46,636 nt of DNA from Actinomycetota bacterium. Its GTDB lineage: Bacteria; Actinomycetota; Acidimicrobiia; Acidimicrobiales; Ilumatobacteraceae. Numbering within the stretch: the stretch's first letter is position 1; every line of letters begins with the position of its first letter. A program made the position numbers and the translations under genes. Positions 1 through 46,636 of the stretch are shown here, in pieces. The stretch lies in the NCBI GenBank assembly GCA_009698745.1, contig WLPO01000001.1, forward strand, positions 1-46,636, in the 5' to 3' direction. A model generated the notes under the pieces. That model ran no database searches. It was not told where the DNA came from and saw only the letters and a program-made list of their open reading frames with translations.

Positions 1-618
1 GAGCCACTTGTTGTTCAAGGGGTAGCGGGAGACCACGCAGAGAAGGTTGCAAGTTTGCTCGAATTGGTGGGACTCGCAGCCGATCACGCAAAGCGCTTCC
101 CACACGAGTTTTCGGGTGGGCAACGCCAGCGAGTTGGTATTGCAAGGGCCCTAGCACTCGATCCAGCACTCATTGTGCTCGACGAACCAGTGTCAGCTCT
201 CGATGTGAGCATTCAAGCAGGTGTAGTCAACTTGTTCGGCGATCTTCAGAAACGACTTGGCATGTCGTACGTATTTATTGCGCACGACTTGTCAGTGGTG
301 CGACACATTGCCGATCGAGTTGCTGTGATGTATTTGGGCAAGATTGTAGAGATCGGCGATAAGAAATCTATTTATGAGCACCCAACACATCCGTATACGA
401 AGGCACTGCTTTCGGCTGTGCCGGTTCCCAATCCAACAACAGAACGCTCCCGTTCACGAATCATGTTGGAGGGTGACGTACCCTCACCTGTAAATCCGCC
501 AACAGGATGTCGGTTCAGAACTCGCTGTTGGAAGGCCACGGATTTGTGTGCATCTACAGAGCCTGAATTGGTTGTGCGTCTAACGGGTCAGCTTTCGGCC
601 TGCCATTTCCCGGAGTAG
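1..618 (+). CDS. Oligopeptide/dipeptide-type ABC transporter ATP-binding protein (OppF/DppF-like), 5' end outside window
   Basis: Frame 1 is open from nt 1. The translated part has the ABC signature FSGGQRQR, Walker [14 protein letters not shown]-loop FIAHDL and the oligopeptide-type C-terminal extension ([18 protein letters not shown]). Confidence 0.9.
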
Positions 619-624
619 CAACGG

Positions 625-630
625 TAGGAT
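625..630 (+). promoter_or_regulatory. Candidate -10 box (TAGGAT) 7 nt upstream of the secG GTG
   Basis: TANNNT hexamer followed by ttggggc and then GTG at 638. The G-run could alternatively be a weak SD. Confidence 0.3.
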
Positions 631-637
631 TTGGGGC

Positions 638-874
638 GTGAGAGAGTTCATTAAAGTCATCACCATCGTTGTCAACGTGATTTCCATGTTTGCCATGATC
701 GTCGGAGTTTTGCTCCATAGCGGTCGCGGCGGCGGTCTCAGCGACATGTTCGGTGGTGGTGGATCGGCTGCATTAGGTAGTGCTGCAGCGGAACGAAACC
801 TCAACCGAATCACCACCGTGTTCGCACTGGTGTGGATATTTACGGTTGTGGCATTAGGTTTGCTCCTCGCATAG
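638..874 (+). CDS. secG: Preprotein translocase subunit SecG
   Basis: 78 aa with two TM helices flanking a Gly-rich loop (SGRGGGLSDMFGGGGS...ERNLNRIT), the typical SecG signature. GTG start. Confidence 0.9.
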   Translation: MREFIKVITIVVNVISMFAMIVGVLLHSGRGGGLSDMFGGGGSAALGSAAAERNLNRITTVFALVWIFTVVALGLLLA

Positions 875-897
875 AGATTGTAAATAAGCAGTACCAC

Positions 898-980
898 GTC
901 GGAGTGGCGAAATGGCAGACGCACCAGCTTGAGGGGCTGGCGCTCGAAAGGGCGTAGGGGTTCAAGTCCCCTCTTCGACA
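898..980 (+). tRNA. tRNA-Leu (anticodon GAG), long variable arm, CCA not encoded
   Basis: Hand-folded cloverleaf. Acceptor GTCGGAG/CTTCGAC with one G-U pair; D arm GCG-AAATGGCAGA-CGC; anticodon stem CCAGC/GCTGG with loop TTGAGGG. Variable arm is 15 nt (CGCTCGAAAGGGCGT) and the T arm is AGGGG-TTCAAGT-CCCCT; discriminator A. Confidence 0.9.
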
Positions 981-1088
981 CAAGAGTTTGGTCGCAGTCG
1001 TAGGAGATGTATCACCTACGATTGTTGGATAGTTACGCATTACACACCTGACGAGATCGCTGTTGTTCAGAAGCGAACACTTCGAGTC

Positions 1089-2297
1089 TTGGTTTTGAGC
1101 CAGATCGCTGGTTCTGCTGCACTGGCGGCCGCGGTCACTGTTGGTGCATTCGTTATTCAGGACATCCTTGGTCAAACCACTGCCTGGGGCGGTATTGCTT
1201 CAGCCACCGTGACGATGGGAACTGCGTTTATGTCGCAATTGCTTGCACGACTCATGAATGTTCGTGGGAGACGAAATGGCTTGCAAGCTGGCTACTTGCT
1301 CGCAATCTGTGGTGGTTTTATTGCAGGCTACGGAGCCGAGACGAAAACGCTCTGGATCTTTTTGCTTGGTTTATTCGTTTTCGGTAACGGCCAAGCATCA
1401 AACTTGCTTTCGCGTTACGCGGCAGCAGATTTGGCGACTACAGACGAGCGTGGGCGAGCAATGAGTCGCATTCTGTTCGCCTCAACTTTTGGTGCGGTAT
1501 TTGGTCCTTTGCTCATCAAGCCCGCTGAGCAAGCAGGTGTGCAATGGTTCGGCTGGGGCCAGTACACAGGACCATGGATATTTGCTGGAATATTTTTTCT
1601 CACATCGCTGATCAACACAACTCTTCGCCTCCGACCTGATCCGCTCGAAGTCGCGGGAAGGCTAAATCGGCAGGCCGAAATTGGGGCACCAACGAGGCTT
1701 TTTTCGGATGCAATCAAAGCAATACAGAACTCAAGTGACGCGAAGACTGCGGTTACGGCGATGGTGATTTCACAAATGGCGATGGTTGCCGTGATGACGA
1801 TGACACCAGTACATCTCAAGCTTCATGGTCATGAGACTGTGAGTGCTTACATAATTTCGCTCCATATTGCCGGCATGTATGCATTTAGTCCGCTTGTCGG
1901 AAGATTTGCCGATCGTCGTGGACGATTGGCGACCATTCAGGTTGGTGCCTTGGTGCTCATGGGGGCGACTCTGCTGTCATCACTTGCGGGTGACGCACCC
2001 ATTTTGCTCTTTCCCGCTTTATGGATGCTCGGAGTTGGTTGGAGTTTTGGCCTCATCGGTGGATCGAGTCTGCTTGTTGATTCGATTGATCAACAGATTC
2101 GGGTTCGCGTACAGGGTGCTGCAGATCTCACCATGAGTTTCTGTGGTGGCCTTGCTGGTTTTTCGAGTGGTTTCATTCGCAAAGCCGTCGGTTATCACGT
2201 GCTGTCGAACATCGGAACCTTGTTAGCTGGTATTTTGCTCGTTGTGGTGATGTGGAGAAAATCGGGTAAATCGAGCAAGTTGGATGGCGTCCTGTGA
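1089..2297 (+). CDS. MFS transporter
   Basis: 402 aa, about 12 predicted TM segments with a central loop typical of MFS. The first canonical start is TTG at 1089, but the reading frame stays open and MFS-like upstream (see findings). Confidence 0.8.
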   Translation: MVLSQIAGSAALAAAVTVGAFVIQDILGQTTAWGGIASATVTMGTAFMSQLLARLMNVRGRRNGLQAGYLLAICGGFIAGYGAETKTLWIFLLGLFVFGNGQASNLLSRYAAADLATTDERGRAMSRILFASTFGAVFGPLLIKPAEQAGVQWFGWGQYTGPWIFAGIFFLTSLINTTLRLRPDPLEVAGRLNRQAEIGAPTRLFSDAIKAIQNSSDAKTAVTAMVISQMAMVAVMTMTPVHLKLHGHETVSAYIISLHIAGMYAFSPLVGRFADRRGRLATIQVGALVLMGATLLSSLAGDAPILLFPALWMLGVGWSFGLIGGSSLLVDSIDQQIRVRVQGAADLTMSFCGGLAGFSSGFIRKAVGYHVLSNIGTLLAGILLVVVMWRKSGKSSKLDGVL

Positions 2298-3583
2298 CTT
2301 GGAAAAACTGGGCTGGCAATCAAAAGGCAAATCCGATCAAGGTTCACCGACCACAATGTGAGTCGGACATAGTTGCCGTTGTGGGTTACGCAACGGCTTT
2401 GCGTCAGCGTGTGAAGGTCGTTGGGTCTGGTCACAGTTTCACTGCGATTGCTGTAGCGCCCGATCATCTGGTGGAAATGACTCGCTACAACAAGGTGATT
2501 GGACTCGACGCTGATCGTTTAGAAGTGACGGTCGAGTCGGGGATTGTGATTAGCGATTTGAATGAATTTCTCGCTGATGCGGGATTTGCAATGCCGAATC
2601 TTGGGGACGTGACGTACCAAACAATTTCTGGAGCACTTTCGACGTCAACGCATGGAACTGGATCTTTACGAACAGGACTCGCTGCTCAGATCACGGCTTT
2701 TCGACTTGTTGTTGCAAGTGGCGATGTTTTGCAATGCTCGGCAGATGAGAATCCCGAAGTGTTTCATTGCGGCCGAGTCGGTCTTGGTGCTTTGGGTATT
2801 TTGAGTTCAATTACATTACGAATTGTTCCGGCATTCCGTTTGCACGCAATTGAAGAACCAATGCGTGTGGATACTTTGCTCACCAATTTGGATAAACATG
2901 TTAGTGAAAACGATTTCTTCGAGTTCTACTGGATCCCTCATACGGGTTGGGCTCTCACCAAGCGAAACAATGTGACTGACAAGCCTGCCGATCCACCTGC
3001 TCGTTTCAGAACGTGGGTCAACAAAATGTTGCTAGAAAATATTGCCTTCGGTGCACTGTGTTATGTGGGTCGACTCATGCCATTTCTTATTCCGCGACTG
3101 TCGAAAGCATTGCCGAGCTCGGGTAGAACCGAATACGTGAATGCAAGTCACCGAATTTTTGCAAGTAAGCGCTTAGTGCGGTTTTATGAGATGGAGTATT
3201 CGATCCGACGAGATGCGGTGGTAGAGGCGTTGAATCGCGTGCGTCGCATGGTCGATGATTGTGGTTTCTTGCTCAATTTTCCCGTAGAGGTGCGCTTTAC
3301 TGCAGGCGACGACATTCCACTTTCAACCGGCAGCGGTCGAGACAATGCGTACATTGCGGTACATGTGTTCAAAGGTATGAAATATGAGCCGTATTTCCGT
3401 GAAGTAGAAGCGATCATGAGTGATTATGAGGGTCGACCTCACTGGGGAAAGATTCATTTCAAGACAGCGGAGTCGCTCGAGCCCCTGTATCCTGAATGGA
3501 AGCGTTATATCGAAGTTCGGAACCGTCTCGATCCCGAGGGTGTGTTCACAAACGACTATTTGCGTCGTGTGTTGGGTCGCTAG
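2294..3583 (+). CDS. FAD-linked oxidase, L-gulono-/D-arabinono-1,4-lactone oxidase/dehydrogenase family
   Basis: N-terminal WxNWAGNQ and VVGSGHSFT FAD-binding (PCMH) motifs. C-terminal ALO-type motif GRPHWGK. GTG start overlaps the MFS stop (GTGA). Confidence 0.85.
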   Translation: MTWKNWAGNQKANPIKVHRPQCESDIVAVVGYATALRQRVKVVGSGHSFTAIAVAPDHLVEMTRYNKVIGLDADRLEVTVESGIVISDLNEFLADAGFAMPNLGDVTYQTISGALSTSTHGTGSLRTGLAAQITAFRLVVASGDVLQCSADENPEVFHCGRVGLGALGILSSITLRIVPAFRLHAIEEPMRVDTLLTNLDKHVSENDFFEFYWIPHTGWALTKRNNVTDKPADPPARFRTWVNKMLLENIAFGALCYVGRLMPFLIPRLSKALPSSGRTEYVNASHRIFASKRLVRFYEMEYSIRRDAVVEALNRVRRMVDDCGFLLNFPVEVRFTAGDDIPLSTGSGRDNAYIAVHVFKGMKYEPYFREVEAIMSDYEGRPHWGKIHFKTAESLEPLYPEWKRYIEVRNRLDPEGVFTNDYLRRVLGR

Positions 3584-3630
3584 TTAGCCCCAACCGTAGA
3601 TAAACCCCCTAGGTAATTGAGGAGAATTTC

Positions 3631-4830
3631 ATGACTAAGAGTTGGACCGCGCTCGGCGTACCCGAGAGAATCGTTGCAGGCCTATTGAAGCGAGGAATCG
3701 CGGAGCCGTTTCCAGTGCAGGCAGCAACAATCCCAGAATCATTGATGGGACTGGACATTTGTGGCAAGGCACCTACAGGCTCGGGCAAAACCCTTGCTTT
3801 CGGTATTGCATTGGCTGTCAAAGTTGTCAAAGCCAAGCCAGGCCGCCCACATGGATTGGTGCTCGTGCCAACCCGTGAGCTTGCTGCTCAGGTTGCAAAA
3901 GAAGTTGCAATGTTGTGTGCGGGTGGTGGCATTACCGTTGCTGCTGTTTACGGTGGCGCTGGTTATGGCCCACAAGTAAAGGCTGCTCGTGCCGCAAGCA
4001 TCGTTGTGGCAACCCCAGGTCGTCTTGAGGACTTGATGAAGCGCCGCGATCTCGATTTGGGTGCAGTTGCACTCGTAGTTATTGACGAGGCCGACCGTAT
4101 GGCCGACATGGGCTTTATGCCAGCAGTGAAGCGCATTATGCGAACCATTCCTGGTGGCCGTCAAACCTTGTTGTTCTCGGCAACGCTTGATGGTGATGTC
4201 GACAACTTGATTCGTGAATTTCAGCGAGATCCGAAAAAGCATCAGGTAGCAGCCGCTGAAAATGGTGGCGAGATTGAGCATTTATTTTGGAACGTCAACC
4301 GCGACGAGCGAACTCGAATGGTTGCAGAAATTGCAAATCATTACGAACGTGCCATCGTGTTTTGTCGCACCAAGCATGGTTCTGACCGATTAGCAGGCAA
4401 TCTTGAGTCATTGGGTGTAGAGACCTGTGTTATTCACGGAAATCGTAGTCAAGCCCAGCGTGAGCGTGCGCTTGAGCAGTTTCGACGAGGCAAAGCAACA
4501 GTGATGGTTGCGACCGATGTTGCTGCTCGTGGTATTCACATTGATGCAGTGCCTGTTGTGGTGCACTTTGATTTGCCAGAAGATCCAAAAGACTACATTC
4601 ACCGTTCGGGCCGCACAGGTCGTGCAGGCGAGAAGGGTGTAGTTATCTCGTTTGTTGATAAGTCGATACGTAGATCAACAACGCAGTTGACAAAGAACAT
4701 GCCGTTCGATGTTGTGTTTGTTGATCCGCAGTTCGTTGACACCTCTGTGCCTGCACAGTCACCGCGACCTGGCTCAATCGGCACGGTTCGTACGCTTGCA
4801 CTTATTGGTGCAGGCCCTCAGCCTGAGTAG
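3631..4830 (+). CDS. DEAD-box ATP-dependent RNA helicase
   Basis: Q motif (PFPVQ), motif I APTGSGKT, motif II DEAD (VIDEADRM), SAT, and motif VI HRSGRTGRAG. Strong SD GAGGAG lies 7 nt upstream of the ATG. Confidence 0.95.
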   Translation: MTKSWTALGVPERIVAGLLKRGIAEPFPVQAATIPESLMGLDICGKAPTGSGKTLAFGIALAVKVVKAKPGRPHGLVLVPTRELAAQVAKEVAMLCAGGGITVAAVYGGAGYGPQVKAARAASIVVATPGRLEDLMKRRDLDLGAVALVVIDEADRMADMGFMPAVKRIMRTIPGGRQTLLFSATLDGDVDNLIREFQRDPKKHQVAAAENGGEIEHLFWNVNRDERTRMVAEIANHYERAIVFCRTKHGSDRLAGNLESLGVETCVIHGNRSQAQRERALEQFRRGKATVMVATDVAARGIHIDAVPVVVHFDLPEDPKDYIHRSGRTGRAGEKGVVISFVDKSIRRSTTQLTKNMPFDVVFVDPQFVDTSVPAQSPRPGSIGTVRTLALIGAGPQPE

Positions 4831-4831
4831 T

Positions 4832-4881
4832 TCACAAGCAAATATCTTGTGGCAAGTCACAAGCAAATATCTTGTGGCCGT
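4832..4881. repeat. 25-bp tandem direct repeat (2 copies, 22/25 identical), each containing a CACAAG-N7-CTTGTG hairpin
   Basis: tcacaagcaaatatcttgtggc occurs at 4832-4853 and 4857-4878. The second copy encodes the last 7 codons plus the stop of the minus-strand gene 4857-7127. The repeat lies between convergent genes. Confidence 0.95.
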
Positions 4882-7127
4882 ACTGGAACTCGTAGTAGTG
4901 CTTTTCCGGTTGCTGATCGAATTGCAGCGACGATTGCAGGTGTCACTGATATACAAGGTGGTTCGCCAATGCCTTTAGCGCCGAGTGGCGCTTGAGGTTC
5001 TGGCTCCTCAATCATGATCGCGACTACTCGTGGAGCATCCAGTGCGGTCGGCAATAGATAGTCGGTAAAGCTTGGGTTTTTAACACGACCATTGTCCATG
5101 ATGATCTCTTCCATGACAGCAAGACCAAGACCCTGCGCGATACCGCCTTCAAGCTGACCAATCGCCGATAATGGGTTGAGGACTCGTCCGACATCTTGCG
5201 CCGTAGCAATCTGTACAACCTTGACCAATCCAAGTTCGACGTCAACGTCAACTACGGCTCGATGGGCAACGAAGGCAAATGCAACGTGACAGTTGCCTTG
5301 ACCATTTTCGTCCAGATCTTCAGTCTTGCGGTGATGATGCTCAAAAGTCTCAGAGATGGTGATGCCTTGTGTTGCATCGGAGACACTGATGCGGAACGTT
5401 CCAACCGTATCGATGATGTCGGTATTCTCTACCATCAATCGAATTGGGTCAATGTTGTGAAGTTTTCCCACATGCTCAAAAAGACGCTCGCGAACCAATC
5501 GGCACGCACCATCGACGGCGCCACCGCTCATCCATGTTTGCCTAGAGGCAGAAGTTGATCCCGCTGAACCAATCTGTGTGTCGGACGTTTCGAGAACGAC
5601 TTCATCGATTCCGAGAACGCTTCGAGCTATCTGTGGCGCAAGAGTCACGAAGCCTTGTCCAACTTCGGACGTTGCAAATTTGAGCGATGCAACACCATCG
5701 GAGAGTGTGCAGCGTGCAGTTGCATAATCATCAAATCCCTCTGAATACATCAAGTTTTTGATGGAGACACCCCAGCCAACACCTCGAATGATGTTGTGTC
5801 TATCTGCCGTGCGACCGCTGCCACCCGGAAACTCAAGAACATTGGCCTTCTGTGACATCGGTTCTGGCATTGGTATTGCGTCGGTTTCACGGATGCAACG
5901 TTCGACTGGCGCGACACTTTCAACCGTTTGACCAGTGATGAGCTTGTCGCCAGTACGCATTGCGTTCTTGAGGCGAACATCAACCGGTGAAAGACCGCAC
6001 GCTGCTGCCAACAAATCCATTTGGCTTTCGTGAGCAAAACAGGCTTGTACGACACCAAAACCACGCATTGCACCACATGGTGGATTGTTGGTGCGTACGG
6101 CATAGCCGTCAACAATCGCGTTGTCGCACTGGTACGGCCCTTGAGTGTGAGTGATTCCGTTGATCAAGACTGCAGGGGAGGTACTCGTATAGGCGCCACC
6201 GTCGAAAACCATGCGGGATTCAATCTTGACGATTTTTCCGTCCTTGGTTGCGTGATGCTTCATCCAGATTTTGGCAGGATGGCGATGCACGTGTCCAAAG
6301 AAACTTTCTTCTCGGCTGTACTGCATTTTGATCGGTTTACCAGTGCGGAGAGCAAGCAAACAACAGTGAACCTGCAAACTAATGTCTTCACGCGCCCCGA
6401 ATGCGCCACCAACTCCGCCAAGCACGAGCCGAACATTCTCTTCTGGAAGCGCCAAACAAGCTGCTATCTGACCGCGATCTTCGTGCAACCATTGAGTGGC
6501 AATATGCAGTTCAACTCCATTTCCACCCGAATCGGGAAAAGCCATGGCGGCTTCAAGGCCAAGAAATGCTTGATCCTGCATTCCAATCGTGTAATTGCCT
6601 TCAACAGTTATATCTGATGCTGCGTTGGGGTCGCCATGCACAATGTGCTGATGCCGGATGAGGTTTCCGTCAGGATGAATCAGTTCGGTAGATGAAAGCA
6701 TTGCAAGTTCCGGGTCTACAACAGGAGTGAGTACTTCATAGTTGACGATGATTGCCTCAAGGGCTCGTCGGCAGGTTTCTGGATGATCTGCAGCGACAAT
6801 TGCGACTGGCTCGCCCATATAGCGCACATATTCGGATGCAAAGACGGGTTGGTCTGCGGAAATGAGACCGTAAGTTGCCTTGCCGGGAACATCTTGTGCA
6901 GTGAGCACTGCTGAGACACCGCTGATAAGTAGGGCAGGCGTTGTGTCAATTGAAATAATGCGGGCGTATGGATGAGGAGAGCGAAGTGTTGCACCCCACA
7001 ACATGTTTTCAGCCCACATATCCGAGGAAAATGAGAACGCGCCGGTAACTTTTGCAACTCCATCTGGGCGAAGTGCGCTGGCACCGAGAGTGTCTCTAGA
7101 ACGAACATCTTGTTTAGTGGCGCTCAT
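4857..7127 (-). CDS. Xanthine dehydrogenase/aldehyde oxidase-family molybdopterin-binding large subunit (CoxL/XdhB-like, non-CODH)
   Basis: 756 aa with an a/b-hammerhead N-terminus, GGAFGARED, RTNNPPCGAMRGFG (XDH type, not the CODH AYRCSFR loop) and a catalytic-Glu motif GIGEPP near the C-terminus. ATGA overlap with the upstream FeS subunit. Confidence 0.9.
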   Translation of the reverse strand: MSATKQDVRSRDTLGASALRPDGVAKVTGAFSFSSDMWAENMLWGATLRSPHPYARIISIDTTPALLISGVSAVLTAQDVPGKATYGLISADQPVFASEYVRYMGEPVAIVAADHPETCRRALEAIIVNYEVLTPVVDPELAMLSSTELIHPDGNLIRHQHIVHGDPNAASDITVEGNYTIGMQDQAFLGLEAAMAFPDSGGNGVELHIATQWLHEDRGQIAACLALPEENVRLVLGGVGGAFGAREDISLQVHCCLLALRTGKPIKMQYSREESFFGHVHRHPAKIWMKHHATKDGKIVKIESRMVFDGGAYTSTSPAVLINGITHTQGPYQCDNAIVDGYAVRTNNPPCGAMRGFGVVQACFAHESQMDLLAAACGLSPVDVRLKNAMRTGDKLITGQTVESVAPVERCIRETDAIPMPEPMSQKANVLEFPGGSGRTADRHNIIRGVGWGVSIKNLMYSEGFDDYATARCTLSDGVASLKFATSEVGQGFVTLAPQIARSVLGIDEVVLETSDTQIGSAGSTSASRQTWMSGGAVDGACRLVRERLFEHVGKLHNIDPIRLMVENTDIIDTVGTFRISVSDATQGITISETFEHHHRKTEDLDENGQGNCHVAFAFVAHRAVVDVDVELGLVKVVQIATAQDVGRVLNPLSAIGQLEGGIAQGLGLAVMEEIIMDNGRVKNPSFTDYLLPTALDAPRVVAIMIEEPEPQAPLGAKGIGEPPCISVTPAIVAAIRSATGKALLRVPVRPQDICL

Positions 7128-7654
7128 GAATTGGCCTTTCGAACTTGAACGACCGCTTCAACCGCAGCGAAGATACGTCCATAGCCTGTGCAGCGACAAA
7201 TATTGCCAGAAATAGATTCCTTCACTTCAAGTTCGGTTGGATCTGGGTTCTTGTCAAGGAGGTGATGCACAGCAACGATCAAGCCAGGAGTGCAAAAACC
7301 GCACTGCACTCCGCCTTCTGTAATGAAAGCCTGTTGAACATCTGTTACCTGGCTTGTTATCGCGTGAGCAGTGACCGCCATCGTGGGGTTTTGTTCAACC
7401 AGACCTTCGACGGTGACGATTTCGGATCCAACTGCAGTTGCAGCCATCACCAAACATGAGCACACTGCATCGCCGTCCATCAACACGGTGCAACTTCCGC
7501 ATTCGCCCTGCTCGCATGCGCCTTTGGCCCCGGGAAGTCCTAGACGTTCGCGCAAAACGTAGAGCAGGCTTTCGCCAACCCATGCATCCATAACCGCACG
7601 GTCTTGTCCGTTTACATGTAGCGAGTACATTTCGTTTCCAATTGGGTCGTTCAT
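7124..7654 (-). CDS. (2Fe-2S)-binding small subunit of a molybdenum hydroxylase (CoxS-like)
   Basis: 176 aa carrying CEQGECGSCTV (plant-type cluster) and QCGFCTPG...CRCTGY (second cluster). Confidence 0.95.
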   Translation of the reverse strand: MNDPIGNEMYSLHVNGQDRAVMDAWVGESLLYVLRERLGLPGAKGACEQGECGSCTVLMDGDAVCSCLVMAATAVGSEIVTVEGLVEQNPTMAVTAHAITSQVTDVQQAFITEGGVQCGFCTPGLIVAVHHLLDKNPDPTELEVKESISGNICRCTGYGRIFAAVEAVVQVRKANS

Positions 7655-8499
7655 GATGGATAAGCCCTTGTGATGAGTCGTTGCGCAAGCACCGATACTG
7701 CGTGCCGGCGGTATTCAGCAGTAGAACGGTGATCATCGATTGGTTTTGATTCGAGCGCTACGCGTCGACCGAACTCTTTTGCCAAATCGAGTTCAATCTT
7801 GGTTGAAGTTGAAAGATCGAACTGTTGCGTGAGCCAAGACTCCGCGTCGCGACAACGAATAATGGTTGGGCCAACTGCGCCAAGCGCAATACGAACAGAC
7901 TTCGTGGGCTTGTCGACTGCCAAGCACGCAGATGCAACCGATATGACCATCGCGTTTCGAACACCAACTTTTGTGTAACCTTGCCAACCGTTCAGTACTG
8001 GAATAGTCACTGCCGTGATGATTTCGTTTGCGTTGCGAGCATTTCGTTTGACACCTAGCATGAAATCGTGAATTGAGAGTTGGCGCGATACTTCGTTGCT
8101 TTGCAGATGAACAACTGCATCTACAGCAAACAGCACTGGCAATCCATCTCCAGCAGGTGAGCACGTTCCCAAATTGCCACCGAGGGTACCGGCAGCTCGA
8201 ATTTGAGGTGATCCAACTGTTCGTGCTGCTTCAGCGAGAGCAGGTACGAGTTGTTTGAGTTCTCCGGTCTCCATCTCTTGATAAGGCACACCAGCACCGA
8301 TTGTGATTGAGCCATCGGTGTTCTTTGTCCAAGTGCGCAACTCTTTAATGCGTCGTAATGCGATGATGTTGTGTGGCTTGAGGTGATTGAAATTGATCTC
8401 AACCATCATGTCTGTGCCACCCTGAATAAGGCGCGCGTCGGGGTTACTCGACAAGGCGTCGAGCGCCTCACTGATGGTGAGTGGTATTGCAACGGTCAT
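7651..8499 (-). CDS. FAD-binding medium subunit of a molybdenum hydroxylase (CoxM/XdhA FAD domain-like)
   Basis: 282 aa with GGTDMMVE and AGTLGGNL motifs of the CO dehydrogenase flavoprotein family. ATGA overlaps on both sides. Confidence 0.9.
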
Positions 8500-9539
8500 T
8501 GAATGCCATCCCAGTCCGCGAAAGTATCGATCATTGCCTTAACATCGCCGAGCGGATACAAAATAGGGCAAGTTGCCCCGTTGTCGATGTAATGCTTCAC
8601 GCTTGCTCGAACTTCAGCTGGAGTACCACTGGCGGTGAGCATTTGCACGATTTCGTCCGGTACCAATTTTGAGGCCGCTGTAACTTGCTCGTGAGTAGCC
8701 GGCCATGTCAAAACTTCACCAACTTTGTCAAGCAGACTTTGCGGAACACCTGAAGCTTTCATGATGTGCGGTTGTTGACCAAGATATTGAGTTACCATTT
8801 CGCGAGCCATGTTGAGTGCAGTCTTGCGATCCTCGTGCACACTGCACACGACGAGTTGTGGCCTGTCGATATCCGCAATTTTGCGGCCGGCCTTATCGGC
8901 ACCAGCAGTGAGAGCCTCAATGGCTTGCTTGTTGTAATCGGGGGAAACCAAGTAGTTGAGGACAACTCCATCGGCGATTTCTCCCGTGAGTTCCATCATC
9001 TGCATGCCAGTTGCACCGATATAGATCGGCACGTCTTTCGCGCGACGTTCTTGATAGACGTAATCCAATTCAATTCCATCGAACTTTACGAACTCGCCAT
9101 CAAACGTGACGGTCTCGTTGTGTAAAAGCGCTCGAACATTGAGCACGATCTCGCGCATTGCACGCAGCGGTTTGGCGCGAGATATGCCAACCTTCTGCGC
9201 CAACGGATCCCACCATGCGCCAATTCCGAGAATCACACGACCTGGAGCAAGGTCATCGAGAGTAGAGAATGTCGCGGCTAGTCGAGCTGGGTTGCGGCTC
9301 CAACAATCGACAACTCCTGAACCAACCTTGATCGTTTTAGTTACTGATGCGAAAGCAGCCATTGGCACTGTTGCTTCTCGAACAAGACGACTTTCAGCCT
9401 GCCACACAGCCTCAAAGCCCTTTGACTCTGCATATTGCGCGTACTCCATGCCTTCGCGAATGCGGTGGGCGTCTTGTAGATAGATGGCTACGCGAGCCTT
9501 GCCAGTTGCAGGATTAATTGCCTGAGTTGGTAATGACAT
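8496..9539 (-). CDS. LLM-class (luciferase-like) flavin/F420-dependent oxidoreductase
   Basis: 347 aa TIM-barrel LLM pattern ([31 protein letters not shown]). The cofactor (FMN vs F420) cannot be decided by eye. Confidence 0.8.
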
Positions 9540-10666
9540 TATTGCAACCTTTCAAATAGTCGTAATGCTTGTTCGTGTGCTTTTGCCCGAATTTCGTTGA
9601 TGTCAACTTTGGTTGGTAAACCGTCCTTGAGTACCACTTCACCATCAATGAGCACATCAGTAGCCCGAGTACCCGGCGTGAAAGCAACATGCCATGGGCT
9701 CTCGATCTGATCGTAATTCCATGTAACTGTGTCGGTTTGAGCTTCAGGGAAGATTTCGTATCCGTTTCGCAACCACTGTGCAACAGTTTCTGGAGTTTCA
9801 GTAATATCGAATTCGCGCAACCGTGCGTATGCCAGACGAGATTCTTCGAGCATGTCGGCTCCGATTCCATCGCTACCGAGCAGGATCGTGTTGGATTTTG
9901 TGGTTGGTGCGCCGTAGCCAACATGATTATTCATGTTTGATCGTGGGTTGTGCACAAGGCGACCGCGCAGGGGGGCTTTGAGTTGTACTCCGTGTACGAG
10001 TAACCAGTCATCAGCGGCCAGTTCGGACAAACGCGCTGCAGCTTGTGCGTCGTCGTCACCTTCGGCAACGTGAATATGAACTCCAACATGAAGTTGTTTC
10101 GCCAATTGTGCTGCGGCGTTCAAAGTCTCATCGCTGCACGTAAACGCGGCATGCACTCCGACCATTCCCGTACCACCCTCGGCGATGAATCGTTCACATT
10201 CGGCTAGACCTCTTTGAGCGGCATCAGTCATCTTTGACAGCGGTGACACTTTGGAATGCAATTGACCGCTGTTGTCCCATCGATCAGACACTCCATAACA
10301 CGTGTTTACTCTGACACCAACATCGCGGCACGCCTTATTGATAAGGGAAAGCGAACCTTCAATCATGTTTGGCGATTCATGATGATCGATTATCGCTGTC
10401 GTACCATTCATGAGTGCTTCTACTGCACCAAGTGCTGCAGACCAATAAATCATGTCGGCATCAAGCGCGGCATCGATACGCCACCACACTTGTTGCAACA
10501 CTTCAATGAACTTTGTGGGCGTATGCCGAGTGGCAGGCATCCCGCGAGCGAGTGAAGAGTACAAATGATGATGTGCGCAGACAAGTCCAGGCGTTGTGTT
10601 CGACACAGCGATTATTCTTCCGAATCGTCTGAAGATGATTTGAGCATTGGCAAAGTTGTGTGCCAT
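9539..10666 (-). CDS. ssnA: SsnA-family amidohydrolase (deaminase/chlorohydrolase subgroup), N-terminally short
   Basis: Metal ligands CAHHH, HIHVAE, VHGV and LGSDG. The blocks [19 protein letters not shown] and [15 protein letters not shown] match my recollection of E. coli SsnA. ATG at 10666 overlaps the upstream gene by 55 nt; an alternative GTG lies at 10606. Confidence 0.8.
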
Positions 10667-13224
10667 GTGCCGTTCAGTTCGCGAAATGCAGCAGCAACAG
10701 CGCCTGCAGTTGGCACTAGTCCAATCTCTCCGACACCCTTGATTCCGTACGGTGAATTTGGTTGCGGTGATTCAACCAAGATGACCTCAATCGCAGGAAC
10801 ATCTTTGGCACGCAAAATTTTAAGAGATCTCAATGTTTTGTTGATGGGGAAGCCAGTCTGCGGATCGCTAGGGAAATCTTCAGATAGTGCGTAGCCCAAA
10901 CCCATATGAACACTGCCTTCAATTTGGCCCTCGCAAAGTTGAGGATTGACTGCTTTGCCAACATCGTGAGCAGCAACAACTCGCTCAATTTTGTTGGTCT
11001 CTCGATCCATGACAACCATTTGTGCTGCGTATCCAAAGGTTGAGTGAATAATTGGATTGATTACATCGGGGTCTCCGAGCTTGGTCGTCCAATCGACTCG
11101 ATACTCGCCGTAGTGATCAATACCGATTGCGCAATTTGCTGCCTTGGCTGTGTCGCATGCATCTTTTACAGCTCCTGCGCCCATCAATGTGCCGCGAGAT
11201 CCAGTTGTTTGACCAAGGCCCAATTCGCGAGTTGTATCAACAATTACGTCTATGAGATTGCCGTCAATGCCAAGTTCGTGCACAGCAACTTGAAGCGCAA
11301 CCGTGTTGATGCCTTGACCCATTTCGGTCCAACCATGGCGAACTTCAACGCGGCCATCTTCTTTAAATCGGATTACTGCGCGATTGATTTCCTTAAATCC
11401 GTTTCCAAGACCGCTGTTTTTGAGCCCTAGTCCCAACCCGACGGCCTTGCCAGATGCGCGCGCGGCGTCATAAGCAGGCTTTATTGCCTTGAGGCATTCC
11501 GATGCACCGAGACAACCGTCGTCCATGATTTGACCTGGACCCCAAACTTGGCCGGGCATGATGACATTGAGTTGTCGCATAGACCATCCATCGATGCCTA
11601 CCTTTTCGGCAAGCCGATCAATCACACCTTCCATTGCAAACTGGGCTTGGTTCGCTCCGAAGCCCCGAAATGCGCCGCAAACAGGGTTGTTCGTGCGCAC
11701 AGCAATTGCCTCAACATCGATGTTTGGTACTTGGTAAGGACCACTTGCATGACCGGCCATGCGTTCGAGAACCTTCATGCCGACGCTTGCGTATGCGCCA
11801 GAATCACCGATTGCACGCACATGCAGAGCTGTGAGCTTGCCCTGCTTGTCGCACGATGCCTTGTACTTCATCGTGATTGGGTGTCGCTTGGCATGCATTA
11901 AGAGACTTTCTTCGCGTGAAAGTGTGCATTTGACCGGAGTTTGCAAAAGCCAGGCACTTAAGGCTGTGTGTGCTTGATTGCTCATGTCTTCTTTGCCGCC
12001 AAAGGCCCCGCCGTTGGTGACAAGTTCGACCGTGACTTGGGAATTGTCGAGTTTCAAGAGTTTTGCGATGTCATTGCGGTCATCCCAAATACCTTGGCCG
12101 CCGGAATAGACGTGCAGAGACTTGCTATCAGCAGAAGGAACAGCAACTGTGCTTTCTGGTTCGAGAAATGCATGCTCGATTCGTTGCGTTACGAAAGTTT
12201 CTTCGACAACATATTCGCTATTTTGTAGAGCAGCAGAAGCGTCACCGCGTTCATACCGACTCGTGCTTAAAACGTTGTTGTCAGTTTTCCATACTGCAAC
12301 TTCAGCGTTAGCGAGGGCAGCGAGTGGATCGGTAATGGGTTGATGCACGGTGTAATCAATAACGACCGCATGAGTCGCAGCTCTTGCATGATCTCGCGTG
12401 TCGGCAACAACTATGGCGAGCACGTCACCTGCGTAGGAGGTTCTGCCACCAACCGGAATCATGACTGGCCAATCTTTGTAAATGATTCCAACCATCAATT
12501 CGCCCGGAATATCAGCTGCAGTAAACACAGCTTGAACGCCGGGCATATTCAGTGCGTTTGCAGCATTTATTGCGTTGACGTCTGCTCGAGTGTGTTGCGT
12601 GAAAACTAATGCAGCATGCAACATGCCTGGTATACGGATGTCGTCAATGTATCCGCGATCACCAAGCGCAAGAGCTTCTGCTTCGTACTTAATCGTGCGG
12701 CTTCCGACGCCACCTGGTTTGACCATGACCGGAACTTCACCGCGAGCGACCATCTCGATCGCATCAAGAATTTTTACGTATCCAGTGCAACGACACAAGT
12801 GGGCACCAAGATGTTTTGCCATGTCGCTGCGCACGAGGTCAGCGCCCTTTTTGTCGACTTGAGCTTTAGCCCGGACCACAATGCCCGGTATACAAAAACC
12901 ACACTGCAAACCACCACAAGCCGCAAATGCTTGAGCGTAGGTATTGCGTTCGGACTCAGATACTCCTTCAAGAGTGACAACGGTTGAGCCAGCGACCTTG
13001 GTGAGAGGAGTCTGACAACTCACAACTGCTTTGCCATTGACAAGGACCGTGCAGCAACCGCACTGACCAGAAGGCGAGCAGCCGTCTTTTGGTGAAGTGA
13101 TGTTGAGTTCTTCCCGCAATGCGGCCAATAAATGGGGGTGATCAGAGCGAACCGTCACCGGAGTTTCGTTGACGGTAAACGCGATATTTTCAACTTGCGA
13201 TGCGCTTAAATCCATAGCAGTCAC
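10612..13224 (-). CDS. Fused [2Fe-2S] + molybdopterin-binding hydroxylase (XdhD / D. gigas MOP-type architecture, no FAD domain)
   Basis: 870 aa. The N-terminus has GCSPSGQCGCCTV and QCGFCIPG...CRCTGY FeS motifs. These are followed by hammerhead and MoCo domains with GGAFGGKED, RTNNPVCGAFRGFG and GVGE catalytic-Glu motifs. GTG start. Confidence 0.9.
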   Translation of the reverse strand: MTAMDLSASQVENIAFTVNETPVTVRSDHPHLLAALREELNITSPKDGCSPSGQCGCCTVLVNGKAVVSCQTPLTKVAGSTVVTLEGVSESERNTYAQAFAACGGLQCGFCIPGIVVRAKAQVDKKGADLVRSDMAKHLGAHLCRCTGYVKILDAIEMVARGEVPVMVKPGGVGSRTIKYEAEALALGDRGYIDDIRIPGMLHAALVFTQHTRADVNAINAANALNMPGVQAVFTAADIPGELMVGIIYKDWPVMIPVGGRTSYAGDVLAIVVADTRDHARAATHAVVIDYTVHQPITDPLAALANAEVAVWKTDNNVLSTSRYERGDASAALQNSEYVVEETFVTQRIEHAFLEPESTVAVPSADSKSLHVYSGGQGIWDDRNDIAKLLKLDNSQVTVELVTNGGAFGGKEDMSNQAHTALSAWLLQTPVKCTLSREESLLMHAKRHPITMKYKASCDKQGKLTALHVRAIGDSGAYASVGMKVLERMAGHASGPYQVPNIDVEAIAVRTNNPVCGAFRGFGANQAQFAMEGVIDRLAEKVGIDGWSMRQLNVIMPGQVWGPGQIMDDGCLGASECLKAIKPAYDAARASGKAVGLGLGLKNSGLGNGFKEINRAVIRFKEDGRVEVRHGWTEMGQGINTVALQVAVHELGIDGNLIDVIVDTTRELGLGQTTGSRGTLMGAGAVKDACDTAKAANCAIGIDHYGEYRVDWTTKLGDPDVINPIIHSTFGYAAQMVVMDRETNKIERVVAAHDVGKAVNPQLCEGQIEGSVHMGLGYALSEDFPSDPQTGFPINKTLRSLKILRAKDVPAIEVILVESPQPNSPYGIKGVGEIGLVPTAGAVAAAFRELNGTWHTTLPMLKSSSDDSEE

Positions 13225-13231
13225 GGGTTTT

Positions 13232-13237
13232 ACGCTA
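13232..13237 (-). promoter_or_regulatory. Candidate -10 box (TAGCGT on the minus strand) 7 nt upstream of the GTG at 13224
   Basis: The minus strand reads ctgTAGCGTaaaacccGTG. No SD is present. It lies in the only intergenic gap (60 bp, AT-rich) of the 4857-15493 block. Confidence 0.4.
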
Positions 13238-13284
13238 CAGCATTTACTTTACAAAATGTTAAGCAATAACCATTTCCCCTGGGG

Positions 13285-14208
13285 TCAGTCGAGAACGGTT
13301 CCGCGTTGCGCGGTGATTCGGCCATACACCTCTGGGCGGCGGTATTTGTCAAAGTCGAACAGCGTTTCCTTGTATTGCTTGCACCAATCGAGGTCGCACA
13401 CCGCCGAGACCAATTCATCCTCAGTTGTTGTGGTTTTTGCCAAGATCTCGCCAGACGGTGCAATGATGCTCGAATCACACAAGCCCAATACACCTTCTTC
13501 AACGCCACCTTTGGCAACGCCGATAACGAATGTGCCGTTTTGGTATGCGCCACTTTGCATGACCAGAGCATTATGAAATCCTTGCAAAATATCCTGCGAT
13601 GGATCTGGCACATAATGCATTGGCGTGTTGTATCCGCACAAGATCATTTCCACACCCTGAAGCCCCATCACGCGGTACGACTCGGGCCAGCGACGGTCAT
13701 TGCAAATCATCATTCCAAGTCGACCACCAAATGCCTTCCAAACTCCGAAGCCCTCTTCGCTCGGTGTGAAGTAATAGCGCTCTGCATGTTGAAAGGGTCG
13801 ATCGGGTTCGTGTTTTGCATGGCCCGGAATGTGAACTTTGCGGTATTTAGCGACAACTGAACCGTCACGTTCAACCAAGATTTGTGTATTGAAACGCTCG
13901 CCTTGTGGAGTGAGTTCTGCATAGCCGAGACAAAAACCAATGCCGAGGCGCTTCGCTTCTGTAAATAGTGGGAGAGTGACTGGCGAGGGCATTTCGGTTT
14001 CGTACCAATGGTGAGCTTCCGAAATATCGTCTACAAACCACCGAGGGAAAAATGTTGTGAGTGCAAGTTCAGGAAAAACAACAAGATCACAACTTGCAGA
14101 TTTGGCTTGATGGAGAAGTGCAATTAATCGCTTCACTACTGATGCGCGATCATCTTCTTTTTGAATCGGGCCAAGTTGTGCGGCTCCAACGGTGATCAAT
14201 CTGGACAT
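13285..14208 (-). CDS. N-carbamoyl-D-amino-acid hydrolase-like carbamoylase (nitrilase/CN-hydrolase superfamily)
   Basis: Close by eye to Agrobacterium D-carbamoylase: FPELALTTFFPRW (Glu), KYRKVHIPG (Lys) and MICNDRRWPE (Cys). ATG at 14208 (MSRLITVGAAQLGPI) aligns with the DCase N-terminus. The longest ORF starts at TTG 14235. Confidence 0.85.
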   Translation of the reverse strand: MSRLITVGAAQLGPIQKEDDRASVVKRLIALLHQAKSASCDLVVFPELALTTFFPRWFVDDISEAHHWYETEMPSPVTLPLFTEAKRLGIGFCLGYAELTPQGERFNTQILVERDGSVVAKYRKVHIPGHAKHEPDRPFQHAERYYFTPSEEGFGVWKAFGGRLGMMICNDRRWPESYRVMGLQGVEMILCGYNTPMHYVPDPSQDILQGFHNALVMQSGAYQNGTFVIGVAKGGVEEGVLGLCDSSIIAPSGEILAKTTTTEDELVSAVCDLDWCKQYKETLFDFDKYRRPEVYGRITAQRGTVLD

Positions 14209-14221
14209 GAGATCAATACTT

Positions 14222-15493
14222 TCATACTTTGGCAAAATCGGTGGAGCAGAGATTCAACATCGCATGCAGCAAGATATTGGCTCCTGCTACAAGGTCGTCA
14301 GTCTCGGTATCTTCGGCCGGATTATGACTGATGCCGTTGATGCTTGGTACGAAGATCATTGCAGTTGGACAGACCCTTGCAAGCATTTGTGCATCATGAC
14401 CTGCGCCGGATGGCATGCGTTGTGTGGTGTTGCCAAGGTCGTTGGATATTTGCTCAATGACGGCAACAACACGCTCGTCGAACTCGACTGGCTCGAATCT
14501 CGCAAGTTTCTTGGTAGTAATTGTGACGCCCTCTGAAGTTGCTATCTCGTTAAGAAAAGCTGCGACCTCCATTTCTGCACGTTGCAGCAAGTACTCGTCG
14601 GTGTTGCGAATATCCAGCGTCATTGTGACTCTGGCAGCTACGACGTTTATCAAATTAGGAAAGACATCGACCTTGCCAACAGTGCAGACCTGGTGTGAAC
14701 CGTACCGAGCGCTCAATTTTCGAAGAAAGACGGCGATCTCTGCTGCCACGTAGGTTGGATCATGACGCAATGACATGGGCGTAGTGCCAGCATGGTTTGA
14801 TTGTCCAACAATAGTTACTTCTTGCCATGAGATTCCCTGAACGCCAGTTACTGCACCGATGCGAACATCATTTGCTTCGAGTAATGGTCCTTGTTCGATA
14901 TGTAGCTCCACAAAGGCGTGAGGAATTACTCCGGGGCATGGGGCAGATCCTGCGTATCCGATTCGTACGAGTTCATCGCCAAGTCGCGGACCGTCAATAG
15001 CGGTGATGTCAAGCGCTTCTTCTGTGGTCATACCACCGACATACACCAGTGATCCAAGCATGTCCGGCGCAAAACGTGCACCTTCTTCGTCGGTAAAAAT
15101 TCCAACAGCCAAGGGGTGGTCTGGAGTCACACCGTTCTGTTGACACGTTTGCACGACTTCTAATCCGGCAATAACGCCGTAGTTGCCGTCAAACTTTCCT
15201 CCAGTGCGAACTGTGTCAATGTGGCTCCCGGTCATAACTGGCGGACCCGAACCCACATTCCATACCGCAATGATGTTGCCAACAGCATCAACTGAAACTT
15301 CCATATTGAGATCGCGCATCCATGAAACCACAAGATCACGACCGTCGCGATCATCGTCGGTGAGCGCCAGCCGGCAGTTGCCGCCTCCAGCAATGGGCGA
15401 AATCTCTGCCAAACTCATGATTCGGTCCATCAGTCGAGCCGCATCGATGCTTAGCTCGTGATTGATCGAGGAGTTATTGGCGTTCGCACCCAT
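14222..15493 (-). CDS. M20-family Zn-dependent ureidohydrolase (allantoate amidohydrolase / N-carbamoyl-L-amino-acid hydrolase / beta-ureidopropionase, AmaB-AllC family)
   Basis: 423 aa with GSHIDTVRTGGKFDGNYGV, HIEQGPLLE, NHAGTTPM and SGAGHDAQ...MIFVPSINGISHNP motifs. Confidence 0.9.
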   Translation of the reverse strand: MGANANNSSINHELSIDAARLMDRIMSLAEISPIAGGGNCRLALTDDDRDGRDLVVSWMRDLNMEVSVDAVGNIIAVWNVGSGPPVMTGSHIDTVRTGGKFDGNYGVIAGLEVVQTCQQNGVTPDHPLAVGIFTDEEGARFAPDMLGSLVYVGGMTTEEALDITAIDGPRLGDELVRIGYAGSAPCPGVIPHAFVELHIEQGPLLEANDVRIGAVTGVQGISWQEVTIVGQSNHAGTTPMSLRHDPTYVAAEIAVFLRKLSARYGSHQVCTVGKVDVFPNLINVVAARVTMTLDIRNTDEYLLQRAEMEVAAFLNEIATSEGVTITTKKLARFEPVEFDERVVAVIEQISNDLGNTTQRMPSGAGHDAQMLARVCPTAMIFVPSINGISHNPAEDTETDDLVAGANILLHAMLNLCSTDFAKV

Positions 15494-15500
15494 GCTTCTC

Positions 15501-15506
15501 AGTGTA
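15501..15506 (-). promoter_or_regulatory. Candidate -10 box (TACACT on the minus strand) 7 nt upstream of the ATG at 15493 (leaderless-type)
   Basis: The minus strand reads TACACTgagaagcATG. There is no SD, and the whole divergent spacer is only 41 bp. Confidence 0.45.
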
Positions 15507-15534
15507 GAGATCAGGCGGCGGTAAATGTAAGAAT

Positions 15535-16887
15535 ATGCGTGTGATCAACAGATCGAAACTCGCTAAAGCCTTAGCAAGCGAGGAGCAATTATTTTGCGAC
15601 ATTCATCCGAAGTCGCTTGCACTTGCGCATTCGGCCCATGACGCGTTGCTTTCTGGTGTTCCAATGCCGTGGATGACGAGATGGCCTGGGAGTTTTCCAT
15701 TGCATGTTCAAAAGGCGTACGGAGCACGCTTTGTCGATGTCGATGACATTGAGTACATAGATTTCTGTCTGGGCGATACAGGGGCTATGACTGGTCATGC
15801 TCTTGAAGCGGTTTCAGCAGCGGTTACTCGACAAGCACAATTGGGTTTAACCACGATGCTTCCCACATCAGACGCGCAGTGGGTTGCGGAGAATCTTGCA
15901 CAACGTTTTGGTTTGCCAAAATGGCAATTTTCTATTAGTGCTACGGATGCAAATAGGTTTGTTTTACGTTTTGCGCGAATGTTGACTGGTCGACCAAAGG
16001 TTGTAGTGCACGATTGGTGTTACCACGGTTCAGTTGATGAAACACTTGTGATACTCAATGAACGTGGTGAGACGGTAAGTCGTCCTGGGGCGATTGGTCC
16101 ACAAGTTGAACCAGCATTAACAACCCGCGCCGTCCCATTTAATGATCTCGAAGCGCTTGAAGCTGCACTCGCAATTGGTGACGTTGCGTGTGTACTCATT
16201 GAGCCAGCACTGACCAATATTGGAATAGTGTTGCCACTCGACGGATACATAACTGGTCTGCGCGCGTTAACACGCAAGTACGACGTGTTGTTGGTTGTTG
16301 ATGAGACTCACACAATTTGTGCTGGTACTGGTGGATGCACCAAGTTGTGGGCAATAGATCCTGATTTTGTAGTCATCGGCAAAACGATTGGTGGTGGAAT
16401 TCCTGTTGGCGCATACGGGATGACTGCGGAGATTGCACAACGGCTTGAACGCGAGATGTCCGGTCACGACGTAGACGTTTCTGGTGTGGGCGGTACGTTG
16501 AGTGGAAGTGCTCTGGCGATGAGCGCGATGAAAGCAACCCTCTCTCATGCGTTGCAAGATGAAGATTTCGCAAAGACCGTCCCTCTTGCGACACGTTGGA
16601 CTCAGGGCGTTCAAGAGGCATGCAACAATCAGAAGCTCGATTGGCACGTGCAACAGCTCGGATGTCGGGCGGAATATTGGTTTTGTACTCCGCCAATAAA
16701 TGGAGCCCAAGCAGCTGCTGCGGTTGATCCAGAGCTTGAATCGTTCCTGCACTTGTTTTGTCTCAATCGAGGTGTGTTGCTGGCGCCATTTCACAACATG
16801 GCCCTGATGTCACCATTTCACAGCGAGATGGATGTCGATAGGCATTCAGAAGTGTTCGCTCAAGCACTTGCAGCAATAGTTGCATAA
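15535..16887 (+). CDS. Class III (GSA-aminomutase-like) PLP-dependent aminotransferase
   Basis: 450 aa with VVDETHT and the PLP-lysine motif VIGKTIGGG. Overall similarity is to glutamate-1-semialdehyde aminomutase-like transaminases, the subgroup that includes beta-amino-acid transaminases. Confidence 0.85.
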   Translation: MRVINRSKLAKALASEEQLFCDIHPKSLALAHSAHDALLSGVPMPWMTRWPGSFPLHVQKAYGARFVDVDDIEYIDFCLGDTGAMTGHALEAVSAAVTRQAQLGLTTMLPTSDAQWVAENLAQRFGLPKWQFSISATDANRFVLRFARMLTGRPKVVVHDWCYHGSVDETLVILNERGETVSRPGAIGPQVEPALTTRAVPFNDLEALEAALAIGDVACVLIEPALTNIGIVLPLDGYITGLRALTRKYDVLLVVDETHTICAGTGGCTKLWAIDPDFVVIGKTIGGGIPVGAYGMTAEIAQRLEREMSGHDVDVSGVGGTLSGSALAMSAMKATLSHALQDEDFAKTVPLATRWTQGVQEACNNQKLDWHVQQLGCRAEYWFCTPPINGAQAAAAVDPELESFLHLFCLNRGVLLAPFHNMALMSPFHSEMDVDRHSEVFAQALAAIVA

Positions 16888-16916
16888 CAACTCGGTGCAA
16901 TAGGGTAATTCGAATC

Positions 16917-17648
16917 ATGTTGCAAGAACATTTATTCATTGTTGCAACAATTATTCTTTTCACTTCCGTTATTCAGTCCATCGCAGGGTTTGGCTTTTCT
17001 TTGCTTGCGGTTCCTCTCATGGTGCTGTTTGTTGACCTGCATCAGGCCGTCATAGTTGCAACATTGTTGGGTACTGTCAGCAATTTTGGGCAGGCTTGGC
17101 AATTGCGTCACCACCAGCACAGGTCAATAGCGTTTCGCTTTATCGCTGCATCTTGTTTGGGTGCACCAATCGGACTTGTGCTCTTTAGATTTGCAAATCA
17201 AAGTGTGTTGAAAGCGTTGTTAGGAATTGCGGTGTTGTTTGGAGTGTGGATGCTCGCTCGTGGACGCGACTTACAACAGGCCCATGTATCGCTTGATTGG
17301 ACAATGGGCTGGTTGAGCGGGGTTTTGCTGATGGCGACATCTACAAATGGACCACCAATTGTTTTCACACTGCAAGCAAGACGCCTTACGCCCGACGTTC
17401 AGCGCGCAACGCTCAATCTCATTTTCTCAGTGACAAGCATCTTCAGCATTTTTGTTTTTGGGCTGTCTGGCAAGATTCACTCGGAAGAGGTTCGTTCTGC
17501 ACTATTTGTAACGCCAGTAATGCTGATTGGCGTTTATGCAGGCGTTGCATTACGCAAGCACATCAATGCTGTTGTATTTAAGAGGATGGTGTTGGTGCTA
17601 CTCACGCTCGGTGGAATAAGCAGCTTGGCGTCGTCATTGGTTGGCTAA
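16917..17648 (+). CDS. TauE/SafE-family anion (sulfite-type) exporter membrane protein
   Basis: 243 aa polytopic membrane protein with internal two-fold repeat character, typical of DUF81/TauE. Confidence 0.75.
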   Translation: MLQEHLFIVATIILFTSVIQSIAGFGFSLLAVPLMVLFVDLHQAVIVATLLGTVSNFGQAWQLRHHQHRSIAFRFIAASCLGAPIGLVLFRFANQSVLKALLGIAVLFGVWMLARGRDLQQAHVSLDWTMGWLSGVLLMATSTNGPPIVFTLQARRLTPDVQRATLNLIFSVTSIFSIFVFGLSGKIHSEEVRSALFVTPVMLIGVYAGVALRKHINAVVFKRMVLVLLTLGGISSLASSLVG

Positions 17649-18379
17649 CCAAACCATTGCATCCAATCCGCCTGCGTTTTCGGCTTGAAGACATAGTTGG
17701 TTTCACGTACTTCGTCAAGTGGTCGGGATGAAGGATCTGAATATCTATGTCCCGGAAAGACGATTGTTTTATCAGGCAGGGCAGCAAGAGTGTTGAGGCT
17801 TTCATACATCTGTTCAGGGTTCGATCCAGGAAGATCAGTGCGACCGCAGCCCTCGAGAAAAAGTGTGTCGCCAGCGACGAGGCAGTTGTCCACGAGGAAA
17901 CATTGACTGCCTGGTGTGTGGCCAGGGGTATGGATCAGACATATTTCAACCTGTCCGACCTTGATTGTGTCGCCAGGCTGATGTTGGTGCAGGTGATCAA
18001 CTGTTACGCCGGTAGTTCTCATCACCCATTCAGACTCGAGTTCTTGCACGTGAATTGGGATATCAACCTGATCGAGTAGCGCTGCGATGCCATCAATATT
18101 CCAACCCATCATCGAGCCCCCGACGTGATCGGGGTGATAGTGAGTTGCCAATGCACCAACCACTCGCATCTCATCAGTTGCTGCAATGTCGAGTAACTCC
18201 TTGACTGCATATGCAGGGTCTACGATCACGCATTCTCGGCTATCCGTATCTCCAATCAAGTACACAAAATTGACCATTTGCTCTGCCACTTGATTTCCGA
18301 TCGCGAAATCTCTACCCGATAATAATTGCCTGAAATACAGGGAACTTGACTGGGGGTTGGATTGGTTGCCGTCACTCAT
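17645..18379 (-). CDS. MBL-fold metallo-hydrolase, persulfide dioxygenase (ETHE1)/glyoxalase II-like
   Basis: THYHPDHVGG (HxHxDH), HTPGHTPG and GDTLFLEGCGRTDLPG. The GCGRTD motif favours the persulfide dioxygenase type. Confidence 0.75.
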   Translation of the reverse strand: MSDGNQSNPQSSSLYFRQLLSGRDFAIGNQVAEQMVNFVYLIGDTDSRECVIVDPAYAVKELLDIAATDEMRVVGALATHYHPDHVGGSMMGWNIDGIAALLDQVDIPIHVQELESEWVMRTTGVTVDHLHQHQPGDTIKVGQVEICLIHTPGHTPGSQCFLVDNCLVAGDTLFLEGCGRTDLPGSNPEQMYESLNTLAALPDKTIVFPGHRYSDPSSRPLDEVRETNYVFKPKTQADWMQWFG

Positions 18380-19507
18380 ATTTCTAGATTAGCGATCTAC
18401 GATAAAGAGGTGCCCGCTGTTGATGTCAAAATTTTGAAATACGCCATCGTCGGAAGCGGCATGATGGGCCTAGAACACATCCGTAATTTGATCGAGATGC
18501 CAAATACGCAAATTATTGCCGTATGCGATCCACACACTCCAAGCCTCGAAAAGGCCAGACGCGCACTTAATCGTGTTGAAGGTGTGCGGTACTTTGTGAA
18601 CTACAAGGACTTGCTCGCAAATTGCCAAGCCGATGTGGTGGTGATCGCGACCCCTAATCACACCCACATGGAAATCGCCGAAGAAGTTATGCGTACGGGT
18701 AAGCATGTGCTGATTGAGAAGCCGCTGTGCACAACGGTATCTGACTGCAAGAAACTGATTGAGTTGCAAACGGATGCACAGTCGGAAAATCAAGTCGTTT
18801 GGGTTGGTCTTGAATATCGGTACATGGCGCCGACTAGACGGGTTTTGCAAGAGATAGGAAGGGGGGCAGTTGGCTCAGTAAAGATGATTTCGATACGTGA
18901 ACATCGATACCCGTTTTTAGAAAAAGTTGAAGACTGGAATCGTTTTAATGTCAATACTGGTGGAACCCTTGTTGAGAAGTGCTGTCATTTCTTTGACCTC
19001 ATGTGTTTGATCGCCAACAGTCGTCCTGTGTCTGTGATAGCTAGCGGATCACAAGATGTCAACCACCTCAACGAAAAATACGATGGTAAGACTCCAGACA
19101 TCTTGGACAATGCGTTTGTCATAGTGAACTTTGAAAATGGAGTTCGTGGTTTGTTGGATCTCTGCATGTTCGCAGAGGCATCAAAGAACGAGCAGGAGAT
19201 ATGCGTTGTTGGTGATGCAGGCAAAATTGAAGCGATGATTTCAGAATCAATAGTGCGAGTGGGCAGGCGTAAAGATGGTTACGGATCGTTTCAGGAATAT
19301 GCGATTGAAATTGACCAAAATATTGTGAAGGGCTTTCATCACGGAGCTTCTTATGTTGAACACATACAGTTCCAACATGCTGTGCATAACAATTTTCAAG
19401 CCGAGGTTGGATTACTCGATGGATTGTTGTCAGTCGCAATTGGTCAGGCAGCGCATTTATCAATTGACGAGAAGCGTCTTGTTCAGATGAGCGAGGTGTT
19501 GTCTTGA
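18362..19507 (+). CDS. Gfo/Idh/MocA-family NAD(P)-dependent oxidoreductase
   Basis: Rossmann motif YAIVGSGMMG, EKPL motif LIEKPLC, and a C-terminal alpha/beta domain. The TTG at 18362 overlaps the divergent gene, so GTG at 18410 (VPAVDVKILKYAIVG) is the more likely start. Confidence 0.85.
   Translation: MVAVTHISRLAIYDKEVPAVDVKILKYAIVGSGMMGLEHIRNLIEMPNTQIIAVCDPHTPSLEKARRALNRVEGVRYFVNYKDLLANCQADVVVIATPNHTHMEIAEEVMRTGKHVLIEKPLCTTVSDCKKLIELQTDAQSENQVVWVGLEYRYMAPTRRVLQEIGRGAVGSVKMISIREHRYPFLEKVEDWNRFNVNTGGTLVEKCCHFFDLMCLIANSRPVSVIASGSQDVNHLNEKYDGKTPDILDNAFVIVNFENGVRGLLDLCMFAEASKNEQEICVVGDAGKIEAMISESIVRVGRRKDGYGSFQEYAIEIDQNIVKGFHHGASYVEHIQFQHAVHNNFQAEVGLLDGLLSVAIGQAAHLSIDEKRLVQMSEVLS
18387..18392 (-). 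promoter_or_regulatory. Candidate -10 box (TAATCT on the minus strand) 6 nt upstream of the ATG at 18379; overlaps a plus-strand TAGATT (18385-18390)
   Basis: The minus strand reads TAATCTagaaatATG. The same tctagattag segment also provides a plus-strand TANNNT facing the divergent gene. Confidence 0.45.
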
Positions 19508-20946
19508 AGAACCTCGGTGCGAATGACATCGTTCTCATCGATGGATCACCACACAGAATCGGTGAAGCAATAGCAAACAGTTTTGTGTTAGGTGATCGAT
19601 TGATTGGTTTGAGTGGGGGCCAAATCTTGCATATTCCTCAAGCTGATCTAATCATCAGTCATGATGCTGTTTCGCAGAGTGCCATGGCATTTGAGGAAAT
19701 GAAAGCTACATTGCCAGAACAAATAACTGCGTTCTATCAAGAGTTTGCACGGCTACTCGGCGATGAACAAATCTTTCGTCAAATACGGACCGTTAATGAG
19801 GCTGATGTTTCAATTGCGAAATGCAGGGGGCGATCTACGACCCGCCTGACACTCACGGACTCAATGCGTCGCGACATGATCAATGCGCTCCTGACGTGGG
19901 CTCGAACTCCACAAGTGAATGGGTCAATTTTGGAGACGACCGAACATAGTGGGTGGCAGGTTTCATCGATTAAGGCGCCATTGGGAGTGGTTGCGTTTGT
20001 GTTTGAGGGCAGACCAAACGTATTTGCCGACGCCACCGGTGTATTGCGTTCAGGGAATTCTTGTGTGTTCAGAATTGGCAGTGATGCTTTGCCGACGGCC
20101 CAAGCCATAATGGATCTTGCAGTGCGACCCGCATTGCTGATGAGCGGATTGCCCGTTGGTGCAGTAATGCTCGTCGAATCTCGATCGCATGCGAGTGGTT
20201 GGGCATTGTTTTCTGACAGGCGTGTTTCGCTTGCTATCGCGAGAGGCAGTGGTAAAGCAGTTGCTCAGTTGGGATCAGTTGCCCAACAGCATGGCATTGC
20301 GGCGAGTCTGCATGGAATGGGTGGCGCGTGGATGATTGCGGGTGAACACGCCGACTCACGATGGTTTGAGCAAGTTGTGCGGAATTCGATCGATCGTAAG
20401 GTTTGCAATACGCTCAATGTCTGTTGCGTCTTGAGAGCTCGTGCCCAGGAGCTAGTTCCAATTTTTATAGAAGCGTTCGACGCGACAGCAAAGAATAAAG
20501 GTGTACGTGCTGTTCTTCACCTTGATGCTGAATCGAAGGCGATTCAATCAAAAGCGCTAAGTGCTACAACTTTCGTTGATCTGGATCCTTCAGACCTTTC
20601 AACTGAATGGGAATGGGAAGACAATCCAGAGTGTTCACTGGTCATCGTGGAGAATTTACAGGACGCAATCGCACTCTTTAACGAATCTGCGCCAAGGTTT
20701 ATTGTTTCAATAATTTCAGAAGACCCCGCAGAAAGGGAACAGGTTTGGCGTGAGGCAGATGCACCATTCGTCGGGAATGGAATGACGCGTTGGGTGGATG
20801 GTCAATTCGCTCTTGATAAACCCGAACTTGGACTTTCAAATTGGCAATCTGGCCGGATGCTTGGGCGTGGAGGAATCTTGTCAGGAGATTCGGTGTTCAG
20901 TGTTCGCCATATTGCAAATCAGTATGACGCTGACATACATCGTTAA
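19504..20946 (+). CDS. Gamma-glutamyl phosphate reductase (ProA)-like aldehyde dehydrogenase paralogue with a roughly 55-aa N-terminal extension
   Basis: 480 aa. FEGRPNV..SGNSCVFRIGS, VCNTLNVCCV (ProA catalytic-Cys block) and the C-terminal NGMTRWVDGQF..GLSNWQ..GRGG block are collinear with ProA. TTG start overlaps the upstream stop. Confidence 0.65.
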   Translation: MKNLGANDIVLIDGSPHRIGEAIANSFVLGDRLIGLSGGQILHIPQADLIISHDAVSQSAMAFEEMKATLPEQITAFYQEFARLLGDEQIFRQIRTVNEADVSIAKCRGRSTTRLTLTDSMRRDMINALLTWARTPQVNGSILETTEHSGWQVSSIKAPLGVVAFVFEGRPNVFADATGVLRSGNSCVFRIGSDALPTAQAIMDLAVRPALLMSGLPVGAVMLVESRSHASGWALFSDRRVSLAIARGSGKAVAQLGSVAQQHGIAASLHGMGGAWMIAGEHADSRWFEQVVRNSIDRKVCNTLNVCCVLRARAQELVPIFIEAFDATAKNKGVRAVLHLDAESKAIQSKALSATTFVDLDPSDLSTEWEWEDNPECSLVIVENLQDAIALFNESAPRFIVSIISEDPAEREQVWREADAPFVGNGMTRWVDGQFALDKPELGLSNWQSGRMLGRGGILSGDSVFSVRHIANQYDADIHR

Positions 20947-21791
20947 GCAAAAAGCTTGAGCTCAATATTGTCTATAAGGCGTACTCCGTCGATGATTCCT
21001 GCGAATAACACGATTGAATCTTTTGCGACTACATCAACATGACATTTGAGCGTTTGAGAATCGACAACAACTAGATATTCAACGGCTAGTTCCTGTTCGG
21101 TATCAAGGATGTTTCGTGCAACTTGCACAAGCGTGGCGCAATCCAACTGACCGGCATTGAAGGCTGAGCGTAGGGCGAAGAGAGCGTTTGGTATCACGAC
21201 AGCCTTTGCGCGGGCTAATGGGCTGAGTCGTGAATTTCTACTCGAAAGCGCTAATCCGTCAGAATCGCGAATAGTTTCAGAACAAAGAATCCTTAGCGAT
21301 GGGTGTAATGCGCGAGCCATGTCACGTATGACTGCAACTTGCTGATAATCCTTCGCGCCGAAAATTGCAGTGTGTGGCTGAACGAGATCAAATAGACGGT
21401 TGACGACCGTTACCACACCCGCGAAATGGCCAGGTCGTGATGCGCCTTCGAATTGTTCTGCGATAGGGGACGGTGTTACATAGTTGTCAAAGTTGGGTGG
21501 AAACATTTCCACCGTTGTAGGGGCAAAGACAATTGATGCACCTGCCGCGCTGCTCAATTCATGATCAGATTCGATCGAACGTGGATATCTATCGAAGTCG
21601 GAACTGTCACCAAACTGCAGTGCATTTACAAACACTGAGACAACGACTATGTCGCATTGCTCTGCCGCACGTTTAATAAGAGCTATATGCCCCTCGTGCA
21701 AAGCGCCCATCGTCGGAACGAACGCAATTGTTTGATCAAGGATGCTTGACCTCCAAATAGCCAATTGCTCAGTGGAATGAATGAGCGTCAT
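20943..21791 (-). CDS. panC: Pantoate--beta-alanine ligase
   Basis: FVPTMGALHEGH, FVNALQF and GAKDYQQ motifs. ATG at 21791 (MTLIHSTEQL) gives the canonical distance to PTMG. The longer ORF reaching 21905 runs 137 nt into panB. Confidence 0.95.
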   Translation of the reverse strand: MTLIHSTEQLAIWRSSILDQTIAFVPTMGALHEGHIALIKRAAEQCDIVVVSVFVNALQFGDSSDFDRYPRSIESDHELSSAAGASIVFAPTTVEMFPPNFDNYVTPSPIAEQFEGASRPGHFAGVVTVVNRLFDLVQPHTAIFGAKDYQQVAVIRDMARALHPSLRILCSETIRDSDGLALSSRNSRLSPLARAKAVVIPNALFALRSAFNAGQLDCATLVQVARNILDTEQELAVEYLVVVDSQTLKCHVDVVAKDSIVLFAGIIDGVRLIDNIELKLFA

Positions 21792-22590
21792 CGGGCCATT
21801 GTCCGTTGCGAACCTCGTTGACAAAATTTGAACAAGCATCGACACTTGCGGTTCGTATGTCTGCGTATTGTTTCGTGAACTTGAGATTGTGTGTAGTAAG
21901 CCCAAGAATGTCGTGAAGTACTAATACCTGACCATCACAATCAGGCCCAGCACCGATTCCAATAGTTGGTATGGAAACCTTTTGTGTGATCTCTTGCGCG
22001 AGTTGTCGTGGAATGCCCTCAAGCACTACAGCAAATGCGCCAGCCTGCTCGACGGAATGCGCATCTTCGAAAATACGCTCTCTGCCACCTGCATCGCGAT
22101 TGTCTGTACGACCCTGAACTCGATGACCACCCATGCGGTGGTAACTCTGGGGCGTGAGACCAATGTGGCCCATGACGGGAATATCAACTCGACTGATTGC
22201 CGCGATGGTGTCGTACATATTTACTCCACCTTCAAGCTTGACTGCTGATGCTCCAGCCTTAATCAATCTGATAGCACTGCGCACACCTTGCTCGGAATTT
22301 ACTTGGTACGAGCCGAAAGGCAGATCGCCCACAATGAGGGCCCGAGGTTGAGCACGGGCAACGAGTCGAACGTGATATTCCATCTCTTCGAGTGTCACGG
22401 GAATTGTCGTCGCTACACCTTGCACTACCGAACCAACAGAATCTCCAACAAGAATGATGTCAACGCCTGACTCGTCAACGATGGATGCAAATGTTGCGTC
22501 ATATGCGGTGATCATGGTGATTCGCTGCGATTCTCTTGCAGTCGACTTACGTTCAAGTATTTGGGGGACAGTAACTCTCGATCGAATCAT
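21769..22590 (-). CDS. panB: 3-methyl-2-oxobutanoate hydroxymethyltransferase
   Basis: ITMITAYD, LVGDS, VKLEGG, GHIGLTPQ and IGIGAG motifs. ATG at 22590 forms an ATGA overlap with the esterase stop; a TTG alternative lies at 22602. Confidence 0.95.
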   Translation of the reverse strand: MIRSRVTVPQILERKSTARESQRITMITAYDATFASIVDESGVDIILVGDSVGSVVQGVATTIPVTLEEMEYHVRLVARAQPRALIVGDLPFGSYQVNSEQGVRSAIRLIKAGASAVKLEGGVNMYDTIAAISRVDIPVMGHIGLTPQSYHRMGGHRVQGRTDNRDAGGRERIFEDAHSVEQAGAFAVVLEGIPRQLAQEITQKVSIPTIGIGAGPDCDGQVLVLHDILGLTTHNLKFTKQYADIRTASVDACSNFVNEVRNGQWPDDAHSFH

Positions 22591-24017
22591 GATTTCATCC
22601 AAAAGTTGTACACGAGGTTGTCGGGTGTCTCGTCATTTGCATGAAGAACTCTTGTTGGCACGTCAAATATCTTGACATTCCGATTTACGAGGTCATAAGG
22701 AGCCCAGTTCGGTCGTCCGGTGTTGCCAAGCGCGATCAACTCGCGCGACATTTCCTTAGCCAGTTCTGGGGCACTCGGATCATTGCCCGTGTAAACATGT
22801 ACCCGCTGAGACTCCACGTTATTGAAAATGAATGGAATATCCAATCCATGACTTGCTCCGAGTGCACCATCAAAAATCGGAGAGCTCCACGTGAACATAT
22901 ACGACCATGTGTTAGTCAACGTTTGTGCACGCTCGTTCAAAAGCTTCCACATGTGAAGTTTGAAATGAGAGTCTGTATCCACAGCCGCGATGATCTGTGT
23001 CGGCGAAAATTCGGGAAAACACGATGAATACAACGAGTAAATGTCATTTGCTCGATTGCCGTGGTTGGTCTGCAAAACGGCCAAAGCTTGTGGCTGGTCG
23101 AGGTTATTGAGAGCCGGATTGAGCAAATTGAAGATTCTAGATTCATCTCGTGTTGTGCCGATGACTAGATCAATCGGGTTGTTGGCGGCAGCACTGACAA
23201 CATCTTGGGCGAGGACCTTGCCATCGGCCGTTGGCGAGAAACCCTGCAGCCAAGTTTCGACGTCGGTGAGCATCGCATTTTGAACTTGCAAGAACTCTTC
23301 AGTCGTGAGTTGCTTCAAATCTTCCATGCTCGCGGCGTTTGCTACCTGAAGGAATCTCTCTTGCGACTTCGCTGCTAACTCCGGAGAACGTAATTGCCCT
23401 AGGGAAGGGCTCATTGCCCATGCTCTAGAGAACAATCCATTCGCGGATGGCGCTGCCATGAGCGCGATGACGCTGCAGCCGCCCGCGGATTGCCCACAAA
23501 TGGTGACTTGCTGTGGGTCTCCACCGAATGCAGAAATGTTGCTTTGCACCCACTGCAGTGCCGCTATTTGATCAAGGATTCCCAAGTTTTGATTTCCTAG
23601 AAAACCGAAAGCACCAAGTCGGTAACTGAGTGTCACAACGACGGCGTCGCCATCGAGCGTGAGACGCTCCGATTCGTTCCATGACAACGGTGGAGTGATG
23701 TTGGTGAAACCGCCGCCGTGGATCCAGACATACACCGGACGTAGTGACCCGTTCGCTTTGGGTGTAGTGATATTCAGAAAGAGGCAGTCTTCACTTTGCC
23801 CGGATTCGTCTGCGTTGAGTAGCTGCCGAAGCTGGCTTTCAGTTTGTGGGCATTCGGGACCGATCGTGAGTGCCTCAAGCACTCCAGACCATTGCGTTAC
23901 AAGAACAGGGGGTTCCAAGCGCTCGGCCGTGGCGAAACGAACACCTTTATAGACGGACACACCAGATGGGGAAATTGCGCCGCGAATCTGACCGCACGTT
24001 GTTTCGACTAATGACAT
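22587..24017 (-). CDS. Type-B carboxylesterase/lipase (para-nitrobenzyl esterase-like)
   Basis: 476 aa with EDCLFLN, WIHGGGF and the nucleophile elbow GQSAGG. No signal peptide. Confidence 0.9.
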   Translation of the reverse strand: MSLVETTCGQIRGAISPSGVSVYKGVRFATAERLEPPVLVTQWSGVLEALTIGPECPQTESQLRQLLNADESGQSEDCLFLNITTPKANGSLRPVYVWIHGGGFTNITPPLSWNESERLTLDGDAVVVTLSYRLGAFGFLGNQNLGILDQIAALQWVQSNISAFGGDPQQVTICGQSAGGCSVIALMAAPSANGLFSRAWAMSPSLGQLRSPELAAKSQERFLQVANAASMEDLKQLTTEEFLQVQNAMLTDVETWLQGFSPTADGKVLAQDVVSAAANNPIDLVIGTTRDESRIFNLLNPALNNLDQPQALAVLQTNHGNRANDIYSLYSSCFPEFSPTQIIAAVDTDSHFKLHMWKLLNERAQTLTNTWSYMFTWSSPIFDGALGASHGLDIPFIFNNVESQRVHVYTGNDPSAPELAKEMSRELIALGNTGRPNWAPYDLVNRNVKIFDVPTRVLHANDETPDNLVYNFWMKS

Positions 24018-24023
24018 CCGATC

Positions 24024-24029
24024 AGGCTA
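24024..24029 (-). promoter_or_regulatory. Candidate -10 box (TAGCCT on the minus strand) 6 nt upstream of the ATG at 24017 (leaderless-type)
   Basis: The minus strand reads TAGCCTgatcggATG with no SD. The divergent spacer is only 31 bp. Confidence 0.45.
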
Positions 24030-24034
24030 CCCAT

Positions 24035-24040
24035 TAGATT
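24035..24040 (+). promoter_or_regulatory. Candidate -10 box (TAGATT) 8 nt upstream of the ATG at 24049
   Basis: TAGATTttgagtgcATG, with no SD. Confidence 0.35.
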
Positions 24041-24048
24041 TTGAGTGC

Positions 24049-24699
24049 ATGTTCGGACGCTTACTTCATCGTGTATTTCAACCACTCTTGGAGCGGGGTA
24101 CTTCGTATGTTTGGGATTTGATGGGTCTGTATGGCGCCATCGGACCCGAAACAAATAAGGGCAAGCGCTTTGGCAAGTTTGGCGACGGGAGCATTATCTG
24201 TTTCCCTCAGACCACCATTTTCAATGAACGATACATACACATCGGTAGCGAGACGATGATTGGCTCGCACGTTGCACTATCTGCAGGAATGGTTCCCGGT
24301 CAAGTATGCCTGACCGATCCAGTGGTTCGAATCGGCGATCGCTGTCTCATCGGTAGGGGCAGCGGAATCGTAGGACACCTTTCAATTGATATTGGTAATG
24401 ACGTTTGGACAGGTCACCATGTGTACATCACTGATCAAAATCATGGATATGAAGACGTTGAACTTCCAATCTCACAACAAACTCAGATTGAACGTCCAGT
24501 TTCGATTGGTGATGGTTCGTGGCTTGGTGCAGGAGTCGTAGTTCTTCCTGGTGCGACAATCGGCAAACATGTAGCAGTAGGAGCAAATTCGGTTGTGACA
24601 GGCAACTTGCCCGATTACTGCGTTGCTGTTGGATCACCGGCGCGCGTAATAAAACAATATTCTTCATCTAGCGGCTGGGTTGCAGCAGACGAGTTTTAG
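24049..24699 (+). CDS. Hexapeptide-repeat (left-handed beta-helix) acyl/acetyltransferase
   Basis: Repeated [LIV]-G-x-x-x-x hexapeptides (IGSETMIGSHV, IGDRCLIGRGSGIVG, IGDGSWLGAGVVV, IGKHVAVGANSVV). Confidence 0.85.
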   Translation: MFGRLLHRVFQPLLERGTSYVWDLMGLYGAIGPETNKGKRFGKFGDGSIICFPQTTIFNERYIHIGSETMIGSHVALSAGMVPGQVCLTDPVVRIGDRCLIGRGSGIVGHLSIDIGNDVWTGHHVYITDQNHGYEDVELPISQQTQIERPVSIGDGSWLGAGVVVLPGATIGKHVAVGANSVVTGNLPDYCVAVGSPARVIKQYSSSSGWVAADEF

Positions 24700-25211
24700 A
24701 TAGACAAATCCATCGGTGGTTTGCAGGCAGTCATCGCATTATCTGCGGCGAACGTTGCGATTTTCTCGCTCAATGGAATACCCATCAGGATTGATTCTCC
24801 AAATGGCACATTGGTTCCAAGCCGAAGTTGCTTCGCGTAGTTGCGGCGGTCAACGATGTATGAGCGGTAATCAGTAATCCACAACGGAATTAGCGCCTGA
24901 CCTTTCGCGTCGGTAGGCGGCGTTTGTTCGAGTTGCACGAGCATGCGATCGAGGGTGTCAGTGGCTCGATCGACCAATTCGGCTCGTTTGATGAGTGCAT
25001 CAGCACCTGCCTGATTGAGTGGTCGAAAATCGGCCAACGTAATTCTTTCGTTGGCTGCATCCTGACAAATCAACTGAGCGCGCTTGGTCCATTCTCGATC
25101 GGCAATTTCATTGACTACCTCTTTGGATGCGAAAAAGAGAGCATAAACCCACATCGCGGCCAGAAGTGCGAAGACAACGGCGAGAGCGGAACGACCAAAT
25201 ATTTTTTTCAT
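24696..25211 (-). CDS. Membrane-anchored hypothetical protein (N-terminal signal anchor, helical extracytoplasmic domain)
   Basis: Start chosen at ATG 25211 (MKKIFGRSALAVVFALLAAMWVYALFF). The 46 codons upstream in the ORF track have no coding-like character. No recognisable family. Confidence 0.6.
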   Translation of the reverse strand: MKKIFGRSALAVVFALLAAMWVYALFFASKEVVNEIADREWTKRAQLICQDAANERITLADFRPLNQAGADALIKRAELVDRATDTLDRMLVQLEQTPPTDAKGQALIPLWITDYRSYIVDRRNYAKQLRLGTNVPFGESILMGIPLSEKIATFAADNAMTACKPPMDLSI

Positions 25212-25328
25212 GATTGCTGAACACTCAAGAAACTCACACTGTGAGCGTAGATGATGATCGAGATCACAACTCGATTTCGAACACAAATCCCAAGCCATTG
25301 TGTGATCAGTCACAATCGTGCAATACAT

Positions 25329-25334
25329 TAGACT
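25329..25334 (+). promoter_or_regulatory. Candidate -10 box (TAGACT) 6 nt upstream of the GTG at 25341 (leaderless-type)
   Basis: TAGACTgcttacGTG, with no SD. Confidence 0.45.
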
Positions 25335-25340
25335 GCTTAC

Positions 25341-27104
25341 GTGTCGCATACCGAAACTGCTGTGCAGTCACCTTCGAAGAGCAGATTGCGTGTTGGATAC
25401 GGCCTTGTTCGCGATTTATTGAAGATTCACCCAAAAATATTTGCAATCGCAGTTGCGGGCGCCTCGGTTTATGCAGTTTGTACTGTTGCTTCGAGTTTTG
25501 GCGTTGCATATTTGGTTGATCACGTTATTTTGCCTCGATTCGAAACAGGCAAAATTGACGCCGGTGTTTATTTGGTTGGTGCAGCAATTGTGATTTGCAT
25601 TGGATTGTTGAGAGCCTTTGGTGTTGTTATTCGGCGGAGTTTCGCTGGCATCAGCAATTGGAGAACGGTCGAGTCAATTTCTATGCAGCTCGTGCGACAC
25701 ATCATGAGTCAACCGCTTTTCTGGCATAAAAGGAAAATGACAGGGGACTTGGTAGCACGTGTAGGTGTCGATTCCGATGCGGCCGCCGAAGTATTGGGTC
25801 CTTTGCCTTTCAGCACATCTGTTGTATTGCTGGTGTTTCTGACAGGCGGATGGCTTCTCATCGTCGATGTCCCACTTGGTCTTGTTGCCATTTCTGTAAT
25901 TCCTATTCTGCTCGTTCTTAATGTTGGTTATCAGCGAAGGATCGACAAGCATTACGACACTGCTCAGCACGAGCTGGGTTCATTGTCATCGGCAGTGCAC
26001 GAAAGCTTTGACGGGGTAATGGTCGTCAAGGCGTTTGGTGCAGAAGATCGCGAGACGCGTCGACTGTCTGTCATTTCAACTCGATTAAAGGAAGCAAGAA
26101 TTCGAGCTGTATCGGCTAGATCTACTTTTGAAGCGTTATTGGATGGTGTGCCTTCGCTCGTGAATATTTTGCTTCTGGTCGTCGGAGCAATGCGGGTTGA
26201 TTCAAACAGTATGTCTGTAGGGGAATTGACAAGCTTTATCTATCTGTTCACATTATTGATATTTCCGCTACGAATCATCGGCTATGTGTTGAGTTCGGTT
26301 CCACATTCGGCAAGCGGATACAAACGTGTTCGCGAAATCTTGGATGAATCTGTAGAACTTGATCCACAAACCTTGATTTTGGAGAGCAGCGCCAATTGTG
26401 GTGTTCGGCTTGAGGGTGTGAGTTTTGGATTTGGCAAAGACTTGCCAGATGTATTGAACGATGTCACTTTTGAGATTGCTGTCGGCAAAACAGTGGTCAT
26501 CGTTGGTGCTACAGGTTCCGGCAAATCAACTTTGCTGAGCGTTATGGCTGGACTCCTGCAGCCAAACCATGGGAATGTGTGGATTGCGAATCGCAGCGCG
26601 GCGATTGTGTTTCAAGAGCCTTTTTTGTTTTCGGGAACCATTAGACACAACATTGACATGGGTCGCGCTCTCTCGGACAGCGTGATGCATGATTCGCTCT
26701 ACCTCGCGGCTGCAGATGAATTTGTGAGCGCACTGGATGATGGTGTCAACACTGTTATTGGTGAACGGGGTATCAGTCTGAGTGGGGGTCAGAGACAGAG
26801 AATTTCTTTGGCTCGTGCAATTGCTCAGCAATCTTCGGTTTTGTTGTTGGACGACACAACTTCGGCTTTGGACACCGTGACTGAATCGCTTGTGATCGAC
26901 AGACTGCGTCACTCAAAGAACATCGTCACGACAATTATCGTTGCGTCAAGACCTTCAACGATTGCTCTTGCCGACGAAGTGATCTTTATTGAAAATGGTC
27001 AAGTGAGTGATCAAGGGATTCACGCGAACTTGATGGTTCGTAACGAAAATTATCGACTGCTCATGCAATCCTTTGAGCACGATCGAGAACAAGGCGGGTT
27101 ATGA
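25341..27104 (+). CDS. ABC exporter half-transporter (TMD-NBD) with degenerate catalytic motifs
   Basis: Six-TM exporter domain followed by an NBD: Walker A GATGSGKST and signature LSGGQRQR. Walker B is LLLDDT (Asp replaces the catalytic Glu) and the H-loop is VASRPST (Ser replaces His). Confidence 0.9.
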   Translation: MSHTETAVQSPSKSRLRVGYGLVRDLLKIHPKIFAIAVAGASVYAVCTVASSFGVAYLVDHVILPRFETGKIDAGVYLVGAAIVICIGLLRAFGVVIRRSFAGISNWRTVESISMQLVRHIMSQPLFWHKRKMTGDLVARVGVDSDAAAEVLGPLPFSTSVVLLVFLTGGWLLIVDVPLGLVAISVIPILLVLNVGYQRRIDKHYDTAQHELGSLSSAVHESFDGVMVVKAFGAEDRETRRLSVISTRLKEARIRAVSARSTFEALLDGVPSLVNILLLVVGAMRVDSNSMSVGELTSFIYLFTLLIFPLRIIGYVLSSVPHSASGYKRVREILDESVELDPQTLILESSANCGVRLEGVSFGFGKDLPDVLNDVTFEIAVGKTVVIVGATGSGKSTLLSVMAGLLQPNHGNVWIANRSAAIVFQEPFLFSGTIRHNIDMGRALSDSVMHDSLYLAAADEFVSALDDGVNTVIGERGISLSGGQRQRISLARAIAQQSSVLLLDDTTSALDTVTESLVIDRLRHSKNIVTTIIVASRPSTIALADEVIFIENGQVSDQGIHANLMVRNENYRLLMQSFEHDREQGGL

Positions 27105-28900
27105 ACGAACCAGTGAGCAGGTTTGGTTCGGCTCGAACTATCGGTAGGGGTATGCGGGTAGCGCCGGCGCTTTCCAACGGCATAGCGCTTACGTTTCTCT
27201 TCGCTTTTATCGGCACCGGTGCGCGTCTCGTTATTCCCATTTTGATCCAGCAGAGTATTGACCACGGCCTACAACCTGGAAATATACGAGTCTCATATAT
27301 AGCGGTATTGGGTTTGATCGGATCCGGATTTGTACTTGTCTCGTCACTATCACTTCGTGTGGCGACTAAGAGACTTGGCACTCGAGCAGAAGAGGGCCTC
27401 TTCACTCTGCGCATCAAGCTGTTCGATCATATTCACCGCTTAAGTCTCGCCGACCATAACGATGAGAAAAGGGGAGCGCTTGTTTCTCGTGTTACAAGTG
27501 ACATCGAGACATTGACCATGTTTTTTTCCTGGGGTGGATTGTCATTGTTGCTTGACGGCTCACAAATGATTGCCGTTGCAAGTGTGATGCTTGCTTACGA
27601 CTGGCGATTGGCGCTCGTAGCTTTCGCTGTTTCGGCTCCACTCGTGCTGGTGCTTCGGCTCGTGCAATCTCGATTGGTGTATGCGCACAATATTTCTCGT
27701 GAGCGCAACGCCCAATTGTTGGGTGTGTTTAGCGAAATGGTGTCAGGCGCAGAGACATTGCATGCGTACAAAGCAACAGATTTGATGATTACTTCCGTCG
27801 CGAAAGACGTTCGCAATAGGGGAGACAGCAATATTCGAGCAGGAATCATCGGTGCTTTTCTCTTCCCATCTGGAGAGGTATTCGCGGTGTTTACCGTGAT
27901 GGCTGTAGTTGGTGCGGGTTTGCTTATTGGGCCAGCTGGTGGTTTGACTGCCGGAGCGCTAGTTGGTTTTGTCTTTCTGACTTACCGATTCTTGGAGCCC
28001 ATTGCCGAGTTCACGGAAGTCATTGATCAGACTCAAAGTGCGGTTGCCAGTTTGCGCAGGGTACTTGGGGTACTGGATACGCCGATTGGCCCGCCTCAAC
28101 CAAGTCATCCGATTGCGCTTCCAGCTGGTGTACTTTCGATTGATTTTGTTGATGTGAGTTTTGCCTACGGTTCGCGCTTAGACGAAGTCGATGACGACAC
28201 TCCCGTTTTGAATTCGATCAACCTCCACATTCCTGGTGGACAACACATTGCACTTGTTGGTCCGTCCGGTTCAGGCAAAACAACAGTCGCTCGGTTGATC
28301 GCGCGCCTTGCCGATCCAACTGTTGGATCAGTGATGCTGGGTGGTGTTGCACTGCATCGCGTTGATAATTCTGATTTGAGGCGACGTCTGATAGTCGTAC
28401 CGCAAGAGCCGTTTCTGTTTGCTGACACCATCGCCTACAACCTTCGTTTTGCTGCACCAGACGCGACCGACAACGAATTGACGAATGTGTTTTCGGATCT
28501 GGAGATTGAAGACTGGCTGGAGTCCCTTCCACACGGTATTAACACCAACGTTGGCCAACGAGGCGGTTCGCTCTCCGCCGGTGAGCGGCAACTCATTGCG
28601 CTTGTGAGAGCAGCCGTAGTACGGCCCGATGTACTGATACTTGACGAAGCAACTTCTTCTGTTGATGCGCTCACCGAGGTTCGCATTTCCAAGGCATTGA
28701 GCAAGCTAGCTCAGGGCAGAACAACAGTTTCGATTGCGCACAGGCTTTCTACAGCGGCGCGCGCAGAACGCGTAGTTCTGCTCGAGCAAGGACGAATTGT
28801 CGAAGATGGATCACATGAGCAATTGCTCGCATTGAAGGGACAGTACGCCAAGCAGTATGAGACATGGGTGACAAGCACCCAAAGTAATCTTGGGTCGTGA
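27101..28900 (+). CDS. ABC exporter half-transporter (TMD-NBD), canonical catalytic site, deviant signature
   Basis: Walker A GPSGSGKTT, Walker B LILDEAT and H-loop IAHRLST are canonical. The signature motif is LSAGERQ. ATGA overlap with the upstream partner. Confidence 0.9.
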   Translation: MNEPVSRFGSARTIGRGMRVAPALSNGIALTFLFAFIGTGARLVIPILIQQSIDHGLQPGNIRVSYIAVLGLIGSGFVLVSSLSLRVATKRLGTRAEEGLFTLRIKLFDHIHRLSLADHNDEKRGALVSRVTSDIETLTMFFSWGGLSLLLDGSQMIAVASVMLAYDWRLALVAFAVSAPLVLVLRLVQSRLVYAHNISRERNAQLLGVFSEMVSGAETLHAYKATDLMITSVAKDVRNRGDSNIRAGIIGAFLFPSGEVFAVFTVMAVVGAGLLIGPAGGLTAGALVGFVFLTYRFLEPIAEFTEVIDQTQSAVASLRRVLGVLDTPIGPPQPSHPIALPAGVLSIDFVDVSFAYGSRLDEVDDDTPVLNSINLHIPGGQHIALVGPSGSGKTTVARLIARLADPTVGSVMLGGVALHRVDNSDLRRRLIVVPQEPFLFADTIAYNLRFAAPDATDNELTNVFSDLEIEDWLESLPHGINTNVGQRGGSLSAGERQLIALVRAAVVRPDVLILDEATSSVDALTEVRISKALSKLAQGRTTVSIAHRLSTAARAERVVLLEQGRIVEDGSHEQLLALKGQYAKQYETWVTSTQSNLGS

Positions 28901-29649
28901 TGTCGATACGAGTCTCCAAACTTGCAACGGTTGCATCGGTTTTGTTTGCGTTGTCAGGTTGCACACAATCTGGTGAGACTTCAGCAGTATGTAGTCGAGC
29001 TCCGGAACTGGAAAGTTCGATAGTGGCTGTCGATTCCGCTGTTTCATCGATGGCGGATGTTTCTGCACGCCAGTTACAAAGCATGTTTGCGGTATTGCTG
29101 ACATCTTTGGTATCGATAGGTGACGTCGCGCCACCAGAGCTAGTTGATCAGTTTGCCCAGGTTGAGCGTTCATATCATGCCGTATCTATAGCACTACAAA
29201 ATGTGTACTGGGAAGGTTCGGTGGGTGTGAGTGACGCTGCAGTTCTCGCTTCAATTGAGGATCTTTCTCGAAACGACAATGTTGAAGCCATCAGTGCTGT
29301 GCGAACGTTCATAGCGGATTCATGCAAAGTTGAAATTGGCAGTGGATTAAACCGAGCCCCTGGCGAGGAGATAAATCTTCCTAGTCCATCGGTTGATGTA
29401 GAACCGCAGCCAGATTTAAATACTGGATTCGTCAATGAAGAAAGTGCTCTTCGATCGTATGCGTATTTCGTTGCTGAACGATTTGGCCTTGCACTCACGC
29501 CAGAGCAGGCGTTGTGCATAGGAACACTGTTAACAGATGATGCACTCAAGCGAGGTTCATTATCCGACCAGCAATTTGACGAGTTGGTTGATACATCGTT
29601 TACGCAGTGCAAAGTTGACAGAACTGTTGCAACCACGATTGCGGACTAA
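28897..29649 (+). CDS. Lipoprotein of unknown function
   Basis: Lipobox LFALSGC after a signal peptide. GTGA overlap with the upstream ABC gene. No recognisable domain. Confidence 0.7.
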   Translation: MMSIRVSKLATVASVLFALSGCTQSGETSAVCSRAPELESSIVAVDSAVSSMADVSARQLQSMFAVLLTSLVSIGDVAPPELVDQFAQVERSYHAVSIALQNVYWEGSVGVSDAAVLASIEDLSRNDNVEAISAVRTFIADSCKVEIGSGLNRAPGEEINLPSPSVDVEPQPDLNTGFVNEESALRSYAYFVAERFGLALTPEQALCIGTLLTDDALKRGSLSDQQFDELVDTSFTQCKVDRTVATTIAD

Positions 29650-29656
29650 TTCAAAC

Positions 29657-29662
29657 TAGATT
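29657..29662 (+). promoter_or_regulatory. Candidate -10 box (TAGATT) 6 nt upstream of the ATG at 29669 (leaderless-type)
   Basis: TAGATTgtctgcATG, with no SD. Confidence 0.45.
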
Positions 29663-29668
29663 GTCTGC

Positions 29669-30346
29669 ATGGAGTTTGTACTGATTCGACATGCCCAGCC
29701 CGAGTGGGTGAAAGACGGTCGAAGTATCGTAAATCCACCACTGTCCGAGTTGGGTTTTCGTCAAGCCGATATTCTCGGAGAACGACTGAAGGATGATCAA
29801 TTTGATCACGTGTTTGTCAGTCCGCTCCTTCGGGCTTGTCAGACAGCAGCACCATTCCTCAAACATCATGCTCGCCCTCATGTCATCGAGCCTTGGCTTG
29901 AGGAGATCCGCGAGCCTGCTTGGCATGGTCAACCTGCGGAAGTAACGGTGAAGGCTTACAACGACGATGCAAAATCTAATGCTCTAGATCGTTGGTCAGG
30001 CTTGACGGGCGGTGAGCCAGTGAGCGAATTTGTGCATCGCATCAGGAAGGGCTGTGATGAATTCCTTGCGCGACATGGCGTTCGTCGTCAAGATTCGCTA
30101 TTACCTGTCTGGGATATCGATGATCCAGGAACAAGCTTTGTATTTGTTGCGCACGCTGGCACGAATAGTGTCATCATCTGTCATCTGCTCGGTCTCGAGC
30201 CAACTCCCTGGGAGTGGGAGAGATTTGTGATCGGTCACGCATCAATCACCACGATTAAGGCGATCAGACTAGGTGATGGTTACACCTTCAGCCTTCGGAA
30301 TCTCAGCGATCTTGAACATCTCGCAATGACCGATCGCACTCGATAG
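29669..30346 (+). CDS. Histidine phosphatase family protein (phosphoglycerate mutase-like)
   Basis: N-terminal LIRHAQPEW (RHG-type catalytic motif), SPLLRACQTA, and a downstream AHAGT His motif. Confidence 0.85.
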   Translation: MEFVLIRHAQPEWVKDGRSIVNPPLSELGFRQADILGERLKDDQFDHVFVSPLLRACQTAAPFLKHHARPHVIEPWLEEIREPAWHGQPAEVTVKAYNDDAKSNALDRWSGLTGGEPVSEFVHRIRKGCDEFLARHGVRRQDSLLPVWDIDDPGTSFVFVAHAGTNSVIICHLLGLEPTPWEWERFVIGHASITTIKAIRLGDGYTFSLRNLSDLEHLAMTDRTR

Positions 30347-30361
30347 TTGTAAGACTTGTTT

Positions 30362-30403
30362 GGGTGAGACGATGATGGTTCTCACATCGTCACCGCCTCA
30401 CCC
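30362..30403. terminator. Extended stem-loop between convergent genes (probable factor-independent terminator without a U-tract)
   Basis: GGGTGAG-ACGATG ... CATCGT-(caccgc)-CTCACCC. The outer 7-bp and inner 6-bp stems were verified by eye. Confidence 0.5.
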
Positions 30404-30426
30404 TTCGAGACTGCCTGTCTTGATCG

Positions 30427-31785
30427 TTACGGCTGTGGGAGCACGTCCGTTACGTGGCAAGCATCGACTGCCTTGAGAATTGCGTATGGGTTTACTGCAG
30501 CTCCACCAAAAGGGTGAACTTCAAAGTGCAAGTGTGGTGTTTCTGTATTGCCAGTTGAACCGACATAACCGATGATCTGACCGGCTTTGACTGGTACACC
30601 TGCAGCCATGCCAGGAGCAAAGCTGTCGAGGTGTGCGTAGTAGAAGTACGTTCCATTTGGCAATTTGAGATAGATGGCATTTCCGCCATTACGACCACCA
30701 GTTGAAACTTTGCTGATTACACCGTCGTTTGTTGCGTACAGAGCAAGTCCGCGAGCGCCAATAACATCGGTGCCTTCATGTGAACGGCCCTCTGAGCGAG
30801 CTTGACCCCAAGTGTCGGTGAATCCACAGAGACCTTGCATTGGAAAAACTTGCAGCGTAGGAAGACCAAGCGACTCGAGGCTTGGGATCAAAGCAAGTGC
30901 AATTGCGGTATTGATATCAAGCACCTTGCTCTGGTTGAGACCACGTGCTGCTTGGAAATTGGTGATTGCAACTGTTGTAGCGACACCAAAAATTCCATCA
31001 GCGCCACCCTTAACAACAACTCCATTGGCAATGAGTGCGTTTTGTAGTGCACGTACCAATTCACCAGATTGTCCGCGGGCTGGAAGTGTTTCAAATGTCA
31101 TGGCAGTTGGAGCAGCAACAGGAGCAACAACTGCAGGAGCAACAACTGCAGCAGCTACTGGAGCAGCAACAGCTGGTGCGACGACGACTGTTTTTGCAAC
31201 AGCGGCAACAACTTGTTTTGGTGCCGTCAATATTCCGAGAGCAATTGCTGTTGCGTCATCAACAACTTTTGTTACCGGCAAACCCTTGGCCGACTGAAAC
31301 TTTCCGAGTGCGATCGTTGTGGCAAGACCGAACCTGCCATCGGCACCGCCCTTCACTGAAAAACCACTGTTGATGAGTGCTTGTTGTACCGACCAAACAG
31401 CATCTCCTGTGGAACCAACTGCAGGCAGTGTTGATGCACTGAGAGCCGAAACTTGCGCAAGTCCAAGGAACTTTGCGGTTTTGTCATCGAGGGTGCCTGT
31501 TGCTTTGAATCCAGCAACTTTTTGAAGTGACTTCAGTGCTGAACGAGTTGCCTTTGAGTATGCACCAGTTACACCGCCTTTTATGCTGAAGCCACGAGCC
31601 ACGATTGCTTCTTGCAAACGAACCACTTCTGGTCCGCTGTCACCAAACTGGGGAAGTTGTGCAACAGTTGCGGAGACAACTGGTGCGGCCGCAACGGTCG
31701 TGGTGCTGATGGTCGTTGCTGCGATACCGAATGTCGCTGACAATGCGCCGATTGCGATGACTTTGCGAAGAAGATTGCTGTTCAT
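30427..31785 (-). CDS. Secreted peptidoglycan hydrolase: three PG_binding_1 repeats, an Ala/Val/Pro linker and a C-terminal M23 (LytM) metallopeptidase domain
   Basis: Signal peptide followed by three copies of G(D/E)xVxxLQxAL...GGxDGxFGxxTxxAxxxFQ. M23 motifs HEGTDV and HLHFEVH. SD AAGGGAG. Confidence 0.9.
   Translation of the reverse strand: MNSNLLRKVIAIGALSATFGIAATTISTTTVAAAPVVSATVAQLPQFGDSGPEVVRLQEAIVARGFSIKGGVTGAYSKATRSALKSLQKVAGFKATGTLDDKTAKFLGLAQVSALSASTLPAVGSTGDAVWSVQQALINSGFSVKGGADGRFGLATTIALGKFQSAKGLPVTKVVDDATAIALGILTAPKQVVAAVAKTVVVAPAVAAPVAAAVVAPAVVAPVAAPTAMTFETLPARGQSGELVRALQNALIANGVVVKGGADGIFGVATTVAITNFQAARGLNQSKVLDINTAIALALIPSLESLGLPTLQVFPMQGLCGFTDTWGQARSEGRSHEGTDVIGARGLALYATNDGVISKVSTGGRNGGNAIYLKLPNGTYFYYAHLDSFAPGMAAGVPVKAGQIIGYVGSTGNTETPHLHFEVHPFGGAAVNPYAILKAVDACHVTDVLPQP
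31119..31148. repeat. Perfect 15-bp x2 in-frame tandem repeat inside the Ala/Val/Pro linker of the M23 protein
   Basis: caggagcaacaactg occurs twice in tandem, encoding AVVAP-AVVAP on the minus strand. Confidence 0.9.
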
Positions 31786-31974
31786 GATGTGCTCCCTTGA
31801 CTTGCTTGCGGTGTGAGTTCCGCATTAGGGATCGGTCAGAACAGGAGAAACTTGAGTAAAAAACCACAGAAAAAATTCAGATGACCACCAATAGTGGTCA
31901 AATAGGCTTAAAGTTGCTTGAAATTGCAATTTTGATCACCAGGAGTGGGCTGGAGCGCTTTCATCAGGATTGGG

Positions 31975-31980
31975 TAGTGT
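31975..31980 (+). promoter_or_regulatory. Candidate -10 box (TAGTGT) 7 nt upstream of the GTG at 31988
   Basis: TAGTGTgatttgaGTG, with no clear SD. Confidence 0.35.
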
Positions 31981-31987
31981 GATTTGA

Positions 31988-32869
31988 GTGTTGAAGAAGC
32001 AATTGTCTCCGAAGGCTTTTTTGACGATTTCTCAATGTGCGCTTGGGTTTCTTTGTGTCATTGTGGTGAGCGGATCCCTCGTGCGCCTGACGGGATCTGG
32101 ACTGGGTTGCCTGGACTGGCCAGGATGCAGCCAAACCAAATTTGTCGATGTTTCAACCGGCCATACCGCCATTGAGCAGATCAACAGACTCTTTACTGGG
32201 GTAGTAAGTGCTGCGGTAATTGCTGCAGTCTTTGGATCCTTTTTGGTATCGCCTCGTCGCAAATCACTGATTTGGCTTTCGACAGGGCTCGTACTAGGTG
32301 TGCTCGCACAGGTAGTGCTTGGGGCGATAGTCGTGCTGACAGGTCTCAACCCGTGGTCAAATATGGCCCACTTTTTAGTGAGCATGGCTCTGATTACAAC
32401 CGCCGTATTGCTTGTTGACCAAGTCAAACAAGGGAATCCAGATCAAAGGGCAGCCGCGCGACAGCTTTCACAACGTTCCAGGCAGCTTGTTCGATGGATC
32501 ATTGGATTGTGTGGAACAGCAATTGTGCTCGGCACGTTGGTGACTGGTGCCGGACCCCATGCGGGAGACGAAAATGCAGTGCGCTTTCATTTTCGGCTGA
32601 GTGCTATCACTCGAGCGCACAGTGTGACTGTTTTGTTGTGTGTTGGACTGACTCTGACCCTGTTCCTGCGTATTGAACGCAGGCGAGAAGAGTGGACGGC
32701 ACTCGGTCGACCCGTAGAAGTGTTCCTCGCTTCCGCCGTCGCTCAGGGATCCCTTGGGTATTTGCAGTACTTTTCTGGTGTGCCAGCCCAGTTGGTTGCC
32801 CTGCACATTGCATTGGCAATTGTGGTGTGGATTACGGTGCTGCGCCTCGGTTTAGCAACTCGGGAGTAA
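31988..32869 (+). CDS. ctaA: Heme A synthase (COX15/CtaA family)
   Basis: 293 aa, 8 TM. It has the conserved extracytoplasmic Cys pair GSGLGCLDWPGC and His residues in the TM helices (GPHAGD). Confidence 0.8.
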   Translation: MLKKQLSPKAFLTISQCALGFLCVIVVSGSLVRLTGSGLGCLDWPGCSQTKFVDVSTGHTAIEQINRLFTGVVSAAVIAAVFGSFLVSPRRKSLIWLSTGLVLGVLAQVVLGAIVVLTGLNPWSNMAHFLVSMALITTAVLLVDQVKQGNPDQRAAARQLSQRSRQLVRWIIGLCGTAIVLGTLVTGAGPHAGDENAVRFHFRLSAITRAHSVTVLLCVGLTLTLFLRIERRREEWTALGRPVEVFLASAVAQGSLGYLQYFSGVPAQLVALHIALAIVVWITVLRLGLATRE

Positions 32870-32928
32870 ATGCCATTTTGGGACGCCTTTGTGCTTGACT
32901 TGATTAACTTGAAGTAGGGAGTACTCGC

Positions 32929-34251
32929 GTGAAAAATGATGAGAAAGGCGGAAGGTCCTTGCGAATAATCCGGGCTTTCTCCGTTGTCATCGGATCCCTG
33001 CTGATATTTGGAGCTTCCGCACACAATGCCTCGGCTGATGACGGCTTGTCGATTGTTGCATCTGTCCAAAACCAGACTGTTCTGGACGGTGTGTCTCAAA
33101 AGCAACCTGTAGCGGGAGTGAGCATTACCGTAACTTCACCTGGGGGTTCCGTTATCGGTACTGGTGTTACTGATGCGACTGGAGTGATCGCGTTTCCGGT
33201 TGCCACACGCGACGACTATGTCGTGACGTTGGATATCGCAACATTACCCGATGGCTTCGCGATGATTGACGAAGTTAAGGCCGTAGCAATTATTCAGAAA
33301 GATGATTTCACGACGTCTATTAAACGAGCAACGTTTTTTACCGGTTCATCCAATACATCAAGCCAGACGTTGATCGACCGCATGATCCAGCGCGGTGCCG
33401 ATGGGTTGCGGCTCGGTCTAGTCATTGCGATGTGTGCGGTTGGTCTTTCGCTGATTTTTGGAACCACTGGACTTACAAACTTTGCGCATGGAGAGATGGT
33501 CACATTCGGTGGGCTTATGGCTTTTCTACTCAACGTCACGATGGGTATTCCACTGCTGATTTCGGCTCCAATCGTGGTGGTGTTGGGCGGTCTGTTTGGA
33601 CTTGCACTCAACGTATTTATTTTTGGCAAGTTACGTAGACGTGGTGTTGGACTTATTTCGCAGTTGGTTGTTTCGGTTGGCTTGTCGATTGTCTTGCGCA
33701 ATATGTATCTATATCAATTCGGTGGGCGTACAAAGCCTCTGAATGACTACAGCGCACAAACTGTCATGAGACTGGGTCCAACTTCAATTACTCCACGTGA
33801 TTTAACAACCGCAATTCTTTCGCTCCTTGTTTTGGTTGCTGTCGCACTTTTCATTCAGAAGTCTCGTACCGGCAAAGCCATTCGTGCTGTGTCAGACAAT
33901 CCAGCTTTGGCGTCATCAACTGGTATTGATACACAACGAATTATTCGCATCGTTTGGTTTGCGGGAGGCGCGCTGGCTGCTCTTGGCGGAATTTTTAGAG
34001 GTCTGGATGAGCAAGTTGGCTTTGAAATGGGCTCGCGTTTGGTGTTCTTGATGTTCGCTGCAATCACATTGGGCGGGCTCGGATCGGCATTTGGTGCTTT
34101 GGTTGGTGGAATCATGGTCGGTATTTTTGTGGAAATGGCTTCTCTCGTAGTTCCATCCGAGCTGAAGAACGCACCAGCGCTGCTTATTTTGATCATTGTT
34201 CTCGTAGTGCGTCCGCAAGGAATACTCGGCCGGAAGCAAAGGGTTGGTTGA
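32929..34251 (+). CDS. livH: Branched-chain amino acid ABC transporter permease (LivH-type) fused to an N-terminal signal peptide and a roughly 110-aa beta-sandwich-like domain
   Basis: The C-terminal ~290 aa match the LivH core (GLSLIFGTTGLTNFAHGE..., AVSDNPALASSTGI). The N-terminal 147 aa are extra. SD AGGGAG precedes the GTG. Confidence 0.85.
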   Translation: MKNDEKGGRSLRIIRAFSVVIGSLLIFGASAHNASADDGLSIVASVQNQTVLDGVSQKQPVAGVSITVTSPGGSVIGTGVTDATGVIAFPVATRDDYVVTLDIATLPDGFAMIDEVKAVAIIQKDDFTTSIKRATFFTGSSNTSSQTLIDRMIQRGADGLRLGLVIAMCAVGLSLIFGTTGLTNFAHGEMVTFGGLMAFLLNVTMGIPLLISAPIVVVLGGLFGLALNVFIFGKLRRRGVGLISQLVVSVGLSIVLRNMYLYQFGGRTKPLNDYSAQTVMRLGPTSITPRDLTTAILSLLVLVAVALFIQKSRTGKAIRAVSDNPALASSTGIDTQRIIRIVWFAGGALAALGGIFRGLDEQVGFEMGSRLVFLMFAAITLGGLGSAFGALVGGIMVGIFVEMASLVVPSELKNAPALLILIIVLVVRPQGILGRKQRVG

Positions 34252-34254
34252 TCC

Positions 34255-35259
34255 ATGGACTGGATAAACATATTTCAAAACACCTGCAAGGCGTTTACTG
34301 GTGTTGACGCGGCCTATTTTGCGCTTGCTGCAATTGGACTCAATGTGCAGTTTGGATACACGGGATTGCTCAACTTTGGTCAGGCTGCGTTTATGGCCTG
34401 TGGTGCATACGGCATCGGTATGACGAGCAAATATTTCGATATTGGTATGTGGTGGGGTATTCCCATTGGAATGGCGTTTGTAATCGTGCTCGCGCTTCTC
34501 GTCGGTATTCCAACATTGCGTCTGCGAGCGGATTATCTGGCGATCGTGACAATCGCGCTAGCCGAAATGGTTCGGTTGATCGTTCGGTCGGTGCGTTTCA
34601 AGCAATACTTCGGTGGTAGCGACGGCATCAATGGATTCAGCATTCAGTTCCGTGAGTTAAGCCCATTCGATCCAGGTGCTCAGTATGGGATTCGACCATT
34701 CCAGTACAGCGGGTACACAGTGTGGACATTGCTGGTTGGTTGGGCATTAGTCGGCATCTTCGCCACACTCGTGTTCATGCTGATGCGTAGTCCTTGGGGT
34801 CGAGTAGTGAAGGCGATCCGAGAAGACGAAGACGCAGTGCGGAGTCTCGGAAAAAGTGTGTATAGCTACAAGATGCAGTCGCTCATGATTGGCGGACTGA
34901 TTGGCATGTTTAGTGGCGTTGTGTTCGCCCTCGACCGAGGATCGGTACAACCTGACAACTACAGCCGCGATGTGACCTTCTATATTTTGACGGCGCTCGT
35001 ACTGGGTGGTGTTGCCAAGGTTTCAGGATCCATTGTTGGCTCGATGTTGTTCTGGGGAATTTTTGTTTTCAGTGACAATTTCTTGCGTGAGCTCACCAAA
35101 GATCAACCGTTAAAAATCTTTGGGGTCACTGTGATGCAAAAAATTCAAGTCGGCGCAATTAATTACATGATCATCGGCGTGGGGCTAATGCTCCTCATGA
35201 CATTCCGTCCACAAGGCATCTTTGGTAATCGCAAAGAGATGGCGCTCGATGCCCGATAA
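34255..35259 (+). CDS. livM: Branched-chain amino acid ABC transporter permease (LivM-type)
   Basis: GLNVQFGYTGLLNFGQAAF, ADYLAIVTIALAE, AIREDEDAVRSLG. Confidence 0.9.
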   Translation: MDWINIFQNTCKAFTGVDAAYFALAAIGLNVQFGYTGLLNFGQAAFMACGAYGIGMTSKYFDIGMWWGIPIGMAFVIVLALLVGIPTLRLRADYLAIVTIALAEMVRLIVRSVRFKQYFGGSDGINGFSIQFRELSPFDPGAQYGIRPFQYSGYTVWTLLVGWALVGIFATLVFMLMRSPWGRVVKAIREDEDAVRSLGKSVYSYKMQSLMIGGLIGMFSGVVFALDRGSVQPDNYSRDVTFYILTALVLGGVAKVSGSIVGSMLFWGIFVFSDNFLRELTKDQPLKIFGVTVMQKIQVGAINYMIIGVGLMLLMTFRPQGIFGNRKEMALDAR

Positions 35260-36124
35260 GCAAATCATCTCCGAAGCGCAAGCTCGCGCAGTTGCCGCAT
35301 TGGCGGAAGTATTGCCAAACCCTGGCGCCCCAAAGCCTGACCCGATCTTGATGGCCGACAAGATTCAAAAGAACTTTGGCGGTGTAGTTGCGGTAGATGT
35401 TGAACACATCGAAATACACCGTGGATCTATCACCGCACTGATTGGCCCCAATGGTGCCGGCAAGACGACATTGTTCAACTTGCTCACCGGTTTTGACACC
35501 CCCGACACTGGTGAATGGCGCTTCGATGGTCGCAGCATGGAAAAGATTGTCGCTCATAAGACCGCAGCAATGGGCATGGTTCGCACATTTCAATTAACAA
35601 AGAGTCTTACCAAGATGTCGGTGATCGAGAATATGAAACTCGGTGCCACAGATCAAGTAGGCGAAAAGTGGTGGAATGCGTTGATGCCGTTCCGATGGAA
35701 GAAACAAGAGCAGATCATCGAACAACGGGCAGACGCTCTTTTGAAGCGCTTCAAGCTTGACCACATGCGTAGTGAGTATGCGGGAACGCTGTCGGGCGGT
35801 CAACGCAAGTTGCTTGAAATGGCACGAGCATTGATGACCAATCCACGCTTGGTGATGCTGGACGAACCAATGGCTGGTGTCAACCCAGCTCTCAAGCAAA
35901 GCTTGCTCGAGCACATTCGTGGTTTGCGTGATGACGGCATGACGGTGTTGTTCGTCGAGCACGATATGGACATGGTGAATGATGTGTCCGACTGGGTGAT
36001 AGTCATGGCCGAGGGCCGTGTTATTGCTGAGGGTACGCCCGCACAGATTTCAGCAAACCCAGCAGTGATAGAGGCCTATTTGGGTAGCCACCAGGGTAAA
36101 TCGCTGATGGAGGAGAAGTCATGA
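35249..36124 (+). CDS. livG: Branched-chain amino acid ABC transporter ATP-binding protein (LivG-type)
   Basis: Walker A GPNGAGKTT, signature LSGGQRKLLE, Walker B VMLDEPMAG, and a C-terminal BCA_ABC_TP_C-like AYLG. ATG at 35249 overlaps the livM stop by 11 nt; the ORF track's TTG at 35222 is less likely. Confidence 0.9.
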   Translation: MPDKQIISEAQARAVAALAEVLPNPGAPKPDPILMADKIQKNFGGVVAVDVEHIEIHRGSITALIGPNGAGKTTLFNLLTGFDTPDTGEWRFDGRSMEKIVAHKTAAMGMVRTFQLTKSLTKMSVIENMKLGATDQVGEKWWNALMPFRWKKQEQIIEQRADALLKRFKLDHMRSEYAGTLSGGQRKLLEMARALMTNPRLVMLDEPMAGVNPALKQSLLEHIRGLRDDGMTVLFVEHDMDMVNDVSDWVIVMAEGRVIAEGTPAQISANPAVIEAYLGSHQGKSLMEEKS

Positions 36125-36858
36125 GTGACGAGCGCGTACTTGTTGTTGACGAACTAGTCGCTGGATACATACCCGAAGTCAATATCTTGAATGGTTGCAA
36201 CATTGAAGTAGGCAAGGGCGAATTCGTCGGTGTGATCGGACCTAACGGTGCCGGTAAATCAACAGTGCTCAAGGCCATTCTTGGTCAATGCGCTGTGCGT
36301 TCAGGCTCTTCAACCTTCTTGGGCGAAAACATCACTGGGTTACAGGCACACCAACTTGTTGAGCGGGGTGTTGGATACGTGCCACAGACACAAAATGTTT
36401 TCCAGAGCCTTACTGTTGCTGAGAACTTAGAAATGGGTTGCTTTATCAAACCAGAGGTTTTTGACGAACGATTTGATTACGTGACTACCTTGTTTCCAAA
36501 GCTGGGACAGCGAGCTTCGCAGAAGGCTGGTTCACTTTCTGGCGGAGAACGCCAGATGGTGGCGATGGGACGCGCACTCATGATGGAGCCGAAGTTGTTG
36601 CTGTTGGATGAGCCATCAGCGGGATTGTCTCCTGTCTTGCAAGATGAAGTTTTCATTCAGTGCAAGCGCATCAATGCAGAAGGCATCGCCATTTTGATGG
36701 TCGAGCAAAATGCACGGCGTTGCTTGCAGGTTGTTGACAGGGGATACGTTCTTGATCAGGGCCGCAATGCGTACACCGGAACAGGCCGCTCACTACTTGA
36801 AGACCCAAATGTAATCAAGCTGTACTTGGGCACGTTGGCCAAAGCAACAGGTGGATGA
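36121..36858 (+). CDS. livF: Branched-chain amino acid ABC transporter ATP-binding protein (LivF-type)
   Basis: GPNGAGKST, LSGGERQM, LLLDEPSAGLSP, LYLG. ATGA overlap with livG. Confidence 0.9.
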   Translation: MSDERVLVVDELVAGYIPEVNILNGCNIEVGKGEFVGVIGPNGAGKSTVLKAILGQCAVRSGSSTFLGENITGLQAHQLVERGVGYVPQTQNVFQSLTVAENLEMGCFIKPEVFDERFDYVTTLFPKLGQRASQKAGSLSGGERQMVAMGRALMMEPKLLLLDEPSAGLSPVLQDEVFIQCKRINAEGIAILMVEQNARRCLQVVDRGYVLDQGRNAYTGTGRSLLEDPNVIKLYLGTLAKATGG

Positions 36859-36880
36859 TTCTTACATAGGGAAATGAAAA

Positions 36881-36904
36881 GGCCCCGAGCTTTCGCCCGG
36901 GGCC
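36881..36904. terminator. GC-rich hairpin terminator between convergent livF and the binding-protein gene
   Basis: GGCCCCG-N10-CGGGGCC. On the minus strand it is followed by TTTTCATTT, so it best fits termination of the 36933-38264 gene. It may act bidirectionally. Confidence 0.7.
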
Positions 36905-36932
36905 TCAACATATAGTTCTGAAGAACTAGTGG

Positions 36933-38264
36933 TTACTTACCAGCGTCAAAGTTCTCGCCGAGTGCGTTACCCATGTTGCCGTCACAACCGTAAACCTTCT
37001 TGACTTTCGGTCCAATGCCTTGCTCCACCATGGTGCGCAAGATACGTGAGCCTTCGTCAAACGTTACGAGCATGATTGCGTCTGGGTTAGCAGCAACAAC
37101 TTCTGCAACTTCAGCATCAAATGAAACTGCAGCTGGATCGTAGATCTTGGTGCCGAGGACTGTTACGCCCGCTGCCTCAAGGTTCTTGCTGATCGAGGCT
37201 GCAAGTCCTGTGCCGTATGCATCGTCGAGAGCCATGATGTACACCGAAGCGTTACCATCTGCAGCAATCAAACCTGCGAGCACCGCACCCTGAAGGGTGT
37301 CTGGTGGTGCATTACGGAAGTACAAAGCGCTGTCAGCATAAACCGACAATGCATCTGATGTGTTAGCTGGGCTGAACTGAACAACGCCTGCCTGAGTGAT
37401 CTTGTCGATCACTTTCAACGAAACGCCGGACGATGCTGCACCAATGATGGCATCAACATCTTCGCTCAAGAGACGGTCAACAGTTGTTGAAGCCGTATCG
37501 GTTGAGTTGTCACCAGAGTCGCCTTGGCTGTAGAGAACATCTTTTCCAAGTACGCCACCAGCTGCATTGATCAAGCTCAATGCGTATTCAACACCAGCAA
37601 ATTCTGGAGCACCAAGGAATGCAAGGTTGCCAGTTTCTGGAAGCATTGAACCGATTTTCAACTGTCCGTCACCCTTACGAGCAACTGTGGTCTTTTGAGC
37701 TGGAACGTAGTCTGACTCTGGTGCTGATGCTGGAATGTACGTCGCATCTGCATAGTCAAAACGGTTTGTTGCATCAAAAGTAAGAACGCCGTACGAAGCC
37801 TCGATTGGCTCGCCGTTGCCGTTCATCGTGTTTGGACCAGAAGCACCATCGTAGTCAATGTCAGTTCCTGCTTTAACAAGAGCGACACAGTCTGCGAAAG
37901 TTGTGCACTTCTCGCCGTCACGTGAAACATTGATGATCTCGTCAGCAAGTGCGCTGCCGTCTGTCTTTGCTGCTTCTGCAGCAAGAGAGATCAATGTCAC
38001 TGCATCGAATGCTTCTGCGGTGTACGAGAAGTCAACGAGTGCTTCGTTGCCTGCTGCGGTCCAAAAGCCATTCACTGCATCTTTGAATTCAGCGGAGAGA
38101 GCAACGAGAGGCATTGTGCCTTTCATGCCTTCCAATTCGCCACCAGCTGTTGCTGCTGGTGCTGTGGTGTCTGCTGCGGTATCGCTGCTGCTGCCACAGG
38201 AAACAGCAACAAAGCTGAGACCTACAACAAGAGCACCGAAGCGCTTCATGTTTGATTTCTTCAT
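36933..38264 (-). CDS. ABC transporter substrate-binding lipoprotein (type-1 periplasmic binding fold, Leu/Ile/Val-binding-like)
   Basis: Signal peptide plus lipobox VAVSCGSS and a Thr/Ala-rich tether. Its size and its position convergent to livHMGF fit this call. SD GGGGGAG. Confidence 0.8.
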   Translation of the reverse strand: MKKSNMKRFGALVVGLSFVAVSCGSSSDTAADTTAPAATAGGELEGMKGTMPLVALSAEFKDAVNGFWTAAGNEALVDFSYTAEAFDAVTLISLAAEAAKTDGSALADEIINVSRDGEKCTTFADCVALVKAGTDIDYDGASGPNTMNGNGEPIEASYGVLTFDATNRFDYADATYIPASAPESDYVPAQKTTVARKGDGQLKIGSMLPETGNLAFLGAPEFAGVEYALSLINAAGGVLGKDVLYSQGDSGDNSTDTASTTVDRLLSEDVDAIIGAASSGVSLKVIDKITQAGVVQFSPANTSDALSVYADSALYFRNAPPDTLQGAVLAGLIAADGNASVYIMALDDAYGTGLAASISKNLEAAGVTVLGTKIYDPAAVSFDAEVAEVVAANPDAIMLVTFDEGSRILRTMVEQGIGPKVKKVYGCDGNMGNALGENFDAGK

Positions 38265-38353
38265 GTTTTTTTCTCCCCCTAAAGCCGGAAGGCGGGGTGC
38301 CTGCCTGGGTTAGGAATATCAAGCCTAGGGGGATCTCAAGTTGCTGACAATCC

Positions 38354-39328
38354 TTATATAGGTGCAGCCGCCTTGGTGAGACGATCAATGATTGCTGCCC
38401 CTAGACCACTATTTTTGGGCAAAATTGCGATCAAAGTCCGCAGTTGATCGGCATCTGCTTGACGAAGATCGTTATACAGCGATGAAGCATAAAGAGGAAG
38501 GTTGTTGCATCGATTTAAGATTCGTGCCGGAAGTTGTTGCGGGGTAAGCCTCTCGAACAACTGGGTTGCCTCTAATTCATTCTGACTCAGGATCACCTGG
38601 CAACTCGGACGATAATGACTCTGAAGCATTCCTGATGCACGAGAAATTCCATCAGAACTTTGAATTTCATACCCCAAAATGTGCTCGATATCTTCTACCG
38701 GTATTCCTCCTGGACGTAGGAGCTGTGGTGGCGACACAGAAAAATCCATGATTGTCGATTCAACGCCAATCGAACATGCTCCATCGTCCACAATGAGATC
38801 AACATCTCCCTGTAAGTCATCGCATACATGTTGAGCAGTGGTTGGACTGACTTTGCCAAATCGGTTAGCGGACGGCGCAACAATCGGTGATCCCATATTG
38901 TTGATAAGTTGCCGCGTGAAAGTGTTGTCTGGGATTCGTACCGCAACAGTCTCACGACCTCCAGTGACACTGGTAGGTACCGATTCGCTTCGTCGAAGCA
39001 GCAATGTGATCGGACCTGGCCAACAAGCATGTGCAATCTTTAATGCATCTGCTGATATTTCTTCTGCCACCTTGTGCAACTGCTCGATCTGCGCAATGTG
39101 AACAATGAGAGGATGATCTTGCGGACGATCTTTCACGGAAAAGATTTTGGCTACTGCAACTTTGCTGTTGAGAGCAGCCGCCAGTCCGTAAACAGTTTCG
39201 GTTGGTATCGCGACAAGTCCTCCGCGTGAAAGAGTTCGAACTGCTTTGTCCATCGTTGCCGGATCGGACGCAAGGGCAACATTGCATAACGGCTCCAAGT
39301 GCTCCGATGGCGCAGGTGAATGCCTCAT
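38354..39328 (-). CDS. L-threonylcarbamoyladenylate synthase (Sua5/TsaC2: YrdC domain + Sua5 C-terminal domain)
   Basis: GGLVAIPTETVYGLAA, HPLIVH, SANRFG. Start chosen at ATG 39328 (MRHSPAPS). The longer ORF to 39487 would overlap the divergent guaB1-like gene. Confidence 0.85.
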   Translation of the reverse strand: MRHSPAPSEHLEPLCNVALASDPATMDKAVRTLSRGGLVAIPTETVYGLAAALNSKVAVAKIFSVKDRPQDHPLIVHIAQIEQLHKVAEEISADALKIAHACWPGPITLLLRRSESVPTSVTGGRETVAVRIPDNTFTRQLINNMGSPIVAPSANRFGKVSPTTAQHVCDDLQGDVDLIVDDGACSIGVESTIMDFSVSPPQLLRPGGIPVEDIEHILGYEIQSSDGISRASGMLQSHYRPSCQVILSQNELEATQLFERLTPQQLPARILNRCNNLPLYASSLYNDLRQADADQLRTLIAILPKNSGLGAAIIDRLTKAAAPI

Positions 39329-39419
39329 AAGACTTGAACTGTACAAAGTTTGACCTTTGGGTATGCAAAATGCAGTAGTATTAATTGGCTTTAGTGGCCA
39401 GATTTGGAGACAGACTGAC

Positions 39420-40856
39420 ATGCGATTTCTTAATGAAGCACCATCGTTTGATCTGACGTACAACGATGTTTTCATGGTTCCGAGCATGTCGTCGGTTCAA
39501 TCGCGACAGGGAGTCGACCTCTCAACGCCAGACGGACTGGGTACGACCATCCCTGTAGTTGTCTCCAATATGACAGCAATAGCGGGAAGACGCATGGCAG
39601 AAACTGTCGCTCGCCGCGGTGGTTTGGTGGTGTTGCCACAAGATATTCCCCTTGATGTCGTGCAAACTGTTGTCGATTTTGTGAAGTCGCGTCACACAGT
39701 TTTCGAAACACCGATAACTATGCCTGCCGATGGAACTGTTGGTGAAGCCCTCAGCCTTATTCACAAGCGCGCGCATGGTGCCGTAGTGGTGATGGATGAA
39801 GATGGTCGCCCGGCAGGCATTTTTACTGAGCATGATGCTGCTGGCTTTGACCGATTTAGTCAGCTACACACTTCAATGAGTCGAGATTTGATATCGCTCA
39901 GTTCATCGCAGTCGGCTGAAGAGATGTTTAACCAAATGACCGAGTTACGTATAACTTTCGCTCCGGTTATCGATGGCTCTGGAAGGCTCGTCGGCTGCGT
40001 TACTCGTAAAGGCACCTTGCGATCCACCATTTACCAACCGGCTCTCGACAGACAAGGTCGGTTGATGATCGGTGTAGCGGTTGGAATAAATAGCGAACCA
40101 GGCAAACGCGCCAAAGCGCTTGCCGCTATGGGAGTTGACGTACTTGTTGTTGACACGGCGCATGGTCATCAAGAACGCATGTTGCAAGCTGTGACTCAGG
40201 TTCGATCCGCTGTTGGCAATTTGCCTGTAGTTGCTGGAAACGTAGTGACAGCTGCGGGCACTCGACAACTCATTGAAGCAGGCGCCGACATCATCAAAGT
40301 TGGAGTTGGACCTGGTGCAATGTGCACAACACGAATGATGACCGGTGTTGGTCGTCCGCAGTTCTCCGCAGTCCTCGAATGTTCGGCTGAATCAACCCGT
40401 TTCGGAAAACACATTTGGGCCGATGGAGGAGTGCGCTATCCGCGAGATGTCGCCTTGGGACTTGCAGCTGGTGCTTCTAATGTGATGTTTGGTTCTCTGC
40501 TTGCGGGCACGTACGAGAGCGCTGCCGACACGCTGCGAGATTCTGATGGACGTCTCTTCAAAGAGAGTTTTGGTATGGCGTCAAATCGTGCTGTACGAAA
40601 CCGCACTCGCAGCGAGACAGCACTTGATCGTGCACGAAAAGAGTTGTTCGAAGAGGGGATCAGTACATCACGAATGTATCTCGACCCCGAACGACCGAGC
40701 GTTGAAGACATCATCGACCAAATCGTCGCCGGTGTTCGTTCATCGTGCACCTATGCGGGTGCTCGATCGATACCCGAGTTTGCGGAACGCGCTGTGGTGG
40801 GAATTCAAAGCGCTTCTGGATACGAAGAAGGTCGCGCTCGGGACACCAGTTGGTAA
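39420..40856 (+). CDS. GuaB1-family IMP dehydrogenase-related protein (GMP reductase-type, with CBS pair)
   Basis: N-terminus MRFLNEAPSFDLTYNDVFMVPS, CBS region, catalytic loop GVGPGAMCTTR, and a size of 478 aa typical of actinobacterial GuaB1. ATG at 39420 is preceded by GGAGA. Confidence 0.85.
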   Translation: MRFLNEAPSFDLTYNDVFMVPSMSSVQSRQGVDLSTPDGLGTTIPVVVSNMTAIAGRRMAETVARRGGLVVLPQDIPLDVVQTVVDFVKSRHTVFETPITMPADGTVGEALSLIHKRAHGAVVVMDEDGRPAGIFTEHDAAGFDRFSQLHTSMSRDLISLSSSQSAEEMFNQMTELRITFAPVIDGSGRLVGCVTRKGTLRSTIYQPALDRQGRLMIGVAVGINSEPGKRAKALAAMGVDVLVVDTAHGHQERMLQAVTQVRSAVGNLPVVAGNVVTAAGTRQLIEAGADIIKVGVGPGAMCTTRMMTGVGRPQFSAVLECSAESTRFGKHIWADGGVRYPRDVALGLAAGASNVMFGSLLAGTYESAADTLRDSDGRLFKESFGMASNRAVRNRTRSETALDRARKELFEEGISTSRMYLDPERPSVEDIIDQIVAGVRSSCTYAGARSIPEFAERAVVGIQSASGYEEGRARDTSW

Positions 40857-41500
40857 TGACACCGAGCGTCAATGTGGTTGCAATCGATGGACCAGCAGGA
40901 GCAGGGAAGTCAACAATTTCAAGGCAATTAGCTCGCGTTTTGAACCTTCCTTATCTCGACACCGGTGCCATGTATAGGGGTATCACGTGTGCCGCGCTTC
41001 GTAGCGGTGTCGATCCAACCGACGACTCAGCAGTTGCGCATCTGGCGGTTTCAACTATTTTGGATATTTCCGACGATGCACTGTTCGTAGACGGAGTCGA
41101 CGCAACATTGGACATACGTGGGGAAGCGGTTACACGAGCAGTGAGCTCTGTCGCTGCAAATTCGGAAGTTCGTCGCGAACTTCGTGAACGTCAGAGAAGC
41201 TGGGTGCAAGAAAGAGGTGGTGGCGTTGTTGAAGGACGCGACATTGCAACGGTTGTGTTTCCGGACGCAAGGTTGAAGGTGTTTTTGACAGCGAGTCCGC
41301 TCGTTCGTGCACAGCGACGTGTTGCTCAAATCGGTGGTGATGTAGATCAGATTGCTCGTGATATTGCCGAACGTGATCATAAAGATTCGACTCGAACTGA
41401 TAGTCCTTTGCGCGAATCTGTAAATTCAATACTGGTTGATACGAGCAACCGATCCATTGATGATGTGGTGAAACAGATTGCTGAGGTGTTTCGTGGCTGA
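40856..41500 (+). CDS. cmk: Cytidylate kinase
   Basis: VAIDGPAGAGKST P-loop, LDTGAMYR, EGRDIATVVFP. The ATG overlaps the upstream TAA by 1 nt (TAATG). The longer ORF from 40745 lies inside guaB1. Confidence 0.9.
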   Translation: MTPSVNVVAIDGPAGAGKSTISRQLARVLNLPYLDTGAMYRGITCAALRSGVDPTDDSAVAHLAVSTILDISDDALFVDGVDATLDIRGEAVTRAVSSVAANSEVRRELRERQRSWVQERGGGVVEGRDIATVVFPDARLKVFLTASPLVRAQRRVAQIGGDVDQIARDIAERDHKDSTRTDSPLRESVNSILVDTSNRSIDDVVKQIAEVFRG

Positions 41501-42167
41501 GGTGACAACAAAACTTGCAGGACAATCTTTTGGGAACCGACTTTTTTATGGAACTGTCCGGGGCATAGTCGTAACCATCTGTCGTGTGTATCTGCGACTT
41601 CGAATAGTCGATGCCCATAAAATTCCTAAAACGGGAACGTTTATTTTGGCTCCCAGCCATCGATCGACGCTCGATATTCCGGTTGCCGCGGCAACTACGA
41701 GACGTCGGTTGATGTACATGGGTAAGGATTCAATGTGGAAGTTCAAACCGATTGGATCATTGCTTACAGCGTTGGGCAGCTTTCCGGTTACTCGTGGTTC
41801 TGCCGATCTCGAAGCACTGAAGCGTTGCATTGCAGTGTTGGAACGTGGAGACCCTCTCGTGCTTTTCCCAGAAGGCACTCGACATCGCGGTCGAATTATT
41901 GAACCGTTATTTGATGGCGCTGCATTCATTGCTTACAAGACTGGTGTGCCAATTATCCCCGTTGGCATCGCCGGCTCTGAAGAAATTTGGCCACCGGGTA
42001 CAAAGTTGCCAAGACCACGCAAATGTGTAGCCGTAGTTGGTGATGCGATTTATCCAAAAGACTTACACGGAGCACGTGCTAGCCGGGAACTGATGAGCGA
42101 ATTTACTCTTGAGCTACAGAAGTCGCTGCAAGCAGTGTTCGATCAAGCATTCCAACTACTCGACTAG
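41493..42167 (+). CDS. plsC: 1-acyl-sn-glycerol-3-phosphate acyltransferase (lysophospholipid acyltransferase)
   Basis: HX4D motif SHRSTLD and FPEGTR motif. GTG at 41493 overlaps the cmk stop; TTG at 41478 is an alternative. Confidence 0.85.
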   Translation: MAEVTTKLAGQSFGNRLFYGTVRGIVVTICRVYLRLRIVDAHKIPKTGTFILAPSHRSTLDIPVAAATTRRRLMYMGKDSMWKFKPIGSLLTALGSFPVTRGSADLEALKRCIAVLERGDPLVLFPEGTRHRGRIIEPLFDGAAFIAYKTGVPIIPVGIAGSEEIWPPGTKLPRPRKCVAVVGDAIYPKDLHGARASRELMSEFTLELQKSLQAVFDQAFQLLD

Positions 42168-43420
42168 CGAGCAAAGTACGCACTCAGTGCATCTCGCAGA
42201 AATAGCGGATCTTTCGTTCCGCACACTTCGCGAGCAGAGTGCATAGACAACTGAGGTATTCCCACGTCGATTGTGTCTATTCCCAATCGGGTGGCCGTAA
42301 TAGGGCCGATTGTTGAGCCGCACGCAATGTTGTTGCGAGAAGCGAAATACTGCACAGGCACTTGAGCTCGATCGCAGGCGTCAATAAATGGAGCAATAGA
42401 CGTGGAACTCGTCGCATAACGTTGTGCGACATTGGACTTGATGACTACGCCTTTATTGATCAACGGCGAATGGTTTGTATCGTGTCTCTCGGGGTAGTTG
42501 TGGTGAACAGCGTGCGCGTTATCGGCAGAAATGCAATGTGATTTAGCCAATACGTTGATGAAGTCTTGTCGGGAGAGTTCTGCGTGCAGGCAAAGTCGTT
42601 CGAGTACGTGCTCAAGTAGCGGTCCAGCAGCTCCTGTCGTTGAGGACGATCCAACTTCCTCATGATCAAAGAGCGCCACGACACTCGGTGACGTCGTTGT
42701 GGTTTGCTCAAACAATGCGGTCATCGCGGCCCAACATGAAGCCTGATTATCAAGTCGAGCAGATGCGAGCAACGATTGATCTGCGCCAACGATTGACGCC
42801 GGTTGGACATCAAACAATTGACACGAACTAGCAACTATTTGAGACAGGTTTATGCCACATTTTTCGGCAATCCACTGATCGAAATCGGCATGATTTTCCG
42901 ATGTGAACCACAGTGCATTGAGGTGCTGATGTCGGTCGAGCACGAGTCCCTTGTCGTTGACATCTCTGTCTAAATGAATTGCCAACTGCGAAATTCGTGC
43001 AGCAGCTGTATTGCTCGAGAAGAGTTTGGATGTGCCATCCTTCAACACGACATGACCAGCAATTCCTAAATCGCGGTCGAGCCACGAGTTGAGCAGCGGG
43101 CCTCCGTATACCTCGACGCCAAGCAGACCCATGTTTGCATGTTTCTTGTTCGGTTGTGGCTTGATGTGCAAACCAGGTGAGTCGGTGTGTGCTCCAACAA
43201 TGCGAAAGCCGGTTTTCAACATGTCTTGAGACGACCGCCAAGCGACAATTGCTCCACCTCTTGTTACGAACCCACGTTCTATTGCCAATTGATCAGTGGA
43301 AGAGCAATCCGTGAAACCCGCTTCTCTTAGTCGTATCCGCCACCACTCAACAACGTGATGTGCAGTAGGAGAGGCATCTAACTGCGCCATCAGCGTGGCG
43401 AGAATTGCTGTGTCGGTCAT
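42164..43420 (-). CDS. M18-family aminopeptidase (aspartyl aminopeptidase-like)
   Basis: GAHTDSPG, EVGS and SMHS motifs; 418 aa. Its stop overlaps the convergent plsC stop by 4 nt. Confidence 0.85.
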   Translation of the reverse strand: MTDTAILATLMAQLDASPTAHHVVEWWRIRLREAGFTDCSSTDQLAIERGFVTRGGAIVAWRSSQDMLKTGFRIVGAHTDSPGLHIKPQPNKKHANMGLLGVEVYGGPLLNSWLDRDLGIAGHVVLKDGTSKLFSSNTAAARISQLAIHLDRDVNDKGLVLDRHQHLNALWFTSENHADFDQWIAEKCGINLSQIVASSCQLFDVQPASIVGADQSLLASARLDNQASCWAAMTALFEQTTTTSPSVVALFDHEEVGSSSTTGAAGPLLEHVLERLCLHAELSRQDFINVLAKSHCISADNAHAVHHNYPERHDTNHSPLINKGVVIKSNVAQRYATSSTSIAPFIDACDRAQVPVQYFASRNNIACGSTIGPITATRLGIDTIDVGIPQLSMHSAREVCGTKDPLFLRDALSAYFAR

Positions 43421-43722
43421 CCCTGAGATGGTAGCGAAGGAAGTTGAACGCGAACATTTTGACCGAGGAGCTTGCAGGTGGTTTCAATCGGCTGACCACT
43501 TTCGGCTTGGGCGGTGACAACCTCGATGCAAGCGATGAGGCTGTCTCGTTGGGTAAAACCTAGATATCCGACAACAATACATATGCCCACGAGTAGCAGT
43601 TTTGTAACTAGCGAAGACACAAACTTCAGCACAACGAGCAATATGACGACAGACGAAACTATTGCGCCTACTGAAAGATTTTTAGCCAGTTCTGCATTCA
43701 AGTTAAATAAATTCATCCACAT
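43417..43722 (-). CDS. Small membrane protein (2 TM), unknown function
   Basis: Two hydrophobic helices; ATGA overlap with the downstream M18 gene. Start is ambiguous (ATG at 43722 or 43716). The ORF-track start at 43755 abuts the divergent ATG and is unlikely. Confidence 0.5.
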   Translation of the reverse strand: MWMNLFNLNAELAKNLSVGAIVSSVVILLVVLKFVSSLVTKLLLVGICIVVGYLGFTQRDSLIACIEVVTAQAESGQPIETTCKLLGQNVRVQLPSLPSQG

Positions 43723-43743
43723 ATTCTGCCATGAGTGCGACCC

Positions 43744-43749
43744 TATGCT
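43744..43749 (+). promoter_or_regulatory. Candidate -10 box (TATGCT) 6 nt upstream of the ATG at 43756 (leaderless-type)
   Basis: TATGCTgaacatATG, with no SD. Confidence 0.45.
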
Positions 43750-43755
43750 GAACAT

Positions 43756-44184
43756 ATGAGCGCAAACGTGAATTTGTCAGGAGTTGGTCCAGCCGACATG
43801 CGTTTGCCAGAAGTCGACACACAGTTGACTGCTGCACTCGATTCAGCATTGAATCAATGCGATCGAGATCGCCGTTCGGCTGTCGTGCAGTTGGTCGCAG
43901 CAAACCCCACTTACCTTGAAGGTTGGGCATGGATGGGTGCGTTAGGACGCGACACGATGGATTCATACATGGCTTATCGAGTGGGTTACCACCGTGGTCT
44001 TGACGCTCTGCGCGGTAATGGTTGGAAGGGATCTGGTTATGTTCGCTGGTCGCATCTTCCAAATAGAGGATTTTTGAAGTGCCTACAAGGTCTTGCTAAA
44101 ACGTCTCGATTGATAGGAGACAACGCAGAAGCCGATCGTTGCGAGCAATTCTTATTGCAACTCGATCCATCGCACACCTTCTAA
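43756..44184 (+). CDS. DUF3151-family protein
   Basis: YRVGYHRGLDALRGNGWKGSGYVRW..PNRGFL matches my recollection of the conserved actinobacterial DUF3151 core. Confidence 0.7.
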   Translation: MSANVNLSGVGPADMRLPEVDTQLTAALDSALNQCDRDRRSAVVQLVAANPTYLEGWAWMGALGRDTMDSYMAYRVGYHRGLDALRGNGWKGSGYVRWSHLPNRGFLKCLQGLAKTSRLIGDNAEADRCEQFLLQLDPSHTF

Positions 44185-44194
44185 TATCGATGAG

Positions 44195-44776
44195 GTGATC
44201 AACTCATATTGTTGTTTCGTTCTTGCCGGCGGAAAAAGTTCTCGTTTTGGTACGAACAAATCTCTTGCATTATTCGGTGGTCAACACATGGTGCTTGTGG
44301 TGGCCAACAATTTGCAGGCGGCTTTTGGCACTGAGGTGCGACTCATCGGCGCCGATGCACAAACTGTTTTAGAAACACGCTTGGAATTTTATTCTGGCCC
44401 ACGAGAAGGTGACGGCCCGCTCGCAGCGATCATTGATGCGATGGAAAATACGATAAGCGATTACTTTGTCTTTTCGCCGAACGATACGCCGTTTTTTACA
44501 TCGAGTGGTTTTCTTGCTCTGCAAGATCGAATGGAGGCGACGCCCGCCGATGTTGTGGTGGCAGTGGATGATTCTGATGAGGCTCATGCCCATTGGCTCC
44601 TCTCAATCTGGAAGAAATCAACATGTTTGCCAGTTTTGCTCAGTGAATACGAGCGAGGAGTTCGGTCGGTTCACGGCGCTGTCGAAGGGCTACACATTGA
44701 GAGGGTGGCATTTGATGCTGCTTCTGTTCGCAATATTAATGCGCTTACAGATTTGCCCGATCAAGGTACGATTTAG
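44195..44776 (+). CDS. mobA: Molybdenum cofactor nucleotidyltransferase (MobA/MocA-like)
   Basis: LAGGKSSRFG, GPLAAI and DTPF motifs; 193 aa; GTG start after GAG. GTP vs CTP specificity cannot be judged by eye. Confidence 0.8.
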   Translation: MINSYCCFVLAGGKSSRFGTNKSLALFGGQHMVLVVANNLQAAFGTEVRLIGADAQTVLETRLEFYSGPREGDGPLAAIIDAMENTISDYFVFSPNDTPFFTSSGFLALQDRMEATPADVVVAVDDSDEAHAHWLLSIWKKSTCLPVLLSEYERGVRSVHGAVEGLHIERVAFDAASVRNINALTDLPDQGTI

Positions 44777-44793
44777 CACCAGCGACGAAAGGG

Positions 44794-45123
44794 TTGTTCG
44801 TGTCAGTACGAGAAATAACGATTGATGAGTTGAAGCTGGCCCTCGCGAATGGCGCTCAGTTGATTGATGTGCGAGAAGCAGACGAATTTGTATCTGGTCA
44901 TGTACCGGACGCTCAGCATGTTGCGCTAGGAACAGTGCCCGAAAGCCTGGAGATCTTCCGTTCAGATGTTGATGTGTTTGTCATCTGTCAAGCTGGAGGC
45001 CGCAGCCTGCGCGCCTGTGAGTATTTGCACGATCAGGGCATTACGAATGTCGTCAATGTCATCGGTGGCACTTCTGGTTGGATCGCTCTAGGGAACCCCG
45101 TCGATCTCGGCTCACAGCAATAA
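44794..45123 (+). CDS. Single-domain rhodanese-like sulfurtransferase
   Basis: Active-site loop CQAGGRS, flanking DVRE and GH motifs, 109 aa. Alternative start GTG at 44800. Confidence 0.85.
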   Translation: MFVSVREITIDELKLALANGAQLIDVREADEFVSGHVPDAQHVALGTVPESLEIFRSDVDVFVICQAGGRSLRACEYLHDQGITNVVNVIGGTSGWIALGNPVDLGSQQ

Positions 45124-45151
45124 CTATCGGCATCACGCAGCATTCGCCAAC

Positions 45152-46306
45152 ATGAATATTTCTTGGATTGACTCAGATAGTGATTTGTTGTCGCTTTTGG
45201 AAGCGATGGCAGGTTGTGATCGATATGCATTAGACACCGAGTTTCATCGAGAGCGCACATATTTTCCGCAATTGGCGCTGATTCAGATCAAGCACAACAG
45301 CAAGATTTTTTTGATAGATCCGACAGCAGTAACGCTCGCGCTGTTTACAGATCTCTTTGCGTCAAATTCACTATGTGTGTTGCACGCTGCGCAGCAGGAT
45401 CTTGAAGTGCTCAACCATGCTTGTGGTTCCGCTCCTCAACGAATATTTGACACACAAATAGCTGCGGGCTTTATTGGCATGTCTACGCCGTCATTGTCAT
45501 CGCTTATTTTGAGCGAGTTGAAATTCAGCATCAGCAAAGGCGACCGACTCACAGATTGGCTAAGACGTCCGTTGACCCCAGATCAAAAAACTTATGCGGC
45601 CACAGATGTTGAACATCTTTTTGAAATCCAAGACAATCTTGAGAAGCGTTTAAACGAATTGGAACGATTGAATTGGGTGTACGAAGCCTGCGAAGAGTTG
45701 CGATTGAAACCTGCTGGACCGGCTGAACCGGCTGATGCTTGGTTGCGCGTGAAAGAAGCACGTGCACTCAAGGGTCAAGCGCGTGGAGTTGCCCAGGCAG
45801 TGTGTGAGTGGCGCGAGCGTAAAGCTATGGCGGCTGATATTCCTCCACGTCGAGTTCTGTCCGATATGGCAATTTTGGGTATTGCACAGATCATGCCTAC
45901 GTCAGCGGATGAATTGCTCAAGGCAAGGGGAGTAGAGCAGCGCCAGATTGGTGGAGACGTTGGTCGCGAGATACTTGCGGCGGTTGAACGTGGACAGGGT
46001 GTAGTCGTTTCGCTGCCACAGATCGACAACGATGATGTCGACAAGGAACTGCGTCCGGCAGTTGGGTTAATCACTGCGTGGATGAGTGAACTTGCCAGAA
46101 CCCACCACATTGATGCAACACTGCTTGGCACACGTAACGACATTTTGTCGCTACTGCGAAAGTCACCTCAGGGACGTCTCAGCGTTGGCTGGCGAGCGGA
46201 AATAGTTGGCAAAGACATCGAGCGCATCCTGTCTGGTGAGGCTGGACTGAGTTTTAACGGACATGGCAGATTGAGGCTGTTGCCAACCAATAATCAGACA
46301 ATCTGA
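45152..46306 (+). CDS. rnd: Ribonuclease D (DEDDy 3'-5' exonuclease + HRDC domain)
   Basis: ALDTEF (Exo I), HAAQQDLEVL (Exo II), YAATDVEHL (Exo III with Tyr), and a C-terminal HRDC-like region. Confidence 0.85.
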   Translation: MNISWIDSDSDLLSLLEAMAGCDRYALDTEFHRERTYFPQLALIQIKHNSKIFLIDPTAVTLALFTDLFASNSLCVLHAAQQDLEVLNHACGSAPQRIFDTQIAAGFIGMSTPSLSSLILSELKFSISKGDRLTDWLRRPLTPDQKTYAATDVEHLFEIQDNLEKRLNELERLNWVYEACEELRLKPAGPAEPADAWLRVKEARALKGQARGVAQAVCEWRERKAMAADIPPRRVLSDMAILGIAQIMPTSADELLKARGVEQRQIGGDVGREILAAVERGQGVVVSLPQIDNDDVDKELRPAVGLITAWMSELARTHHIDATLLGTRNDILSLLRKSPQGRLSVGWRAEIVGKDIERILSGEAGLSFNGHGRLRLLPTNNQTI

Positions 46307-46414
46307 TCCAAAAGCCACAAAATACGGGCTTATCACGCTAAGATTTACAGCGATGTTTATCCACTAAGTGGTTGCCCCAGCGGTAGCCACCCGATCAAGG
46401 TTCGGAGCCCTACC

Positions 46415-46609
46415 GTGAAGAAGGGTCGTCATCGTCGCTTCGAAGAAGCGCGCAAATTAAAGCAATCCGGTCCTAGCGCAAGTGATCTTGGGCTTGGCGG
46501 ACGTAGCAAAGAAGCACAAACCGAAGAAGATCAATACGCAGCAATTGCCGAGAAATACGGTGTGCGCTTCGATGAAGATGATGAAGAAAGCGATGAGGAA
46601 GAAAACTAA
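46415..46609 (+). CDS. Small protein with a basic N-terminus and an acidic C-terminal tail (DUF3073-like)
   Basis: 64 aa: KKGRHRRFEEARKLK ... YAAIAEKY ... DEDDEESDEEEN. The architecture resembles the conserved actinobacterial DUF3073 peptides. GTG start. Confidence 0.5.
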   Translation: MKKGRHRRFEEARKLKQSGPSASDLGLGGRSKEAQTEEDQYAAIAEKYGVRFDEDDEESDEEEN

Positions 46610-46636
46610 GTAACGCTGCTCCTCCAGCACACCTCA

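Follow-up and report, generated by a model that had tools for sequence, protein, structure and literature searches.

Reductive Uric Acid Pathway as the Closest Described System

In 2025, a reductive uric acid pathway running via 2,8-dioxopurine ('isoxanthine/yanthine') was described in gut anaerobes (Li et al., PMC12507026; Liu et al., bioRxiv 10.1101/2025.04.24.650524). The pathway is defined by SsnA, an XdhD/DOPDH-type molybdenum enzyme and a 2,8-dioxopurine reductase, and net turnover by the reductase YgfK requires SsnA (PMC12507026; 10.1101/2025.04.24.650524). In SsnA clusters of Chloroflexota, YgfK was noted bioinformatically to be replaced by a PF00296 'putative F420-dependent reductase' (Li et al., PMC12507026).

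The locus analysed here is contained in a contiguous stretch of 46,636 nucleotides (46.6 kb; the window) from a genome of freshwater Ilumatobacteraceae (acIV, Acidimicrobiia), a freshwater actinobacterium called abundant. Its fused FeS–MoCo enzyme (FusMo), short SsnA-type amidohydrolase and luciferase-like (LLM) oxidoreductase match the XdhD/DOPDH–SsnA–YgfK core of the published pathway, while several enzymes are swapped for unrelated ones, with LLM standing in for YgfK, a D-carbamoylase for YgeW/UacY and an M20 amidohydrolase for YgeY. We consider the block to be probably the Acidimicrobiia version of the reductive uric acid pathway, with all enzymatic steps inferred from homology, motifs and conserved gene order. 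A preliminary description had treated the block as an uncharacterised system with an undescribed gene combination. The exact gene set is indeed undescribed, but the SsnA and FusMo pair is homologous to the core of an experimentally assigned pathway, which partly refutes the uncharacterised status. The block is, thus, most likely a variant of the known urate pathway and not a new one.

Gene Organisation of the Locus

All nine open reading frames were confirmed at the given coordinates and strands, and domain and profile searches agreed with the domains described earlier. Eight minus-strand genes and a divergent aminotransferase gene are present at positions 4857–16887, and the coordinates place the single 60-bp gap at 13225–13284 and the 41-bp divergent spacer at 15494–15534. 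Of the overlaps of 1–55 nt initially reported, those of 1 and 4 nt at the SsnA/LLM, LLM/FAD, FAD/FeS and FeS/MoCo junctions are real, with the SsnA stop codon overlapping the LLM start by 1 nt. The 55-nt overlap between FusMo and SsnA is probably an artefact of choosing the longest reading frame, which starts at 10666. A GTG at 10606, preceded by GGAAGA, lies 6 nt past the FusMo stop codon (10612–10614), and most SsnA orthologues are 353–357 residues long with equivalent first residues (14 letters, not shown); GTG 10606 is, therefore, the probable start.

The earlier outline was supported in that the genes, of actinomycetotal origin, look like one transcription unit for the breakdown of an aromatic N-heterocycle, with two XDH-type molybdenum enzymes, an amidohydrolase for ring opening, a redox reaction and two steps of decarbamoylation. 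Searches of the whole 46.6-kb window for uricase, HIU hydrolase, OHCU decarboxylase and allantoinase, and for PydA-type and hydantoinase/dihydropyrimidinase genes, found none, in line with the reported lack of canonical enzymes. The window likewise contains no homologue of diaminopropionate lyase, YgeW/carbamate kinase or YgfK/UacX, which counts against the assignment to the reductive pathway, as does the finding of a hydantoinase within 10 kb in only 1 of 80 related loci.

Two Molybdenum Enzymes of Different Type

A three-subunit, PucCDE-type xanthine dehydrogenase is encoded at 4857–8499 on the minus strand. Its large MoCo subunit (4857–7127) passes the pucD equivalog TIGR03196 (825 against a cut-off of 783.65). 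The [2Fe-2S] subunit (7124–7654; Fer2 and Fer2_2) matches XdhC_XDHase and pucE best among NCBIfam models, and the FAD-binding subunit (7651–8499; FAD_binding_5 and CO_deh_flav_C) matches XdhB_XDHase best with 190 bits, all below cut-off. As the proposed first step, this enzyme would convert hypoxanthine and xanthine to urate.

The second enzyme, FusMo (10612–13224, minus strand), comprises two [2Fe-2S] centres and a MoCo domain without an FAD domain. It is covered full-length by TIGR03311 ('selenium-dependent xanthine dehydrogenase') with 820.4 bits, 10 bits short of the NCBIfam cut-off of 830.45. Its closest relatives in the plasmid collection PLSDB are the only molybdenum enzyme of the Enterococcus faecalis ssnA–ygfK cluster (40.4% identity, 595 bits) and the one beside ssnA–ygfK in Collinsella (37% identity). 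In sequence grouping, FusMo fell with these enzymes of canonical clusters and separately from PucD, XdhA and XdhD, and the PucD-type subunit formed a group apart from FusMo.

Both MoCo proteins had been claimed to carry XDH-type loops and the catalytic Glu, which held true: GAFRGFG in FusMo and GAMRGFG in the PucD-type subunit are each accompanied by equivalents of bovine Glu802, Arg880 and Glu1261. FusMo further keeps the canonical FeS cysteines and has a Thr at the position of bovine Ala1078, as has been reported for DOPDH; at the positions of bovine Phe1009 and E. coli XdhD Glu606, the active-site comparison was ambiguous. We propose FusMo to be a DOPDH-like urate/2,8-dioxopurine oxidoreductase, which in the second step would strip the 6-oxo group from urate to yield 2,8-dioxopurine. 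By analogy, FusMo would act as a dehydroxylase and add no second hydroxyl group, which speaks against the earlier suggestion of hydroxylation at two positions.

DOPDH, where characterised, depends on selenium and strictly anoxic conditions, whereas the selenium-cofactor genes selD, yqeB, yqeC and xdhC are all absent from the window and the organism looks aerobic, since a heme A synthase gene (CtaA) is encoded there. Both observations count against the assignment.

Short SsnA and LLM Oxidoreductase

The short SsnA-type amidohydrolase (9539–10606, minus strand; 355 aa) matched the SsnA models best among NCBIfam families (E = 1.8e-74 and 7.7e-70), followed at a distance by 8-oxoguanine deaminase (9e-26). 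It remains below both curated SsnA cut-offs (251 vs. 444; 236 vs. 455.5), and this shortfall, together with that of FusMo, counts against the assignment. So does the absence of the first ~50 residues that other family members carry. The protein is 33% identical to residues 51–438 of E. coli SsnA, with which it has the motifs HxH, WWRLDxALD, IDHH, HIHxAE, VHNxRSNMNNxVGY and GTDGIGxDM in common; the SsnA-specific ones among these are missing from neighbouring amidohydrolases. Its nearest full-length relatives are 37–46% identical, one of them carrying the name SsnA. Its AF2 model reached a pLDDT of 90.8, and its structural neighbours were deaminases.

The LLM oxidoreductase (8496–9539, minus strand; Pfam Bac_luciferase) adjoins SsnA, the place that YgfK holds in E. 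coli, and was found directly downstream of SsnA in 55 related loci. Its top NCBIfam matches all belong to F420 LLM families, with Mer first (1.4e-53), as compared with ~1e-12 for FMN monooxygenases, and the closest solved structures were F420-dependent Mer proteins (1z69, 4.4e-39). Of the redox or monooxygenase step ascribed to it earlier, the redox part stands, but a monooxygenase role does not fit this grouping. We infer the use of F420 from these matches and propose LLM to be an F420H2-dependent 2,8-dioxopurine reductase replacing YgfK/UacX, a swap that is not first seen here, having already been predicted for Chloroflexota.

In the third step, LLM would dearomatise 2,8-dioxopurine with hydride probably taken from F420H2. 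In the fourth, the translationally coupled short SsnA would hydrolyse the pyrimidine ring of the reduced product, pulling the unfavourable reduction forward and giving ureidomethyl-hydantoin and/or 5-ureido-dihydrouracil. The remaining ring would then be converted to D-2,3-diureidopropionate by an enzyme that is not encoded in the window.

Two Carbamoylases and the Allantoate-Type Alternative

The nitrilase-fold N-carbamoyl-D-amino-acid hydrolase (13285–14208, minus strand) aligned over its full length with three solved D-carbamoylases (8i99, 6le2 and 1fo6; 381–343 bits, E = 1e-113 to 1e-101) and carries the Glu/Lys/Cys motifs FPELAL, KYRKVH and MICNDRRW. The alignment begins exactly at 14208, upholding this start; the longest-frame start, TTG 14235, was rejected as too long. 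The M20 Zn-amidohydrolase (14222–15493, minus strand) was assigned by profile and structure matches to the hydantoinase/carbamoylase (AmaB/HyuC/AllC) family. It passes TIGR01879 (402 against 204) and reaches two 'allantoate amidohydrolase' subfamily cut-offs, NF006769 (453.4 vs. 452) and NF006771 (426.8 vs. 399). Its closest solved structures were carbamoylase-family amidases and the N-carbamoyl-β-alanine amidohydrolase 8c46 (4e-84), and BLAST gave no match to E. coli YgeY.

In our proposal, the D-carbamoylase would fill the function of YgeW/UacY by taking the 2-ureido group off D-2,3-diureidopropionate, and the M20 enzyme, filling that of YgeY, would subsequently cleave the 3-(β-)ureido group (albizziin to 2,3-diaminopropionate, with CO2 and NH3). 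An α-(D)-specific carbamoylase and a β-ureido/carbamoyl M20 amidase are exactly the pair that 2,3-diureidopropionate would require.

The allantoate amidohydrolase scores of the M20 enzyme would also suit an O2-compatible purine route via allantoate-type intermediates, with urate supplied by xanthine dehydrogenase. There, FusMo or LLM (as flavin monooxygenase) would oxidise urate, and the SsnA-like protein would deaminate or hydrolyse a ring. Allantoate would be the substrate of the M20 amidohydrolase, while a further carbamoyl group would be taken off by the nitrilase-fold enzyme. The apparently aerobic organism, the window without selenium genes and the deaminases as structural neighbours of SsnA agree with this. 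We nevertheless regard such a route as quite improbable, as uricase, HIU hydrolase, OHCU decarboxylase and allantoinase are absent from the window, LLM is far closer to F420 reductases than to FMN monooxygenases and has no flavin reductase partner, the SsnA-specific motifs are conserved, the allantoin route has no use for a true D-carbamoylase, and diaminopropionate lyase lies beside the core in relatives.

Conservation in Related Genomes

Gene neighbourhoods were compared in 80 related loci from species-representative genomes, mostly of one class (Acidimicrobiia), each count being limited to loci with enough flank. Near LLM, SsnA was found in 59 of 74 loci, FusMo in 52 of 61, the D-carbamoylase in 46 of 59 and the M20 enzyme in 34 of 54; the arrangement, thus, recurs across Acidimicrobiia species representatives more than by chance. 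A subclade (L039–L049) with FusMo and LLM together but no SsnA nearby counts against the pathway assignment.

The alternative that unrelated metabolic genes came together by chance, and stayed so only through close kinship of the compared genomes, would draw on the sampling of mostly one class and on the aminotransferase–TauE–MBL flank, which shows just such lineage-restricted synteny. It is, however, very improbable, as evident from the core order being kept down to 74% LLM identity and in freshwater, marine and sponge-associated lineages with varied flanks and both relative orientations (L061, L063, L070, L071), from start and stop codons overlapping by 1–4 nt, and from the recurrence of a second, paralogous Mo–SsnA–LLM set (L065, L069, L074, L075).

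Genes beside the core in relatives bear on its substrate. 8-Oxoguanine deaminase (543 against a cut-off of 532) directly follows LLM in L064, L065, L069 and L074, and diaminopropionate ammonia-lyase (312 against 276) flanks the core in L070, L071, L076 and L077. The former makes urate and the latter consumes the end product, pointing to urate as input and diaminopropionate as output. A D-hydantoinase was present in L062. YqeB and YqeC are encoded near the primary core in L076; in L065, L069, L074 and L075 they lie inside the second LLM–SsnA–XdhD set, with YqeC resolved in L065 and L069.

Xanthine dehydrogenase adjoins the core in only 19 of 42 related loci and could be merely a neighbour if the substrate were another N-heterocycle giving ureido products, such as a pyrimidine, substituted hydantoin, pterin or modified purine, which would undergo Mo-dependent (de)hydroxylation, F420-dependent ring reduction, ring opening by the amidohydrolase and decarbamoylation. 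The sub-cut-off scores of SsnA and FusMo would allow this, as would nicotinate dehydrogenase being nearest to DOPDH-type enzymes among solved structures, and D-carbamoylases classically pair with hydantoinases on 5-substituted hydantoins. Such a substrate is still improbable, given the ssnA–ygfK urate clusters around the closest FusMo relatives in PLSDB, the position of 8-oxoguanine deaminase and diaminopropionate lyase right beside the core in relatives and the PucD equivalog in the same operon here. Moreover, a purine gives two ureido groups on a C3 unit, to which two different ureido-cleaving enzymes are better matched than to a pyrimidine or nicotinate.

Divergent Aminotransferase

The class III aminotransferase (15535–16887, plus strand) is GSAM-like and of the PRK07046 family (NF005453, 623 against 425); its closest solved structure is the 'probable aminotransferase' 5ykr (5e-125), followed by GSAMs. 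Its membership in the system, as first assumed, is weak, since it was found in only 17 of 53 related loci with enough flank and is absent from L020 and L030, where M20 and MBL (and TauE where resolved) are kept on that side. We tentatively regard it as an accessory that may take over the role of YgeX on 2,3-diaminopropionate, for which it is a candidate because its family handles vicinal diamines. In the last step of the reductive route, diaminopropionate would pass to this enzyme or, equally possibly, to a lyase encoded elsewhere; aminotransferase and diaminopropionate lyase never occurred together in the loci examined.

Gene Block, Junctions and Flanks

The ORF listing contained the eight co-directional minus-strand genes at 4857-15493 and the plus-strand gene at 15535-16887 that had been described from the sequence alone, and Pfam and NCBIfam scans returned the domain content of this preliminary description. 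In transcription order, the block encodes an M20 amidase (14222-15493), a CN-hydrolase (13285-14208), a fused 2x[2Fe-2S]-MoCo protein (10612-13224), an amidohydrolase (9539-10606), a luciferase-like (LLM) protein (8496-9539) and xanthine dehydrogenase (XDH)-type FAD (7651-8499), FeS (7124-7654) and MoCo (4857-7127) subunits; the divergent gene encodes a class III aminotransferase. The 60-bp gap at 13225-13284, the 41-bp divergent spacer and the overlaps of 1 and 4 nt were all present, and the CN-hydrolase start at 14208 agreed with the alignment to solved D-carbamoylases, which begins there. The claimed 55-nt overlap between the fused Mo enzyme and the amidohydrolase is probably an artefact. 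Since most orthologues of the amidohydrolase have 353-357 aa, its likely start is not ATG 10666 but GTG 10606, which sits 6 nt past the upstream stop, behind GGAAGA.

The window has a G+C content of ~50%. The block is flanked on one side by genes for a DEAD-box helicase and a FAD-linked oxidase and on the other by TauE, an MBL hydrolase, a sugar dehydrogenase and PanC, and these flanks look unrelated to it. The rest of the window is without further purine or pyrimidine genes, and the canonical enzymes of these routes are absent, as noted before. A promoter and terminator scan of 4300-17800 gave counts at or below shuffled expectation, which therefore carry no information on operon boundaries; an Rfam scan of the whole window returned only a tRNA-Leu and no riboswitch. 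The spacer at 15494-15534 (41 bp), between the M20 and aminotransferase genes, leaves almost no room for 5' leaders, and TAAATG/TAAGAAT elements lie immediately ahead of the aminotransferase ATG. Leaderless transcription, which is common in Actinobacteria, is possible at this site.

The Reductive Urate Pathway as Reference

The reductive uric-acid/2,8-dioxopurine pathway was established by two 2025 studies (Li et al., Life Metab, PMC12507026; Liu et al., bioRxiv 10.1101/2025.04.24.650524). Urate is dehydroxylated to 2,8-dioxopurine by XdhD or XdhAC (DOPDH), YgfK or UacX reduces this product, and ring opening by SsnA gives ureidomethyl-hydantoin; HyuA opens the second ring to yield 2,3-diureidopropionate, YgeW/UacY and YgeY remove the 2-ureido and the 3-ureido group, respectively, and YgeX turns diaminopropionate into pyruvate. 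Net turnover by YgfK is seen only when SsnA is present, and in C. sporogenes a separate XDH supplies the urate (PMC12507026; 10.1101/2025.04.24.650524). The pathway has been framed as a gut-anaerobe trait tied to selenium and to Fe-S flavoenzymes sensitive to oxygen. The E. coli genes xdhD-ygfM, ygfK, ssnA, hyuA, ygeW, yqeA, ygeY and ygeX served as the reference cluster, together with those of C. sporogenes, C. difficile and E. faecalis.

Judged from homology and gene context, the block probably encodes a variant of this pathway. The preliminary description had spoken of an uncharacterised catabolic system; the observation stands, and the interpretation is supported in part: the label fits the variant gene set, but the core is homologous to that of this recently discovered pathway.

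Fused FeS-MoCo Enzyme

The fused Mo enzyme has a 2x[2Fe-2S]-MoCo architecture without a FAD domain, is encoded directly upstream of the SsnA-type amidohydrolase, and retains the canonical FeS cysteines, equivalents of bovine Glu802, Arg880 and Glu1261, and the GAFRGFG loop. Its residues 16-861 aligned to positions 3-842 of the 848 in TIGR03311 ('selenium-dependent xanthine dehydrogenase') with 820.4 bits, a near miss of the cut-off of 830.45. The best matches in the plasmid collection were the 'selenium-dependent xanthine dehydrogenase' of E. faecalis (40.4%, 595 bits) and that of Collinsella aerofaciens (37%). In the stretches taken from the two records (38.5 kb and 32.8 kb, respectively), the matched gene is the only Mo enzyme annotated and lies inside a textbook urate cluster, the order in E. 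faecalis being ssnA-ygfK-hydA-dpaL-ygeY-ygeW-arcC ... xdhC-xdh-mocA-sclA-selD-yedF ... yqeC-yqeB. Three groups emerged from a bit-score matrix: in one, the fused enzyme stood with its counterparts from E. faecalis and Collinsella, the PucD type formed another, and XdhA and XdhD the third. The fused enzyme is predicted to be of the urate/2,8-dioxopurine oxidoreductase type (XdhD or XdhAC/DOPDH) that is encoded near ssnA.

The two PLSDB 'plasmid' records concerned, L082 (NZ_CP142821.1) and L083 (NZ_OY725717.1), carry the canonical urate cluster beside housekeeping genes: prfA, prmC and tdk in the E. faecalis record and ribosomal protein genes on the 900-kb Collinsella 'plasmid 6'. Both records probably represent chromosomal fragments, or chromids, under a plasmid label.

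Characterised DOPDH requires selenium and anoxia. No SelD, YqeB, YqeC or XdhC genes were found in the window, which encodes a heme A synthase, unlike what the anoxia requirement of characterised DOPDH would lead one to expect.

Three residue markers were tried and rejected. Glu606 of E. coli XdhD, proposed to orient urate (Li et al., PMC12507026), falls in a loop whose alignment is unreliable, the residue aligned being Asp for the fused enzyme and Ser/Glu for the XDH large subunit. DOPDH is reported with F1009V (bovine numbering); the position of bovine Phe1009 is affected by a two-residue indel, so that Leu or Asn is aligned in the fused enzyme and only 'non-aromatic' can be stated. The A1078T/S signature is common to the PucD-type subunit and so does not discriminate. 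CO dehydrogenase, aldehyde oxidoreductase and 4-hydroxybenzoyl-CoA reductase were likewise rejected as identities of the Mo enzymes, which scored far lower with these models than with XDH-type models and contain the purine-binding Glu/Arg pair; the earlier statement that they are not CO dehydrogenases is upheld.

Putative Short SsnA-Type Amidohydrolase

The SsnA models NF005540 and TIGR03314 were by far the top NCBIfam matches of the amidohydrolase (E 1.8e-74 and 7.7e-70), with 8-oxoguanine deaminase next at 1e-26. Its scores lie below both curated SsnA cut-offs (251 versus 444 and 236 versus 455.5) because it lacks ~50 residues at the N-terminus as well as two internal segments, and the protein therefore probably falls outside the IPR017700-based network of Li et al. 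It is 33% identical to residues 51-438 of E. coli SsnA, with which it has the motifs WWRLDxALD, IDHH, HIHxAE, VHNxRSNMNNxVGY and GTDGIGxDM in common, all absent from neighbouring amidohydrolase families. With 288 clusters in all (50% identity, E <= 1e-30), the whole family is of modest size, and the short form makes up essentially one cluster; its nearest full-length relatives show 37-46% identity, one of them, from Bipolaricaulota, being called SsnA by NCBI. An AlphaFold model of the short form was confident (pLDDT 90.8, pTM 0.91). The nearest solved folds were isocytosine/8-oxoguanine deaminases and TRZ/ATZ hydrolases, and none of the 50 structure matches listed was described as SsnA.

Predicted LLM Reductase

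The stop of the short SsnA gene overlaps the start of the LLM gene. The best matches of the LLM protein were F420-dependent methylene-H4MPT reductases (Mer), with 1.4e-53 in NCBIfam and 4.4e-39 for PDB 1z69; among F420-dependent LLMs, the 'reductase group' corresponds to the Mer clade. All of its seventeen best NCBIfam matches are F420 LLM families except TIGR04020 (FMN-dependent luciferase-like monooxygenase), and none attains its cut-off. The FMN monooxygenases SsuD and luciferase matched at about 1e-12. The protein is predicted to group with F420-dependent rather than FMN-dependent luciferase-like proteins, and it is probably F420-dependent itself; genes for F420 biosynthesis or F420 reduction were not found in the window. 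A RutA-type or other FMN monooxygenase role was rejected on the weak matches of FMN monooxygenases compared with the F420 families. Of the 'redox or monooxygenase' step proposed earlier, the redox half agrees with placement in the F420 reductase group, and the monooxygenase half is given up.

No homologue of YgfK (IPR017701) or UacX was found in the window, where the Mer-like LLM beside SsnA would be a non-homologous replacement. In Chloroflexota SsnA clusters, a PF00296 'putative F420-dependent reductase' replaces YgfK (Li et al., PMC12507026, Fig. 3c and Discussion; bioinformatic). The idea is the same in both cases, a luciferase-family, presumably F420-dependent enzyme standing in for YgfK/UacX beside SsnA, and both are known from genes alone; they differ in phylum, the present block belonging to Actinomycetota, class Acidimicrobiia. 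A search for later literature on the F420/LLM variant or on Acidimicrobiia found none, and one on purine genes in acIV/Ilumatobacteraceae gave nothing relevant.

Predicted Carbamoylases

Residues 1-303 of the CN-hydrolase aligned to residues 1-305 of 8i99 with 381 bits, and FPELAL, KYRKVH and MICNDRRW are conserved, so that the catalytic Glu, Lys and Cys are present. The enzyme is a predicted N-carbamoyl-D-amino-acid hydrolase (D-carbamoylase). Orthologue-grade and full-length, it resembles that of 'hydantoinase process' sets (D-hydantoinase plus D-carbamoylase; Agrobacterium, Nitratireductor and others), from which the block differs in having no D-hydantoinase and in placing the D-carbamoylase inside a Mo-enzyme/SsnA/LLM operon.

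The M20 enzyme is a member of the hydantoinase/carbamoylase family, its nearest matches being carbamoylases and an N-carbamoyl-beta-alanine amidohydrolase; no homology to YgeY was found. It just reaches two 'allantoate amidohydrolase' subfamily cut-offs, which is the only indication of an oxidative route through allantoate. Such a route is contradicted by the type of the LLM, by the D-carbamoylase and by the lack of uricase and allantoinase in the window, and we regard it as very unlikely.

Within the reductive urate pathway, the D-carbamoylase and the AmaB/AllC-type M20 amidase would be functional analogues of YgeW/UacY and YgeY, and with these two enzymes the removal of one or two ureido groups proposed earlier finds its candidates. 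No YgeW or YgeY homologue was found in the window, and none of the window proteins scanned had a Pfam match to the UacY family (PF07969). The two cleaving steps are thus common to the block and the reductive urate cluster, but with a nitrilase-fold D-carbamoylase and an AmaB/AllC-type M20 enzyme in place of YgeW/UacY and YgeY; they would therefore yield no carbamoyl phosphate or ATP.

Xanthine Dehydrogenase and Aminotransferase

The XDH large subunit exceeds the cut-off of the pucD equivalog TIGR03196 (825 > 783.65); the FAD and FeS subunits show the expected domain content and score below the pucC and pucE cut-offs. The genes at 4857-8499 are predicted to encode a PucCDE-type xanthine dehydrogenase. 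In the pucD assignment and the three-subunit FAD/FeS/MoCo layout it agrees with Bacillus subtilis PucABCDE; it differs in that no PucA/PucB-type maturation genes adjoin it and that no uricase/allantoin route lies downstream.

The aminotransferase travels with the TauE-MBL flank and is missing from the related loci L020 and L030, which keep the adjoining M20 and MBL genes, and for these reasons it is taken to be a loosely attached accessory. It never occurred together with diaminopropionate lyase in the loci examined. GSAMs handle a vicinal diamine intermediate, and it is a speculative notion that the GSAM-like enzyme substitutes for the lyase. A literature search on its closest structures (PDB 5ykr/5ykt) found nothing relevant.

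Conservation in Acidimicrobiia

A search with the LLM protein against one genome per species gave >590 related stretches, of which the best 80 were examined; all of these 80 are from Acidimicrobiia. Among them, the closest loci (LLM identity 97-84%) are from freshwater Ilumatobacteraceae/acIV MAGs and the farther ones (74-78%) from marine, sponge-associated (Ca. Poriferisodalis) and Microthrixaceae genomes. Presence or absence was scored by tblastn; greedy longest-ORF calling gave antisense shadow ORFs (clusters c13, c14 and c19) in high-GC loci. Counting only loci with enough flank, SsnA was found near the LLM in 59/74, the fused Mo enzyme in 52/61, the D-carbamoylase in 46/59 and the M20 enzyme in 34/54, with lower counts for the PucD-type XDH (19/42) and the aminotransferase (17/53). 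Conservation of the neighbourhood, a point raised in the preliminary description, was borne out across these Acidimicrobiia loci (best 80 of >590), where M20 - D-carbamoylase - fused Mo enzyme - short SsnA - LLM recurs as the gene order, at times inverted relative to the LLM. That the genes lie together by chance is extremely improbable, as the block is conserved across lineages with different flanks.

Relatives of the block share with the reductive urate cluster a diaminopropionate lyase, a hydantoinase and YqeB/YqeC near the core. Diaminopropionate ammonia-lyase (NF006058, 312 > 276) is encoded beside the short SsnA in loci L070 and L071 and right after the LLM in L076 and L077, and L076 has YqeB and YqeC near its primary core. 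A D-hydantoinase (TIGR02033, 535 > 393) lies five genes upstream in L062, the sole case within 10 kb among the 80 loci. In L064, L065, L069 and L074 (about 10990-12290, +), an 8-oxoguanine deaminase (NF006055, 543 > 532) follows directly after the LLM. The product of this enzyme is urate, and oxidised guanine may be a physiological entry substrate in marine lineages. The deaminase was also seen in L053 and L075.

Another heterocycle as substrate would be compatible with both the SsnA-like protein and the fused Mo enzyme falling just outside their curated families; the neighbours in these relatives point to urate instead, which makes a different substrate unlikely.

In L065, L069, L074 and L075, the primary core is accompanied, at a distance of a few kb, by a second, paralogous set (e.g., L069:13016-20556, minus). 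It comprises a Mer-like LLM (LLM2), an XdhC-like protein (scanned in L069), a full-length SsnA-like protein (440 aa) and an XdhD-like protein (973 aa; resolved in all but L075), with YqeB in all four loci, YqeC in L065 and L069 and a YgfM-like protein in L074. In the marine Acidimicrobiia with this set, a single locus thus encodes three enzymes of the XDH family and two Mo-SsnA-LLM triads.

The subclade L039-L049 retains the fused Mo enzyme and the LLM with no SsnA nearby. In L039-L041, L043 and L047-L049 (e.g., L040:7344-13869), the fused Mo enzyme adjoins the LLM, without SsnA or carbamoylases. In most loci of the subclade, a class I/II aminotransferase and a 254-aa CN-hydrolase follow (in L047 the CN-hydrolase only), and a FrhB/FdhB-like protein is encoded a few genes further on.

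Proposed Scheme and Comparison with Known Systems

The reductive urate pathway is favoured mainly because the triad of Mo enzyme, SsnA and Mer-like LLM recurs and the neighbours in relatives read 'urate in, diaminopropionate out'; the triad mirrors XdhD-SsnA-YgfK. From homology and context, the XDH would produce urate (step 1), which the fused Mo enzyme would convert to 2,8-dioxopurine (step 2), so that over both steps xanthine would be isomerised to 2,8-dioxopurine with zero net redox change. The LLM would then deliver hydride from F420H2 (step 3), the short SsnA would open the ring (step 4), and the D-carbamoylase and the M20 enzyme would remove the alpha-ureido and the beta-ureido group, respectively (step 5). 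All steps of the pathway map onto the window apart from how the second ring is opened and what becomes of diaminopropionate: neither a HyuA-type hydantoinase/dihydropyrimidinase nor a YgeX/DpaL diaminopropionate ammonia-lyase was found in it.

With the reductive urate cluster, the block has in common an SsnA-like enzyme adjoining a predicted reductase and a fused FeS-MoCo enzyme that falls in the E. faecalis/Collinsella sequence group (40%, 37%), and with C. sporogenes a separate XDH feeding urate. It differs in the Mer-like LLM in place of YgfK/UacX and in an SsnA without ~50 N-terminal residues; the window is also without HyuA, YgeX, carbamate kinase and selenium-trait genes, and the host is an aerobic planktonic actinobacterium rather than a gut anaerobe. 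The logic of the reductive pyrimidine pathway (PydA dihydropyrimidine dehydrogenase, PydB dihydropyrimidinase, PydC beta-ureidopropionase) is the same, a uracil-like ring being reduced, opened by an amidohydrolase and freed of its ureido group, and beta-alanine synthases of the M20 type are similar to the M20 enzyme of the block. The block differs from it in having no PydA/PydB homologues, in its Mo enzymes and second decarbamoylase, and in the inferred purine substrate. The likeness of the urate pathway to reductive pyrimidine logic was stated by Li et al. (PMC12507026).

On this reading, the variant would be new in that four enzymes are replaced by non-orthologous ones and the marker enzyme is truncated, in Actinobacteria that are aerobic, aquatic and abundant; the exchange of YgfK for an LLM had already been predicted in another phylum. 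It suggests that the same urate chemistry was rebuilt from a Mer-like reductase, a D-carbamoylase, an M20 amidase and a trimmed SsnA. A more far-reaching reading is conceivable but doubtful: aerobic planktonic and sponge-associated Acidimicrobiia would possess an oxygen-tolerant, selenium-independent, F420-driven 2,8-dioxopurine pathway, in which the short SsnA, possibly with the M20 enzyme, would spare the hydantoinase and, in Ilumatobacteraceae, the GSAM-like transaminase rather than a lyase would take diaminopropionate. If this form were true, a pathway thought to be gut-anaerobic would enter the oxic freshwater and marine nitrogen cycle.

The acIV/Ilumatobacteraceae and other Acidimicrobiia are abundant in lakes, oceans and sponges. 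Confirmation of the assignment would give a function to genes now annotated 'amidohydrolase family protein' or 'LLM class oxidoreductase', show that freshwater Actinobacteria can draw nitrogen from purines and urate, extend the physiology of F420 by a new role, and make available simpler, perhaps oxygen-tolerant enzymes with which urate-degrading probiotics could be engineered.

Further Genes in the Window

A MobA-like NTP-transferase (PF12804, 4e-24) is encoded at 44195-44776 (+), 27 kb away from the operon; a BLAST search against E. coli MocA at 1e-5 gave no match. This domain family contains the molybdenum-cofactor cytidylyl/guanylyl transferases required for the MCD cofactor of XDH-family enzymes. 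Just past the TauE-MBL flank, two genes at 18362-20946 (+) encode a Gfo/Idh/MocA oxidoreductase and, after it, a 480-aa protein with only weak likeness to glutamate-5-semialdehyde dehydrogenase (129 bits versus a cut-off of 289). A branched-chain-amino-acid-type ABC transporter, of a family that includes urea and amide transporters, is encoded at 32929-38264 with two permeases, two ATPases and a divergent 443-aa binding protein; the Peripla_BP_6 domain of the latter begins only at residue 202, and the first permease has ~150 additional N-terminal residues.
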